56,442 bases of DNA from Candidatus Burarchaeum australiense (GCA_902386535.1 CABMJK010000024.1:1-56442), one strand, 5' to 3'; numbered from the stretch's first letter, positions 1-56,442 are shown. Made by a program: numbers and translations. Notes: generated by a model not told the origin, from the letters alone.

Positions 1-4
1 GGGG

Positions 5-649
5 TCAACGGGGCCGGCGTAGCCTGGTGGCCGGTTTTTTGATGCCGCCCCGCGTGGTGGGCTCCATGTGCTGGGCCGGCGCCTCGATTCTGTGCACCTG
101 CAGGCCTGCGTGCCTTATGCGGTCGTGCATGTCCCGGTCCTCGAAATAGCGCAATGACTCGTTGAAGCCGCCCAGGCGCTCGAAGGTCTCGCGCTTGTAG
201 GCATGGGGGACTTCCATTATGTCGCCCGCGGCCCTGCCCGAGAGGTGCGAGATTCTCACGTAGTTGCATTTTTCCATGAAAGTCTTTGGCGGACGCGGGG
301 GGTTGAACCACTGCACCAACTCTACGCCCGGCACACGGAACTTTTTTTCTATGAGGTCGAGCGAGCGTGGATCGAGCAGGACGTCGGCATCGAGAAAAAC
401 CAGTATGCCGCCCTTCGCCTCCCGGGCGCCCAGGTTCTTGGCGGCCGACACGCCCCGACGGGCGCCGCGCACGAGGCGCACTGCCTTGTGTTGTTTTGAG
501 AACTTCCCGACCACTTGCGGGGTCGAATCAGTGGAATCGTCAACCACCACGACCTCGTCCGGCCTGCGGGTCTGGCCAATCACGCGCTCAAGGGTGGCGA
601 GAATCGTGGCCGACTCGTTGTAGGTGGGAATTATGACGCTTATTTTCAT
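5..649 (-). CDS. Glycosyltransferase family 2; C-terminus at the window edge may be unreliable
   Basis: SVIIPTYNE, VVDD, GVSAAKNLG, FLDAD (DxD), GGFNE..ED motifs. Confidence 0.88.
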   Translation of the reverse strand: MKISVIIPTYNESATILATLERVIGQTRRPDEVVVVDDSTDSTPQVVGKFSKQHKAVRLVRGARRGVSAAKNLGAREAKGGILVFLDADVLLDPRSLDLIEKKFRVPGVELVQWFNPPRPPKTFMEKCNYVRISHLSGRAAGDIMEVPHAYKRETFERLGGFNESLRYFEDRDMHDRIRHAGLQVHRIEAPAQHMEPTTRGGIKKPATRLRRPR

Positions 650-652
650 CGA

Positions 653-1435
653 CTAGCCCCTGTCCAGCTTCCTTGCGGTCCATGCCTTCGTGAGATAGGG
701 CACGGAGAGTTCTTTTTTGTCCTTCAGCAGGCCCTCGATTTCGGAGATTATTTTGTCGAAGACCTTCGGCCCGCGCTTTTCGGCCTCGGTCTTCAGGTGG
801 TTCGCGGCCTTCCATGCGCTCACGTAGTTCTCCCTGCTCACGAGGGCCTCGTGCTGGTGCCTCAGCTCAATCACGTCCTCGAAAAACCCGCCTGCCAGCA
901 TGAGCCTGCGCGAGTCCTCGCCGCTCCTGAACTCGCGCGAGAAGCCGGGCACGTTGCGCTGTATTATTTCCTCGACCGCCATCTGCACCGGGTCATCCTC
1001 CTTGACGAGCGGATTCCAGAGCAGCGTGAGGTAACCGCCTTTCTTCAATATCCGGTGGAACTCGGGAATCGAGCGCTTGGCGTCGCTCCAGTGGAAGGCC
1101 GAGGCCATGGTCACCCAGTCCGCCGTCGCATCGGGAAGCCCGGTTTCCTCGGCAGCGCCGGCCCGCCACGTGACATTCGTCAGGTCGCCGCTGTATATCT
1201 TGCCATTCGCCATCATGTCGGCATTGGGCTCCACCGCGATGCAGTGCAGGCCGCGCATGGCGAGCTGGCGCGTCCATATGCCCGTGCCTGCGCCTACGTC
1301 GACCACCGTGCCTTTCTTCCTGAGCACGCCCGTGTAGTTGAGAAGCACGTCGAGCACCAGTTCAGAATAGCCCTGCCGGTATTTCCTGTACTTCTCGCCC
1401 ATGCCCGTGTAGTCTGCGGCCTTTTCCATGTTCAT
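653..1435 (-). CDS. Class I SAM-dependent methyltransferase, Cj1419/Cj1420 (MeOPN methyltransferase)-like
   Basis: VDVGAGTG motif I, AVEPN, ADWVTMASAFHW, EFHRIL..GG...LWNP; last gene of the phosphoramidate cluster. Confidence 0.85.
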   Translation of the reverse strand: MNMEKAADYTGMGEKYRKYRQGYSELVLDVLLNYTGVLRKKGTVVDVGAGTGIWTRQLAMRGLHCIAVEPNADMMANGKIYSGDLTNVTWRAGAAEETGLPDATADWVTMASAFHWSDAKRSIPEFHRILKKGGYLTLLWNPLVKEDDPVQMAVEEIIQRNVPGFSREFRSGEDSRRLMLAGGFFEDVIELRHQHEALVSRENYVSAWKAANHLKTEAEKRGPKVFDKIISEIEGLLKDKKELSVPYLTKAWTARKLDRG

Positions 1436-1457
1436 CTACCTCTGGCTTTCAGCTCGC

Positions 1458-1988
1458 TTATTTTCTCATGGAGAGCGTCAGTATCTTTCTCGCATTCTGC
1501 GAGAGCTGTGCCCGCGTGTTGTTTTCCAGCACGAGCGCCGGCCTTTTCGGGAACTCGGGCCGCTGGTGGATTCCCATCACATTCCTGCCGCGCGTATAGA
1601 GCAGCTTCTTGTTGCGCCTCAAAAGCTCCTCCTCATCCACCCTGAGTAGCACCTCTACGTAGCGCGCATTGTTCTTCGCGTTGTAAGCGTGGATTTCGTG
1701 GAACAGCGAGATTGTGCTTACCACCACAGTTATGCCCTGCCGCGTCAGTGCGGCCGCGAGCCGCGCATATATGCGCGCGGTCTTCTTCCTGTCCTCGAGC
1801 GAGTGGCCGTGCTCGCCCAGAATAGTGCGCATGACGTCGCCGTCAAGATGCACGGTGTTGGGGCGCTGCCTGCAAAGCCCGGTATACACCTTCTCGGCGA
1901 GCAGGGTTTTGCCGGTGCCTGCTAGCCCGGTTATCCAGACCAGCAGCCCGTGTTTGGCGCGCATGCGTGTTTCACCCACCCAAGCCAT
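1458..1988 (-). CDS. Adenylylsulfate-kinase-family protein, probable cytidine diphosphoramidate 3'-kinase (Cj1415-like)
   Basis: WITGLAGTGKT P-loop, LDGD, STISLFHEI; gene context; start may be 1964. Confidence 0.82.
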   Translation of the reverse strand: MAWVGETRMRAKHGLLVWITGLAGTGKTLLAEKVYTGLCRQRPNTVHLDGDVMRTILGEHGHSLEDRKKTARIYARLAAALTRQGITVVVSTISLFHEIHAYNAKNNARYVEVLLRVDEEELLRRNKKLLYTRGRNVMGIHQRPEFPKRPALVLENNTRAQLSQNARKILTLSMRK

Positions 1989-2810
1989 TTATGTCTTTTG
2001 CAGGAAGTCCGAAACTGCTTTCAGGACTTCCTCTTTGCATTTGCCGTTTGTCGCGAGTATGCCGTTGGCAAGGCGGGGCGCAGAATAGTCCAGTGGCCGG
2101 CCCTTGAAGTCGAAGACCTGCCCGCCGGCCTCCTCCAGGATTGCCTGCGGCGCGCACATGTCCCATATTGAAAGCCCGCTGAAGTTCCAATAGAACTCCG
2201 CCCTTGCCTCGGCCATTTCAGCCAGCTTCACGCCTATGCTGCCTTTTTGCACCAGCGTGCCGTTGTCGAGGAAGCGGATGAAGACAGCGTCTTTTGCGGT
2301 AAAGTGGTTCTTGCTGTTTATGAGCCTGAACTCATTCAGGTGCGAGCGCGAAGAGGTATGCAAGTCGGCAACCTTCCCATCGGACTCCACGTGCGCGCCA
2401 TTGCCCTTTTCCGCATAATACGTTTTCCCAAGGGCAGGCAGATGCACCACGCCTAAGACCGGCTGCCTGCGCTCGAGAAGGCCGATCATGACCGCAAACT
2501 CGCCGGTCCTGCGCACGAAATCCATGGTGCCGTCGAGCGGGTCCACGACCCACATCTTGTCTTTCGGCAGTTCAGCCTCCGTTTGTTCCTCCTCGCTAAT
2601 CACCGCGTAGCCGGTCTTCTTCAGCCCGTCCAGAATTATGCTGTTCGAGGCCAAATCCGCCTTTGTGAGCTCGCTCCTATCAGGCTTGAGCTCGACCTTG
2701 CTGCCGGCCTTGGCATCGCTGGCGTAAATGCGCATTATTTCCTTGCCCGCATCGATGGCCAGAATTTTTGCGGCAAACAGGTCCTTTGAGAATTTCATTT
2801 CCAAAACCAT
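1989..2810 (-). CDS. cysQ: CysQ/inositol monophosphatase family 3'(2'),5'-bisphosphate nucleotidase
   Basis: TKAD, ISEE, VDPLDGT, GSIGVK, WDMCA motifs. Confidence 0.85.
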   Translation of the reverse strand: MVLEMKFSKDLFAAKILAIDAGKEIMRIYASDAKAGSKVELKPDRSELTKADLASNSIILDGLKKTGYAVISEEEQTEAELPKDKMWVVDPLDGTMDFVRRTGEFAVMIGLLERRQPVLGVVHLPALGKTYYAEKGNGAHVESDGKVADLHTSSRSHLNEFRLINSKNHFTAKDAVFIRFLDNGTLVQKGSIGVKLAEMAEARAEFYWNFSGLSIWDMCAPQAILEEAGGQVFDFKGRPLDYSAPRLANGILATNGKCKEEVLKAVSDFLQKT

Positions 2811-3463
2811 TTTCTGTCCACGAACGCGCGCATGAGCTTGTCATTGAACTCCGCGTCAGGCGACTCGCGCTCCGGGTGCCACATTATGCCGGCAATGGGC
2901 AGGCCGGGATGGTACGCGCCTTCCACCAGGCCGTCGGCCGTGACTGCAAAGGCCTTCAGGCCGCGGGCGAGTTCGCCCGTGTCGAATCCGAAATCATGGT
3001 AGGAGTTCACGGTCGTTCTTTTTTTCCCGAAATCCGCCTTTTCGCACTTGAGGAGTTCGACCGGGTGGAAGCTGGCAACGTGGTCTTTCACCATGCGCAG
3101 TTTTCCGCCGAAATAAACGTTCAGGAACTGCAGGCCACGGCACACGCACAGCACCGGCAGGCGCTCGGCTTCGGCGAATTGCAGCAGGGCCTTTTCGGTT
3201 GCGTCGCGCTCTTCAGCCACGTTGAGGCCCGCACTTTTGCTCACGCCGTAGAGTTCGGGATTGACGCTGTTGCCGCCCGAGAGAATCATGCCGTCCGGCT
3301 TGAGCTCCCGCAGGTAGGCAGGGATGTTGGGGAGCACGTTCGACACGGGCAGGAGGGTGAGGCCGAACGCACCGTAATATTGCACGTAGCTCTGCTCAAG
3401 GCAGTCGCGCCTCGCGCCCTTGTGCTCGGCGCACACCCGCTGCGATATCGCGATCCGCTTCAT
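2795..3463 (-). CDS. Class I glutamine amidotransferase (peptidase C26), probable gamma-glutamyl-CDP-amidate hydrolase (Cj1417-like)
   Basis: ILSGG, VCRG nucleophile elbow, NSYH, WHPER catalytic His-Glu. Confidence 0.85.
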   Translation of the reverse strand: MKRIAISQRVCAEHKGARRDCLEQSYVQYYGAFGLTLLPVSNVLPNIPAYLRELKPDGMILSGGNSVNPELYGVSKSAGLNVAEERDATEKALLQFAEAERLPVLCVCRGLQFLNVYFGGKLRMVKDHVASFHPVELLKCEKADFGKKRTTVNSYHDFGFDTGELARGLKAFAVTADGLVEGAYHPGLPIAGIMWHPERESPDAEFNDKLMRAFVDRKWFWK

Positions 3464-3482
3464 CGTTTCACCTGCAAACCAC

Positions 3483-4295
3483 TCACCAGGTCATGTTAAT
3501 GAACCTATTCATCGTGCCGTCAGCTATCCACGAAAGCGCCTTTTCGTAGTCTTCGTTGGTGTCGAACTCCAGCCACCCGTGCGAGGTGCGGACCGCCTTC
3601 ACGGGCACGCGCAGGTCGATGAGCGCCTGCAGCATGCACGTCATCTGCGCTTTCCTGAAGCACATGGAGTGCATCCAGGGCTCGTCGCTTTCCCATAGCT
3701 TTTTCTTGTTCTCATCGAACAAGCGGATGAATTCGGAAACGCCTTTTTTCGAGAAGCGCAGCATGCCGACATAGCGGGCCATTGCCTTTTCGAGAGGGCA
3801 GTTCGGCGCTCCCAGCTCCACGATGTTGTCCTTCTTGTCGATGGCCATGCTTTCAACGTCCTCCTTCCACTTTCCGCCCAGCCGCGCCTTCCAGTAGTCG
3901 AGCCAGTCATCGTCCACCAGCACGCCCATATCGCCCTTGAACGCCATCATCTTCTTCACCAGCGCAGGCTCGTAGAGGATGTCAGAATAAAGGACGAGCG
4001 CGCCGTCGGGCGAGCCGAGCAGCTCGCCGCGCGCCATCACCAGCGTGGCGACCATGTTCGTGGTTGCGTAGTCCGGATTAAGCATGTAGCTCACGCCGCG
4101 GACTTGCGGAATCTTGTCGGCCATGTAGCCGCGCACGACGACGATGTCGCTCTTGGGCACGCCGGCCTCGGCCAGGGCTTCGAGCTGCCGCTCAAGCAGG
4201 GTCTTGCCCCTGACCGAGAGCATGCACTTCGGCATGTCCTTGGTGTATTTGCCCAGGCGCGTGCCGCTGCCTGCCGCGAGGATTATCGCTTTCAT
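3483..4295 (-). CDS. LicC-like cytidylyltransferase, probable CTP:phosphoglutamine cytidylyltransferase (Cj1416-like)
   Basis: AIILAAGSGTRL..PKCM, NPDYATTNM, YSD, WLEFDT; gene context. Confidence 0.82.
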   Translation of the reverse strand: MKAIILAAGSGTRLGKYTKDMPKCMLSVRGKTLLERQLEALAEAGVPKSDIVVVRGYMADKIPQVRGVSYMLNPDYATTNMVATLVMARGELLGSPDGALVLYSDILYEPALVKKMMAFKGDMGVLVDDDWLDYWKARLGGKWKEDVESMAIDKKDNIVELGAPNCPLEKAMARYVGMLRFSKKGVSEFIRLFDENKKKLWESDEPWMHSMCFRKAQMTCMLQALIDLRVPVKAVRTSHGWLEFDTNEDYEKALSWIADGTMNRFINMTW

Positions 4296-4314
4296 GCTGG
4301 TTTGCCTCTTGAAA

Positions 4315-6681
4315 TTACATTACCGCTTTTATGTACTTCGACGCGCAGTTCAATTCCACTTTCCCGCAGCCCTTCACGAAGTTGAATAGCGTGGCCCCGC
4401 AGCCAATGGCAGCCGGCATCTTGAACTCGGCGGCCCTGATGGTCATGTGCGAGGCCGCGCCGCCGAACTCGGTTATCAGGCCTGCGATGTCGTGGCTGAA
4501 AATCCAGTCATAGCCCGGGTCGGCATTCTGGATGAGCACTATCTTGCCCGCCAGCTCGAGAGGCCTGGAGTTCGCGCTCAGGTCGAACACCTCGGCGCAG
4601 ACCGTCTTCTGCGTCACGTAGTTGGGCATCATGTCGGTCGAGGTGAAATATTCGACGCTCCGGTCCATGAAGATAAGGGGCGGGAAGCGGAAGAGCTTCA
4701 TCATCGCATAGGCATTCCTGTTCCTTCCGATTTTTTCCTTCATGCCCGCGAGCGAGTCGTGGATGCGCGAGGAATGCGAGAACTTCAGGATGTCGTCTAT
4801 CGTGAGGAAGGCCAGGTCCTCGCGCGAAAGCCCGTGCTTCGAAAGATACTGCTCGACGTACACGAGCATGAGGCTCAGGTTCTTCGTGAACTCGAGCTTG
4901 GACAGCTCGCGCGCCATTGTGGACTTGCGCACGAACGCGAGCAGCTGGTCGGCTGAGACCGAGAAACCGTGCGCCTTCAGCTCGGCGGATATTTTCTTCT
5001 TCGTCGCAGCGCTGAACTCGAAATCCTTCCCGCCCCGCGCGGGCTCGGTGAAGTTCTTCAGGTCGACGTAGCCGTCGAAGCTCTCGGCATAGGTGTGCGA
5101 GCAGATGTCGTAGGTGCCGGGCCTGAGGTGTCCGTATTCCTCCATGAACTGCCGCCGCGTAATCGCGCCCCGCTTGAGCTCGCCGAGCTTGTGCAGGAAG
5201 TCAGTGGCCACCGTGCTGATGGAGGCGAAGAACCGGTCGTACTCGTCCTGCGTGATGATTTTCTTGCGCAGCAGCGAGCGCATGAGCGCGGCGCTTATGA
5301 AGGCGAAGCGCGCGAGTTTGCTGAAGGGCAGCGTGCCGTACATCTTGCAATCGTGGCCCAGTTGCGCGATCTTGCTCGGCAGGGGTATGTCAGACGCGAC
5401 TATTTTCTCGCGCCTCTTCCGCATCTGCTCGGACAGCCCGACCTCGCGCTCGATGGAGGTCACGCGCCCGGCCAGTATGTCGTCCGTGAGAGTGAACAGG
5501 CACGATTTCATCTCGGCTATTTCGGCCTTGGAAAAACCTTCGGCCGCCATTTCCTTTTCTATTTCCCCGTAATCGAGAACGTAGCAGGTATAGACGACCT
5601 TGAACTCGACCTTGTCGTGGAAATCCTGGAAGCGGCGGAGCTTGCGCAGGTAGAAGTTCACGAGCTTTTCCGAAGTTGCGGCCGAGAGCGAGGCAGGCAG
5701 GAAGGTGTTGAAGCTCATGCGTATGTCGACGTAGGGCTTGCCCGCGAGCGAGCAGATGCCCGGCTGGTAGCCTATCGCCTTGTAGCCCACTTCCTCGCGC
5801 GCCTGCGGCCAGACGGTGTCCGTGATGAGGTGGCGGTAGAGAGAGAAGGCGAGCGGCTTCGGGTCGACGCCGATTATCTCCGCGGGATTCCAGTCGGGCA
5901 TTATCCCGTAGGCCACGTTGCTGCCCGCCAGGTTCGGGAACGGCCTGTCGTTTTCGCGCACGAAATCCTTCACGTGCTCGAGCGTGTCCCTGAATTCCTT
6001 GTCCGTGCAGACCTTCTGCTTTGCGATGGTTATGGGCCGCACCTGCAGGGTATGGAGCTTGTCGCCCGCAATCACGAACTCGATGTCCAGCGAGTCGCAG
6101 CCAGTCGCCTTTTCTATCTCGCGCACCGCCTCGATTACCTGCGCCATGTATTTGTCCGAGGGCGTGCGGCCGTAGAGCTTGCAATAGGTGAAAATCTTCT
6201 GCCTGCCGCTGGAGCCGGAAGTTATTACGTCGGTCCTGCCGCTCAGGTCGTCGTAGTTTATCACGTAATAGGGCGCGCCGGTCTCGAGGTCGCGCGTGAA
6301 GGCCACGCCACTCAGCTGCACCTTCCCGACTTGCTGCTGCACGAGAACCAGGTTTCCATCGTCGCTGTTCCTCTTTTCGCTGTAGCTGCCCACCACCTTC
6401 TCGACCGCGGCAGTTATGGCGGCCGGAGAGGCGGCGTCTACGTCAAGGACGCTCCTGAAGCAGCCGGCCATGGAGCTGGCCTGCGAGTCCTCGTTCAGCG
6501 CGCTGCTCCGCACGACTATCTTCTGCCCTTTCACGAACTTCGCCCGCACTTTCGCCACCGCGGCCGCGGCATCGGCCTTCCACTCGCGCACCGTAAAATG
6601 CAGGAGGGGCGGGATTTCGGACTTGCGGAGCCGGCCCTGCAGCCTCTCGAGGGTCTCGGCCTTGGTTGAGAATTCAAACAT
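4315..6681 (-). CDS. PEP-utilizing/PPDK-like kinase, probable L-glutamine kinase (Cj1418-like)
   Basis: TKAETL, VRSS..ED...SMAG, SGVAFT, DIEF..LQVRPI, MPDWNPAEIIG, ADPGYDWIF, GGAASHMTIRAAE phospho-His domain; about 788 aa from ATG 6681. Confidence 0.88.
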   Translation of the reverse strand: MFEFSTKAETLERLQGRLRKSEIPPLLHFTVREWKADAAAAVAKVRAKFVKGQKIVVRSSALNEDSQASSMAGCFRSVLDVDAASPAAITAAVEKVVGSYSEKRNSDDGNLVLVQQQVGKVQLSGVAFTRDLETGAPYYVINYDDLSGRTDVITSGSSGRQKIFTYCKLYGRTPSDKYMAQVIEAVREIEKATGCDSLDIEFVIAGDKLHTLQVRPITIAKQKVCTDKEFRDTLEHVKDFVRENDRPFPNLAGSNVAYGIMPDWNPAEIIGVDPKPLAFSLYRHLITDTVWPQAREEVGYKAIGYQPGICSLAGKPYVDIRMSFNTFLPASLSAATSEKLVNFYLRKLRRFQDFHDKVEFKVVYTCYVLDYGEIEKEMAAEGFSKAEIAEMKSCLFTLTDDILAGRVTSIEREVGLSEQMRKRREKIVASDIPLPSKIAQLGHDCKMYGTLPFSKLARFAFISAALMRSLLRKKIITQDEYDRFFASISTVATDFLHKLGELKRGAITRRQFMEEYGHLRPGTYDICSHTYAESFDGYVDLKNFTEPARGGKDFEFSAATKKKISAELKAHGFSVSADQLLAFVRKSTMARELSKLEFTKNLSLMLVYVEQYLSKHGLSREDLAFLTIDDILKFSHSSRIHDSLAGMKEKIGRNRNAYAMMKLFRFPPLIFMDRSVEYFTSTDMMPNYVTQKTVCAEVFDLSANSRPLELAGKIVLIQNADPGYDWIFSHDIAGLITEFGGAASHMTIRAAEFKMPAAIGCGATLFNFVKGCGKVELNCASKYIKAVM

Positions 6682-6724
6682 CGCTACCGCGGAGAATTCC
6701 GGCGGCAATCTTAAAAGCAGTTTC

Positions 6725-6814
6725 TGGCAGTTTGGAGGTTTTGGCAGTTCTGGAGGTTCTGGTGCTTTGGCGGTTCTGGCGGTTCGGCGCTTCGGCGCTT
6801 TGGCGCTTTGGCGG
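6725..6814. repeat. Degenerate tandem repeat, about 11 units of 8-9 bp (e.g. TGGCAGTT, TGGAGGTTC, CGGCGCTT)
   Basis: Units read directly: TGGCAGTT TGGAGGTTT TGGCAGTTC TGGAGGTTC TGGTGCTT TGGCGGTTC TGGCGGTT CGGCGCTT CGGCGCTT TGGCGCTT TGGCGG. Confidence 0.85.
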
Positions 6815-6816
6815 CC

Positions 6817-7947
6817 TTAGCGGTATTTCAGGTAGAGATAGCAGAAGCGCGCGTAAAGGAAGGCCTCCTCGGCCATGATGCCGGCATGGATGCCCAGCTT
6901 CAGCAGCGTGCGCACTACAGGCACCCTGGCGCAGGAATCGTAGGCACGCTGCAGCCCGGCGCGCTTGGGCTTCAGGAAGCGCATGGAGTGCAGGTCCAGG
7001 AACTGGGAGAAGAGCACGCGGTAATTCAGGGGAATCTTCTCGTGCGCGGGCCCGCCTTTTTCCGGCTCGTAGGGCTCGTAGCCGAACTCGTCCATTATGC
7101 CCTTCTGGAAGACATCCTGTATGTAGAAAAGTTCGAAGGGGCTGAGCTTCTGCTTCCAGTCGTCCTTCACGAACCGCGGGTCGGGCCGCGTGGAGGTGAG
7201 CTTGTTCGCCGAGAGCGGCCCGCTCTTGTTCGTGCCGTCCCATTTTTTCCCATAGTAGGTCGCATCGTCCATGCATGCATTGTCGGAAATGCCGAGGAAC
7301 GCGCACAGCTTTTTCCTCACCGAAGCATAGTGTCTGTGCAGGTCCTCGTGCCGCATGAAAAGGATTTCCCGCGGCCTGAAGGCATGGCGGTAAATGTGCA
7401 GCAGGAGCGAGGGCGCAAGTATGAAGCGGTAAGTCGGGAAGGAATCCGCGGTTTTCCTGCCCGAAAGCTGCGAGGCGCGGGGATCGCGCACCGTGATTAT
7501 GATCCTCTTCCTAGCCCAAAAAGCCCTGCGCGCGCGCAGCACGTCCTTGATTGCCGCGTGCGTGTGGAAGACGATCCACTTCACCCTCCGGAGGTCCTTT
7601 TTCCTCAGGACCGCGAGCGCGTAGTGCGTGCCTATGAATGCGGTTTTGTCGGAAAGGCCGAACGCCGAGACGTAGGCGAGGAAGTGCGGCTTGAACTGCT
7701 CGAAGCTGAAGGGGAACTCAAAGGGTGTGGCCTCGGCCCACATCGGATTGCGGGCGTAGCCGTAGGCGATGCGCGCCGCCTGCTCGGGCGTTGTGCCGGC
7801 CGGCAGTTCGGGATAGCGGGAGGTGAAGCCCTGCACGAGCTCAGGGTGGCGGTCAAGAAGGGCGTTTAGGAAAAGGCTGCTGGACCTGTTCAGGGGCTCG
7901 ATGAGCAGAAGGCCCATCTTTTCAGGCTCGAAATTGTGGAACTCCAT
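6817..7947 (-). CDS. Sulfotransferase-fold (P-loop) protein
   Basis: RSSSLFLNALLDRHPE resembles the RSGTTLL..LD.HP 5'-PSB loop; VRDPRA resembles the 3'-PB motif; RHEDL, LCAFLGI, WKQKLS..E. Confidence 0.7.
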   Translation of the reverse strand: MEFHNFEPEKMGLLLIEPLNRSSSLFLNALLDRHPELVQGFTSRYPELPAGTTPEQAARIAYGYARNPMWAEATPFEFPFSFEQFKPHFLAYVSAFGLSDKTAFIGTHYALAVLRKKDLRRVKWIVFHTHAAIKDVLRARRAFWARKRIIITVRDPRASQLSGRKTADSFPTYRFILAPSLLLHIYRHAFRPREILFMRHEDLHRHYASVRKKLCAFLGISDNACMDDATYYGKKWDGTNKSGPLSANKLTSTRPDPRFVKDDWKQKLSPFELFYIQDVFQKGIMDEFGYEPYEPEKGGPAHEKIPLNYRVLFSQFLDLHSMRFLKPKRAGLQRAYDSCARVPVVRTLLKLGIHAGIMAEEAFLYARFCYLYLKYR

Positions 7948-7976
7948 GCAGGTCTTTGACGCTTTCGGCGCACAAC

Positions 7977-7989
7977 TTATTATTTATAG
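7977..7989. promoter_or_regulatory. AT-rich divergent TATA region
   Basis: TTATTATTTATA between divergent starts at 7947 (-) and 8015 (+). Confidence 0.55.
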
Positions 7990-8014
7990 CTACCCAAAGG
8001 TGGCCGTGGTTTGG

Positions 8015-9220
8015 ATGGGGGAAACCGGAGGCGGCAGGGAAATCCGAGTTCTGATGGACTTCGGCGCCTCGGGCAGGCACCATTCGCTCTATGACGAGCT
8101 TCTGCAGGCGCCTCCGGAAGGCATCCGCTATGTCGTGCCCCGCCTGCCGGTGTCGCGGTTTCCGAAGGCAGCGGTGCACATCTATCACCGCATAAGGAGC
8201 GGGCTCGAGGGAAAGGTGGACCTGGCGGCGGTGGCGAGGCGCGTCAACCGCGCGGCCGCGGGAAGCGGGGCAGACCATGATGTCGTCCACTTCGCGAACC
8301 ACCTGGACCCGGCACGAGAGCCGTTCGTGGCAGATTTCGAGCAGGCCCTTTCCCTGCTTCACGCACCGACCGGCACGGGAAGGGTCGAGGCGGATTTCGC
8401 CCGTATCAGGGAGGCGCGGACCAGGCTCATGGAATCCGCCGAGTGCAAGTTCCTGCTTCCGTGGACCGAACAGGGCGCAAAGACGGTGTGGGCTGCCTTC
8501 CCGTCGGCAAAGATAAGGAAGAAGACAAAGGTCGTGAGGCTTGCCATGAGGGTGCCTGAGGAGCACAAGCCCATCAAGCACGACAAGTTCCGCGTGCTTT
8601 TCCTAGGCACGAGCAACCTGAGCGGAGAATGGAATTTCTACTATCGCGGGGGCCACCGGATGCTGAAGGTGTTCGAGAGATTCGCCAGGGGCAGGAAAGG
8701 CTCGGTTGAACTCGTGGTGACCGGCGAGATTCCGCAGCGCGAGCGGCCACTCACCGAGCGCATCGGGTGCTGCAGGGCGGCGGGGCTGCTCAGAAAGGAG
8801 GAAATGGGCCACCTGTTCAGGACTAGCGACGTGCTGCTCTATCCCGCCTACGCGACTCCGGGGCTCGCGTTTCTCGAGGCCATGCGCTACCACATGCCGA
8901 TAGCGACCACGGACGCGTGGGCCAACAGGGAAATAGTTGGCCACATGGAGAACGGCCTCGTGACTCCGTTCACGGAATTCAAAACGCGCGGGAAGTTCGG
9001 GCTTCCGCCAATGCTCGACGCGTTCATGGACTTCGAGCTCAACTGTTCGGACACCGGGCTGGAAAATGGCCTGGTGCAGTCCCTTGAAAAGCTCTACGGC
9101 TCGCCGCGCCTGAGGAGCCGGCTGGGCGAGAACGGCTTCAGGCAGGTGAGCGCCGGGAAGTGCAGCATAGGCGAGAGGAACCGCAGGCTCAGGAAAATAT
9201 ATGAGGCATGCCTGAGTTAA
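8015..9220 (+). CDS. Glycosyltransferase family 4
   Basis: SDVLLYP, GLAFLEAM, EIV...NG C-terminal GT-B motifs; start moved to ATG 8015. Confidence 0.8.
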   Translation: MGETGGGREIRVLMDFGASGRHHSLYDELLQAPPEGIRYVVPRLPVSRFPKAAVHIYHRIRSGLEGKVDLAAVARRVNRAAAGSGADHDVVHFANHLDPAREPFVADFEQALSLLHAPTGTGRVEADFARIREARTRLMESAECKFLLPWTEQGAKTVWAAFPSAKIRKKTKVVRLAMRVPEEHKPIKHDKFRVLFLGTSNLSGEWNFYYRGGHRMLKVFERFARGRKGSVELVVTGEIPQRERPLTERIGCCRAAGLLRKEEMGHLFRTSDVLLYPAYATPGLAFLEAMRYHMPIATTDAWANREIVGHMENGLVTPFTEFKTRGKFGLPPMLDAFMDFELNCSDTGLENGLVQSLEKLYGSPRLRSRLGENGFRQVSAGKCSIGERNRRLRKIYEACLS

Positions 9221-9238
9221 TGCGAGGGCGCTGGGCGC

Positions 9239-10243
9239 ATGGGGCGGGTCGATTGCATGGTGGATGCGAAAAAAACGGGCGCGGGGAAGAAAACCGGAAG
9301 GCCCATTGTCACCGTGGTCATGATAACCTACAACGGCGTGCGCTACATTGACGATGCGGTCGGGAGCCTGCTCGGGCAGAGCGACAGGAATTTCGAGGTC
9401 GTGATGCTGGACGACTGCTCCACGGACTCGACGCCCGAGAAGGTGCGGGAGGCCCGTGAGAAATTCCGGAAGGCGGGCATAGCGTGCCGGACTTTCAGGA
9501 ACGAGCGCAACCGCGGAACGGGTTACTCGTGGGATCGCGTCTCGAGGCTTTCCGAAACGCCCTGGATAATGTTCCTTGCGGACGACGACATGTACCTGCC
9601 GCGCAAGGTCGAGCGCACCCTGGGATTCATAAAAAGCCATCCGGCCGCGCCCTGGTTTTACCATGACGTGGTCATAATGAAGGAGGCGACCGGCGAGAAG
9701 AAGGGATACGCGATACCGCAGTTCAACACGGGCCGGGATTCCATGCGGCACTTCTTCGAGCTCGCGCTCGCGAATTGTTTCATGGTTCACAATGCGGTCG
9801 CCATAAGGAAGGACGTCTACGAGAAGGCGGGCGGCTTCAGGGACCTGCGCGGGGTCGAGGACTTCGACTTCTGGATGAGGCTCATCGAACAGGGCTTCCT
9901 GCCGCAGAAGATGGAGGGCGAGCCGCTTCTGGTCTACAGGAGCAGGGGCCTGGATGCGAGCCGCTTCCCCTACCAGAGCTACTACGGCTCCTTCGTGCAG
10001 GTGATGAACGATTTCCTCGACAGGCAGGGGCTGGCGAAGACTGCGGACCGGGAAACGCTGGCGCTTGCGCGCGAATTCAGGACCGGAATTTACATCGCAT
10101 ATTTGATGCGCTCGGCAAGGCGCGGGAACTTCTCGCTTGCGCTCAGGGCGTTCGGGGGCATGGTGAGGCGGGATTTCTCGCCCGTGCAGTTCGCGAAGAT
10201 GTCCGTTAACAAGTTTTCCAGGATATTCAAGGGCGAAAATTAG
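9239..10243 (+). CDS. Glycosyltransferase family 2
   Basis: VVMITYN, DDCSTD, FLADDD, GGF..VEDFDFW; start may be 9257. Confidence 0.85.
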   Translation: MGRVDCMVDAKKTGAGKKTGRPIVTVVMITYNGVRYIDDAVGSLLGQSDRNFEVVMLDDCSTDSTPEKVREAREKFRKAGIACRTFRNERNRGTGYSWDRVSRLSETPWIMFLADDDMYLPRKVERTLGFIKSHPAAPWFYHDVVIMKEATGEKKGYAIPQFNTGRDSMRHFFELALANCFMVHNAVAIRKDVYEKAGGFRDLRGVEDFDFWMRLIEQGFLPQKMEGEPLLVYRSRGLDASRFPYQSYYGSFVQVMNDFLDRQGLAKTADRETLALAREFRTGIYIAYLMRSARRGNFSLALRAFGGMVRRDFSPVQFAKMSVNKFSRIFKGEN

Positions 10244-10255
10244 TTCAGTTGCCCT

Positions 10256-10301
10256 TTCGGTTCATCGATTCATTTGTCCGTTCAGTTCATCGATTCATCT
10301 G
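10256..10301. repeat. Imperfect 21-bp direct repeat overlapping the aminotransferase stop codon
   Basis: TTCGGTTCATCGATTCATTTG (10256-10276) vs TTCAGTTCATCGATTCATCTG (10281-10301). Confidence 0.75.
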
Positions 10302-11443
10302 CCGACCTTCTTTCCGTGCGCATCGGCTGCGCGGGCCGTCGTCTCAACCACATAAGCTGTTTCCTCATCGGTCATGCCAGGCCAGATGGGCAGCGAAAGT
10401 ATGCGCCTCGCCAGCTTCTCGGTGCCGCGCAGCGGCGTCTTGCGGAAGGGCAGGTGCTCGGCATAGGCCTTCTGCTGGTGGCAGGGAATCGGGTAGTGGA
10501 TTTGGGCGCGCACGCCCGCATCGTTCAGCTGCTTGATGACCGCGTCGCGTATGGTTTCGTGCACCTGCACCACGAAGAGGTGGTAAACGTGGCGCCCGCC
10601 TGGGCGCTCGCGCTGGAGCCTCATCAGCGCGCGCTTTTCGAGTTCCCCGAGGCCGGCCACATATTTTTGCGCAATGGCGCGGCGCTGCTCGTTCCATTCG
10701 TGCATGCGCTTCAGCTTGGCAGACAGGAACGCGGCCTGGAGCCCGTCAAGGCGGGAGTTGAAGCCCAGCGAATCATGGTAGTATTTCACCTTTGAGCCGT
10801 AGTTGCGCATGGCCGCAACCGAGTCGGCGAGCGCGTCATCGTCAGTGCAAACTGCCCCGGCGTCGCCCAGGGCCCCGAGGTTCTTGCCTGGGTAGAAGCT
10901 GAAGGCCGCGGCCTTGCCAAAGGTGCCCGCATTCTTTCCGCCGAGGCTCGAACCGTGAGCCTGGCATGCGTCCTCGAGCAGGAGGAGGCCGTGCGCCTGC
11001 GCAATCTCGCCCAACCTGCCCATGTCCGCGCACTGGCCGTAGAGATGCACGGGCATGATGGCCTTTATTTTCTTGGACTTGGAAATCGCGCGCTCCACTG
11101 ATTCCGGCGCAAGGCAGTAGTATTCGTCGACCTCGGCGAAAACCGGCCTGGCACCTGCCAGCGTGACGGCGAACGGCGTGGCCACGAACGTGTGGGAAGG
11201 CACGACAACCTCGTCGCCCTTGCCTATGCCAAGCGCCCTGATCATGAGGACGAGGGCATCGGTGCCGCAGGCCACTCCGAGCGCGCGCTTGGCGCCCACA
11301 AATTTCGCGAACTCGGACTCGAAGGCCTCGACCTCCTTGCCAAGTATGAAGCCAGAACTTGAGAGCACGCGGCCGTAGGCCGCATCGAGCTCGGGCCGCA
11401 TGGCCTCGTGGATGCGCCCAAGATTAACAAAGGGAATTTCCAT
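10295..11443 (-). CDS. DegT/DnrJ/EryC1/StrS family sugar aminotransferase (PLP)
   Basis: IPFVNL, PVHLYGQ, EDACQAHG, SFYPGKNLGALGDAG, GFNSRLD. Confidence 0.93.
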   Translation of the reverse strand: MEIPFVNLGRIHEAMRPELDAAYGRVLSSSGFILGKEVEAFESEFAKFVGAKRALGVACGTDALVLMIRALGIGKGDEVVVPSHTFVATPFAVTLAGARPVFAEVDEYYCLAPESVERAISKSKKIKAIMPVHLYGQCADMGRLGEIAQAHGLLLLEDACQAHGSSLGGKNAGTFGKAAAFSFYPGKNLGALGDAGAVCTDDDALADSVAAMRNYGSKVKYYHDSLGFNSRLDGLQAAFLSAKLKRMHEWNEQRRAIAQKYVAGLGELEKRALMRLQRERPGGRHVYHLFVVQVHETIRDAVIKQLNDAGVRAQIHYPIPCHQQKAYAEHLPFRKTPLRGTEKLARRILSLPIWPGMTDEETAYVVETTARAADAHGKKVGR

Positions 11444-11458
11444 TTGATCACCGCATGC

Positions 11459-12463
11459 TTACGCGGAGCTCGAACCCTTCACCTGCTCGTTTATGCGCTC
11501 TATCAGGTCGGTAACCACGAGGCCGAAGGATATGTCGGTTTCGGGTTTCTTCCCGCTGCCGATGCAGTCAATGAAATGCGAGGCCATGTTGGCAAGCGGC
11601 TCGCGGGACTTTATGTACGGGATTATTGTCGAGCCAGGGTTGCATTGCACTACGAAGTCCATATAGGTGGCGGGCGCCTCGAGCGGCCCCTTTATCTCCT
11701 TCTCGTGCACCTCGACCTTGCCCGCAACCCTGACGTCGTCGAATTCCGCCATCTTCCTATCGCCCAGAATCATCACCTTGCGCAGCTTCACGGGCGAGAG
11801 CGAACTCACCATGAGCGTGACCGTCAGGTCGCCGTAATCGAGATAGGCAAAGGCCTCGTCCTCCACGCCCTTTATGAAATGGCTCTTGCCCACCGCGGTC
11901 AGCCTGCGGGGCTTGGCGGCCTTTTCGCCCAACCAGTAGACGAGCATCGAGACGTCGTGGGTCATCAGGTCCTCGACGACGTTCACGTCCCGCCGCAGGA
12001 ACTCGATTGCCTGCCGCTGGAACTGGAATGCGTGCAGGGTGCCCAGCTCCTGCTTGTCGAGCAGCGTTTTCAGGTAGCGCACGCTGTCCCCGTAGATGAA
12101 AGTGTAATCCACCATCAGCGTCAGTTTTTTCTCATGCGCGAGCTTCGCGAGCTCGCGTGCATCCTCCACGTTGGTGGTGACGGGCTTTTCGACAAGCACG
12201 TGCTTGCCGGCCTCGAGCGCGAGCTTGGCCAGTGCATGGTGGGTTTTGGGCGGCGTGGCGATTATGACCGCGTCCACGTCCGGCAGGACCTCTTCGAAGG
12301 AGGAAACCACTTTGATGAACGGATACTCCTCGGCCGCCCGCTCGCGCTTCTTCGCGTCCAGGTCGACGATGTAGCGGAGCTCGGCGCCCTTTGCCTTCGA
12401 GAAGTTCCTCGCGAGGTTGGGACCCCAATAACCGTAGCCCACGAGGACGAGCCTCACAGCCAT
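11459..12463 (-). CDS. Gfo/Idh/MocA NAD-dependent oxidoreductase (WlbA/WbpB-like sugar 3-dehydrogenase)
   Basis: VGYGYWG, IATPP..H, HVLVEKP, DLMTHD; true start ATG 12463. Confidence 0.88.
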   Translation of the reverse strand: MAVRLVLVGYGYWGPNLARNFSKAKGAELRYIVDLDAKKRERAAEEYPFIKVVSSFEEVLPDVDAVIIATPPKTHHALAKLALEAGKHVLVEKPVTTNVEDARELAKLAHEKKLTLMVDYTFIYGDSVRYLKTLLDKQELGTLHAFQFQRQAIEFLRRDVNVVEDLMTHDVSMLVYWLGEKAAKPRRLTAVGKSHFIKGVEDEAFAYLDYGDLTVTLMVSSLSPVKLRKVMILGDRKMAEFDDVRVAGKVEVHEKEIKGPLEAPATYMDFVVQCNPGSTIIPYIKSREPLANMASHFIDCIGSGKKPETDISFGLVVTDLIERINEQVKGSSSA

Positions 12464-12517
12464 GACGGGAATTCGACTCAGAAGGCTTTTATTCGTTTGG
12501 ACGGCCTTGATGTAGGC

Positions 12518-13474
12518 ATGGCTGAAGGCCCTAAAATCGCGGTCATCGGAAACGGCACGATAGCGGTCGAGTGCTGCGCCCACCTGCTGGGCCTGGGCGA
12601 GAACGTCGCGTTCATAGTCGGAGACCACAAGGACGACGGGAGGGACGGCTGGCAGAAGTCTCTCGCGAAATTCGCGCGCGGGCACGACATCCCCTTCCAC
12701 CAGCCAGAGGGCATAAACGAGCAGAAGTGGTACGACTTCTTTGCAAAGGAGGCGCCGGACTTCCTGCTGTCTTTCCAATACCGGTTCATAATCAGGCGGC
12801 AGATAATCGGGAGCGCGCGAAAGCTGGCCGCGAACCTGCATTTCGCGCCCCTGCCCCGCTACCGCGGCATGTACCCTATAGCCTGGGCGCTGCTCAACGG
12901 CGAGAAGGAGTTCGGGGTCACGATACATGAGATAGACCCGGGAGTGGACTCGGGGGACATAATCGCGCAGAAGCTTTTTTCCGTCGAGGAAAGCGACACC
13001 GCGAGAACGCTTTACTTCAAGGCAGTCGAGAAAGGCGCCGAGCTTTTCCGCGAGGCGTGGCCCTCGATGCGCGGCATGAGCTTCAGACGCACCCAGCAGG
13101 ACCCGGCCAAGGCGCTCTACAACCCGAAGGGCTCGATTGATTTTTCCAGGAACCGCATGGACTGGTCGCTGCCGGCCGAGAAGGCGTTCAACTTCGCGCG
13201 CGCCTTCATCTTCGTGCCCTTCCAATTGCCCACCATGATGCATGAGGGCAATGAGCTGAAGATTGTGAGGGTGAGAAAGGCGGATGCAAAAGGCGGGAGC
13301 AGGACGGGGGCGAAGCCAGGCACCGTGCTTGCGGTTTCCGACGAGGGGGCGGAGGTTGCCTGCGGTTCGGGCTCGCTGGTCGTGGCGCTCACGGACGAAG
13401 TCTCCGAGCAGGTGCTGCCGCAGTGCGAGTTCATGAAAAAATATGGAATAAGGAAGGGGGCCTCGCTAGGCTGA
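12518..13474 (+). CDS. Fmt/ArnA-type formyltransferase, probably a sugar-nucleotide N-formyltransferase
   Basis: NLHFAPLPRYRG, GVTIHEID.GVDSGDI, C-terminal PGTV...VACGSG; true start ATG 12518. Confidence 0.85.
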   Translation: MAEGPKIAVIGNGTIAVECCAHLLGLGENVAFIVGDHKDDGRDGWQKSLAKFARGHDIPFHQPEGINEQKWYDFFAKEAPDFLLSFQYRFIIRRQIIGSARKLAANLHFAPLPRYRGMYPIAWALLNGEKEFGVTIHEIDPGVDSGDIIAQKLFSVEESDTARTLYFKAVEKGAELFREAWPSMRGMSFRRTQQDPAKALYNPKGSIDFSRNRMDWSLPAEKAFNFARAFIFVPFQLPTMMHEGNELKIVRVRKADAKGGSRTGAKPGTVLAVSDEGAEVACGSGSLVVALTDEVSEQVLPQCEFMKKYGIRKGASLG

Positions 13475-13483
13475 GCAACAGAC

Positions 13484-14203
13484 TCAAACCTGCTTGGACT
13501 TTCTCGCTATCGTGCTTGCGCGGTATAGGGACTCGAACGTGCCAGCGTCGGTCCAGTCGCCCTTCAGAAGGTGGAAGCCCAGCTTGTCGGCCTTCACGTA
13601 GTGGTTGTTAACGTCCGTAATCTCGTACTCGCCGCGCGCGCTTGGCTTGAGCGAGCGGATGACGCTGAAAACGGATGGCGAGTAGAGATAGAGGCCGATG
13701 ACCGCGTAGTTGCTCTTCGGCTTCGCGGGCTTCTCGATTATCGAGACTATTTTTTCGCCGCTGACTTCGGCCACCCCGAAGCGGTTGGCATCGGGCACGG
13801 CCTTGAGAAATACCACGGCCTCGTCCTTGCCCGCATCGAACGCGCGTATCGCGCCGCCCACGTCCTCGTCGATTATGTTGTCGCCCAGGATTACGGCGAA
13901 CTTCGAGCTGCCCGCGAAATCCTCGGCCAGCGAAAGGGCCTGCGCTATGCCGCCGCTCTCGTCCTGCAGCCTGTACGTGAGCCTGCACCCGAGGTCATGG
14001 CCGCTGCCGAGCAGCTTCATGAAATCGCCCGCGCTCTCCTTGCCCGTGACTATCAGGATGTCGGTTATGCCGGCCTTCAGCAGCGTGTTGAGAGGATACA
14101 AGATCATGGGCTTGTCGTAGACAGGCAGCAGGTGCTTGTTCGTAATTTCTGTGAGGGGCCTGAGCCTCGTGCCCGCCCCGCCTGCAAGAATCACTCCGCG
14201 CAT
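13484..14203 (-). CDS. rmlA: Glucose-1-phosphate thymidylyltransferase (short form)
   Basis: GVILAGGAGTRLRPLT..NKHLLPVYDKPMI, EKP, SARGEYEITD, WTDAGT; GGAGG RBS before ATG 14203. Confidence 0.88.
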   Translation of the reverse strand: MRGVILAGGAGTRLRPLTEITNKHLLPVYDKPMILYPLNTLLKAGITDILIVTGKESAGDFMKLLGSGHDLGCRLTYRLQDESGGIAQALSLAEDFAGSSKFAVILGDNIIDEDVGGAIRAFDAGKDEAVVFLKAVPDANRFGVAEVSGEKIVSIIEKPAKPKSNYAVIGLYLYSPSVFSVIRSLKPSARGEYEITDVNNHYVKADKLGFHLLKGDWTDAGTFESLYRASTIARKSKQV

Positions 14204-14230
14204 AGAATCAACCTCCACAAAATAATCACA

Positions 14231-14338
14231 CGCCATCAGTTCGTCTTTCCTTCCTCCTCCCGCGTTTTCATCATCGCCATCATCTCGCGCCATCAGTTCG
14301 TCTTCCCCTCTTCCTCCTGCTTTTTCATCACCATCAGC
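14231..14338. repeat. Imperfect tandem duplication (period about 57 bp) of the rmlD 3' end
   Basis: CGCCATCAGTTCGTCTT..CC..TTCCTCC.....TTTTCATCA occurs at 14231 and 14288. Confidence 0.75.
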
Positions 14339-15198
14339 CCGTGCTCCGAATTCAGAAGTTTCACGCCCGTCTCGTGCTCGGTCCTGGACACGTCGAGGCA
14401 GCCGTTCATGGGCCGGGCCGCGGCCTGGCGCAAGTCCGCTGTCTTGACGGGCGAGATCAGCGTGTCGTCCAGGCCAAAGACCTGCGCAGCCTTGAGCGCG
14501 AACTCGAACCTGCTCAGGCAGTCATTGCCCGTGACGTGCCAGAGGCCGGTCTTCTCGAGCTCCACCAGGCGCAGCAAAACTTCGGCCGCATTGTCGGCCA
14601 GCGTCGGCCCGTTGTACTGGTCGTCGACTATCTTGACCGGCTTGCGTGCGCGCAGCTCACCCAGCAGCCAGGTGACGAAATTCTTTTTCACCGGGTGCCA
14701 GCCGTAGATTACGCTCGTGCGCGCCACCAGGTTGTCCGCATCCATGCCCAGCAGCTCGCCCTCCGCAGTCGACTTGCTCTCGGCATAGACGCTCTCGGGA
14801 TTCGGCTCGTCCTCGGGCTTGTACTTGCCCCGCTTCTTCCCGTCGAAAACGTAGTCTGTTGACATGAACAAATACTGCGCGCCGATTTTCTCGCATGAGG
14901 TAGCAAGGTTCAGCGAGGCATCCACATTTATGAGCCTGGCTTTTGCCGGGTCGGTCTCGCACGCGTCAACCACGTGGAAGGCAGCTGTGTTGATGACTGC
15001 TTCGGGCTTCAGCTCGCGCACGAGCCTGCTGGCAGATTCCAAGTCAGCCACGTCAAGCAGATGGCCGGGCCCGGGGTGCCAGCTCGCGCCCGTGTGGTAA
15101 GTGTAGTCCACGCTGAACTTCCCGCTGGCGCGCGCCTTCTGCACGAGCCTGTTGCCGAGCAAGCCGAGGCCGCCGATTACGAGCAAGGATTTCATCAT
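14293..15198 (-). CDS. rmlD: dTDP-4-dehydrorhamnose reductase family
   Basis: GGLGLLG, VDACE, STDYVFDG, YAESK, DQYNGPT, AARP. Confidence 0.88.
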   Translation of the reverse strand: MMKSLLVIGGLGLLGNRLVQKARASGKFSVDYTYHTGASWHPGPGHLLDVADLESASRLVRELKPEAVINTAAFHVVDACETDPAKARLINVDASLNLATSCEKIGAQYLFMSTDYVFDGKKRGKYKPEDEPNPESVYAESKSTAEGELLGMDADNLVARTSVIYGWHPVKKNFVTWLLGELRARKPVKIVDDQYNGPTLADNAAEVLLRLVELEKTGLWHVTGNDCLSRFEFALKAAQVFGLDDTLISPVKTADLRQAAARPMNGCLDVSRTEHETGVKLLNSEHGLMVMKKQEEEGKTN

Positions 15199-15205
15199 AC
15201 CACCT

Positions 15206-16006
15206 TCACCGCACGGATGCGGCATCCTTCTTCGAATGCACGTTCGCGAACTCGCCCGACACGAGGCAGCCAGAGAGCTTGCCGAGCTTGCTCAGCCGCG
15301 CGAACTGCGCGTCCAGCGGGCCTTTGGCCTCGAGCAGCGAGAAGATTTCGGGCTCCGCGAAGCCAGTCATTGTGGCGACCAGATGGCTCTCGCTTTTCGC
15401 TGGCTTCTCCCAGTAGCGCGTGATGAGGCTGCCGTCCATCATCACGAGCGAGCTCTTTGTCCAGGCAAAGCCGGTGCCATAATAGACTGCGAGCGTGACC
15501 GGGTTGTCCTGGCGCCTGTGGAACTTTAGCACTGTTGAAAGGTCAAAAGTGAAGTAGTGGTCGCAGGGCACGAACAGGAACGTGCCGCTTATGTGCGGCC
15601 GGGCCAGAGCGAGCGTGTGTGCGCTGCCATTGTGCTCCTTTTCCTCGACGTATTTCAGCGAGACGCCGGCCGAGGCGCCGTTCTCGAACTCGTTGAATAT
15701 TGCAGCGTTCACCTTGTGCGAGCCCACAATCATGATGTCCGTGAAGCCGGCCTCGCGGAGCCTTTCGAGCGAGTGGGCGAGCAGCGGCTTGCCCTTCACA
15801 GGGATGAGCGGCCGGTAAGTGTGCGCATCCGCAGACCAGAGGCCCTCAGCAGGCCCGCCCGCCAGCACAACGGCAGTTCGCTTCGCGCCCACGCTGCGGC
15901 CTATGAGCCCCTCAATGGCCTCCGAGCGCGTGCCCTCGCCGTGCTGCGCGTCGAATTCCTTCATGAGGCCCTCGTCGAGCGAGAGCGAAACCCTGACTTT
16001 TGCCAT
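15206..16006 (-). CDS. Ribbon-helix-helix (CopG/MetJ-like) DNA-binding domain fused to a degenerate sugar-phosphate nucleotidyltransferase domain; putative regulator
   Basis: N-term RVSLSLDEGLMKEFD....TRSEAIE; then VVLAGG (lacking GTR), LIPVKGKP, YVEE..GSA, EKP. Confidence 0.75.
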   Translation of the reverse strand: MAKVRVSLSLDEGLMKEFDAQHGEGTRSEAIEGLIGRSVGAKRTAVVLAGGPAEGLWSADAHTYRPLIPVKGKPLLAHSLERLREAGFTDIMIVGSHKVNAAIFNEFENGASAGVSLKYVEEKEHNGSAHTLALARPHISGTFLFVPCDHYFTFDLSTVLKFHRRQDNPVTLAVYYGTGFAWTKSSLVMMDGSLITRYWEKPAKSESHLVATMTGFAEPEIFSLLEAKGPLDAQFARLSKLGKLSGCLVSGEFANVHSKKDAASVR

Positions 16007-16008
16007 AG

Positions 16009-16049
16009 TAATACTCCCGTAATACGTTTTAATACCAGGGTATTATAAA
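16009..16049. promoter_or_regulatory. Putative RHH operator: three TAATAC direct repeats plus one inverted copy overlapping a TATA box
   Basis: TAATAC at 16009, 16020, 16030; GTATTA at 16040 (palindrome TAATAC-CAGG-GTATTA); TATAAA at 16044-16049. Confidence 0.65.
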
Positions 16050-16138
16050 CCTATGTTTCGTTACTGACTCATTGACTCGGAAGGAGGAGATGACGGGAAT
16101 TGAAGTGAAAAGGAAAGGGCGGAAACGGCGCGGAGGCG

Positions 16139-16615
16139 ATGGCGATGATCGACGGGATTGAAGTGAAGGAACTGAAGATGATAAAGGACAACCGCGGGTT
16201 CCTGATGGAAATCCTGCGCGGCAGCGACAAGATAAAATCCGACGGGCAGGGAGCCTTCGGGCAGATGTACATCAGCACGGCCTACCCTGCGGTGATAAAG
16301 GGCAAGCACATGCACAAGCTGCAGACAGACCATCTCACAGTCATCAAGGGCAGGGGAGCGATTCACCTGGAGGACCAGCGCGAGGGCAGCCCGACCAAGG
16401 GGAAGAAGGAAGTCATACTCGTGGGAGAGGACAATTGGAAGCTCGTGAAGATACCGCCGGGCATCTGGCACTCGACCGAGAATGTCGGGACAGAGGTGTG
16501 CTACTTCATCAACTACGTGACAAGGGAATACAACCACAAGGAGCCTGACGAATACCGGGGAGCGTTTGACGAGAACGAGAGGAAGATGCCCTGGAAGCCA
16601 TTGATTATGGGGTAG
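16139..16615 (+). CDS. RmlC-like cupin, dTDP-4-dehydrorhamnose 3,5-epimerase family
   Basis: DNRGFLME, IKGKHMH, D.REGSPT, IPPGIWH. Confidence 0.85.
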   Translation: MAMIDGIEVKELKMIKDNRGFLMEILRGSDKIKSDGQGAFGQMYISTAYPAVIKGKHMHKLQTDHLTVIKGRGAIHLEDQREGSPTKGKKEVILVGEDNWKLVKIPPGIWHSTENVGTEVCYFINYVTREYNHKEPDEYRGAFDENERKMPWKPLIMG

Positions 16616-16653
16616 GGAACGGGCGATGAAAAATATGCTGCGGGGTTGATGGC

Positions 16654-17613
16654 ATGGTCGTTTTGGTAACAGGTGGTGCGGGCTATATCGGCTCGGAACT
16701 CATACGCGAGATGTCAAGGGACAAACGGTTCGCAGGAGAGACCATCCGCATATTGGACAACATGTTCCGCGAGCGCTACGTTTCGCTTTGGAACCTGCCG
16801 CGCGAGGCGCACTATGAATTCATCGAGGGCGACATAAGGAAAAAAGAGGACGTGGCAAAAGCGATGAAGGACGTGACGCTGGTCTATGACCTGGCGGGCA
16901 TCACGAACGCACCCCTTTCGTTCGAGCGCGAGGAGCTCACGCGCCAGGTGAACTACGAGGGCGCGAAGGTCGTGATGGAGGCTGCCGCAAAGGCGGGTGC
17001 GGAGTTGATTTACTCATCCACGGCGAGCGTTTACGGCCCGACCAAGGGCGTGGTGGACGAGACCTACGACTGCAAGCCCGTCAGCCCCTACGGAAAATAC
17101 AAGCTCATGTACGAGATGGAAATGCTGAAGGCGGCCAAGGAGGGCCGGGTGCGCGGCATGGCGCTGCGGCTCGGAACTGTTTACGGCTGGACCATCGGCA
17201 TGAGGTTTGACACCGTAATCGACAGGTTCTGCTATCTTGCGAGCATAGGCATGCCGCTCACCATCTATGACTCGGCCGTGAACGAGAAGAGGCCCTACGC
17301 GCACGTGAAGGATGTGGTGCGGGGCTTCCTATTCGTGCCAGGCAGAAAGGACATGTACGGCGGGACTTACAACCTCGTGGGCCAGAACGCGGGCGTGGGC
17401 GAGGTGGTGGAGGCTATAAAGGGGTTCCTGCCGCAGGTGCAGGTAACCATAACTTCCACCCCTTCGCTCAACCAGCTTTCCTACGTGCTCGACAACGCCA
17501 AGCTCGCGAAGGCTGGCTTCAAGTGCGAGTACGGACTGAAGTCGGGAGTCAAGGATATAATCGACAAGTTCGAGGCGTTCACGCGCAGCAGTAAGAAGCA
17601 GCGGTTTCCTTAA
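16654..17613 (+). CDS. NAD-dependent sugar epimerase/dehydratase (extended SDR)
   Basis: TGGAGYIGS, SSTASVYG, YGKYK, RLGTVYG. Confidence 0.88.
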   Translation: MVVLVTGGAGYIGSELIREMSRDKRFAGETIRILDNMFRERYVSLWNLPREAHYEFIEGDIRKKEDVAKAMKDVTLVYDLAGITNAPLSFEREELTRQVNYEGAKVVMEAAAKAGAELIYSSTASVYGPTKGVVDETYDCKPVSPYGKYKLMYEMEMLKAAKEGRVRGMALRLGTVYGWTIGMRFDTVIDRFCYLASIGMPLTIYDSAVNEKRPYAHVKDVVRGFLFVPGRKDMYGGTYNLVGQNAGVGEVVEAIKGFLPQVQVTITSTPSLNQLSYVLDNAKLAKAGFKCEYGLKSGVKDIIDKFEAFTRSSKKQRFP

Positions 17614-17658
17614 ATCCAGCTTTTAAGCCTTGTTCCAGAAGGCATAGCAGGCGATCTC

Positions 17659-18567
17659 ATGGGTGAAGTGCTTGCAGTCCAGGTCTCGGGCTTGGAAAAA
17701 TCCTACGGAAGCCACAAGGTGCTCAGGAACCTGTCGTTCGACATAAGGCAGGGCGAGATATTCGGCCTCCTGGGGCCCAACGGCGCGGGCAAGACAACGG
17801 CAATCAGGATACTTTTGAACATCATTAAGGCAGACGAAGGCGCCATTCAAATAGAGGGGGAGAAGTTCAGCGCCGTGCAGAGGGACAGGATAGGATACCT
17901 GCCGGAGGAGCGGGGCCTTTACCTTGAGCTTCGCGTGATGGACCAGCTGCTGTATTTTGCCGCGCTCAAGAATGCCGACCCGGCAAAGGCGAGGCGGAAC
18001 GCGGAAATGCTGCTGGAGCGCGTGGGGCTGAAGGAGTATGCAAAGAGCAAGGTCAATGAACTGTCCAAGGGAATGCAGCAGAAGGTGCAGTTCATCTCCA
18101 CCATAATCCACGACCCCGACCTCATAATACTGGACGAACCGTTCTCCGGCCTGGACCCGATAAATTCCAAGCTCATCAAGGACATGATACTGGAGCTCCG
18201 GGAGCTTGGGAAGACCGTGGTCCTGAGCACGCACCAGATGGAGCAGGTCGAGAGGATGTGCGACAGGATAGTGATGATAAACCGCGGCGACAGGGTGCTT
18301 TACGGCTCGCTGGAAGATGTCAAGGGAAATTACGGAAGGCACTCGCTCGTGGTCGGCTATGCGGGCGAGTTTCCGAAAAAGAAGATGGAGGGCGTGAAAA
18401 AGGCCGAGGTGTATGGGAACAGCGCGGAACTTGTGCTTGAAACGGGCGCCTCGCCGACTGCGGTGCTGGCCAGCCTCCTGAAGGAGAAGCTGGAAATAAC
18501 GAAGTTCGAGCTTACCGAGATGTCGCTCAACGAGATTTTCATATCCATAGTGGAGGGTTCGAAATGA
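17659..18567 (+). CDS. ABC-2 transporter ATP-binding protein (YhaQ/NatA-like)
   Basis: GPNGAGKTT, GYLPEERGLY, LSKGMQQK, LDEPFSGLD, STH. Confidence 0.92.
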   Translation: MGEVLAVQVSGLEKSYGSHKVLRNLSFDIRQGEIFGLLGPNGAGKTTAIRILLNIIKADEGAIQIEGEKFSAVQRDRIGYLPEERGLYLELRVMDQLLYFAALKNADPAKARRNAEMLLERVGLKEYAKSKVNELSKGMQQKVQFISTIIHDPDLIILDEPFSGLDPINSKLIKDMILELRELGKTVVLSTHQMEQVERMCDRIVMINRGDRVLYGSLEDVKGNYGRHSLVVGYAGEFPKKKMEGVKKAEVYGNSAELVLETGASPTAVLASLLKEKLEITKFELTEMSLNEIFISIVEGSK

Positions 18568-19799
18568 GCAAGCTCCTGAAAATCGCATTGCATGAATACC
18601 TGGCGCAGGTCCGGAGAAGGACGTTCCTGCTGGTCACCATCGGCATGCCCGCACTCCTGCTTTTCGTGGTGGGCATACAGATGTATGTCGCGGGCCAGGT
18701 CACGGCAAGCGAGCAGGCAGGCAACGTGGGCTTTGTGGATGGATCGGGGCTTTTCCAGTCCATTGAAGTTCCTGCGGGAATAAACCTCACATATTATGCA
18801 GGAGCGGAGCAGGCAACGGCGGCGTTGCTGGTAGGGAGCATAGACTACTACTACCTGGTCCCTGTGAATTACCTGAAAACGGGCGTGGTTGCCAGATTCT
18901 CGACAGAAAATGGATTTGCCGGAATCCTCAGCACAAGCAGCGCGAAAGGAGGGGATACCTGGATTCAGGACTCGCTTGCCAGCAAGCTCATGAAAGGGAA
19001 GCTTGACGACGAGACTGCGACCAGGGTTCTTGCGCCCGCCACGGTGGTGCCGCAAAGGCTTGATGCGAATGGAAAGCCGGTGAGCGAGAACCTGCTCCAG
19101 ATTGCATTACCCATTGCTTTCGCAGTCGCGTTCCTCATAGCCATATTCATGACTTCTGGTTACCTGCTGCAGGGCATAGTTGCGGAAAAGGAGAACCGGG
19201 TCATGGAGGTCCTGCTTTCCTCGGTTTCCACGACCGACCTCATGGCGGGAAAGATAATCGGGCTGGGCGCCGCCGGGCTTACCCAAATACTGGTGTGGGC
19301 GGTTGCGGGAATCGTTTTGGTGTTGAACTTCGTGCCCGGAAGTGCCGGCGTTGGGGCGCTCTTTGCAGGAATGCCAATACCATACCTGAACCTGCTGCTC
19401 GTGCTTGTTTATTTTGTTCTCGGCTATGTGCTGTTTGCGAGCGTATATGCCAGTGTGGGCGCCATCTCGACTTCGATGCGGGAGGGGCAGCAGGTCGCCG
19501 GCTTCTTTGCGTTCCTGTCCATAATTCCGATATATTTCATACCCATAATGCTGAAAGAGCCGGACGCGCTCCTCGCCATTGCATTCTCCCTTTTCCCGTT
19601 CACGTCGCCCCTGACGATGGTAATCAGGACTTCGCTTTCAGATGTCCCGCCGCTCGAGATCCTCGCCAGTCTCGGAATCCTGATGGTAACCATAGTGGCA
19701 ATAGTCTGGGCTACGGGGAAGATTTTCAAGATGGGGAGCCTGACCTATGGCAAGAGGCCCGACTTCAGGAGGATTCTGGCGGCGCTCAGGGAAGACTAA
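18564..19799 (+). CDS. ABC-2 transporter permease (YhaP/NatB-like)
   Basis: EKENRVMEVLLSS, GKIIG, multiple TM segments, ATGA overlap with the ATPase gene. Confidence 0.9.
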   Translation: MSKLLKIALHEYLAQVRRRTFLLVTIGMPALLLFVVGIQMYVAGQVTASEQAGNVGFVDGSGLFQSIEVPAGINLTYYAGAEQATAALLVGSIDYYYLVPVNYLKTGVVARFSTENGFAGILSTSSAKGGDTWIQDSLASKLMKGKLDDETATRVLAPATVVPQRLDANGKPVSENLLQIALPIAFAVAFLIAIFMTSGYLLQGIVAEKENRVMEVLLSSVSTTDLMAGKIIGLGAAGLTQILVWAVAGIVLVLNFVPGSAGVGALFAGMPIPYLNLLLVLVYFVLGYVLFASVYASVGAISTSMREGQQVAGFFAFLSIIPIYFIPIMLKEPDALLAIAFSLFPFTSPLTMVIRTSLSDVPPLEILASLGILMVTIVAIVWATGKIFKMGSLTYGKRPDFRRILAALRED

Positions 19800-19830
19800 T
19801 TGTTTTAAGAAGTGCTCCCGAAATCCCCGT

Positions 19831-20931
19831 ATGAAGCTTGCAATTGTCTCCCCCTTCTCGACCAGGGCTGCGCATGGGTTCCGCATTTTCAACATAGCGA
19901 AGCAGCTGAAGCCGGCCAAGGTTATATTCCAGAAGCGAGACAGATATGGCGAGAGCGAACAGCAGTACGAGAACCAGGAGCTGCTCTGGTGGAAGAAGAG
20001 CCCCTGGCTGCTCAAGGCGCACGCGCACCAGATAGCCTGGAAGGTGCGGGACTGCGACGTCATCTATTTCTTCAAGCCCCTGCCGCTCAACTACCTGGCA
20101 GCGTGGCTCCTGAAGAACGTTTTCGGCAAGAAAATAATTTTCGACTATGACGAGTGGGAGCCCTACACACAGCGAGAGTACGTGAAAGGCACTGCCATGG
20201 GCATGAGGAACTCTGCCGTGTGTGAGATGCTTGACTGGCTGGGCAGGGCATGCGCCAACCTCTCGTGCTGCATAACCACCTCGAACAGGCGCATAAATGA
20301 AGAGATTCTGCACCACAAAAAGTGCCTGCTCATGCCGAACGGGGTGGACTACGCAGAGTATGCGCTGGATGCGAACGGGAAGGAAAGGAAGTTCGAACTG
20401 CGAAAAGAGGTGGCCTACGCTGGCTCGCTGCATTACGCCTCGCTTCTGCTGCCCTTCCTGCTGCAGGTGCCGAAAGGGTTCAAGCTTCACATTTGGGGCG
20501 AGGGAAAGGCGCGGGGCGAGATTGAGCATGCGCTGAAGCAGAAGGGCATAGACTACGAGTTCCACGGCTACGTGAAGCCCGACGAGCTCTCGCGCGAACT
20601 CAAGAAGTTCCGGGGCATTTTCCTCGCGCCCTACCTGCCCTTGCTGAACATTGCCTACAGCTCGGCCGGCAAGATGCCGCAGTACATGGCGCTCGGGCAA
20701 CCCGTAATCGTGAGCAAGGTCGAGGGGCCGATGGACTTTTTGATGGGCAAGGACTGCGCCTGGCTCGTCGAGCCCGGCAAGGAGAGGAACATCGGGAAGC
20801 TGATTGAGGGCATCTATGCAGACAAGAAGGCCGCGGAGAGGAAGGCAAGGCTCGCGCAGCGGGTTGTAAAGGAAAACTTCGACTGGCGGAAGATGTGCGC
20901 GAAGCTCGAGAAGTTCATTTCCGCTTGCTGA
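19831..20931 (+). CDS. Glycosyltransferase family 4
   Basis: DYDE, PNGVD, YAGS, KMPQYMALGQPVI, FDW; start ATG 19831. Confidence 0.82.
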   Translation: MKLAIVSPFSTRAAHGFRIFNIAKQLKPAKVIFQKRDRYGESEQQYENQELLWWKKSPWLLKAHAHQIAWKVRDCDVIYFFKPLPLNYLAAWLLKNVFGKKIIFDYDEWEPYTQREYVKGTAMGMRNSAVCEMLDWLGRACANLSCCITTSNRRINEEILHHKKCLLMPNGVDYAEYALDANGKERKFELRKEVAYAGSLHYASLLLPFLLQVPKGFKLHIWGEGKARGEIEHALKQKGIDYEFHGYVKPDELSRELKKFRGIFLAPYLPLLNIAYSSAGKMPQYMALGQPVIVSKVEGPMDFLMGKDCAWLVEPGKERNIGKLIEGIYADKKAAERKARLAQRVVKENFDWRKMCAKLEKFISAC

Positions 20932-22015
20932 CCTCATTGAGCACGGAGTCATAGACTTTCAGGTATCCGTTCACCATCTTCTCGGGCGAGAAGTCGCGCT
21001 TGACCGTTTTCGCTGCCTCTGAACCGAGGCGGGTGCGCAGGCGCTCGTTGCTTAGGAGCTTTCCCACTTTGTCATAGTAGTCGAGCGTGTCGTACCTGTT
21101 TACGAGGTAGCCGTTTGAATTGTTGCGGATTGCGTCTGGCGCAATGCCGACCTTGAACGAGACCGCCGGCACGCCGTAGCCCATGGCCTCGAGCATGGCA
21201 AGGCCGAAGCCCTCGTAGCGCGAGGTGTTCATGTAGACGTCGCTGGCCTGGTAGAATTTCCATATCTCGTTGTGCGCGGGCTTGGCGAAAATCATCCAAT
21301 CGCGCCGAAGGTTGGGGGGAATGCGCCCAATTACCAGCAACTTTGCGCCATGTTTGTGGTGCAGCCTTTCGCACACGCGCACGAGCATGTCCGTGCCTTT
21401 CGTGTAATCCCCGCGCGTCACCGTGACCAGCAGGGGAGCTTCGGCAGGCAAATGCAATGATTTCCGCAGCGCATCCTTCGGGCTTTTTTTCTTCTCGAGC
21501 ATCACGGCATTGTTTACGACGGTGATTTTGTTGGGCGCAATGCCGTAGCCCCGCACCGCCTCGTTCTTAACTGCGTTCGAGACCGCGACAACTGCATCGC
21601 AGCTTTGCACGCCCTTGCACTCCATGCGCTCGATCACGTGGTGCGAGTAGGCGAGCCTGTGGGGCGCCATTGCCCTTCCCACCCGCTCGTGCAGGCCGAA
21701 TGAGGAACCGTGCAGCGTGACCACGCGCGCGGGCGGCGGGCGGATGAATTGCGCCAGGTAGGAGTTGTAAGCCTGGAAGTGCACGACGTCGTATTTGTGG
21801 GCCCGGGGCTTGAGCTTCGAAAGAAGCAAAGAGTTTATGAGGAATTTTTCCGGGAAGTGCATTGTCTGGAGGACCGCGAGCTCGGAATCCGAGAGGCAGA
21901 GCAGGTCGGCCTTGTGCCCCTTCCTGCGCAGGCCCGCCATCAGGGTTTCGACCACGACCTCGACGCCCCAGTGCACGCGGGTCGGGTAGGTGTTCACCAA
22001 CAGGGCGCGCATCAT
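20915..22015 (-). CDS. Glycosyltransferase family 4
   Basis: GVE, TLHG, KG, EGFGLAMLEAMGYGVP. Confidence 0.88.
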   Translation of the reverse strand: MMRALLVNTYPTRVHWGVEVVVETLMAGLRRKGHKADLLCLSDSELAVLQTMHFPEKFLINSLLLSKLKPRAHKYDVVHFQAYNSYLAQFIRPPPARVVTLHGSSFGLHERVGRAMAPHRLAYSHHVIERMECKGVQSCDAVVAVSNAVKNEAVRGYGIAPNKITVVNNAVMLEKKKSPKDALRKSLHLPAEAPLLVTVTRGDYTKGTDMLVRVCERLHHKHGAKLLVIGRIPPNLRRDWMIFAKPAHNEIWKFYQASDVYMNTSRYEGFGLAMLEAMGYGVPAVSFKVGIAPDAIRNNSNGYLVNRYDTLDYYDKVGKLLSNERLRTRLGSEAAKTVKRDFSPEKMVNGYLKVYDSVLNEVSKRK

Positions 22016-22176
22016 ATCACCGATTCAATGGTTCTCTGGAGGAAGCCGCGCAGGGGCGGCCAGGACAGGATGAGGAAGAGCCAGTAGAGCGTGAAGCCGG
22101 CGTAGGCCAGCGCGAGCAGCTGCGCATCGCTGAGCTTCTTCAGCGAAGAGGAGATGTTGCTGATTTTCTCACCCAT
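22012..22176 (-). CDS. Small 54-aa membrane protein (below the ORF-track cut-off)
   Basis: MGEKISNISSSLKKLSDAQLLALAYAGFTLYWLFLILSWPPLRGFLQRTIESVI; fills the gap exactly, overlaps the upstream stop and has an ATGA overlap with the downstream GT4. Confidence 0.7.
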   Translation of the reverse strand: MGEKISNISSSLKKLSDAQLLALAYAGFTLYWLFLILSWPPLRGFLQRTIESVI

Positions 22177-24028
22177 ATTCGCACCCCGAACAGGCTGAAT
22201 AATTTATCGCGTAAATCCTCGTGCGGCTGTTGTTGTAAACCTGGCTGAATATGGCGGAGTTGTTTATGTTGGTTTCTATCGCGTTGTCCGCGGGCTGTCC
22301 AGGAGATGCCGAGTCGGTGTCGGCCAGGAAAACGTAATCCACGCCGTGCGCGTGCAGGTAGGCCAGCGCGCCCTCCAGGCTTCCGAACTGCGTTATTTGC
22401 GAGGCCGAATAGAGCGTGCGGTCGATGTAATAGGTCAGGGGCACGTTGGCCAGCACCTTCGAGCCTGCCGGCGTCTTGCTGTTCATGTAGTTGAACCCGT
22501 CGACCACGGGGCCGTAGGCAAAGCGCATGAACTCGTCATTGCTCGGGGGCGCGAGGAAGAGGCGGAACTGCAGCGTGTTGGTTTCGTAGGAGATGCGCGC
22601 GCTCTTGAAGCCCACCGCGCCGATGGCCAGCGAGGGCGCAAGCTCGAGCAGGAGCAGCATTACGGCGAGAACTGCGATGAACTTGCGCCTGCTCTGCGAG
22701 AAGTGGTCGTAGGCATAGGCCGCGAAGAGCGCGGTTACGGGCAGGGCGAGCATGGCAAACCTGGCGCCGAGCTTGAGCAGGAAGAGTTCGGATAGCACGA
22801 ATATCAGTGCGAGCCAGGCAAGCGAGAACTGCGCGGCCCAGTGACGCCCGCGGCTTTCGCGGCCGAAGTACATGAGGACGAGGCCGACGAGGCCGAAGGA
22901 TATGAAGAAGGGCCCGATGCCCTGGTTCACCGCAACCATGCCGTCTAGGAAGAAGTAGGCGAGGTAGCTTGGGAAGCTGTAGGGTGCGTAGGGGTTGAAG
23001 ATGTAGAAGGTCGAGGTCGGGTCAAGGTAATAGGCCGAGTTGGCCGCGAGCCAAATCACGGAGCCGGAGAGCAGCGCGCCAGCGGCAAGGCCGAGCAGGG
23101 GCACGAGCGACTGCCTGCGCTTGAAGTAGAGCGTGAGCAGCACGGCAAGCAGGCCGAAGGAAATCATGCCCGAAGGCTTGACGAGCGCGGCAAAGCCGCC
23201 CAGCGCGCCCGCGGCCACGTAGAGCGAATCGTTCCTTGGCTCGTTCAGCGAGGCTCCGCGCAGGGCGAGAAGGAGCGGGAACAGGCCTGCGAGCATGAAG
23301 AAAAGTTCCGGCAGGTTCAGGTAGACTATCTGGCTGTGCGCCAGCAGCAGGGGCGTGTTGGCGAATATCAGCAGCGTGAGCGCCGCCACCTTCCTGTCAA
23401 AGAGCCGGTGGGCAATCGAATAAACGAAGAGGCAGCTTCCGAGGAAGAAGAGGGGCGAGGCAATGCGGGCGAAAAGGTCGTTGAAGCCGTTAAGCAGGTA
23501 GAACCAGGAGATGAAAAGATGGAAGCCGTGAGGCAGCGGGTTGTAGAGTTCGAGCACGCCCTCGGCCTGCGCCAGCCGGCCTTCCTGGGCATAGAGCTGG
23601 GCGAGCGGGGCGTGGAAGGTCACGGCATCGCCGCCGTCAATCGGGAAGAACGCAGAATAGTAGAAGGCGAAGATGAACTGCAGAGCCACAACGATGAAGA
23701 CCAGGGCCTCGAGCGTCGTGAGGTCTGGCAGGCCGGGCGAGTAGGAGTGCCTCGTGAAGAACTCGCCCACCTCGTCCTTTCGCGCGAGATAGGCAAGCAC
23801 GCTGACAAGGAGGAGCACGAGCAGGGTGCTCCATGCGGAGAAGCCCACGGTCATGCCCAGATAGGTCATAAGCACGCCGATGAGCGCGATGGAAAATGCC
23901 ATCGAGACCGCAATGCGCTCTGCACCGCTCAGTTCGTCGTGCCTGAAGAAAAGGAAGGAAACGAGGAAGCCTGGCAGGAAGTAGCCGATGATGACGGAAA
24001 AGAGGGCGATGAGGGCTTCGGGCAGCAT
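22169..24028 (-). CDS. Multi-pass GT-C (ArnT/PMT-like) glycosyltransferase with soluble C-terminal domain
   Basis: FLPG..ER N-terminal TMs, GDAVTFH loop, KPSG, many TMs, C-terminal GFNYMNSKTPAGSKV / HGVDYV. Confidence 0.7.
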   Translation of the reverse strand: MLPEALIALFSVIIGYFLPGFLVSFLFFRHDELSGAERIAVSMAFSIALIGVLMTYLGMTVGFSAWSTLLVLLLVSVLAYLARKDEVGEFFTRHSYSPGLPDLTTLEALVFIVVALQFIFAFYYSAFFPIDGGDAVTFHAPLAQLYAQEGRLAQAEGVLELYNPLPHGFHLFISWFYLLNGFNDLFARIASPLFFLGSCLFVYSIAHRLFDRKVAALTLLIFANTPLLLAHSQIVYLNLPELFFMLAGLFPLLLALRGASLNEPRNDSLYVAAGALGGFAALVKPSGMISFGLLAVLLTLYFKRRQSLVPLLGLAAGALLSGSVIWLAANSAYYLDPTSTFYIFNPYAPYSFPSYLAYFFLDGMVAVNQGIGPFFISFGLVGLVLMYFGRESRGRHWAAQFSLAWLALIFVLSELFLLKLGARFAMLALPVTALFAAYAYDHFSQSRRKFIAVLAVMLLLLELAPSLAIGAVGFKSARISYETNTLQFRLFLAPPSNDEFMRFAYGPVVDGFNYMNSKTPAGSKVLANVPLTYYIDRTLYSASQITQFGSLEGALAYLHAHGVDYVFLADTDSASPGQPADNAIETNINNSAIFSQVYNNSRTRIYAINYSACSGCEYG

Positions 24029-24092
24029 GGTTTCACCGGTTGGTTCGCGGTTTGGAATACGAATAAAAACATATGCAAGCTATTTATAGGAT

Positions 24093-25070
24093 ATGTCGTT
24101 TTCCTGGAAAGGCAGGCACGTTCTTGTGACCGGGGCCACGGGCATTCTTGGCCCGTGGATGTGCGCTGAACTCGTGAAACGGGGCAGCAAGGTCGCGGCA
24201 ATCGTGCGCGACAGCGTGCCTTCCTCGAATTTCCACCGCATGGGCCTCGAGGCCCGGACTGCGGTTGAGTCCGGAGAGCTTGAAGACCTGGCATTCGTAA
24301 GGCGCGCCATTGGGAAGCACAAGGCCGAGGTGGTTTTGCACCTGGGCGCGCAAGCCATTGTGGGCGCGGCCAACCGCTCGCCGCTTCCGACTTTCGAGGC
24401 AAACATAGGCGGGACCGTCAATGTGCTCGAGGCGTGCAGGCACGAGAAGGGCGTCAAGCGCATAGTGGTGGCGTCGAGCGACAAGGCCTATGGAGGGAGC
24501 AGGCAGCTGCCTTACAGCGAGGAGACCCGGCTCGAGGGCGAGCATCCCTACGACGTCTCGAAGTCATGCGCAGACCTGATAACGCGCTCGTTCTACGAAA
24601 CTTACGGGCTGCCAGTCTGCACCACGCGCTGCGGCAACATCTATGGGGGAGGGGACCTGAACTTCAACCGCATAGTGCCCGGCACAATAAGGAGCGCGCT
24701 GAGGGGCGAGCAGCCGGTCATAAGGAGCGACGGTAAGTACGTGCGCGACTATTTCTACGTGAAAGATACTGTGGAAGGCTATCTCACGCTGGCCGAGAAG
24801 ATGACCGAGCTCGGGCTGGAAGGCGAGGCGTTCAACTTCAGTTCTGGCAACCACCTGCAGGTGCTCGAGATGGTGGACAGAATCTTGGGGCTCATGGGCT
24901 CGAATCTCTCGCCGCGTGTGCTAAACGGGGCGTCGGCCGAAATAAGGGAGCAGACGCTTTCGAGCAGGAAGGCCGAGAAGGTGCTTGGCTGGAAGCCGCG
25001 CTACGGGCTTGAGAAAGGGCTTCTTGAGACAATCGCGTGGTATAAGGACTACTTTGCGGGAAAGGAGTAA
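24093..25070 (+). CDS. NDP-sugar 4,6-dehydratase (CDP-glucose 4,6-dehydratase-like SDR)
   Basis: WKGRHVLVTGATG, HLGAQAIV, SSDKAYG, YDVSK, RCGNIYGGGD. Confidence 0.88.
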   Translation: MSFSWKGRHVLVTGATGILGPWMCAELVKRGSKVAAIVRDSVPSSNFHRMGLEARTAVESGELEDLAFVRRAIGKHKAEVVLHLGAQAIVGAANRSPLPTFEANIGGTVNVLEACRHEKGVKRIVVASSDKAYGGSRQLPYSEETRLEGEHPYDVSKSCADLITRSFYETYGLPVCTTRCGNIYGGGDLNFNRIVPGTIRSALRGEQPVIRSDGKYVRDYFYVKDTVEGYLTLAEKMTELGLEGEAFNFSSGNHLQVLEMVDRILGLMGSNLSPRVLNGASAEIREQTLSSRKAEKVLGWKPRYGLEKGLLETIAWYKDYFAGKE

Positions 25071-25108
25071 GGCAACGCGTGAACAGAAGTAAGGCATCAC
25101 ACTTAAAC

Positions 25109-25825
25109 TTACGGCGGAAGGATGCCGAACATCATTTGATTGGCCTTCTTGTAGGACTCGAGCGTGCCGATGTCGAGCCAATACTTCGGCTTGTAGATGT
25201 AACCCGCCAGCCTGCCCTGCTCCGCAAGGCGCGGGAAAATCGATTCCTCTACCTTCACCTTCCTCTGCGGTATCTGCTCTATTTCCTCGCGCTCCAGGAC
25301 GTAATAGCCGGCGTTCGCGAGGTTGGACTTCAGGGGCGAGCTCGGTTTTTCCACGAACTTCTTCACCCTGTCGCCGTCCATTATCGCGATGCCGAAGCGG
25401 CTGGCCTCGCTTGCAGGCACGTTGAAGAGCGCCACCGTGCCGCCCGCCCCGGCCTTGCGGTGGAAGTTCACCAGAGAGTTCACGTTTATGTTCGTCACGT
25501 TGTCCCCGTAGGCGACCACGACCTGGCCCCGGATGTCCTTTTCGACCGCAATCGAGCGCAGGTCGCCGCCCGTGTCCCAGGCAAGGGTCATCACGGGCTC
25601 GATTTTCACGCTGTCGCGCGGGGTGTGCTCGAGGTAGCTCTTTATCATTTCCTGCATGTGCGAGACCGCAACGTAGATGGTGTCGATTTCCGGGCAGGTG
25701 AGGAGATTGTCTATCACGTAGTCGATTACGGGCCGGCCCGCTACCGGGAGAAGGGGCTTTGGTATTGCATAGGTCAGGGGCTTCAGCCTCTCGCCCTTGC
25801 CTGCTGCCAAGATGACTGCTTTCAT
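25109..25825 (-). CDS. Sugar-1-phosphate nucleotidyltransferase
   Basis: AVILAAGKGERLKPLT..PKPLLP, GD, EKP, NAG.Y, WLDIGT. Confidence 0.9.
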   Translation of the reverse strand: MKAVILAAGKGERLKPLTYAIPKPLLPVAGRPVIDYVIDNLLTCPEIDTIYVAVSHMQEMIKSYLEHTPRDSVKIEPVMTLAWDTGGDLRSIAVEKDIRGQVVVAYGDNVTNINVNSLVNFHRKAGAGGTVALFNVPASEASRFGIAIMDGDRVKKFVEKPSSPLKSNLANAGYYVLEREEIEQIPQRKVKVEESIFPRLAEQGRLAGYIYKPKYWLDIGTLESYKKANQMMFGILPP

Positions 25826-25829
25826 ACGA

Positions 25830-26825
25830 TCACGCTGATTTTCTTCCGTTGCCCGAATACCAGCTATAGGTAAGCCGCAGTCCGCGCTCGGGCGGGACTT
25901 TCGGCTTCCAGTGCAGGAACTTCCACGCCTTCTCCATGGAAGGCACGCGCCTGCGGATGTCCTCGTAGCTCCTGCCGTAGAATTGCTCGTAAGGAATTAA
26001 TCTCGGTGCGAGCTGCTTTTTCGAGCGCGAGTTGGCGAGCGAGCAGATTGTGTTGGCGAGCGAGAGAATCGTCGTCTCCTTCGTGTTTCCTATGTTTATT
26101 ACCTGGCCCTCTGCGCGCCTGCCGCGCATGGCCGCGAATGTGCCGTCAACGGTGTCTGTGATGAATGTGAAGCAGCGCGTCTGCCTGCCATCGCCATGCA
26201 CGAGAGGCTGCTGGCCTGCGAGCGCACGGCGCATGAAAATCCCGACCACGCCGGCATAATCATTGCCCAGCGCGCGCGGGCCGTAGGAATTGAAGTAGCG
26301 GAGTATGGCGACCGGCAGGCCGTGCTGCTTGCGATAGGCAAGGCAGAGGTGCTCGTCAAACGCCTTGCTCGTGGAATAGCACCAGCGGTCAACGCTCGTC
26401 GCGCCCAGGAGTCTTTCGCCGTCCTCGCGCAGGGGCAGGGCCGTGCTCCGACCATAGACCTCGCTCGTGGATGCGAACACGACTTTCGCGTCCTGCCTTC
26501 TCGCCTCCTCGAGCACGTTGGACGTGCCGGCGGTATTCACATGTAGGACGCGGAGGGGGTTGGTGACGTAGTGCTTTACGCCGACAACAGCGGCCATGTG
26601 CAGGATTACGTCCGCGCCTGCGCAGGCCTTGCGCATCGTGGCCGCATTGCAGACGTCGCCGCGCATGAACCTGAAGTTCCGCTTGCCCGCGTGCGAGCGC
26701 ACGTTCGCGAGCTTGCCCGTGCTAAGGTCGTCAATGACAACGACTTCATTCCCGCGCTCGGCCATGAGCCGGTCCACCAAGTGCGAACCGATGTAGCCTG
26801 CGCCGCCGGTTACGAGATATTTCAT
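25830..26825 (-). CDS. NAD-dependent epimerase / UDP-glucuronate decarboxylase-like SDR
   Basis: TGGAGYIGSH, HMAAVVGV, STSEVYG, YSTSK, RYFNSYGPR; start ATG 26825. Confidence 0.87.
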   Translation of the reverse strand: MKYLVTGGAGYIGSHLVDRLMAERGNEVVVIDDLSTGKLANVRSHAGKRNFRFMRGDVCNAATMRKACAGADVILHMAAVVGVKHYVTNPLRVLHVNTAGTSNVLEEARRQDAKVVFASTSEVYGRSTALPLREDGERLLGATSVDRWCYSTSKAFDEHLCLAYRKQHGLPVAILRYFNSYGPRALGNDYAGVVGIFMRRALAGQQPLVHGDGRQTRCFTFITDTVDGTFAAMRGRRAEGQVINIGNTKETTILSLANTICSLANSRSKKQLAPRLIPYEQFYGRSYEDIRRRVPSMEKAWKFLHWKPKVPPERGLRLTYSWYSGNGRKSA

Positions 26826-26836
26826 GTGTATCAGAC

Positions 26837-28162
26837 TCAAGCCCTTCCTATGCCGAGATACTTGAAGCCCGCCTTTTTTAACGCCTTCTTGTCGAGAACC
26901 TGGCGGCCCTCGACGACGAGGCGGCCGCGCATGTATTTGAAGGCCGAGAGCGGAATCTTGCCGAAAGACTTCCACTCGGTCACGAGCGCGCACGCATCCG
27001 CATCCTTCAGGGCCTCTTTCGGGGAGTTGGCGTAGAGTATGGCGCCGCCGAGCTCGCGCCGCGCATTCTCGGCCGCCTTCGGGTCATAGGCAACCACGAG
27101 CGCACCTTTTTTCACCAAAGCCCGGGCCACCTTGATTGCGGCCGAGTCCCGTATGTCGTCGGTCTCGTCCTTGAAGGCAAGGCCCAGCAGCGCAATGCGC
27201 TTGCCGCTGAGCGAGCCGAGGCCGCGCTCGAGCAGGTCGACAACGCGGAAGGGCTGGAGCTCGTTCACGCCCATCACCGCGTCCAGGATGGCAGTCCGCG
27301 AGCCCCGCTTCTTGGCCTCGTAGATGAGCGAACTCACGTCCTTCTTGAAGCACGAGCCGCCGAAGCCCGCGCCCGCGTTCAGGAAAGCGCGGCCTATGCG
27401 CCGGTCATAGCCCATGCCGTCGGCCACTTCGTAAACGTCGATTCCGAACTGCTCGCACATGTTCGCGAGCTCGTTGGCAAAGGAAATTTTAGTTGCGAGG
27501 AAGGAGTTGCTGGCGTATTTTATCATTTCGGCGGTGCGCAGGCCCGTTTTGATTAGCGGCACCTTCACGCCGGCATAGAGCCGCCCGACTGCGTCCACGT
27601 CCTTGCGTTCGTTGCCGCCCACCACGATGCGGTCGGGCTGCAGGAAATCATTGACCGCACTGCCCTCGCGCAGGAACTCGGGGTTCATGCACATGCCGAA
27701 ATCCGGCGCGGCCGCCTCGCGCAGGAGCTGGTCCAGCGATTCGCTCGTGCCAGGAGGCACAGTGCTCTTCACAATCACGACGTGTCTTTTCTTTGCCTTG
27801 GATTTCCTGCTGTTAACGTGTTTGTCATGCAATGCCTTGCCGAGTTCCGAGGCCGCGCGCCGGATGATGGACAGGTCGGTGGAACCATCTTCAGCTGAGG
27901 GCGTGCCCACGCACAGGAAAGAGAAGTCCGCCTGCGTGACCGCCTCCGACAGCGAGGTCGTGGCAACCAGCGCATGGCGCTTCAGGCTGCGCTTGAGCAG
28001 CTCGTCAAGGCCCGGCTCGTAGATGGGCGACTTGCCCGCATTTATGAGCGCTACCTTGCGGTCGTCCAGGTCAACGCACCAGACGCGGTGGCCGAGTTCG
28101 GCAAAGCAGGCGCCAGTGACCAGCCCGACATAGCCCGTGCCGACCACGCACAAATCAGCCAT
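26837..28162 (-). CDS. ugd: UDP-glucose/GDP-mannose 6-dehydrogenase
   Basis: GTGYVGL, KSTVPPG, NPEFLREG, AEMIKY, GFGGSCF, GLAFK..TDD.R. Confidence 0.93.
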   Translation of the reverse strand: MADLCVVGTGYVGLVTGACFAELGHRVWCVDLDDRKVALINAGKSPIYEPGLDELLKRSLKRHALVATTSLSEAVTQADFSFLCVGTPSAEDGSTDLSIIRRAASELGKALHDKHVNSRKSKAKKRHVVIVKSTVPPGTSESLDQLLREAAAPDFGMCMNPEFLREGSAVNDFLQPDRIVVGGNERKDVDAVGRLYAGVKVPLIKTGLRTAEMIKYASNSFLATKISFANELANMCEQFGIDVYEVADGMGYDRRIGRAFLNAGAGFGGSCFKKDVSSLIYEAKKRGSRTAILDAVMGVNELQPFRVVDLLERGLGSLSGKRIALLGLAFKDETDDIRDSAAIKVARALVKKGALVVAYDPKAAENARRELGGAILYANSPKEALKDADACALVTEWKSFGKIPLSAFKYMRGRLVVEGRQVLDKKALKKAGFKYLGIGRA

Positions 28163-28214
28163 GCAGGGCATTTGTGCAATCGCTTTTATATCTATATTCA
28201 GATAAGCACGGGCC

Positions 28215-29219
28215 ATGGGAAAACCGGCACTTTACGCAGTTACCCTTTTCGGGATTTCGGTCGCCATCGTCTTAGTTTCGGCAATAATTTTTTTCCTGAT
28301 GCCCAATACGGAATATAGCCGCGGTGCACAGGTTTGGCAGGATGCCGCCAGCTGGCTTGCGGTCTTTGCAGTCGCAATAATCTTCCTCGACTTCGCCTTT
28401 CTCTCGCACTGGGGCAGGGCCAAGCGCACGGTCAGATACGACCCGATTGAGAACCCGAAGGTCACGGTGTGCATGCCAGCCTACAACGAGGCCAGCGTGA
28501 TTGGCAGGGCTGTGAGCGAGTTCAGGAAAGCCGGGATTCCGAATTTGAGCGAGGTCGTCGTGCGCGTGGCATATCCCACGACCGACGATACCGCGGCAAT
28601 CGCCAAGAAGGCTGGGGCGCGCATCGTGATGGGAAAAGCGGATGAGCACGGCTACGGCTATGCGTGCATGCACGCGCTTGCCGAGGCTGCGAAAGGGCCG
28701 GGCGGAGAGGAAGGCGGCGTGAAAGGCGGTGCTGCCGGCCGGGCAAAAGGAAAACCAGATGTCGTGATTCTGTGCGAGGGCGACGGCACGTTCAGCGCAG
28801 TAGACGCCAAGAAGCTGCTGGCCTACATCGAGAATGCCGACATGGTCGTGGGCACGAGGACAGTGGTCGAGGTGCTCGACCCGGACTCGCAGGTCGACTG
28901 GTTCATAAACTGGGGCAACAAGTTCATCGCAAGGATGCTGCAGATGCGCTATTGGGGCAGGGTGAGGCTCAGCGACGTGGGCTGCACATACCGGGCCATA
29001 AGGCGCGACGCGCTCGAGCGCCTGATGCCGAAGCTGCACGACGGCGGGAACACGTTCTCGCTGCACATGCTGCTCGTGGCCCTGGACAACGGCCTGACGC
29101 TGCTCGAGGTGCCCGTGACCTTCAGGCAGAGGGTCGGGGAAAGCAAGGGCGTGGGGAACGCGAAGGTGAAGGGCTTTCTGGTCGGCCTGAGGATGCTGTG
29201 GAGCATATTCATGCACTAG
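28215..29219 (+). CDS. GT2 polyprenol-phosphate glycosyltransferase (DPM1-like) with N-terminal TM helices
   Basis: MPAYNE, GYG.A, EGDGT, VVGTR, SDVGCTYRA, EVPV.F..RVGESK. Confidence 0.85.
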   Translation: MGKPALYAVTLFGISVAIVLVSAIIFFLMPNTEYSRGAQVWQDAASWLAVFAVAIIFLDFAFLSHWGRAKRTVRYDPIENPKVTVCMPAYNEASVIGRAVSEFRKAGIPNLSEVVVRVAYPTTDDTAAIAKKAGARIVMGKADEHGYGYACMHALAEAAKGPGGEEGGVKGGAAGRAKGKPDVVILCEGDGTFSAVDAKKLLAYIENADMVVGTRTVVEVLDPDSQVDWFINWGNKFIARMLQMRYWGRVRLSDVGCTYRAIRRDALERLMPKLHDGGNTFSLHMLLVALDNGLTLLEVPVTFRQRVGESKGVGNAKVKGFLVGLRMLWSIFMH

Positions 29220-29229
29220 GTGCTGGCTG

Positions 29230-30882
29230 ATGGACTGGGACAGACGAGAACTCGTTGTAGTTTTTGCAATCCTGCTGATCGCGCTCTTCCTGCGCCTGCA
29301 GGACATCGACAGGCCGCTTTACGGCGATGAGGCGGACTGGTACAAGAGCGCGCTCATCATAGTGGACGGAAACCAGCAGTGGCAGAACACGTTCATACCC
29401 GACAGCCCGCCGCTGGGCAAGGCGATTTTCGTTTCCTTCTATTCTCTCGACGTGAAGAACGTGCGCTACGTGCCGCTGCTGTTCGCCATGGCCTCGCTGG
29501 TGGTGGCCTACCTGCTGGCACGGGAATATTTCGGGAAGCCGAGCGCGCTTTTCGGCCTCGCGATTCTCGCGGTCTCGGTTTACGGGGTTTTGGGCGCGCA
29601 GCAGGTCGACCGCGATGGCGGGATGCTGGCCTTCACCGCGATGCTGACTTTCTATAGTTATCTGAAATATGCCGGTTCTAGAGACTCGGGTGCAGGTGCC
29701 GGCAAGCGAAGCGGGGGTTGGCTTCTGCTGACCAGCCTCTCCTTCATCGCCTCGGTGCTCCTGCGGCTGAACATGGTCATGCTGGTCGTGCCGATTTTCG
29801 CGCTCGAATACGTGAACGGGAAAAACAAAACGAAAAAAACAGGCAAGGCCGCGCTTTGGGCGCTGGAAAGGCTCGTTCCTTTCGCAATCGCATTTGCAGT
29901 CGCGCTCGTGCTTTGGCTTTTGCTCGACAGCGCGCTCGGCCTGCCCACGATGGCAAGAACTTTCGACCATTACTTCTCTTATGCGACGAGCGCGAACCAG
30001 GACTTGACCTCCAGGCTCCTGAGAACCGTGGTTTCCGCCGGCCGCGTGATTGCAAGGCTCACGGCACCCCTGGCGCTCGCACTCTGGTTCAGTGCATGGT
30101 GGTTCTGGACGAGAAGGAAGGAGCTGGGCAAGGAAGAGAGGAACCTGCTCGTGGTCCTGTTTGCCTGGATGGGGCTCGGGGTGCTGCAGACACTGCTCGT
30201 CACGCAGGGCAACGTGCCCGCCTACTTTGCATCCATGTTCCCGGCAGTCGCGCTCGTGGTAGGCCACTTCTGCGCCAAGGCGAGGCCATTCGGTCTTGCA
30301 CAGCTTGCGGCAGCCGCGGGCGCGGTGCTAGCCTATTGCGCATTGCTCATGCAGCTGGATTTCAACGAGGTCAACCTGCTGCTCCTGCCGGCCGCGGGCC
30401 TGGGCGCGTTCGTGCTCGCCGCGCTGTATTGGCTGCTTGACCGGAACCTGGCAAGGGTCACGGTCGTGCTCGTGGTGATGTCGCTGTTCGCCTCCGCATT
30501 CATGCTCACTGGCTTCCGCACTTACGACATGCTACGCTCTCAGGCAGTGGCAGATGCCTCAACCTACCTCAACTCCGTGGGTGCGCAGAAAATAGCGGAG
30601 TCGCAGGAGAGGACCCTGGACCTCTACGCAAGCGGCGGGGTGGTCCAGTACGATGCGGGGAAGTGCGTGAAAATGGATGGCAGGCCGTGCGGCCCGGAGG
30701 ACAGCACGTTCCCAGCAGGATTTTACGTGGTGGATTTCCCGCTCCGGCCGCTGAACCTAGACCCGGCCATTGGCGCGCGGTTCAGGTTCAACCTTTTCGA
30801 CAAGAGCGGCGTGGAGGGATGCGAGCTTGCGAGGACTTACGTTGTGAACGAGATTGTCGTGAGCGAATTCTACAAATGCTGA
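29230..30882 (+). CDS. Multi-pass GT-C (PMT/ArnT-like) glycosyltransferase
   Basis: LR after TM1, DE motif (YGDEADW), PPLGK, many TMs. Confidence 0.72.
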   Translation: MDWDRRELVVVFAILLIALFLRLQDIDRPLYGDEADWYKSALIIVDGNQQWQNTFIPDSPPLGKAIFVSFYSLDVKNVRYVPLLFAMASLVVAYLLAREYFGKPSALFGLAILAVSVYGVLGAQQVDRDGGMLAFTAMLTFYSYLKYAGSRDSGAGAGKRSGGWLLLTSLSFIASVLLRLNMVMLVVPIFALEYVNGKNKTKKTGKAALWALERLVPFAIAFAVALVLWLLLDSALGLPTMARTFDHYFSYATSANQDLTSRLLRTVVSAGRVIARLTAPLALALWFSAWWFWTRRKELGKEERNLLVVLFAWMGLGVLQTLLVTQGNVPAYFASMFPAVALVVGHFCAKARPFGLAQLAAAAGAVLAYCALLMQLDFNEVNLLLLPAAGLGAFVLAALYWLLDRNLARVTVVLVVMSLFASAFMLTGFRTYDMLRSQAVADASTYLNSVGAQKIAESQERTLDLYASGGVVQYDAGKCVKMDGRPCGPEDSTFPAGFYVVDFPLRPLNLDPAIGARFRFNLFDKSGVEGCELARTYVVNEIVVSEFYKC

Positions 30883-30966
30883 TGGCTTTCGCAATGCTAA
30901 TGGTTAATAAGCGGGCAAGAAGGAGAGAAAGCGTTGCAGGAATGAGGTGCGCAAGAGGGAAAACAT

Positions 30967-31947
30967 ATGAAAATCCTTGTGACCGGCGCCGCGGGCTTCA
31001 TCGGTTCCCATCTGGTCGAGGCGCTTTTGGCGCGCCCGCTTTCTGCAGGGGCAGAAAGGGGCCCCTTTCCCGAAGGGAAAGAGGGCGGGCACGAGGTTGT
31101 GGGCTATGACAACCTGTGCTCCGGCAGGATGGAAAATCTGGCGGACGCGAGCAGGAGCAAACGTTTCTCCTTCATAAAAGGCGACATACTGGATCCTTCC
31201 AAACTGGTGCCTGCCTGCAAGGGCGTCGAGCGCATCTATCATCTGGCCGCAGACCCGCTGGTGAAGGAGAGCGCGGAAAATCCGGCCAACTCCTTTGAGC
31301 AGAACGTTGTCGGAACTTTCCGGGTGCTCGAGGCGGCGCGGCTGAAGGGCGCCAAGAGTTTCGTGCTGACTTCCAGCTCCACGGTTTACGGGGATGCAAA
31401 GGAGATTCCGACCCCGGAAACCGCACCGCTCGAGCCCGTAAGCAACTATGGCGCGAGCAAGCTGGCGGGCGAGCACTACTGCGCAGCCTATGCGCACACC
31501 TACGGCATCCGCGCTACCGCGGTCAGGTATGCCAACATTTTCGGCGAGAGGAGTGGGCACGGCGTGATGCGCGACTTCTACTTCAAGCTAAAGCGCAACC
31601 CGAAGGAGCTCGAAATCCTTGGCAATGGGAAGCAGGACAAGTCATACCTCTACGTGGAAGACGCCATCGAGGCCACGCTCCTCGCGGTCGAGAGGCAGAA
31701 GCTCGCATTTGACGCGTTCAACATCGGCAGCAGGGAGAAGCACAAGGTGGATGAGATTGCGCTGCTGATTGCGGGCATCATGCGCGCGAAGCCGAAGCTC
31801 GCGCACGGCGGCGGGGCGCGGGGCTGGGCCGGCGATGTGCCAATCATGCTTTTATCGACGAAGAAAATCGAGAGGCTGGGCTGGAGGCCGAAAGTGAAAT
31901 TCGAGGATGGCGTGAAGCGCTATTTGGACTGGCTTGCCGCTAATTAG
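30967..31947 (+). CDS. NAD-dependent epimerase (GalE-like)
   Basis: TGAAGFIGSH, HLAADP, SSSTVYG, YGASK, GW.GDV. Confidence 0.9.
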   Translation: MKILVTGAAGFIGSHLVEALLARPLSAGAERGPFPEGKEGGHEVVGYDNLCSGRMENLADASRSKRFSFIKGDILDPSKLVPACKGVERIYHLAADPLVKESAENPANSFEQNVVGTFRVLEAARLKGAKSFVLTSSSTVYGDAKEIPTPETAPLEPVSNYGASKLAGEHYCAAYAHTYGIRATAVRYANIFGERSGHGVMRDFYFKLKRNPKELEILGNGKQDKSYLYVEDAIEATLLAVERQKLAFDAFNIGSREKHKVDEIALLIAGIMRAKPKLAHGGGARGWAGDVPIMLLSTKKIERLGWRPKVKFEDGVKRYLDWLAAN

Positions 31948-31957
31948 TTGCCAGCTC

Positions 31958-34693
31958 CTAATCCTTCAGCTTGTAGATTCGCACCGGCAGCGAGGCTCCG
32001 AACTGCGCGTTTTCAGCCTGATAGGGATAGACCTGCTCGAAGCCGTCGATGTGGCCAAGGAAGAAGCCCTGGTAGAAGACCGAGTCGTAGGCCAGGCCGG
32101 CCCTGTCCTCATAGCCCTGGCCCACCGGCGGGTAGATTACGAGGAATTGCTCGTAATTCCTGCCGTCGTTGAGCGTCGCCGACCCCTGGTCAAGAAGGAG
32201 GCCGCGGTTCTGCGTGCCGTTTTCCGCATAGGCCATTACGAGCTGGTTCTGCCCATTCTGGACGTAATTGCCCACGCAGTAGCCCGCAGGCCGTATGCTT
32301 GAGGCCGCACGTATGAGCGTGAAATTGGCCCCGCCAATGTTGCAAACGTCGGCCGGAGTGGGCTCGAGGGGCACGTAAACGCGTTCGAAGGAATGCTGGA
32401 CTTCGCAGGGCGACGTGCCGACCTGGTGCGGTATGAACTGCGTCTGGTTGTTCTGCACGCACGAAAGATAGACGAGCGCGCCCCACTTCCCGATGAGGTC
32501 CTGGTCCAGGAGCAGGTATTTCGCCTGGTGCTCGCGCATCCATGCGGCCGCGTTCGCGGGCGTGTTCGAAACCAGCAGGTCAGCCATCTGCAAATCCAGA
32601 TATGGATACTGGTGGTCGTTGCGCGTGACGGTCTTGCGCTGGCCGAAGAAGTTCGTCCAGTGCCCATAATCCCACCAGTGTATCACGCGGTCATTCTCGG
32701 GCACGTTGTTCCTTATCCAGTCCATGGGGTCCATCCACCATTGGGGTATGCGCGAGCAGTAGAGGTAATAGGCCTCGTTGAGCGCCGTAGCCCGCTCCCC
32801 GGACAGGAACTCGATTCCGTTCGACTGTATCACAGGGCTGAGCGCGTTGCAGTCCACTATCTGCTCGCCATTGGAAGTAGTATAGATGGCAGGATTCATG
32901 GATGCCTGCACCAAGAGAACCGACGGCCAGGCAGTAAGCAGCACGAGCGCACAGCCGATGGCGAATGCGCCGTTCTCGAAAAACGCCTTCCGCTTCTCGT
33001 CCTTGGTCGTCTCCTGCAGCAGGCGCACGAAGCCGGCGAGCAGGACCACGAAGCCGATTATCACCGCGGCCGCGAGCTGAAGCACGTATTTTATCTTGCC
33101 CAGGCCGACCCAGACCACGGGCAGCACCATGAATGCGAAGAGCAGGGAGTATTTCGAGTCGCGGTACCAGGCAAGATACAGTGCGGCCAGCGCAGGAAGC
33201 AGGAGCAAAATCATGCCGTTCTGGCCCGAGAGCAGGCCCGCGTCAAACAGCCACTTGAAAGGCGTGCCCAGGGGCCCGAGCGCGGCCACGAAATCATTTC
33301 CCGTGCCGCCCTCCTCTGCCACGGTGTTTGCAAGCGGGTCGTTGGGCACTGCCTGCGAGGCCGCGCTCTGCACGTAGCCAAGAACGGATTGACCGACCGC
33401 AGGTATTGGGCCTATCTGTGGGATGAACAGTGCGAGCACAGCAAGGCCGAGCAAAAGCGCCAGGTAATTGGTCTTGTCGGCTTCCAGGTCAACGAGCTTG
33501 GACAACTCTATCAGGTAGACTGGAAATAGCAGGACTTTTTCGTGCACCTGCCACTCGCGCTTGTGGCTGAGCTTGTCGGCGATGGCCCAGAGAGCGAAGT
33601 AGAAGTAAAGCGCGCCGATCAGAGGAATTATGTCCGTCGGAATGTAGGGCGAGGTGGCAAACAGTGAAAGCAGTATTTGGGCAGCCACGCCAAAGGCAAT
33701 GATGATCGCGTTCGTCTCCAGGAACTTCCAGCTCATCCTGCCCTTCAGGTAATCGATGATGCCCTGAACCGTTATGTAGCCGGCCATGAGCAGGTAGGCC
33801 TGCACATCGGATTTCGAGCCCAGCGTGAGCGAGGCCAGCGCAATTCCGGCCAAAATGGCCGCGCGCCGGTTTTGCCTGCTTATGGCAAGCACATAGGCGG
33901 CGTAGAAGAAGAAGGCGCCGAAGACGCCCCAGGGCGTCTGCTCCTGCTCGCCGGCAGCCAGCTTTTCTATCAGCCTGGGCGCAAAGGCAATCAGGCCTGC
34001 GGCTATGACGCCCATTTTACGCCCGTAGGGCTCGGCAAGAAGCAGGAAGGCAAAGAAAACAGTGGCAGCCGCGACCGCCGGCGGATAAATGCTCTGGGCA
34101 AAGTAGAGAGAGTAGAGGTCAAAGGGCTTGCCGCCGGAATAGATGGAATACCACTCGGCGCCCAGGTAGTTGGAAAGCGGAGGGACGCGGTGGGAGGTCG
34201 GGTTCGGATACCAGGCAAGGTCGTCGAACTGCGGAATCGCGCCCTGCTGCACTATGAACTGCGTGGCGCGCGTGTAGTAATACGGGTCGAACTCGTAGAA
34301 GTACGGGCCCGCGTTTGTCGGGAACGCGCTTTGCAGCCGGATGTAGAATGCGAAGAGCATGAAGAGAAGGACTATGACCCACTGCCAGTCCTTGCTCAAG
34401 CTGAACTTGAATTCGAGCGGAAACACTTTCTCGGTGAAGCAGAGCACGAGGCCCAGGATGCTGAGCAGCAGGGTGTTCAGCAGGAAAAGCTCGTAGGAAT
34501 ACAGGATGCCGAAGAAAGATTCAAACATGAGCAGGAAAGGAGGTATGATGAGGCCCAGCGCAAAGCCCACGCCCAGCGCCTCGGGCACGCCCATCTTCAG
34601 CTTTTTCAGCAGGGGCAGGGCGAGCAGGAAGCCAGGAATCAGGATGGAAAGTAACGCAGGTATGCCTGCAAATAGGAAGTCCTGAAAAGCCAT
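31958..34693 (-). CDS. aglB: Oligosaccharyltransferase AglB (STT3 family)
   Basis: EFDPYY, TVAEE, WWDYG, DLIGK (DK motif), many TMs plus extracellular domain. Confidence 0.93.
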   Translation of the reverse strand: MAFQDFLFAGIPALLSILIPGFLLALPLLKKLKMGVPEALGVGFALGLIIPPFLLMFESFFGILYSYELFLLNTLLLSILGLVLCFTEKVFPLEFKFSLSKDWQWVIVLLFMLFAFYIRLQSAFPTNAGPYFYEFDPYYYTRATQFIVQQGAIPQFDDLAWYPNPTSHRVPPLSNYLGAEWYSIYSGGKPFDLYSLYFAQSIYPPAVAAATVFFAFLLLAEPYGRKMGVIAAGLIAFAPRLIEKLAAGEQEQTPWGVFGAFFFYAAYVLAISRQNRRAAILAGIALASLTLGSKSDVQAYLLMAGYITVQGIIDYLKGRMSWKFLETNAIIIAFGVAAQILLSLFATSPYIPTDIIPLIGALYFYFALWAIADKLSHKREWQVHEKVLLFPVYLIELSKLVDLEADKTNYLALLLGLAVLALFIPQIGPIPAVGQSVLGYVQSAASQAVPNDPLANTVAEEGGTGNDFVAALGPLGTPFKWLFDAGLLSGQNGMILLLLPALAALYLAWYRDSKYSLLFAFMVLPVVWVGLGKIKYVLQLAAAVIIGFVVLLAGFVRLLQETTKDEKRKAFFENGAFAIGCALVLLTAWPSVLLVQASMNPAIYTTSNGEQIVDCNALSPVIQSNGIEFLSGERATALNEAYYLYCSRIPQWWMDPMDWIRNNVPENDRVIHWWDYGHWTNFFGQRKTVTRNDHQYPYLDLQMADLLVSNTPANAAAWMREHQAKYLLLDQDLIGKWGALVYLSCVQNNQTQFIPHQVGTSPCEVQHSFERVYVPLEPTPADVCNIGGANFTLIRAASSIRPAGYCVGNYVQNGQNQLVMAYAENGTQNRGLLLDQGSATLNDGRNYEQFLVIYPPVGQGYEDRAGLAYDSVFYQGFFLGHIDGFEQVYPYQAENAQFGASLPVRIYKLKD

Positions 34694-34723
34694 CCTCTCA
34701 CTCAGGCGTATTTTCGCAGTAAA

Positions 34724-34735
34724 GTTATTAATAAC
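34724..34735. promoter_or_regulatory. Palindromic bidirectional TATA element between aglB and the geranylgeranyl reductase gene
   Basis: Perfect 12-bp palindrome GTTATTAATAAC between divergent starts. Confidence 0.6.
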
Positions 34736-34755
34736 GCCTTTTGCGAAGTCAAGGC

Positions 34756-35874
34756 GTGCGAGTTTCCATCGTGGGTGCCGGCCCCGCAGGATGCGCCGCC
34801 GGTGCGCGGGCCGCGGAGCTGGGCAGCCGCGTGCGCATTTACGAGGAGCACAAGGTCGTGGGCGAGCCCGTGGCCTGCTCGAGCATAGTCTCGAGAAAGG
34901 GCCTCGAGGCCTGCGGCGTGCCCTACGAGCCCGTGACCTTTAACCGCCTCAGGGGTGCCATCATCCACCTGCCGAACGACATAGTTCTGCGCGTGAAGGC
35001 AAGGCACGACGTGGCGAATGTCTTCGACAGGGCGAAATACGACAAGCTGTGCGCGAAGAAGGCCGAGAAGGCGGGCGCCGAGATAGTGGTCAACAGCAAA
35101 TGCGGGGTGCGCGAGCTGAAAAAACTCGCGGGCGAGGGCGCGCTGATTGGCGCTGACGGCTATTACTCGCTGACGGCGAAGACCTTCGGCTTCCCGCCCA
35201 TCAGCGACTACGTATTCTGCTACCAGGAGGAGCGCGAGGACGCGCATTTCGAGGACCACGAAAGCGTGCACGTGTTCGTTTCCGGCTCGCTGCTGCCGGG
35301 CTTCTTCGGCTGGGCCATCCCGCTCGGCAAGGACAGGGCGCGGGTCGGGTGCGGGGTCGGCATGGGTCACAACGCGAAAGAGGCTTGGGTGAAATTGATC
35401 TAGCATGAGAAGGTCCTGCAGGAGGTGCTCGACGGCACGAGCGTGATGAGCAGGCTGGGCGGCGTGATTCCGGGCCGCGTGAGATACCAGACCGTGGAGC
35501 GCAAGGTCATGCTCGTCGGGGACGCGGCAGGGCAGACCAAGGCGACTACCGGTGGGGGCATTTATTTCGGCAGCATGTGCGGCAGGCTCGCGGGCGAGAT
35601 TGCGGCGCGGGCGAAGAGGGAGGACGAGCTTGCGGAATATGAGAAAGAGTGGCGGGCGCGCTATGGGCGGGACCTGATGCTGCACAGGCGCCTGCGCGAT
35701 TTCGCGGACAACATGGATGACGGGCAGTTGGCCGCCTATGCGACCATTGCCAGGGGCCTCGGGGCCGAGCACTTCCTTGCTGCGCACGGGGACATGGACT
35801 CGCCCGATGCCATGCTGGCGAGCTTCAAGAAAAGCAACCCCCTCGCGCACCTGGTTACGAGGCTGTTCGGCTAG
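34756..35874 (+). CDS. Geranylgeranyl reductase family FAD oxidoreductase, interrupted by one in-frame TAG at 35401-35403
   Basis: IVGAGPAG, DR..D, GADG, PGFFGWAIP before the TAG; GGVIP and LVGDAAGQTKATTGGGI after it in the same frame; 372 aa if read through. Confidence 0.88.
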
Positions 35875-35942
35875 GGCGCGGGCCGCACAGCGTTATTAAT
35901 TTTTTCACAGGTATGGAAGGATTGAGGAAAGATTGAAGACGA

Positions 35943-36024
35943 GATGGAAGTGCAGGAGTTTGAAGGCAGGACGGAAGTGTAGGGGTTTTGAAGGCGCGAT
36001 GAAAGTGCAGGGATTCGAAGACGT
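35943..36024. repeat. Three degenerate 27-28 bp tandem units upstream of uppS
   Basis: GATGGAAGTGCAGGAGTTTGAAGGCAG / GACGGAAGTGTAGGGGTTTTGAAGGCGC / GATGAAAGTGCAGGGATTCGAAGACGT. Confidence 0.75.
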
Positions 36025-36030
36025 GATGGA

Positions 36031-36723
36031 ATGGCATTTGCCCGGCCAAAGCACATTGCGGTGATACCCGATGGCAACCGCAGGTGGGCGCGCAAGCACG
36101 GAAAGAGCCCGGTCGAGGGCCACGAGGCAGGCATAGACAACCTGGGCAACCTGCTCAAATGGTGCAGGGAGTTCGGGGTCAGGGAGTGCACGGCATGGGG
36201 CTTTTCGACCGAGAATTTTGACAGGCCGCCGAGCGAAGTCTATGGCCTCATGAAGCTATTCGAGAAGAAGCTGCGCGAGTTCGAGAAGAATGACGACTTG
36301 CGCAAAAATAAAATCCGGGTGTGCGTGCTTGGGGATTTGGGCAGATTTCCTTCGGGACTTCGCAATAAGATAATGGAGCTGGAAAAAAGCACGGAGAAGC
36401 ACGACAAGTATCGCTTCAACGTCCTGCTCAGCTATGGCGGGAGGAAGGAGCTCCTGGATGCGGTCAACCGCGCGCTTGCGGGCGGGGCGCGCCATGTGGA
36501 TGATGCATCGTTCCGCAAATTGCTCTGGACCGGCGCGCTTTCGTCAGACCCCGACCTCGTAATCCGCACCGCGGGCGAGAGCAGGACCTCGGGCTTCCTG
36601 CCCTGGCAGAGCGCCTACAGCGAATATTACTTCTCCAAGAAGCTGTGGCCGGATTTCGGGCGCGCGGATTTCGTGAGTGCGCTGAGGGATTACTCGAAGA
36701 GAAAAAGGAGATTCGGGAAATGA
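36031..36723 (+). CDS. uppS: cis-prenyltransferase (polyprenyl diphosphate synthase)
   Basis: HIAVIPDGNRRWA, FSTENF.R, YGGR.E, DLVIRT.GE.RTSGFL.WQ.AYSE, RRFG. Confidence 0.95.
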   Translation: MAFARPKHIAVIPDGNRRWARKHGKSPVEGHEAGIDNLGNLLKWCREFGVRECTAWGFSTENFDRPPSEVYGLMKLFEKKLREFEKNDDLRKNKIRVCVLGDLGRFPSGLRNKIMELEKSTEKHDKYRFNVLLSYGGRKELLDAVNRALAGGARHVDDASFRKLLWTGALSSDPDLVIRTAGESRTSGFLPWQSAYSEYYFSKKLWPDFGRADFVSALRDYSKRKRRFGK

Positions 36724-36844
36724 GTGCGGGCGGAAGGAACGATAGGAAGAGAAGGTTCGGAGGATGACTCTGCGGCAGAGATAAACTATTGGTTTAGCTG
36801 GAAGAAACGGAACTGCAAAAAGGGCCTGGAGCGAACGTGAGACC

Positions 36845-37201
36845 GTGGGAAAACTCTACAACAAAAGAAGCCGCGCGGTTCTTGCGAACTCGCTGGACGT
36901 GGCGGACTCGTTTTTCGCAAGGGCGCGCGGCCTGATGTTCAAAAGCGAAGTGCGCCGGCCCCTGCTCTTCGTCTTCGACGAGGGAAAGGCGAAAAGCAGG
37001 CAGGCGTGCGCCATCCACGCGCTCTTCGTTTTCTTTTCATTCTCGGCGATTTATTTGGATGCGGCAAAACGGGTTGTGGACGTGCGCGTCTGCGACCCGT
37101 TCTTTTCGTTTGTCGTGCCGAAGAAGAGGAGCGCCTACCTGATAGAAGGCACGCCTGCGCTCGCGGGCAAGGTGCGCGTGGGCGATGTGCTGGAGTTCTG
37201 A
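36845..37201 (+). CDS. DUF192 family protein
   Basis: VADSFFARARGLMF, IH..FV.F, YLIE, GD. Confidence 0.78.
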   Translation: MGKLYNKRSRAVLANSLDVADSFFARARGLMFKSEVRRPLLFVFDEGKAKSRQACAIHALFVFFSFSAIYLDAAKRVVDVRVCDPFFSFVVPKKRSAYLIEGTPALAGKVRVGDVLEF

Positions 37202-37267
37202 GGGCAGGCGGGGCAGAGGCGGGCGCAGGGAAAAGTGCCGGGGTTTTGACGCAAAGGGATGTGAAAA

Positions 37268-38788
37268 ATGGGCTCTTACGAGGAAAGAAAAGTAAGGGTG
37301 CCGGCAAAACCCAAGCAACGCGAGGAGCAACTCGGTTGGGAGATTGGCAATTGGAAGTGCGATTACCGCGTGGGCATGCCGGGCTTGAGCGAGGAAGAGA
37401 AGGAAGCGGTTGCGGAGCTGACTGAAAAATTCAGGGACGAGTCAAGGCACGCGGAGATTGAGGGCAAGGAAGATGTGAGGCGCGAGATGGGGCGCCTGCT
37501 TGCCGGCTATTGCGCCGAGAACGGAATTGAGATGGAAAAGGCGCAGGCAGACTATTTGCTCCGCGTTGCGGTTGCGCACGTCTATGGATTTTCCGCGCTC
37601 GATGAGCTTCTTTCAGACCCGGAACTGGAGGAGATTGCGGTCACGGGCGTCGGCGTGCCGGTGTTCGTCTACCGGCGCGGTAGGGGCTGGCTGAAGACCA
37701 ACTGCGCGTTCGGGAGCGGCGAGGCGCTTGTCGACGTGATGAACAAGATGGCAAGGGGCATCGGCCGGCGCATCACGTTGCAGAGCCCGCGGCTGAACGC
37801 GGTTCTGCCGGACGGCTCGCGCCTGCACGCGTCGATTCCGCCGATTTCGAATTACGAACTCACGATACGCAAGTTTCGCCGCAATCCGATTCACGTTGCA
37901 GACCTCATCGCCTATCGCACGTTCTCGGCCGAGGCGCTCGCATTTCTTTGGCTGGCGATGCAGGCCGATGCCTCGCTCATGATCGCGGGCAATACCGCGA
38001 GCGGAAAGACTAGCACGCTCAATGCGCTTTTTCAGTTCGTGCCGCTCTCCGAACGCGTGCTCGTTACCGAGGAAACTCCCGAGATAAACGTGCCGCACGA
38101 GCACCAGGTGAAGCTGCTGGCGAGCGCGGAGCTGGGCGTGCCGATGAAGGAGCTGGTGGCTGACTCGCTCAGGATGAGGCCCGACCGCGTGATTGTGGGC
38201 GAGGCGCGCACCGCCGAGGAAGTGGGCGCGCTGCTCGAAACCATAACGAGCGGCCAGGCGCGGGGCTCCTACGCAACGTTCCATGCGCAGAGCGGCCGCG
38301 AGGTGCTGGTGCGCATGCGCTCGCTTGGCGCACTGCCGATCGACCTGCAGTCGCTTGACCTCATCGTAGTGCAGAGGCGCATGATGCGCTATGACCTGAA
38401 GGAGAGGAAGGGGCAGGAGGTGCGGCGATGCACGGAGATAAACGAGGTGGTGCCGCCGGCAAACATGGGCGATGAGGCAAAACTGCCCGGGCTGCGCATG
38501 CTTTTCAAATACAACGCAAGTAGCGATAGCGTCGTGCCAGCCGCAAATAGTTGGAATGGCAGCGCACTCGCCAGGCGCGCGTGCGAAAGTCTCGGCATCT
38601 CGATAAAAGAATTCGGAACCGAACTCGCCCGGCGGGCGGAATTCCTCTCAGGACTCGAGGCCTCGCTGCCGTTTGGCGAGGTGACGAGGGAGATTCAACG
38701 GTTCTCGTTTGCAGACTATGAAGAGGCGGCGTCCAAGCCGGTCGGCGCCCCACTGGGCGTGCCGTTCTTCAATTCTGTGTTCGAGTAG
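37268..38788 (+). CDS. Type II/IV secretion / pilus assembly ATPase (CpaF/TadA/VirB11 family)
   Basis: LPDGSR, TIRKF, GNTASGKTS, EETPE, LRMRPDRVIVGE, TFHA. Confidence 0.9.
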   Translation: MGSYEERKVRVPAKPKQREEQLGWEIGNWKCDYRVGMPGLSEEEKEAVAELTEKFRDESRHAEIEGKEDVRREMGRLLAGYCAENGIEMEKAQADYLLRVAVAHVYGFSALDELLSDPELEEIAVTGVGVPVFVYRRGRGWLKTNCAFGSGEALVDVMNKMARGIGRRITLQSPRLNAVLPDGSRLHASIPPISNYELTIRKFRRNPIHVADLIAYRTFSAEALAFLWLAMQADASLMIAGNTASGKTSTLNALFQFVPLSERVLVTEETPEINVPHEHQVKLLASAELGVPMKELVADSLRMRPDRVIVGEARTAEEVGALLETITSGQARGSYATFHAQSGREVLVRMRSLGALPIDLQSLDLIVVQRRMMRYDLKERKGQEVRRCTEINEVVPPANMGDEAKLPGLRMLFKYNASSDSVVPAANSWNGSALARRACESLGISIKEFGTELARRAEFLSGLEASLPFGEVTREIQRFSFADYEEAASKPVGAPLGVPFFNSVFE

Positions 38789-38829
38789 GCCTGCCCACGG
38801 TTTTTTAACCTTGTTAACCGTAAAGTAGG

Positions 38830-38935
38830 GTGAACCTTCGTAAGGGAGGGTTACACGCATTCCGCCCGCGAGGCGGAATGGTGCCCCTTTCTCGGTGCGC
38901 CGAGAAAGCGGGACGTAAGGGAACTGTAGGTTCCC
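38830..38935 (+). ncRNA. Candidate structured RNA / tRNA 5' leader of four consecutive hairpins
   Basis: AACCTTC/GAGGGTT, CATTCCGCC/GGCGGAATG, CTTTCTCGG/CCGAGAAAG, GGGAAC/GTTCCC; TTTTTTAA at 38801-38808 upstream. Confidence 0.5.
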
Positions 38936-38939
38936 TGTG

Positions 38940-39124
38940 GCCTAGGTAACTCAGCTTGGTTTAGAGTGCCAGACTCATAATCTCCCTTCCGCCTTGCGGA
39001 CGGGCTCAAAATGGCACGAAAGTCAGTTGAGAAATCTGGAAGTCGCGAGTTCAAAAATAAGGGGGCACGACGCGTCGCCCCCTTATCAGCTCCCTACGGG
39101 GCTTTGAAAATCTCGCCCTAGGCA
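38940..39124 (+). tRNA. tRNA-Met(CAT), probably elongator, with two introns (38980-39033 at 37/38; 39056-39110 at 59/60)
   Basis: Acceptor GCCTAGG/CCTAGGC+A, D stem ACTC/GAGT, anticodon stem CCAGA/TCTGG, T stem GCGAG/CTCGC; BHB central helices CTCA/TGAG and TTCA/TGAA with 3-nt bulges. Confidence 0.9.
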
Positions 39125-39208
39125 TTTGCAGGAACGGAGAAGAAAGGCTTAAATTAGGCAAAAGGCATAGGTTAACCTGGTTCTGCTAGAGGGATTGAAT
39201 TGGGCATC

Positions 39209-39898
39209 ATGAAATGGGAGCCGCAAGTGCCACTCATCGCCCTGGCGAAAGCGCCGCAAAACGGCGCGGTGCCCGGCAGGGCGCTCGACATGAACCGGCT
39301 CGTCGGCGGAGTCATATACGCGCGCTATTTGCAGGACGTGAAAGAACGCAGTGAGATTGATTTGGAAAAGGGCAACGGCGCGAAGGTCAATAGAGGAATT
39401 GAGAAGGGATGGAAAAACCTCGCAACAACGTTTCTCGATCAGAAGACAAGAATACTGGAAATCTTCGAGATGCTGACCAGGTTTGAAGCTCACCGGAGGA
39501 TGACCGGAGGGCAGCCGTGGCGGTTCGAGGAAGACGCCAGTCGGCGTGCAGGCGAACTCCTACGCGAATGGGGGGTGACGGACGTCGGGGCGTTCAGGCT
39601 GATGGAAAAAATCATTGCGGAACGGTGCCTCATGTCGACGATTTTTGCTGAAGGCGGGAACATTAGGAAAACTATTGATGAATCGATAGCGCTGTATGGA
39701 GCAGTGATATTCACTTACAGGATTGGCCAGGCAATAGCGAAAATGTCGGATTGGGAGTGCAACAATTGCATTGAGACAGAGTTGAAGGCCGTGAAGGCAG
39801 AACTGGCGCACGTAAACTGCGCCGAGCTTCAGCCGCCCGACGTGTTCGCAATGTTTCTTTCGGGAGAACTGAAACTGCCGCGCGGAAAGGAAGGCTGA
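39209..39898 (+). CDS. Hypothetical protein
   Basis: About 229-aa ORF filling the tRNA-rnpB gap; no motif recognised. Confidence 0.55.
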   Translation: MKWEPQVPLIALAKAPQNGAVPGRALDMNRLVGGVIYARYLQDVKERSEIDLEKGNGAKVNRGIEKGWKNLATTFLDQKTRILEIFEMLTRFEAHRRMTGGQPWRFEEDASRRAGELLREWGVTDVGAFRLMEKIIAERCLMSTIFAEGGNIRKTIDESIALYGAVIFTYRIGQAIAKMSDWECNNCIETELKAVKAELAHVNCAELQPPDVFAMFLSGELKLPRGKEG

Positions 39899-39912
39899 TT
39901 GAAATAGGATGT

Positions 39913-40197
39913 GGAGCGATAGGCAATAGTCCGCCTTCAGTACTTGCAGCATTTGACTAAGCGGCCTAACGGCCTTGCACCACGCACACCGCTCTTTCGC
40001 CGGCGCGTTTCACCCCGCCTCCTTCGCTCGGTTTCCCTCATCGCATTCCGGATTTGGGTATCGTTTCTGTTCCGGCTAAGGCCCTTGAAGCCATTTCGAG
40101 CTCTTGTGGTGGGCGGAACTTCCTCAGAAAAGAACCCCTGCATGGTTCCTTTCGGAACCCGCTGGAATTCCCTCCGTAAGCTGCTGCCTACCGCTCC
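39913..40197 (-). ncRNA. rnpB: RNase P RNA (archaeal, reduced)
   Basis: P1 GGAGCGGTAGGCA/TGCCTATCGCTCC; CR-I GAGGAAGTTCCGCCC; CR-II ACAGAAA; CR-III TGAAAC; GGTGCAAG; CR-V ACTGAAGGCGGACTA; TTTAAA about 25 nt upstream. Confidence 0.92.
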
Positions 40198-40290
40198 GAA
40201 ATAATTAGGAAGCCGGGATTTAAATAGCCCGCACATGCACGCATTTAAATTAAGTTTAAGGCATAAATGCTGCTGGTAGGGAGGGGTAAA

Positions 40291-40854
40291 ATGCAGAAGC
40301 CGCAAACCACTGGAAAAATTTCTGTAATTGCCAGGGAAGCAGTGACTTGGACGCTGATGGGAGTTCTTGCAACGGGTATTTTTGCAGGCGCAGGGTGCTC
40401 GCCCAGGGGAAGAGATGCCGGGGAATCCGGGGGACGCGCAGTTTTGACTTCTCAACTGTTCGGGATGACGGATATCCAGAAACGAGAGGCGCGAACGGGA
40501 GAGAACCCGGCTGCAGGCGCGGTGCCAGTTTTCATAACATTGAGCCAGGATAGATTTATGGGCGTTCAGATAGACGGCATAGAGGTAGGCGGCATTAACA
40601 ATGCGAACCTCACCAGAGCGGGCGGCAGCTACGGGTTGGGCGTCGGCGGCTCACAGCAAACTGGAAGTGGTGGAATCACCATTGTGAAAAAAGGCTCGGC
40701 GCAAATCGCGATCTTGATTCCAGACCCGGCCACGATGACTCCTGACAAGGACGGTTTCGTCACCATGACCGTGCATTTTTTGGGGAAGAACGCGGCTGGG
40801 GAAACAATAAGCGATACTGCAACCCTGAGGCTTCCCGCGGACTTCGCCAAGTAA
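40291..40854 (+). CDS. Hypothetical secreted protein or lipoprotein
   Basis: Hydrophobic N-terminus ending AGAGC; beta-strand-like Gly-rich body; start may be 40267. Confidence 0.6.
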   Translation: MQKPQTTGKISVIAREAVTWTLMGVLATGIFAGAGCSPRGRDAGESGGRAVLTSQLFGMTDIQKREARTGENPAAGAVPVFITLSQDRFMGVQIDGIEVGGINNANLTRAGGSYGLGVGGSQQTGSGGITIVKKGSAQIAILIPDPATMTPDKDGFVTMTVHFLGKNAAGETISDTATLRLPADFAK

Positions 40855-42210
40855 TTACGAGCCTGCGCCTGGCGCGCCAGGCATGCCGCCGCCCGGCATC
40901 CCGGGGAATCCGCCTTTCATCATCTTCTCCATCTGCCTGCGGAAGCCCCGGTTCCGCTTGAACTGGGTCATCATTTTCTGCACTTTCTCGAACTGCGAAA
41001 GCAGGTCGCGCACTTCCTCGGGCTTCCTGCCGCTGCCACGCGCAATGCGCTCCATCCTGCTCCTGCTCTTCTTCAGCAGGCTCGCGTCGTCCCGCTCGGC
41101 CGGCGTCATGGAGTTGATGATTACCTCGTAGGCCTTTAGCTTGTCCTCGCTCTGCTCGACCATCTCCTTAGGGATGTCGGGCGCGCCGAGCATCTGGAAA
41201 ATGCCCTTGAGGGGGCCCATCTTCTTCGCGGCCTTCAGCTGCTCGTAGAAAGTCTTGATTGTGAGCTTCTCCTCCATCAGCGCCTTCTCGTCCACCTGCA
41301 CGCCCGCACCCGCCTCCTTCACCTTTTCCATCAGCGCCTCTAGGTCAGGGAAGCCGAGCAGCCTGCCCACGAACTTCTTGGCGTCAAACAGCTCCAAATC
41401 ATCCTGCTTCTCGCCCACGCCGATGAACGCGACCTTCGTGCCGCTGGCCGCGACAGCGCTGAGCGCGCCGCCGCCCTTTCCAGAGCCGTCCATCTTCGTG
41501 ATTATGACACCGGTCAGGCCCACGGCATTGTTGAACTCTTCGGCCTGCCGCTTGGCCACCTGTCCTATGTCCGCGTTTATAACGAGCAGCTTCTCGTCGG
41601 CCCTGAACTCATCGTTGATTTTCTTCAGCTCGGAATTCAACTCATCATCGAACGCGCTCCTGCCCGCGGAATCTAGAATCAACACGTCCTCCTTGGCTTG
41701 CGCAAGCGCCTCGCGCGCTATGCGCGATGCGTCGGTTTCTCCCTTCTTGCCGTAGAAGCGCGCGCCCGCGCGCTCGGCCACCTGCTGCAGCTGCTCGTAG
41801 GCAGCCGGCCTTGCCACGTCGCAGCAGATGACGCCCACGCTCAGGCCTTTCTTCTTGAAGAAGTGCGCAAGCTTGCCGGCAGTGGTCGTTTTGCCGCTGC
41901 CGAACAGCCCCAGCAGCATGATTTTCTGCTTTGCAATCTTGGGCTCGTGCTTTTCGCCCAGCATGGCGGCCAATTCTTCGTAGACCACTTTCACGACGTG
42001 CTCGCGGCCGCCCACGCCCCTGAGCGCCTTCTCGTCCAGGGCGCGCTTCTCGATGCGCTTGCTCAGCTCGCTCACGAGCGAGACGTTCACGTCGCCCATG
42101 ATGAGCACTCGCTGGATTTCCTTCACGGTCTCGCGCACGACCCGCTCGTCCACTAGCGCCGCTCCGGTGAGTTTCTTGAGGGCCCGCCTGAGGCCTGCGC
42201 CAAGGTCCAT
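40855..42210 (-). CDS. srp54: Signal recognition particle protein SRP54
   Basis: GLFGSGKTTT, DSAGR, TKMDGSGKGGGALS, Met-rich M domain SMT..ER, RIARGSG; start ATG 42210. Confidence 0.96.
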   Translation of the reverse strand: MDLGAGLRRALKKLTGAALVDERVVRETVKEIQRVLIMGDVNVSLVSELSKRIEKRALDEKALRGVGGREHVVKVVYEELAAMLGEKHEPKIAKQKIMLLGLFGSGKTTTAGKLAHFFKKKGLSVGVICCDVARPAAYEQLQQVAERAGARFYGKKGETDASRIAREALAQAKEDVLILDSAGRSAFDDELNSELKKINDEFRADEKLLVINADIGQVAKRQAEEFNNAVGLTGVIITKMDGSGKGGGALSAVAASGTKVAFIGVGEKQDDLELFDAKKFVGRLLGFPDLEALMEKVKEAGAGVQVDEKALMEEKLTIKTFYEQLKAAKKMGPLKGIFQMLGAPDIPKEMVEQSEDKLKAYEVIINSMTPAERDDASLLKKSRSRMERIARGSGRKPEEVRDLLSQFEKVQKMMTQFKRNRGFRRQMEKMMKGGFPGMPGGGMPGAPGAGS

Positions 42211-42331
42211 GGTTTGCTTTTGCGCGGGAAAGGATAAAAAGCGTGGGAAGCGCGCGCATTTGCGCCTTGCTTTGAAGATTACCCGTTTTTGGGTAATTAC
42301 ATTTAAATAAGTGGCCAGCGCAGGATTGCCC

Positions 42332-43093
42332 ATGAAATCCTACGAGCTTTCGGCACTGGCCATGCTTTCGGCCATCGCGGTCGTATTCCAGCTTTTGAAC
42401 AACATCGTCGGCGTGCCGACTGCATTCGGCATGACCATAGACCTGGTGGGCGTGCCGGCCATTCTCGCGCTCTTCATCTTCGGCTTCGAAGCCGCACTCT
42501 ACGTCGCCGCAGTCACGGCGCTCGCCATAACGTTCATTGCACCCACCACCTGGCTGGGCGCAAGCATGAAGTTCGCGGGCACCATACCCTTTGTCATGGT
42601 GGCGGCCTTCCTCGCCTTTGCGCGGGGCAGGAACGTCATTGCCATAGGACTGGGAGGCATGGGCATCGCGGCCTGCGCGACCCTGCTCTTTTTCGTGGCG
42701 ACGGGCCACACGGGGGTGCTGATAAGGGGTGCCGGGATTGCGGGGCCGCTTGCGCTCGGCCTTCTTCCGATAGCAGTCCTGTTCCTGCTCGCCCTCGGCA
42801 TGGCGACCCTCTGGAGCCACTACGTGGGCAAGCTCAACTTCCACGTGTTCTCGGACTGGCGCATATTCGGGGTGGCGCTCGTGCTTTCGATCATCGTGCG
42901 AGGCATCGTGCTGACGGTGGCCAACTATTATTATGCCCTGCCAGTGTTTTACGGAATGAGTTCCGAGCAGGCAATGGCAACCATCCCGTGGTGGCTGATT
43001 TTCGGCGCCAACGCGGTGCAGAGCGTTGTGGAGTGCACGGCGGCGTGGGTGCTGGCCTACAAATACAGGCTGGCGAAATACGGCCTCAGGTAG
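42332..43093 (+). CDS. ECF transporter substrate-specific S component (extended)
   Basis: AMLSAIA (AxxxA), IDL..VP, hydrophobic throughout, upstream of ecfA/ecfT. Confidence 0.75.
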   Translation: MKSYELSALAMLSAIAVVFQLLNNIVGVPTAFGMTIDLVGVPAILALFIFGFEAALYVAAVTALAITFIAPTTWLGASMKFAGTIPFVMVAAFLAFARGRNVIAIGLGGMGIAACATLLFFVATGHTGVLIRGAGIAGPLALGLLPIAVLFLLALGMATLWSHYVGKLNFHVFSDWRIFGVALVLSIIVRGIVLTVANYYYALPVFYGMSSEQAMATIPWWLIFGANAVQSVVECTAAWVLAYKYRLAKYGLR

Positions 43094-43114
43094 ACTGACG
43101 GGGAAGGTGGATGC

Positions 43115-43996
43115 ATGGCTGCTGCAATCGAATTGCGAGGGGTATCCTTCGCTTATTACGAAAAAACCGTGCTGCGCGGCATTGACCTGACCGTAAGGCA
43201 GGGCGAGTTTGTCGCGCTCATGGGTCCGATAGCCTGCGGCAAGACCACGCTGCTCACAGTCATGAACGGCCTCATACCGCACGTCGTGAAGGGAAGTTTC
43301 GGAGGCACCGCGAAGCTGGTGGGCAACGACACGCGCACCACCCCGCTGAGGGAACTCGCTCGCCACGCGGGATTTCTTTTCCAGGAGCCGGACAGCCAGA
43401 TTTTCTCGTTGAGCGTGCAGGACGAGGTGGAGTTCGCGCTGCGGAATTTCGGCGTGAAGGAAGCGGAGCGAAAGAAGCTCGTGGAGCAGACACTGGCAGA
43501 ACTGTCGCTCAGCAATCTTGCGGATGCCGACCCGCGCGAGCTTTCGCAGGGCCAGAAGCAGAAGGTGGCGCTGGCCAGCGTGCTGGCCTACGGGCCCGAG
43601 GTGCTGCTGCTGGACGAGCCGGCCGCGAGCCTGGACCACTACAGCTCCGAGGAAATCTACGACGTGGTGAAAGGGCTGAACAGGAAAGGCAAGACCGTGG
43701 TCGTGGTCGAGCATGACACTGAGCTGATTGTGGACCGCGCCGACCGGCTGGTGGTCATGAACGAGGGAAGACTCGTTGCCGATGGCAAATTCGAGGAAGT
43801 TTTCGGCAAGAAAACCACGGGGCTTGGGATAAAGGAGCCGTGCTTCTCGCGCATTGCGCATGAGTTGGGCGTGCAGGTGAGGAGCGAAAGGGAGTTCGTT
43901 GAGCACCTGAAGGGGCATGGTGCGGGCGCAGCATCAAAGAGTGAAAGTAGGGGTGCAAAGGGAACGCGGAAGTCGCCCTGGAGCGACGCAACGTAG
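43115..43996 (+). CDS. ecfA: ECF transporter ATPase (EcfA/CbiO)
   Basis: GPIACGKTT, FQEPDSQIF, LSQGQKQK, LDEP, VEHD. Confidence 0.9.
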   Translation: MAAAIELRGVSFAYYEKTVLRGIDLTVRQGEFVALMGPIACGKTTLLTVMNGLIPHVVKGSFGGTAKLVGNDTRTTPLRELARHAGFLFQEPDSQIFSLSVQDEVEFALRNFGVKEAERKKLVEQTLAELSLSNLADADPRELSQGQKQKVALASVLAYGPEVLLLDEPAASLDHYSSEEIYDVVKGLNRKGKTVVVVEHDTELIVDRADRLVVMNEGRLVADGKFEEVFGKKTTGLGIKEPCFSRIAHELGVQVRSEREFVEHLKGHGAGAASKSESRGAKGTRKSPWSDAT

Positions 43997-44006
43997 AGGG
44001 AGCCAC

Positions 44007-44600
44007 ATGCTGCAGTATTTGAAACAGAAATCGTTCTTGCACGCGCTTGACCCGAGGATAAAACTAGCGCTCCTCATCCTGCTGAATGTGGCCCTGTTTG
44101 CCACCAACATGCTGGGCGCGATTTCGTTTTTGCTGGTCCTCATCTTTGCATTTTACCTGCTGGCGCGCATAAGCCCGATACAGGGCGCGGGCGAGCTGGG
44201 CGCGGTCTGGCTGTTCGTGCTGCTGCCGCTGCTGTTCGCCCTGCTGGGAGGCGAGGCTCTCGACGCGGCAATCAGGGCAACCCTGAGGCTGGTCACGGTT
44301 TCCATGTCAGCGGTGCTGTTCATCTATACGACCAGGCAGAGGGACATTGCCTCGGCGCTCGTGTTCTTCAAGGTTCCCGCCACCCTGGCGCTGATGCTCA
44401 CCATGGCCTTCAGGTTCGTGCCGGTTTTCCAGGACGAGGTGCAGCGCGTGCAGGCTGCGCAGATGGCGCGGGGCTACACGCGGAGCTGGCTGGTTTTCCC
44501 GATCCTGGTGCCCGTGCTCCACCGCGCCTTTGCGCGGGCGCGGGCGCTAGGAATGTCGATGGATGCCCGGGGCTTCGAACCTGGAAGGGGAATTATTTAG
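44007..44600 (+). CDS. ecfT: ECF transporter T component (EcfT/CbiQ)
   Basis: SFLHALDPRIK, RFVP, two ARG motifs (AQMARG, MDARG); start ATG 44007. Confidence 0.88.
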   Translation: MLQYLKQKSFLHALDPRIKLALLILLNVALFATNMLGAISFLLVLIFAFYLLARISPIQGAGELGAVWLFVLLPLLFALLGGEALDAAIRATLRLVTVSMSAVLFIYTTRQRDIASALVFFKVPATLALMLTMAFRFVPVFQDEVQRVQAAQMARGYTRSWLVFPILVPVLHRAFARARALGMSMDARGFEPGRGII

Positions 44601-44623
44601 GCGACTCGGGCAGATCTTGGCAG

Positions 44624-45463
44624 CTATTTAGGGAACTCTGCCGGCACTTTGCCCTCGATGACGAAGGCGCGTATCTCGGGCCCGTCGAACCAATCGCGAA
44701 CATATATGCAGTGATCGGCAGACCCAAATTTGGTGTAAACTCCGCGCGTGAAGGGACCGGAGAAGGAAGAAGACACATTGTGATAGGAAGGGTCCTTGCG
44801 CTGGAGATAAAGCAGGCTCTTTTTGGGGGACTGCAGGGTGCCGTTGGAAATGTCCAAATGGTCTTCCCCGTGCGGCACGTAGTGAGGGTTGTCATCGGCC
44901 CGGTAGGTCCCGTTCTCGCCCGGCCAGTCTTTGAAAAAGGTGAAACAGCGGTCTTCGGGTATGCAATACTGATACTTGCTGGGCGTGATTTCCTCGAGGT
45001 CAATCACGGGTTCATATAGGGTTGCGCCTCCGGGGTTTGTCTTGAGCCACCCGCAATCCACAGTAACGGCGCCGGTTGTTGGTTTTTTCAGGAGGCTCCA
45101 GGCGCGGGCGATGCCGGGAGGAAGCACCAGGTAGGATATCGAGGAAGAGTAGCGGGCATGGTAAGTCAGCACCGACTCGCCTTCCATGATTTCGGGAACC
45201 CCGCAGAAAAGGAAGGTGCCGACCACGAACTTGTTTTTTTTATCGAGGCTCTGCAACAGGGGAGACGGCCCGCCGGAATTGAGGAGCTTGTGCATGAAGG
45301 AATTCGTGGCCATCGTCCAGCCATTGTCGTTTATGGTGTTCAGCAAGGTTGGCAGATTGCGGGCAGTCATGAGTTTCATGCCTGGCAGTGGACCGGTAGA
45401 AGTGGATGCAGGTAGTTGAGCGGTCATTGCCATAGCGTCACGTTCCTGCATGAAACTATGCAT
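44624..45463 (-). CDS. Hypothetical protein
   Basis: Long ORF with atypical composition, no recognised motif; start uncertain. Confidence 0.55.
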   Translation of the reverse strand: MHSFMQERDAMAMTAQLPASTSTGPLPGMKLMTARNLPTLLNTINDNGWTMATNSFMHKLLNSGGPSPLLQSLDKKNKFVVGTFLFCGVPEIMEGESVLTYHARYSSSISYLVLPPGIARAWSLLKKPTTGAVTVDCGWLKTNPGGATLYEPVIDLEEITPSKYQYCIPEDRCFTFFKDWPGENGTYRADDNPHYVPHGEDHLDISNGTLQSPKKSLLYLQRKDPSYHNVSSSFSGPFTRGVYTKFGSADHCIYVRDWFDGPEIRAFVIEGKVPAEFPK

Positions 45464-45473
45464 TCCAAGGTTT

Positions 45474-45860
45474 TTAAATTAGATTCTCGACCCTGCGGTT
45501 TATCTCCCGTGCCCTTTTCGCCGTGACGGTGAAGTTCTTTTCCTTCTCGCCGAGCTCGTCCAGATGGAGGAAATACCAGCCTTCGCGAGAGAGGTGCCAG
45601 GCAATCATGGTCGTCATGCCCGTATTTTCAGACCAGTGGCGCAACTCGGCGAACTTCGACTTCTCGATGCCCAGGCTGCCCTTGTCCCAGGCCTTGCACT
45701 CGAACCCGTACTGCTTGCCGCGCATGAAGAGCAGGATGTCGGGGGAGGGAGTGCCCACGCCGGAGCCGGCTGAGCGGATGACGGAGTAGCCCTTCTGCTG
45801 GAAGATGTCGATGAGCTCGCGCTCGTAACGCGAGCCTTTCCTGTATGTGCCAAAAACCAT
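45474..45860 (-). CDS. hjc: Archaeal Holliday junction resolvase
   Basis: YRKGSRYEREL, RSAGSG, PD...ECK (PD-(D/E)xK). Confidence 0.9.
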   Translation of the reverse strand: MVFGTYRKGSRYERELIDIFQQKGYSVIRSAGSGVGTPSPDILLFMRGKQYGFECKAWDKGSLGIEKSKFAELRHWSENTGMTTMIAWHLSREGWYFLHLDELGEKEKNFTVTAKRAREINRRVENLI

Positions 45861-45938
45861 GCAATGCGACCCCGTAGCTTGTGTATAGGACTATGTAGGC
45901 AAGTTTATTAACCTCGGACGGGCCAAAATTATCGGAAG

Positions 45939-46397
45939 GTGTTTGGTGAGAAAATCAAATATCAGCGGGCGTTGCTGGGAACTTCTGGTGTCGAGGCAAG
46001 GGAACTCCTCGAAGTAGCTGAAGCCTTGCACGACGAGTGTCTCACGGAAGGACCAGTCAAATTCTTGAGAAAGTCTGTTGGCCCGATAGCTTCCGGCACG
46101 GTAGCGGGGCCAGGACAGGCGAGGCTGGTGGAGAAGCAGTTCGGCATTGTCACGCCAGTGCCCGAGCTGGACGAGGTCATCGAGCGCACGCGGCGGGCAA
46201 AGGACCTTCCGGGCAAGAAGAAGAAACGGGAGCTCCAGCTTCTGCTCGCCCTGAAGAGCAGGAACGAACCCTGTTCGATTGAAATCCGGCACGAGGCGGA
46301 GCGTCTCAGACTGCCTGCATCTGCGCTGAGGAGTATAGAGGCGGGCAAGCTGGTGCGGGCAGGAGAAAACCGCCGCCCGAGCCGTATGAGGATTTAG
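45939..46397 (+). CDS. Hypothetical protein
   Basis: ORF divergent from hjc behind TTTATTAA at about 45904; protein-like composition. Confidence 0.5.
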   Translation: MFGEKIKYQRALLGTSGVEARELLEVAEALHDECLTEGPVKFLRKSVGPIASGTVAGPGQARLVEKQFGIVTPVPELDEVIERTRRAKDLPGKKKKRELQLLLALKSRNEPCSIEIRHEAERLRLPASALRSIEAGKLVRAGENRRPSRMRI

Positions 46398-46545
46398 AGT
46401 GGAGGAAGGCGCAGCGGAGGCACCGGCAAGAGCCGGCCAGACCGGCCGTTCTGGCGACGTTCCTCATCCGCTGATTCGGGGTGCGCGAGGCGCCGTGCTC
46501 CCTGCGATGGGCAGGTTTATAAGAGTTGGCTGCCCAGACTACACC

Positions 46546-47088
46546 ATGAAGACAGATATCCGAGTGGGCGAAGTGATGACCCGCGGAGTGGTGACGCTGG
46601 AAGCCGATGAGAGCGTCTACGAGGCAGCTAAGGCGATGAAGAAAAACGCCATCGGCTCCGTCGTGATAGTCCGCAAGGGCAAGGCCATAGGAATAATCAC
46701 CGAGCGAGACATCGTGCTAAAGGTCGTGATGACCGGCAAGAATGCGAAGAAAACGCAGGTCGGGACTGCGATGAGCCGCCCGCTCAAGACAACTACAGTA
46801 AGCAGCACATTAGCGGAGGTCGCGGAAAGGCTGAAGAATTTGCAAATCAAGCGCCTGCCGGTGGTGGACGAAAGGGGCCGCCTGGTCGGCATGATTACCG
46901 ATGATGACTTGGTCAGGATATATCCGGGACTGATAGATGTGTTGCTTGAGGAGGCAGAGATACAAAAATTTGGGAAAAACGAGGAATTCACTGGAACGTG
47001 CGAGAAGTGTGGCGTTTACTCAGAGGAGCTTGCCCGCGAAGGCAACAAGCTCCTGTGCGAAGAGTGCCGGGAAGAGGAAGAGGTTTAG
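46546..47088 (+). CDS. CBS-pair domain protein with C-terminal Zn-binding motif
   Basis: VGEVMT, GIITERDI, RLPVVD..GMIT, CEKC...CEEC; TTTATAA at 46516-46522 suggests a leaderless start. Confidence 0.9.
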   Translation: MKTDIRVGEVMTRGVVTLEADESVYEAAKAMKKNAIGSVVIVRKGKAIGIITERDIVLKVVMTGKNAKKTQVGTAMSRPLKTTTVSSTLAEVAERLKNLQIKRLPVVDERGRLVGMITDDDLVRIYPGLIDVLLEEAEIQKFGKNEEFTGTCEKCGVYSEELAREGNKLLCEECREEEEV

Positions 47089-47236
47089 GAAAAACGCAGG
47101 AATATAAAGCCCGGGCACCCTAAATCAGTTCGCTGTGCGTGGATGGCTGCGGGAGCACCAAGCGAGCGTTGAACGCCAGTCAACAGCGCACAGCACATTT
47201 ACGCTTTTTCCCGCGTTCCAAGGCATTCCTGATTGA

Positions 47237-47698
47237 GTGGTTACTGTGCGTGCAAAAAGCCCGGAGCAGGGCAGACTCGAAAGGAAGGAAAAGCTGCTCG
47301 CGCGCCTGCTGGAAAAACTGGACGAATCGGTGGTGATTGTAGAGGGGAAAAAAGACGTTAGGGCGCTGAGGAACATCGGCGTGAAGGGAAGGCTGGTGGA
47401 GGCGAGCGGAAGGGTGAAGGGAATCTGCTCTCGCCTGCGCGGAAGCGGCGGACGGGAGGGGGATGCTGCTTCGGGCCCCGGCACCGATGTGGAATCGGCC
47501 GTGATACTTACGGACAACGATGAGGCCGGCAGGGAGCTGGCAGAGATGCTCGCAAGCGAGCTGGAGGGGTGCGGAGTAAAACCCGACCTCCAGACCCGGC
47601 GGGATTTGAGGTATGTTCTCGGCTTCATGTGCGTGGAGGAAGTGCCCCGCAAGCTCGAGGAGTTCAGGGAGAAAGTCAGGATGAGAATCGGGATCTGA
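47237..47698 (+). CDS. Small TOPRIM-domain protein (UPF0292 / RNase M5-like)
   Basis: IVEGKKD..AL, ILTD.D..G. Confidence 0.82.
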   Translation: MVTVRAKSPEQGRLERKEKLLARLLEKLDESVVIVEGKKDVRALRNIGVKGRLVEASGRVKGICSRLRGSGGREGDAASGPGTDVESAVILTDNDEAGRELAEMLASELEGCGVKPDLQTRRDLRYVLGFMCVEEVPRKLEEFREKVRMRIGI

Positions 47699-47747
47699 AG
47701 CAACCGTGATGTTTGAAAAAAAAATGAAATGGATTTGGGTGATTCAA

Positions 47748-49163
47748 ATGGGAAAAACATACATAGACACCGTGAAGTACGTGGTGCACGCTGACCTGGA
47801 AATCGGCGGCATGGTGGAGAAGCCAGACGTCGTGGGCGCTCTCTTCGGCCAGACCGAGGGCCTGCTGGGCGACGAGCTGGACCTGCGCGAACTCCAGAAG
47901 AACGGCAGGATAGGAAGGATAGAGGTGGACCTGCACCCGCGCGCAGGAAAGAGCCAGGGCAAGATTCAGCTGCCTTCGAGCCTGGACATGGTCGAGACAT
48001 GCATACTCGCCGCGGCGCTCGAGACCGTGGACCGCGTCGGGCCATACACGGCAGCGATAAAGGTCGAGAAAATAGAGGACACACGCAACGTCAAGAGGCG
48101 CACCGTCGTTGACAGGGCCAAGTTCCTGCTCAGAAACATGCTTACCACCGAGATACCCGAGAGCGGCGAGATAAGCGAGATGGTCAGGGAGGAGGTCAAG
48201 GTCTAGGAAATCGTGGAATACGGGGTTGAGAAACTGCCCGCAGGACCTGGCGTGCAGACCTCCGAAGCCATCATCGTGGTGGAGGGAAGGGCCGACGTGC
48301 TGAACCTGCTCAAGAACAACATGGACAATGCGGTTGCGATTGGCGGGGCGAACGTGCCGAAGACTCTCGCAGGATTGTGCAAGCAGAAGGAGGTCACGCT
48401 CTTCCTGGATGGGGATCGGGGCGGGGACATCATACTGAAGGAGATAATGTCGGTAGCCGAAATAGACTACGTGGCCCGCGCGCCCGCAGGCAAGGAGGTC
48501 GAGGAGCTTTCGCGCAAGGAAATAATCAAGGCGCTGCGCTCCCGCGTGCCTGTTGAGCAGAGCGAGGGAGGCTCGAGCTCCGGTGGTGCTGGCGGCAGTG
48601 GAAGCCAGGCACCCAGGTATGAGCCCGAAAAGCCGCAGGGCACTTTCAGGAGCAGGGAACTCGTGAGGTCGGTTGGCGCATCTTCGCTTTCGCCGTCCCG
48701 GCCAGCCATGGCATCACAGTCGATGCCAACGCCGATATCCAGGCCGGCAATGCAGGCGCCCACGGGATATGCACCGCGCTCATCAATGGCTGCGCGACCG
48801 ATGATGCCGCAGCAGCCAATGGCAGCGCCTGCACCGAGCAGGCCGGCGGCGAGCCAGCCAGAGGTCGAACTGCCGATGCCGGCAGTGCCTGAAGAGCTCT
48901 ATTCAAGCCTTTCCGAGTTGGAGAATACCGCAAGGGCGAAGCTCTATGACAAGGCTGGCGCGCTGAAAAGCGAGATTCTCGTGAAGGACATCCTGCCGTC
49001 CATAGAGGCCGGCAGTGACGTGCACGCAGTCGTGTTCGACGGCGTGGTCACGCAGAGGCTCGTGGACCTGGCCGCCAAGAAGGGCATCAGAATCCTGCTT
49101 GGCGTGAAGGTGGGCAACATATTCAACAGGCCCTCGGGCATGTTCATAGGCGGAAAGAAGTAG
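47748..49163 (+). CDS. dnaG: Archaeal DnaG (primase-like, exosome-associated), interrupted by one in-frame TAG at 48204-48206
   Basis: KY, VEKPDVVGALFGQTEGLLG.ELDLRELQK.GRIGRI before the TAG; LPAGP, VVEGRADV, DGDRGG, FDGVVTQRL after it in the same frame. Confidence 0.93.
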
Positions 49164-49216
49164 GGGTGCACTCCGGGAAGAAGGACAGGGGCGCCCTGCA
49201 CTTGCTCAAGGCGAGG

Positions 49217-49987
49217 TCAGGGAGCCAGCACGGGCGGCATCTTCCGCTTGTGCTCGCTTCTCCCGAGCATTTCAGCCACCCGCGCGACCAGCTGCGCATT
49301 GCGCACCTTCTTTGCCACGAGCGCGGGCTTCATTTTCTTGTCCACCAGCAGGCGCAGTATTTCGTCTATCTTTTCATAGCCCGCGCCGAGCTCGCCCTCC
49401 GCGGTCTGGCCATGCCAGAGCGATGGCGAGGAGGGCTTGATGATCACCTGCTGGGGCACGCCAAGGCTGCGGGCGAGCTCGCGCACCTCAGTCTTGTAGA
49501 GCGAACCGATGGGCAGGAGGTCGCAGGCGCCATCCCCGTATTTCGTGAAATAGCCCAGCAGGAGTTCGCTCCTGTCGCCGGTGCCGACGACCAGGGCGCG
49601 CCTTCTCGCCGCAAGGTTGTAGAGCACCACGGCGCGGAGCCGGGCGGTTATGTTGCCGTTCGTCAGGTCATCCTGGGGCACGAGCCCAGGGCCGTGGAGG
49701 CGGACGCTCATGGAATGCGCCAGGTCCGAGATGTCGAATTGGTAATGGTCGATGCCGAGCGAGCGGGCCACCACGTGCGCATGCTCGCGGTCGAGCCTGC
49801 CCGAGGCATGGGAGGGCAGGAGCACGCCGATGACGCGGTGCTCGCCGAGCGCCTGCACGAGCAGGTAGGCCGTGGTCGAGGAGTCGAGGCCGCCGCTCAG
49901 GCCGATGACTGCGTTCTCGAGCCTGGCTGCGGCGAAATAGTCCGCCGTCTTCTTGGAAAGTTTTTTCGCGAGTTCGGAATAATTCAT
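49217..49987 (-). CDS. nadE: NH3-dependent NAD+ synthetase
   Basis: GLSGGLDS, NITARLR, GYFTKYGDG, PIGSLYKTEV, PS..LW.GQT.E, HKR. Confidence 0.95.
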   Translation of the reverse strand: MNYSELAKKLSKKTADYFAAARLENAVIGLSGGLDSSTTAYLLVQALGEHRVIGVLLPSHASGRLDREHAHVVARSLGIDHYQFDISDLAHSMSVRLHGPGLVPQDDLTNGNITARLRAVVLYNLAARRRALVVGTGDRSELLLGYFTKYGDGACDLLPIGSLYKTEVRELARSLGVPQQVIIKPSSPSLWHGQTAEGELGAGYEKIDEILRLLVDKKMKPALVAKKVRNAQLVARVAEMLGRSEHKRKMPPVLAP

Positions 49988-50023
49988 TTGATCGCCTTGC
50001 CACCGGAGTTCATCGCAGTCTTC

Positions 50024-50938
50024 TCATCTGAGTTCGTCTATGCGCCTACCGTGCTTCAGCACAACGTTTTGGAGCCTTATGAACCTTCCGGCGCACACGA
50101 CGTTCAGGTAACGTTCGCGCTCGGCTGCCGGCAGCCGCATCGCATCCCCCCAGACGGTCCTGCCGGCCGAGAAACCGCTGGCGCCGCCCTTGCACGCGAT
50201 CTCGAGCTGCCAGAGGAACTGCAGGAAATCGGATTGGTCGGTCAGCAGGAACCAGGGGATGCGGATGGCGTCGCTGAGGCGCTTGCACGCCATTGCCGCA
50301 GGCGCTTCCTCGATGGAATTGGTCGGGAACTGGAGGCCGAGCGCGTCGCAGTAGGGCGAAAGGTCGCGCGCAGAGCCCAGCACCGCGCCTTCCCACATGG
50401 GGAGCGGAATCTCGTAGTGCTTTACCTCGAGAACCAGCGGGATGCCGGCTGCAAGGCAGGACTTCCGCACGACCTTCAGGAGCTCGAGCTGCCTGGCCGT
50501 GGAATCGTGGTAGCGCGGGTTGTAGTAGAGCAGCAGCTTGACCGCGGCTGCGCCTGCCTTCCGCGCCTTGAGGGGCGTGGCGTGCGGGTCGGGTTCGTTT
50601 ACGCGCTCGCCCGCGCGGTCTGAAAAGCCCGACTTCTCGAGCGCCGCCAGAAGCGCGCTGTTCTGGGCCAGCGCACCGGATTTTCTGCAGATGATGGCGG
50701 AATCGTAATCGAGCAGCGTGGCGCTGGCAAAAGGCGAGATTGCCTTGACTATCGCGCACTTCGCGGCCAGGAGCGCTGAAGCGGAAACCGATGCTGGCTT
50801 GGCGGGGTTGAGCATAAGGCGCAAGGAGGTACGGTGGTCGGCAGCAAGGAGTGTGAGCAGGCCGTCCTGGGCTATGCCGAAAATGCTCAGTTCGCTCATT
50901 TGCTCACCCGGCGCAGCCATCGGAGCCTGCGCTGCCAT
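50024..50938 (-). CDS. LacD/YihT-like class I aldolase family protein with degenerate active site
   Basis: AADHR, ASATLLD, LEKSG, AVKLLLYY, GASGF.AGR.VW. Confidence 0.78.
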   Translation of the reverse strand: MAAQAPMAAPGEQMSELSIFGIAQDGLLTLLAADHRTSLRLMLNPAKPASVSASALLAAKCAIVKAISPFASATLLDYDSAIICRKSGALAQNSALLAALEKSGFSDRAGERVNEPDPHATPLKARKAGAAAVKLLLYYNPRYHDSTARQLELLKVVRKSCLAAGIPLVLEVKHYEIPLPMWEGAVLGSARDLSPYCDALGLQFPTNSIEEAPAAMACKRLSDAIRIPWFLLTDQSDFLQFLWQLEIACKGGASGFSAGRTVWGDAMRLPAAERERYLNVVCAGRFIRLQNVVLKHGRRIDELR

Positions 50939-50988
50939 CGCGCGTTTCCGTCGCCATCAGCCTGCATCGCCATCGCTCATTTCCATCA

Positions 50989-52290
50989 TCACCGCACAGT
51001 AAACGTTTCGCCGGTTTTCGGTATCCTGACGTCATATTTGCCCAGCGCGTCGCGGAGTTCCGCGAGCTTGGGCTTTTCGCCGTGTATCAGGAAGACACGC
51101 TTCAGGCCCTTTGTGGTGCGCGCCAGCTGCACCAGGCCGGAATGGTCGCAGTGCGCGCTGAGGTCGAATTTCTTGACTTCCAGATTTATCTTGACCTTCT
51201 CGCCGTCCAGCTCGACCTCCCGCTCTCCGTCGATTATGCGTCTTCCGGGAGTCCCTTCGCTCTGGTAGCCCACGAATGCGAGCAGGCTGTTGCGGTCCTT
51301 TGCAAGCGCCTTGAGGTAGATGTGCGCAGGCCCGCCCGTGAGCATGCCCGAGGTCGAGACTATGATGGCCTGCTCGTTCAGCACGTCTGCGCGCGAGCGC
51401 GTCTTGGGCACGTGGAAGTGCCTGCTCTGGAACGGGTCCTGGCCGCTGTGCAGCACTCGGCGCCGCACTTCGGGCTTGGCGAAATCCAGGTTCTGGCGGT
51501 AGATTTTATTGGCCTTGAGAATCATGCCGTCCACGAAAATCGGCACCGGGCTGAGAGCGCCGCTGGTCATGTGCTGCTCGAGAATGAAGAGCACCTCCTG
51601 CGCGCGGCCGACCGCGAAGGAGGGTATGAGCACCGAGCCGCCCTTGATGAGCGTTGTCTCTATCGAGTCGATGAGGTCCTTCACCACGTCCTTGAGCGGC
51701 TTGTGGCTGTCCTTCGCACCGCCATAGGTGCTTTCCATTATCAAAGTCTCGGCCCTGAGGCCCTGGTGGCACGGCTCGAGGAGCCGCGAGACGCGGTTGT
51801 TCACGTCGCCGGTATAGAGAACGCGCTGGCGCCCGTGCACGAGCACCAAGCCGGAGCCGAGAATGTGGCCCGAATTGTGGAATGAGAATTTCATGTCCTG
51901 GCCCTGAATCTGGTTGAAGTGCAGGGGCCGGCAGAAGCCCAGGACCCGCTTTATGTCGTCGGGCGTGAACAGGTTGCTAAGCCGCTGGTAATCCGCGAGC
52001 AGGAGGCTCATCAGATCCATAGTGGGTTTTGTGGCGTAAATCGGGGCGCGGCAGTGCTTGGCCCTGGAGTAAAGCGTGGGCAGGTAGCCGATGTGGTCGA
52101 GGTGCGCGTGGGAGATGGCTATTTGCGCGTAGGAGCGGGCGTCTGCATCCGGGATTTCCGGGTTGCGGGCCGCCGGAGTCTCGGCGCCCACGTTCACCCC
52201 GCAGTCCAGCAGAAGCGAGGCGCGGCCGTCCCTGAGGCCTATGCAATTGCGCCCGACCTCGCCTGCGCCGCCGTAGAAGGCGATTTCCAT
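50989..52290 (-). CDS. MBL-fold beta-CASP ribonuclease (CPSF-like, no KH domains)
   Basis: GGAGEVGR, LDCG, SHAHLDH, GHILGS, YTGD, ESTYG, GRAQE, SAH.D, HGE. Confidence 0.92.
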   Translation of the reverse strand: MEIAFYGGAGEVGRNCIGLRDGRASLLLDCGVNVGAETPAARNPEIPDADARSYAQIAISHAHLDHIGYLPTLYSRAKHCRAPIYATKPTMDLMSLLLADYQRLSNLFTPDDIKRVLGFCRPLHFNQIQGQDMKFSFHNSGHILGSGLVLVHGRQRVLYTGDVNNRVSRLLEPCHQGLRAETLIMESTYGGAKDSHKPLKDVVKDLIDSIETTLIKGGSVLIPSFAVGRAQEVLFILEQHMTSGALSPVPIFVDGMILKANKIYRQNLDFAKPEVRRRVLHSGQDPFQSRHFHVPKTRSRADVLNEQAIIVSTSGMLTGGPAHIYLKALAKDRNSLLAFVGYQSEGTPGRRIIDGEREVELDGEKVKINLEVKKFDLSAHCDHSGLVQLARTTKGLKRVFLIHGEKPKLAELRDALGKYDVRIPKTGETFTVR

Positions 52291-52356
52291 GCACGGATTT
52301 CGCACGCAGGCTTTTTAACCCTCGCCCGCGATAACTACGACGTGGTTGACCTCAAG

Positions 52357-53100
52357 ATGCCCTCCATGCCTTTCGGCAAGAAAAAGGCGGGAAAGGGAAA
52401 GGAGGAGGCAGGGGGCAGGAAGGCAGGCGGCGCTGAAGCGACCGGCAGTGCGGCCATTGCCGCCCGGGCGGCTCAGGCTGCCTCAGCTGCCCAGACCGCG
52501 CCGGAGCCGAGCGAGGCCGAAGTCGAACTTGGGACGCTCAGGCGCAGGGTTGCTCTTTATCGGAGAATTCTTGAGCGCTACCGCGAGATGATTGAGAAGG
52601 CGGAGACGAAAACTGTCACCGAGCTCCGCACGCTCATCGTGCCCGACGACCCCGAGGTCGTGAAGCTGAGGGACGAGATTCTCGAGGCCTTCAGGCCCTA
52701 CATCTACCAGCAGCACTTTGAGGCAGCTGCCCACAAGGCATATGAGTTCGTGCTCGGCGAGGTCGCGAACGAGGAGCTGCCGGTCGACTACTGGCTCGAG
52801 CCGCGGGACATCATCGAGCTCCGCTCTGCGGACGAGATGGACAAGGCCGTGCTGCTCTGCTCGCTGCTGCGCTCGCTCGAGTGCGAGTCGGCCAAGGTCG
52901 TGGTCGAGAGCAACGGCGAGAGGCACGTGTTCGTGGGCTTCGAGGTCGGGGGCAGATACGTGCTGATGGACCCGGCGCACAAGAAGGTCGTGGAGGGCGT
53001 GCGCGAGGACGTGCTGATGAGGATGTTCGGGGGCGGAAGGAAGAACGTTTACGAGTTCAATGACAAGGAGTATGACGAGATTGTGGGTGGGGAAGAATAG
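52357..53100 (+). CDS. Hypothetical protein with a transglutaminase-like C-terminal region
   Basis: DYW..P, D..DKAVLLCSLL, HVFV, MDP pattern; start 52357 or 52366. Confidence 0.6.
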   Translation: MPSMPFGKKKAGKGKEEAGGRKAGGAEATGSAAIAARAAQAASAAQTAPEPSEAEVELGTLRRRVALYRRILERYREMIEKAETKTVTELRTLIVPDDPEVVKLRDEILEAFRPYIYQQHFEAAAHKAYEFVLGEVANEELPVDYWLEPRDIIELRSADEMDKAVLLCSLLRSLECESAKVVVESNGERHVFVGFEVGGRYVLMDPAHKKVVEGVREDVLMRMFGGGRKNVYEFNDKEYDEIVGGEE

Positions 53101-53221
53101 TTGGGAAGGGCGCGGACGAGCGTGCCGGGATTGCGGGTGGAGAGGAGTAAAGGCAGGCGCATGCGTTTTTTAACTTAAGCCCTCATAATAGGCATCTCTA
53201 AAGCTTACGCGTGGTGATCTC

Positions 53222-53398
53222 ATGGTGGAAGACCTCAACAGGTTCGAGAAGGCAAGGCTCATCGGAGCCAGGGCGCTGCAGCTCGCCATGGGCGCGCCTC
53301 CGCTTATTGAAGTGAAGGACCTCACCAACCCCGTGAACATCGCCTTCGAGGAGTTTGACAAGGGCGTCATACCTCTCGTGGTTCTCAGGGATGCCTGA
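53222..53398 (+). CDS. rpoK: DNA-directed RNA polymerase subunit Rpo6 (K)
   Basis: 58 aa, absent from the ORF track: RFEKARLIGARALQLAMGAPPLI...IA.EE...GVIPL; GGTGA RBS. Confidence 0.95.
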   Translation: MVEDLNRFEKARLIGARALQLAMGAPPLIEVKDLTNPVNIAFEEFDKGVIPLVVLRDA

Positions 53399-53451
53399 GT
53401 CCAGACCAAGGGAGAAGCTCGCGCGGTGCGGGTGGAAAACGACTGCCCCAG

Positions 53452-54126
53452 CTACGGCTGATTAGCGAGTTCGAAAGGTGCCGAGACCAGTTTGATGTGG
53501 AACGGCGGGGAGTCGGAAGCCAGCAGCACGCGCTTCTGGGCGTCGACCCAGAGCATGAATTCGAGGGAGTCGGAAGCAGCGCCGTTTATCACGCGCACTG
53601 AAGTCGCGCGCACCTTGAACGCGTCCCGGCCCCGGAAAGTCCCCCGGCCGACGACCGTAACCGTGACGTTGGTCACGTCCTCCATCTCGACCGGTTTTGG
53701 ATAGACTATGCGGGATGCCGAGCCCCAGCTGAAATTGTCGTGCAGCGAGAGCATCCAGGGCTGGAAGAAGTCCACGGTCAGGCCCGAGTCCTGCGCCTGG
53801 CCGGTGCGCAGGTCTATGCAGATGGATGCGGCTTCTGGCGCGTCCTCGCCCGTGGCCGTGGCGCTCACCCGCATGCAATTGCCGGCGAGGCCGAGGACGC
53901 TGTAGGTTGCATTCGAAGGCTTGCCGCCAAGGTCATATTCGTAAACATAGGTCTCGCCTGGAAGAAGCTGAAGCTGGACGTTGGGGGAGAGCGGGCGGGC
54001 GGTGTAGTTCAGGGAAACCTTGGAAAGGTCGAGCGGCGTTGAGAAGAAAGCTATCACGATTATGAAGAAGGCGAGGATGGGCACCACGTACCAGAGGATG
54101 GTTGAACGCGAAATGTGCAGGGCCAT
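53452..54126 (-). CDS. Hypothetical membrane-anchored secreted protein
   Basis: N-terminal TM helix, beta-rich body, several N-x-S/T sequons. Confidence 0.7.
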   Translation of the reverse strand: MALHISRSTILWYVVPILAFFIIVIAFFSTPLDLSKVSLNYTARPLSPNVQLQLLPGETYVYEYDLGGKPSNATYSVLGLAGNCMRVSATATGEDAPEAASICIDLRTGQAQDSGLTVDFFQPWMLSLHDNFSWGSASRIVYPKPVEMEDVTNVTVTVVGRGTFRGRDAFKVRATSVRVINGAASDSLEFMLWVDAQKRVLLASDSPPFHIKLVSAPFELANQP

Positions 54127-54250
54127 GGCTTTGGAATGGGCGCGAAGATTTTAATTGGTTCGCGAGGGAGAGAACGATGGGCGGACGGGCGGGACGAAGA
54201 GTTTAATTGGTTCTTTGGATTGTAATTTTGATAAATGCGGGGCAGTATGA

Positions 54251-54634
54251 ATGGAGTCTGAAAAGGCACCGGACGTGCAGGAGCGGGTTTCGAGGCTGCT
54301 GGCTAGCGGAGAATTCCCGCACGTGAACGCCTACAGGCTTATTTGCATGCGCTCGCACGGGGCGAGCGCAAGGGCTTACGCGCGCATCTGGAGCATGCCC
54401 TCGATTTGGCAGAAGGCGCTGGACGTGGAGCCATTCTACGTCATCGAGGTGCTGGAACAGCACTTCGACAAGCTCGACGAGGAGCGGAAGGACAAGGTGA
54501 TGATTCACGAGCTGCTGCACATACCGAAGACCTTCAGCGGCGGGCTCGTGCCGCACAGGTGCTTCGGGAAGATAATCGATGAGAGGAGGGTGCGGGAGAT
54601 TTACGATAGGATACGGGCGGGCAGGAAATGGTAG
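54251..54634 (+). CDS. Putative zincin metallopeptidase
   Basis: RS.G...AYARIW, YVIEV, HELLHIP..FSG.L.PH. Confidence 0.8.
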   Translation: MESEKAPDVQERVSRLLASGEFPHVNAYRLICMRSHGASARAYARIWSMPSIWQKALDVEPFYVIEVLEQHFDKLDEERKDKVMIHELLHIPKTFSGGLVPHRCFGKIIDERRVREIYDRIRAGRKW

Positions 54635-54652
54635 GGGAAGGAAAGGCGCAAT

Positions 54653-55819
54653 TCAGCCGACCAATGCAGGCACCTTTTCCTTAAAAGAGTCGACATATTC
54701 TTTGCAGATGATGACGAACTTTTGCAGCATTTTGGGCCATGCGAACGCATCCTTTATTCGTTCAATCACGCTTTCTTCGATCCTTTCTCCGTTTTTGTGT
54801 ATAGCCTGTATCTTTTCAGCCACTTCACCGTTTTCAAATCCGGCAATGTCCACTATGAAACGTTGCAAGCCCAGCTGCCCAAATACCTCCGCAACGCCCA
54901 TCGTGGAGGTTATTACGGCGGGCGTCCCCGTGGCAACGGCCTCAAGCGGCACGTTCCCATAGGTCTCGAACCGCGAGGGACTGACCATCACACCGACCGT
55001 TTGGTAGAATTTCACTATGTCCTCCTGAGACATCGGAGGCACGAAGACCACGCCCGCGGCCGTCATTTGTGCGGCAATCTCAGCATCCTTTGGAGTCATG
55101 ACCGCCCTGACCGGCAGCCCGGTTGCGGAGGAGAGGTTTCCCAGATATTTGAAGTTCTTTATTGGATCCCACCGGCCCACGAAGCCGATTGAGAATTCCC
55201 TTGCCGGGTCGCGGTTCTCAGGCAATGAGAAAATTTCCGGCGGAACTCCGTTGAACACGACGTAGCTTCTGGGAAACTCGGAGCCCGCAAGCGCATGAAC
55301 CGTGTTTTTGGCGAGTGTTGAGGGGAAGATGTAGGCGCGGCTTTCGTCGAAGAAATCGCGCTCTATTTCGTGCAAGAGTTGCTTTAGCGGTTCCGGGTAG
55401 TGGACTATCTCCTGGCTGAGGATTCCCTGGTAGGAGTGAATTATGGGGATGCCTTCGCGTTCCGCGGCTTTCATAATGACCCACGGGAACCAATATGTGC
55501 CTCCGATGAGTGCGCAATCGGGCTGCTCCTCGCCGATGAGCCGCCGCATGTCTTCGACGATCGGTTCGAAACGCTCGTGAAACTGCCGTACGTTCTCAAG
55601 ACCGCCGTAAGCCCCGGTAAAAATGCCTTCGTTGACCTGATAGAAACGCGTGGAAACGTTGCCGTCAACGCTTTTCCCCGCTTCGAGGGCAGGACCTATG
55701 AGGGCCAGAGAGAGCCCCGGATGCACCGGAGAGGCATCGTTGGCGAATTTTCTCCAAGCGTCCTTCTGCCGCCCTATCCCGCCTTGGGGTGAAAATGCAG
55801 TATTGGATAAGACCCTCAT
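54653..55819 (-). CDS. Glycosyltransferase family 4
   Basis: GGI, NGV, FVGRW.PIKN, ETYGNVPLEA. Confidence 0.85.
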   Translation of the reverse strand: MRVLSNTAFSPQGGIGRQKDAWRKFANDASPVHPGLSLALIGPALEAGKSVDGNVSTRFYQVNEGIFTGAYGGLENVRQFHERFEPIVEDMRRLIGEEQPDCALIGGTYWFPWVIMKAAEREGIPIIHSYQGILSQEIVHYPEPLKQLLHEIERDFFDESRAYIFPSTLAKNTVHALAGSEFPRSYVVFNGVPPEIFSLPENRDPAREFSIGFVGRWDPIKNFKYLGNLSSATGLPVRAVMTPKDAEIAAQMTAAGVVFVPPMSQEDIVKFYQTVGVMVSPSRFETYGNVPLEAVATGTPAVITSTMGVAEVFGQLGLQRFIVDIAGFENGEVAEKIQAIHKNGERIEESVIERIKDAFAWPKMLQKFVIICKEYVDSFKEKVPALVG

Positions 55820-55862
55820 TACAGATATTTACACGGGAAGATAATAAAAAGATAGCCCCGGG

Positions 55863-56441
55863 TCACTTTTTGGCCAGTTCCCCGTCGATTATCCCTTTCA
55901 TCGCATCAAAGCTCATGTAGCCCACGTGCCTCTGGCCGTTTATGAAGAAAGTCGGGGTGCCGTCAATGCCGAGCGCAAGCCCGTCCTGGAAGTCCTTCTC
56001 GACTGCAGCCACCTTCAGCCCGCCGTCGAGGCAGTCGGAGAAGGAAGTCTGGTTCAGGCCGAGAAGCGCGGCATAACCCTTCAGGCTCGTGATGTCGAGC
56101 GCGCCCTGGTTCGTGAAAAGCGCATCATGATACTCGAAGAACTTGCCCTGGTCGGCCGCGCACTCGCTCGCCTCGGCCGCCTTCTCTGCGAAAGGATGAA
56201 TCGACCGGAGAGGGAACTGCTTGTAGACGAATTTTATCTGATTGCCGTAGGCCGACTCGACCTGCTTCATGACCTGGTAGGCCCGGCCGCAGACGGGGCA
56301 CTCGAAGTCCGAGAACTCGACTATAAGGACCGTGGCATTCGCGGAGCCGAAGAAGGGCTTGCCATCGATTGGAGGATTCCCGCTCGGCAGCGCGCCATTG
56401 CCCCCGCAGCCCGCGAGAAGGAGGAAAACCGCCAGCGAGGA
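55863..56441 (-). CDS. DsbA-family thioredoxin lipoprotein (5'-partial)
   Basis: Frame open to the window end: LLAGC lipobox, EFSDFECPVC, FPL..H, GTPTFFING. Confidence 0.9.
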   Translation of the reverse strand, partial: SSLAVFLLLAGCGGNGALPSGNPPIDGKPFFGSANATVLIVEFSDFECPVCGRAYQVMKQVESAYGNQIKFVYKQFPLRSIHPFAEKAAEASECAADQGKFFEYHDALFTNQGALDITSLKGYAALLGLNQTSFSDCLDGGLKVAAVEKDFQDGLALGIDGTPTFFINGQRHVGYMSFDAMKGIIDGELAKK

Positions 56442-56442
56442 C

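What the first reader, a model, noticed from the sequence alone, without database searches (positions are those of the whole stretch)
1989..7947. Sulfotransferase-fold protein plus CysQ may be a PAPS-style phosphoramidate transferase and recycling module
Seen: a sulfotransferase-like protein with an altered 5'-PSB loop (RSSSL rather than RSGTT) lies directly upstream of the glutamine kinase, and a CysQ lies inside the operon. No ATP sulfurylase and no recognisable Cj1421/Cj1422-type transferase occur in the window. Known: the Cj1415 product 3'-phosphocytidine-5'-diphosphoramidate is a structural analog of PAPS; sulfotransferases recognise the 3'-phosphate; CysQ removes the 3'-phosphate from the spent donor PAP. 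Inference: the sulfation toolkit (kinase, transferase, nucleotidase) has been repurposed to transfer phosphoramidate and recycle cytidine 3',5'-bisphosphate. This would be a new activity for the fold.
Basis: inference. Interest (0 to 1): 0.78.

Follow-up and report, generated by a model that had tools for sequence, protein, structure and literature searches.

The report
Sulfotransferase-fold enzyme in archaeal phosphoramidate operon
A small archaeal genome that cannot make the usual sulfate donor carries a complete pathway for a sulfate-donor look-alike that bears phosphoramidate, next to a sulfotransferase-like enzyme and a clean-up phosphatase, so this enzyme probably attaches phosphoramidate rather than sulfate to cell-surface sugars.

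Summary
One minus-strand operon (5-7947) encodes a sulfotransferase (ST)-fold protein, then a Cj1418-type glutamine kinase, a cytidylyltransferase-like protein, a GATase-type hydrolase, a CysQ-type phosphatase, a Cj1415-type kinase, a methyltransferase and a GT2. The ST-like protein models confidently (pLDDT 94.3). It matches only PAPS sulfotransferases (Z up to 15.8). Its 3'-phosphate motif (RDPRAxxxS) is intact, and its 5' loop reads R-S-S-S where relatives have R-S-G-S/T. That serine marks a core family: 38 of the 41 closest hits that cover the loop carry it. In 401 genomes of the phylum, exactly four have a true glutamine kinase. The same four have this ST family, 0.1-3.6 kb away. The three complete loci also hold CysQ abutting the kinase, plus the methyltransferase. 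None of the four genomes (86-91% complete) has ATP sulfurylase or CysD. A fifth genome with a generic ST does have CysNC, CysD and a canonical APS kinase. Seven bacterial glutamine-kinase loci lack both this ST family and CysQ. I could not test whether Cj1421/Cj1422 share the fold. I rate it a new variant of a known kind, interest about 0.7.

The parts
6817..7947 (-). Sulfotransferase-fold protein (P0001, 376 aa): the candidate (methyl)phosphoramidate transferase. Residues 1-295 form the ST domain and 296-376 form a helical tail.
   Evidence: Pfam Sulfotransfer_1 E 1.8e-5. AF2 pLDDT 94.3, pTM 0.92. Foldseek and VIA top hits are all PAPS sulfotransferases, Z 15.8 to CurM ST and 14.9 to TPST1. 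Motifs: R21-S-S-S, H130, R154-D-P-R-A-x-x-x-S162, H200-E-D-L-H204.
4315..6708 (-). L-glutamine kinase of the Cj1418 type (797 aa)
   Evidence: NF004508/PRK05849 856.8 bits, cut-off 501. PPDK_N plus PEP-utilizers domains.
3483..4295 (-). MobA-like nucleotidyltransferase: candidate CTP:phosphoglutamine cytidylyltransferase (Cj1416 role)
   Evidence: NTP_transf_3 E 8.7e-15. Position is conserved beside the kinase and hydrolase in archaeal and bacterial loci, with 26-59% identity.
2795..3463 (-). Class-I glutamine amidotransferase-like hydrolase: candidate gamma-glutamyl-CDP-amidate hydrolase (Cj1417 role)
   Evidence: Peptidase_C26 E 6.4e-30. Best NCBIfam hit is NF045546, 87.8 bits, below its 250 cut-off.
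1989..2810 (-). CysQ-type 3'(2'),5'-bisphosphate nucleotidase (P0002, 273 aa): candidate pCp 3'-phosphatase
   Evidence: Inositol_P E 3.2e-51. TIGR01331 175 bits, cut-off 228.8. Best solved relative is CysQ 3b8b, E 2.5e-31. It directly precedes the kinase in 3 of 3 complete loci. The only other Inositol_P gene in the genome is of the FBPase/IMPase type.
1458..1988 (-). Cj1415-type kinase (APS-kinase fold): candidate cytidine diphosphoramidate 3'-kinase
   Evidence: NF004041 151 bits, above the 127 cut-off. TIGR00455 (true APS kinase) 81 bits, below its 138.7 cut-off. It is the only APS_kinase-family gene in the genome.
653..1435 (-). Class I SAM methyltransferase: candidate O-methylase of the phosphoramidate
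   Evidence: Methyltransf_11 E 1.6e-16. Homologues sit in the G138 and G243 loci, next to the G002 paralogue, and in 2 bacterial loci.
5..649 (-). GT2 glycosyltransferase, last gene of the same tightly spaced run (3 nt after the methyltransferase)
   Evidence: Glycos_transf_2 E 6.2e-27. Its membership in the module is inferred from spacing only.

Best explanation
The operon makes 3'-phospho-cytidine-5'-diphosphoramidate, the PAPS look-alike known from Campylobacter. The steps are glutamine kinase, cytidylyltransferase, hydrolase and 3'-kinase. The sulfotransferase-fold protein then uses this compound, or its O-methylated form, as donor.

Proposed mechanism of transfer:
- Arg154 and Ser162 hold the 3'-phosphate.
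- The altered R-S-S-S loop holds the 5'-phosphate and the leaving-group oxygen.
- His130 probably activates a sugar hydroxyl.
- The phosphoramidate group passes to a glycan of the surrounding N-glycosylation island, releasing cytidine 3',5'-bisphosphate (pCp).

The CysQ-type phosphatase then removes the 3'-phosphate of pCp. This gives CMP and relieves product inhibition. The methyltransferase supplies the O-methyl group, either before or after transfer.

What is shown: gene content, fold, motifs, linkage, and the lack of sulfate-activation genes. What is inferred: donor, acceptor, catalytic residues, and the substrate of the CysQ-type enzyme.
For: 1. **Fold and 3'-phosphate site.** AF2 pLDDT is 94.3. 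All top structural matches are PAPS sulfotransferases, Z 15.8-14.3. The family profile aligns RDPRAxxxS to the TPST stretch VRDGRASVHS, and R-S-S-S to RSGTT. R154 and D155 are invariant and S162 is present in 35 of 40 sequences.

2. **Family-specific donor loop.** Ser replaces the loop Gly in 38 of the 41 core-family sequences that cover the loop. Gly is kept in at least 71 of 94 more distant hits. All 5 glutamine-kinase-linked copies carry [RK]-S-S-S, and the 4 that reach that stretch also carry HED[LI]H.

3. **Linkage.** Of 401 genomes in the phylum, 4 have NF004508 over its cut-off. The same 4 have the family at E below 1e-90, 0.1-3.6 kb from the kinase. A class-level sample found the same 4. 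They belong to 3 taxonomic families, and two subgroups of the ST family are both linked (31-58% identity).

4. **Conserved seven-gene module.** ST, kinase, cytidylyltransferase, hydrolase, CysQ, Cj1415-type kinase and methyltransferase occur together in 3 of 3 complete loci. CysQ immediately precedes the kinase each time. The G002 paralogue sits directly after the methyltransferase.

5. **No PAPS route.** PF01747 and TIGR02039 were not found in any of the 4 carrier genomes. No carrier has a canonical APS kinase: the cluster's own NF004041-type gene is the only match in G000 and by far the best in G138 and G243, whose other matches are fragments of about 20 bits (G002 not searched).

6. **Positive control.** G393 has a generic ST beside a canonical APS kinase (229 bits) and a CysNC-like gene, plus a CysD-like gene elsewhere.
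Against: - There is no biochemical or glycan-structure evidence.
- Base preference (cytosine or adenine) could not be assessed. No docking tool was available and the model coordinates were not open to inspection.
- The genomes are 86-91% complete, so absence of sulfate activation is not proven.
- Linkage rests on 4 genomes. The contexts of the other roughly 40 family representatives could not be fetched.
- CysQ beside or fused to ordinary sulfotransferases also occurs (P0091 is a CysQ-ST fusion). CysQ alone therefore does not discriminate.
- The CysQ-type protein scores below the CysQ equivalog cut-off.
- Bacterial clusters that have the same Cj1415-type kinase lack this ST family, so the fold is not required for the chemistry.
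- The assignment of His130 as the catalytic base rests on spacing only.
Confidence: 0.6

Rival explanations
1. The protein is an ordinary PAPS-dependent glycan sulfotransferase. It happens to sit in the same glycan-decoration island, with CysQ clearing PAP. PAPS would come from a host cell or from genes in the unassembled part of the genome.
For: The fold and 3'-phosphate motif are those of PAPS enzymes. CysQ-sulfotransferase fusions exist (P0091). The genomes are incomplete at 86-91%. These are small genomes of about 1.2 Mb, and such archaea are often host-dependent (general knowledge).
Against: None of the 4 carriers has Sat or CysD, and none has a canonical APS kinase. The one related genome with a generic ST does have them. 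The family occurs only where the glutamine kinase occurs, in 4 of 4 cases, and lies within 3.6 kb of it. The donor loop differs systematically from that of generic relatives.
Confidence: 0.12
2. The phosphoramidate is transferred by another protein of the island, such as a glycosyltransferase-like or unrecognised Cj1421/Cj1422-type enzyme. The ST-fold protein would bind the 3'-phosphorylated nucleotide for another purpose, for example presenting it to the methyltransferase, hydrolysing or regulating it, or modifying a non-glycan acceptor.
For: Bacterial clusters with the same kinase and methyltransferase use no member of this family. They carry other unassigned proteins instead: an 838-aa fusion with the kinase in Azospirillum, and two paralogous 413-aa proteins in strain Smac51. 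The G002 paralogue sits right after a methyltransferase.
Against: No other unassigned gene is shared by the three complete archaeal loci. The ST-fold protein keeps the residues expected of a transferase, namely the loop Arg or Lys, His130 (39 of 40), and R154/S162. Two diverged copies in G002 recall the paired acceptor-specific transferases of Campylobacter (recalled).
Confidence: 0.15
3. The module does not make O-methyl phosphoramidate on a glycan. It makes a different phosphoramidate-bearing product, such as a small molecule or lipid head group, with the ST-fold enzyme transferring to that acceptor.
For: Glutamine-kinase homologues occur in varied bacterial contexts, next to TagF-like or CDP-alcohol phosphatidyltransferase genes or standing alone. 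The acceptor is unknown here.
Against: The operon is embedded in a glycosylation island with AglB/STT3, GT-C proteins, many glycosyltransferases, sugar-nucleotide enzymes and a cis-prenyltransferase. The G138 locus begins with a polysaccharide flippase-like gene.
Confidence: 0.08

Closest known systems
Campylobacter jejuni O-methyl phosphoramidate (MeOPN) pathway: Cj1418, Cj1416, Cj1417, Cj1415, with transferases Cj1421/Cj1422
   Same: The same four donor-building steps are encoded: NF004508 kinase over its cut-off, a MobA-like cytidylyltransferase, a GATase-type hydrolase, and an NF004041 kinase over its cut-off. A SAM methyltransferase is present as well. A 2025 paper still calls the 3'-phospho-CDP-amidate only the 'likely donor' and leaves Cj1419/Cj1420 unassigned (PMC11800397, passages read).
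   Different: The host is archaeal, and the module sits in an N-glycosylation island. A sulfotransferase-fold protein and a CysQ-type phosphatase are part of the module. Neither was found within 10 kb in 7 bacterial glutamine-kinase loci. Whether Cj1421/Cj1422 are related to the ST-fold protein was not testable.
PAPS-dependent sulfotransferases, closest being tyrosylprotein sulfotransferases (5wrj, 3ap1) and the CurM/OLS sulfotransferase domains (4gbm, 4gox)
   Same: The fold matches (Z 14.3-15.8 over about 225-239 residues). The profile match to TPST1 has E 8.5e-12, with aligned 5' loop, HP motif and 3'-phosphate motif.
   Different: The loop Gly is replaced by Ser (R-[SA]-S-S). The family has its own HEDLH, W264 and Y290 signature. 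The position of the TPST catalytic Glu is not conserved (numbering recalled). A hydrophobic C-terminal tail occurs in 22 of 40 members. The carrier genomes have no PAPS pathway.
CysQ, 3'(2'),5'-bisphosphate nucleotidase
   Same: It belongs to the same family. The best solved relative is CysQ 3b8b (E 2.5e-31) and TIGR01331 is the best NCBIfam hit.
   Different: It scores below the equivalog cut-off (149-175 bits against 228.8). It is encoded immediately upstream of a cytidine-nucleotide kinase in genomes without sulfate assimilation. The expected substrate is therefore pCp rather than pAp (inference).
Classical archaeal or bacterial sulfation module: CysD/CysN(C), CysC and a sulfotransferase, as seen in genome G393 of the same class
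   Same: The logic is the same: an activating enzyme, a 3'-kinase, and an ST-fold transferase placed side by side.
   Different: G393 has a canonical APS kinase (229 bits on PF01583, against 75-103 bits for the cluster kinases). It also has CysNC and CysD, a generic ST (E 8e-16 to the family profile) and no glutamine kinase.

Membership tests
PAPS-dependent sulfotransferase superfamily | Alpha/beta sulfotransferase fold | tested here: met
   AF2 pLDDT 94.3. Foldseek gives 37 matches at E<=1e-3; every one of those listed at that level (repeat chains of an entry are left out of the listing) is a sulfotransferase. VIA Z is 15.8 (4gbm, rmsd 4.2, 239 aligned) and 14.9 (5wrj).
PAPS-dependent sulfotransferase superfamily | 3'-phosphate-binding motif (Arg ... 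Ser, as in RDGRASVHS of TPST) | tested here: met
   R154-D-P-R-A-S-Q-L-S162 aligns to the TPST motif. R154 is present in 40 of 40 and S162 in 35 of 40.
PAPS-dependent sulfotransferase superfamily | Canonical 5'-phosphosulfate-binding loop [KR]-[ST]-G-[ST]-[ST] | tested here: not met
   The loop is R21-S-S-S-L. The Gly is replaced by Ser in 38 of 41 core-family sequences, while more distant hits keep Gly. The basic residue is kept (R 35, K 5 of 40).
PAPS-dependent sulfotransferase superfamily | Catalytic base (His or Glu) near the acceptor site | tested here: inconclusive
   H130 is present in 39 of 40 and lies 24 residues before R154, as His108 does before Arg130 in SULT1E1 (numbering recalled). 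No structural superposition of side chains was possible.
PAPS-dependent sulfotransferase superfamily | PAPS as the sulfuryl donor | not testable with these tools
   Indirect evidence only: no Sat or CysD and no canonical APS kinase in any of the 4 carrier genomes.
MeOPN-type phosphoramidate donor pathway (Cj1415-Cj1418) | L-glutamine kinase (Cj1418 family) | tested here: met
   NF004508 856.8 bits, cut-off 501, full length.
MeOPN-type phosphoramidate donor pathway (Cj1415-Cj1418) | Gamma-glutamyl-CDP-amidate hydrolase (Cj1417 family) | tested here: inconclusive
   NF045546 is the best hit, but at 87.8 bits against a cut-off of 250. Its position next to the kinase is conserved in archaeal and 5 bacterial loci.
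MeOPN-type phosphoramidate donor pathway (Cj1415-Cj1418) | CTP:phosphoglutamine cytidylyltransferase (Cj1416 family) | tested here: inconclusive
   Only the general NTP_transf_3 family is matched. No specific model hit. Synteny is conserved.
MeOPN-type phosphoramidate donor pathway (Cj1415-Cj1418) | Cytidine diphosphoramidate 3'-kinase (Cj1415 type) | tested here: met
   NF004041 151 bits (cut-off 127) and TIGR00455 below its cut-off. The same pattern holds in all 6 kinases examined: 5 linked to glutamine-kinase clusters, from archaea and bacteria, and 1 from contig L032. That NF004041 contains Cj1415 itself is recalled, not tested.
MeOPN-type phosphoramidate donor pathway (Cj1415-Cj1418) | Cj1421/Cj1422-type transferase | not testable with these tools
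   No tool gave these sequences. The family profile found nothing in 7 bacterial glutamine-kinase loci. hhalign against three unassigned bacterial neighbours gave probabilities of 0.2% or less, using single-sequence templates.
CysQ 3'(2'),5'-bisphosphate nucleotidase | Inositol_P fold, with CysQ as nearest subfamily | tested here: met
   PF00459 E 3.2e-51. TIGR01331 is the top NCBIfam hit. The best PDB relative is CysQ 3b8b at E 2.5e-31, against 4.3e-23 for the best inositol monophosphatase.
CysQ 3'(2'),5'-bisphosphate nucleotidase | Score above the curated equivalog cut-off | tested here: not met
   175 bits against 228.8. Orthologues in G138 and G243 score 149 and 171 bits.

The most novel reading that the evidence does not exclude
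The core family defined by R-[SA]-S-S and HEDLH (about 45 clusters at 50% identity, so far seen in context only in small archaeal genomes) would be the first sulfotransferase-fold enzymes to transfer a group other than sulfuryl. They would act as phosphoramidate transferases using 3'-phospho-CDP-amidate, with a dedicated pCp phosphatase. That would put methyl-phosphoramidate on archaeal N-glycans. A sister group sits next to Cj1415-type kinases in low-GC metagenome contigs without a glutamine kinase in view. This hints at a wider, unrecognised chemistry using 3'-phospho-nucleoside-diphospho-X donors, parallel to PAPS.
Probability: 0.45. Interest if true: 0.85.

Novelty: new variant of a known kind. 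Interest (0 to 1): 0.72.

Why it matters
The last step of phosphoramidate decoration, the enzyme chemistry that uses the 3'-phosphorylated cytidine donor, has not been shown biochemically even in Campylobacter. As of 2025 the donor is still called 'likely' (PMC11800397, passages read).

This archaeal module offers a transferase candidate whose fold explains why the donor is 3'-phosphorylated at all, and a matching recycling enzyme. Both are small soluble-domain proteins that can be assayed with donors made by published enzymatic routes.

If confirmed, it would do three things:
- extend the catalytic range of the sulfotransferase fold;
- give the first evidence for phosphoramidate glycans in archaea;
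- provide a sequence signature (Gly to Ser in the donor loop, plus HEDLH) for telling such enzymes from sulfotransferases in annotation.

Tried and rejected
**Searches for more relatives and their contexts**
- Word-indexed protein searches found almost no relatives: 2 proteins for P0001; 0 for the profile among longer proteins; 8 for the profile at near lengths. None carried an informative name.
- The genome-contig scan gave one short contig.
A smaller alignment (A3) was used instead. It returned only a distant sister group.
- The viral-contig scan found nothing.
- P0001 against plasmids found nothing.
- Contexts of most family representatives could not be fetched, because the look-up tool for encoding contigs is closed.

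**Comparison with bacterial transferase candidates**
- hhalign of the family profile against three unassigned bacterial neighbours gave no similarity. The templates were single sequences, so power is low.
- Cj1421/Cj1422 sequences could not be obtained.

**Literature**
- The key Cj1415 paper and a glutamine-kinase paper are not held.
- 0 papers hold both 'glutamine kinase' and 'sulfotransferase'.
- None of the listed papers that mention Cj1421 also mentions sulfotransferase (20 of 36 listed).
- One search was badly framed and gave only PAPS papers.

**Other**
- Sequencing runs: one DNA run holds a small share of the words, and no RNA holder is listed.
- Earlier findings of this scan were not open.
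- Minus-strand ORFs 7922-8581 and 8603-9790 were rejected as genes. They have no family hits and an Arg/Pro/His-rich composition, and they lie antisense to plus-strand glycosyltransferase genes.

Full report
**What is in the window.** Eight ORFs run head to tail on the minus strand between 5 and 7947. Gaps between them range from a 16-nt overlap to 22 nt, except for 108 nt after the first gene (coordinates).

| Coordinates | Product | Evidence |
|---|---|---|
| 6817-7947 | 376-aa protein with weak sulfotransferase hits | Sulfotransfer_1 E 1.8e-5; no NCBIfam hit |
| 4315-6708 | Glutamine kinase | NF004508 856.8 bits, cut-off 501 |
| 3483-4295 | MobA-like nucleotidyltransferase | NTP_transf_3 |
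| 2795-3463 | GATase-type hydrolase | Best NCBIfam hit is gamma-glutamyl-CDP-amidate hydrolase, below cut-off |
| 1989-2810 | CysQ-type phosphatase | TIGR01331 175 bits, cut-off 228.8 |
| 1458-1988 | APS-kinase-fold protein | NF004041 151 bits (cut-off 127); true APS-kinase model 81 bits (cut-off 138.7) |
| 653-1435 | Class I SAM methyltransferase | Methyltransf_11 |
| 5-649 | GT2 glycosyltransferase | Glycos_transf_2 |

Two further minus-strand ORFs upstream (7922-8581 and 8603-9790) are spurious. The real genes there are divergent plus-strand glycosyltransferases.

**The organism and the setting.** The window is contig 24 of a 1.20 Mb assembly of 68 contigs, 91% complete with 5.4% contamination. 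A public contig matching its family-level relative G002 (same length as one G002 contig) is titled a Candidatus Micrarchaeia archaeon. The first 36 kb of the window form a glycosylation island. It holds many glycosyltransferases and sugar-nucleotide enzymes (RmlA/RmlD-like, a DegT aminotransferase, a formyltransferase, UDP-glucose dehydrogenase). It also holds an ABC-2 exporter, two PMT_2 GT-C proteins, an STT3/AglB oligosaccharyltransferase (31958-34693) and a cis-prenyltransferase. A lipid-linked surface glycan or N-glycan is therefore the likely acceptor. This is an inference.

**The sulfotransferase-like protein.** A full HMMER search of 1.84 billion representatives gave 174 hits at E<=1e-3, 47 at E<=1e-10 and 29 at E<=1e-30. 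With an alignment of 40 of these (A1), AlphaFold2 gave a model with pLDDT 94.3 and pTM 0.92.

- Foldseek found 37 PDB matches at E<=1e-3; every one of those listed at that level is a sulfotransferase. Repeat chains of an entry are left out of the listing.
- VIA-align gave Z 15.8 to the CurM and OLS sulfotransferase domains, 14.3-14.9 to tyrosylprotein sulfotransferases and about 12-13 to heparan sulfate 3-O-sulfotransferases. These matches cover residues 1-295.
- The last 80 residues are helices outside the matched fold. A hydrophobic 19-residue window (Kyte-Doolittle mean of at least 1.6) is present in 22 of 40 family tails. The window protein's own tail scores only 1.07.

The family profile matches TPST1 at E 8.5e-12. 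It aligns 'plgRsSSvFfqgLLDgHpei' to 'gvpRSGTTLMRAMLDAHPDI' and 'VRDPRAsflS' to 'VRDGRASVHS'. In TPST these stretches are the 5'-phosphosulfate loop and the 3'-phosphate motif (function recalled from the TPST2 structure paper). So the 3'-phosphate site is intact: R154 in 40 of 40, S162 in 35 of 40. The loop Arg or Lys is also kept, in 40 of 40. A near-invariant His130 (39 of 40) lies 24 residues before R154. That spacing matches the catalytic His of cytosolic sulfotransferases (recalled).

**A family signature.** I aligned the 151 retrieved hits to the profile.

- In the 45 closest sequences (E<=3e-21, plus P0005), the third loop position is Ser in 38 of the 41 that cover it. The variants are RSSS 16, RASS 12, KSSS 3, RAST 3, RSSV 2, KASS 1 and RVSS 1. 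Gly occurs in 3.
- Among the other 106 hits, 94 cover the loop, and at least 71 of those have Gly there (RSGS 32, RAGS 14 and others). Only the 15 commonest variants were printed.

The same 45 sequences share H200-E-D-L-H204, W264 and Y290, which the distant hits lack. The altered loop is therefore a family trait that separates these proteins from generic sulfotransferases. It is not a one-off.

**Linkage to the glutamine-kinase cluster.** In a sample of 401 genomes of the phylum, the family profile matched 7 at E<=1e-10. Only four of these were strong, at E 1e-96 to 1e-119: G000, G002, G138 and G243. In the same 401 genomes the glutamine-kinase model passed its cut-off in exactly four, and they were the same four. 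A class-level sample returned them again.

If genomes were independent, the chance of this full overlap would be about 9e-10. They are not independent, but they belong to three taxonomic families. The genes are also neighbours each time:

| Genome | Distance from ST gene to glutamine kinase |
|---|---|
| G000 (window) | 108 nt |
| G002 | about 0.1 kb (gene split over two contigs) |
| G138 | 2.1 kb |
| G243 | 3.6 kb |

The three complete loci contain the same seven genes in permuted order, and CysQ immediately precedes the Cj1415-type kinase in each.

| Protein | Identity to window protein, G138 | Identity to window protein, G243 |
|---|---|---|
| Glutamine kinase | 52% | 68% |
| Cj1415-type kinase | 54% | 59% |
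| CysQ-type phosphatase | 42% | 42% |
| ST-fold protein | 40% | 31% |

The ST-fold protein is thus the fastest-evolving part, as expected for the component that reads the acceptor.

G002 has a second copy, 47-48% identical, directly after a methyltransferase that is 70% identical to the window's. All five linked copies carry the [RK]-S-S-S loop; the four that reach that stretch also carry HED[LI]H (the fifth is the N-terminal half of the split G002 gene).

The module is patchy. The same-genus genome G001 lacks both genes. Only 1 of 42 genomes of G243's family has the kinase.

**No route to PAPS.** ATP sulfurylase (PF01747) and CysD (TIGR02039) were not found in G000 or in G002, G138 and G243 (86-91% complete). 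Controls in well-known genomes were positive. No carrier has a canonical APS kinase: the cluster kinase is the only APS_kinase-family match in G000 and by far the best in G138 and G243, whose other matches are fragments of about 20 bits (G002 not searched with this family).

A useful contrast is G393, from the same class. It has only a generic sulfotransferase (E 8e-16 to the profile) and no glutamine kinase. There the sulfotransferase lies beside a canonical APS kinase (229 bits) and a CysNC-like gene, and a CysD-like gene is on another contig. Real sulfation modules can therefore be detected in these genomes, and they look different.

**The CysQ-type protein.** Its best solved relative is a CysQ (3b8b, E 2.5e-31), ahead of the inositol monophosphatases. 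The only other Inositol_P protein in the genome is of the FBPase/IMPase type, scoring just 41 bits on the CysQ model. The genomes lack sulfate assimilation, and the gene abuts the kinase that creates the 3'-phosphate. Its most economical role is to remove that phosphate from the spent nucleotide, pCp. This is an inference. The protein scores below the CysQ equivalog cut-off. CysQ-sulfotransferase fusions also exist among ordinary sulfotransferases (P0091).

**Bacterial comparison.** A tblastn search found full-length glutamine-kinase homologues on 14 plasmids, and I inspected 7 of them.

- None has a member of the ST family or a CysQ homologue within 10 kb.
- Two (an Azospirillum plasmid and the plasmid of strain Smac51) have the NF004041-type kinase and the methyltransferase. 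In Azospirillum the kinase is fused to an unassigned 650-residue N-terminal region. In Smac51 two paralogous unassigned 413-residue proteins flank the cluster.
- Three have only kinase, hydrolase and cytidylyltransferase. In two of them a TagF-like gene (Vibrio) or a CDP-alcohol phosphatidyltransferase gene (Agrobacterium) lies nearby; the third (Pseudohalocynthiibacter) has only an unassigned 410-residue gene upstream.
- Two have only the kinase homologue.

The transferase step thus seems to have been solved by different proteins in different lineages. The ST-fold solution has so far been seen only in these archaea.

**Mechanism proposed.** Steps 1-4, from glutamine to 3'-phospho-CDP-amidate, follow the Campylobacter pathway. 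I read that pathway in passages of a preprint and reviews and otherwise recall it from Taylor and Raushel 2017-2018, which the library does not hold. The donor resembles PAPS: a 3'-phosphorylated nucleoside 5'-phosphate in anhydride linkage to a tetrahedral group. An ST-fold enzyme can bind it through the conserved 3'-phosphate site and expel the bisphosphonucleotide as leaving group. The systematic Gly-to-Ser change and the extra histidines sit where the transferred group would lie. I consider this the best explanation, at about 0.6. Rivals are an ordinary sulfotransferase fed from outside (about 0.12), another protein being the true transferase (about 0.15), and a non-glycan product (about 0.08).

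**Novelty.** No paper in the searched library holds both 'glutamine kinase' and 'sulfotransferase'. None of the listed Cj1421 papers mentions sulfotransferase (20 of 36 listed). A Borg preprint notes phosphoramidate-pathway genes in archaeal extrachromosomal elements but names no transferase (passages read; its supplements are closed and might bear on this). I could not compare the protein with Cj1421/Cj1422. If those prove to be ST-fold proteins, this becomes a new member of a known kind. As it stands it is a new variant: a known pathway joined to a known fold in a role not described for that fold.

Noticed in passing
L032:7774-11075, L037:2438-5736, L033:5859-8645 (metagenome contigs, GC about 25%): A sister group of the ST family (E 1e-29 to 1e-33 to the profile; loop G-R-G-G-S, motif R-H-P-x-A-S-x-x-S) always follows a truncated pyruvate-kinase-barrel gene. 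In 2 of the 6 longer contigs (the seventh locus is a 1.3-kb fragment) it is followed by an NF004041 (Cj1415-type) kinase. No glutamine kinase lies on these 9-13 kb contigs. This may be a second kind of 3'-phospho-nucleotide donor system.
   Followed up: partly
L039:6672-9188 (Azospirillum plasmid): An 838-aa protein annotated as adenylyl-sulfate kinase is a fusion. An unassigned region of about 650 residues is joined to a Cj1415-type kinase domain. It sits directly before the methyltransferase, glutamine kinase, hydrolase and cytidylyltransferase genes. The N-terminal region is a candidate bacterial phosphoramidate transferase, and it is weakly similar to a neighbouring 597-aa 'glycosyltransferase'.
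   Followed up: partly
L040, L042, L044 (Vibrio, Pseudohalocynthiibacter and Agrobacterium plasmids): These glutamine kinase-hydrolase-cytidylyltransferase trios have no 3'-kinase or methyltransferase. In Vibrio a TagF-like gene and in Agrobacterium a CDP-alcohol phosphatidyltransferase gene lies next to the trio. That suggests CDP-amidate is used directly there. In Vibrio and Pseudohalocynthiibacter the kinase carries a shared N-terminal extension of about 200 residues.
   Followed up: partly
L050:2-2422 and G393:C11:2761-3534; L053: A genome of the same class carries a classical sulfation module: a CysNC-like gene, a canonical APS kinase and a convergent generic sulfotransferase, with a CysD-like gene on another contig.
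   Followed up: yes
P0091 (657 aa): A natural fusion of a CysQ-type domain (residues 13-241) with a sulfotransferase domain (281-532), among the distant hits (E 1e-5).
   Followed up: no
window 11408-13474: Long ORFs on both strands overlap here. Domain hits place a GFO/IDH/MocA oxidoreductase on the minus strand (about 11459-12460) and a formyltransferase on the plus strand (about 12536-13474). With the DegT aminotransferase (10295-11443) and RmlA-like genes, this suggests a formamido-deoxy sugar in the glycan.
   Followed up: no
window 16139-36723: The phosphoramidate operon is part of a glycosylation island of about 36 kb. It holds an ABC-2 exporter pair (17659-19799), two PMT_2 GT-C proteins (22169-24028 and 29230-30882), an STT3/AglB oligosaccharyltransferase (31958-34693) and a cis-prenyltransferase (36031-36723).
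   Followed up: partly
window 7922-8581(-) and 8603-9790(-): These two long minus-strand ORFs are Arg/Pro/His-rich with no family hits. They are antisense shadows of plus-strand GT1 (7823-9220) and GT2 (9239-10243) genes in this 60% GC DNA.
   Followed up: yes
L041:8664-9905 and 13860-15101 (plasmid of strain Smac51): Two paralogous unassigned 413-aa proteins (28% identical) flank the glutamine-kinase cluster, recalling the paired transferases of Campylobacter. Two B12-radical-SAM proteins of about 620 aa follow.
   Followed up: partly
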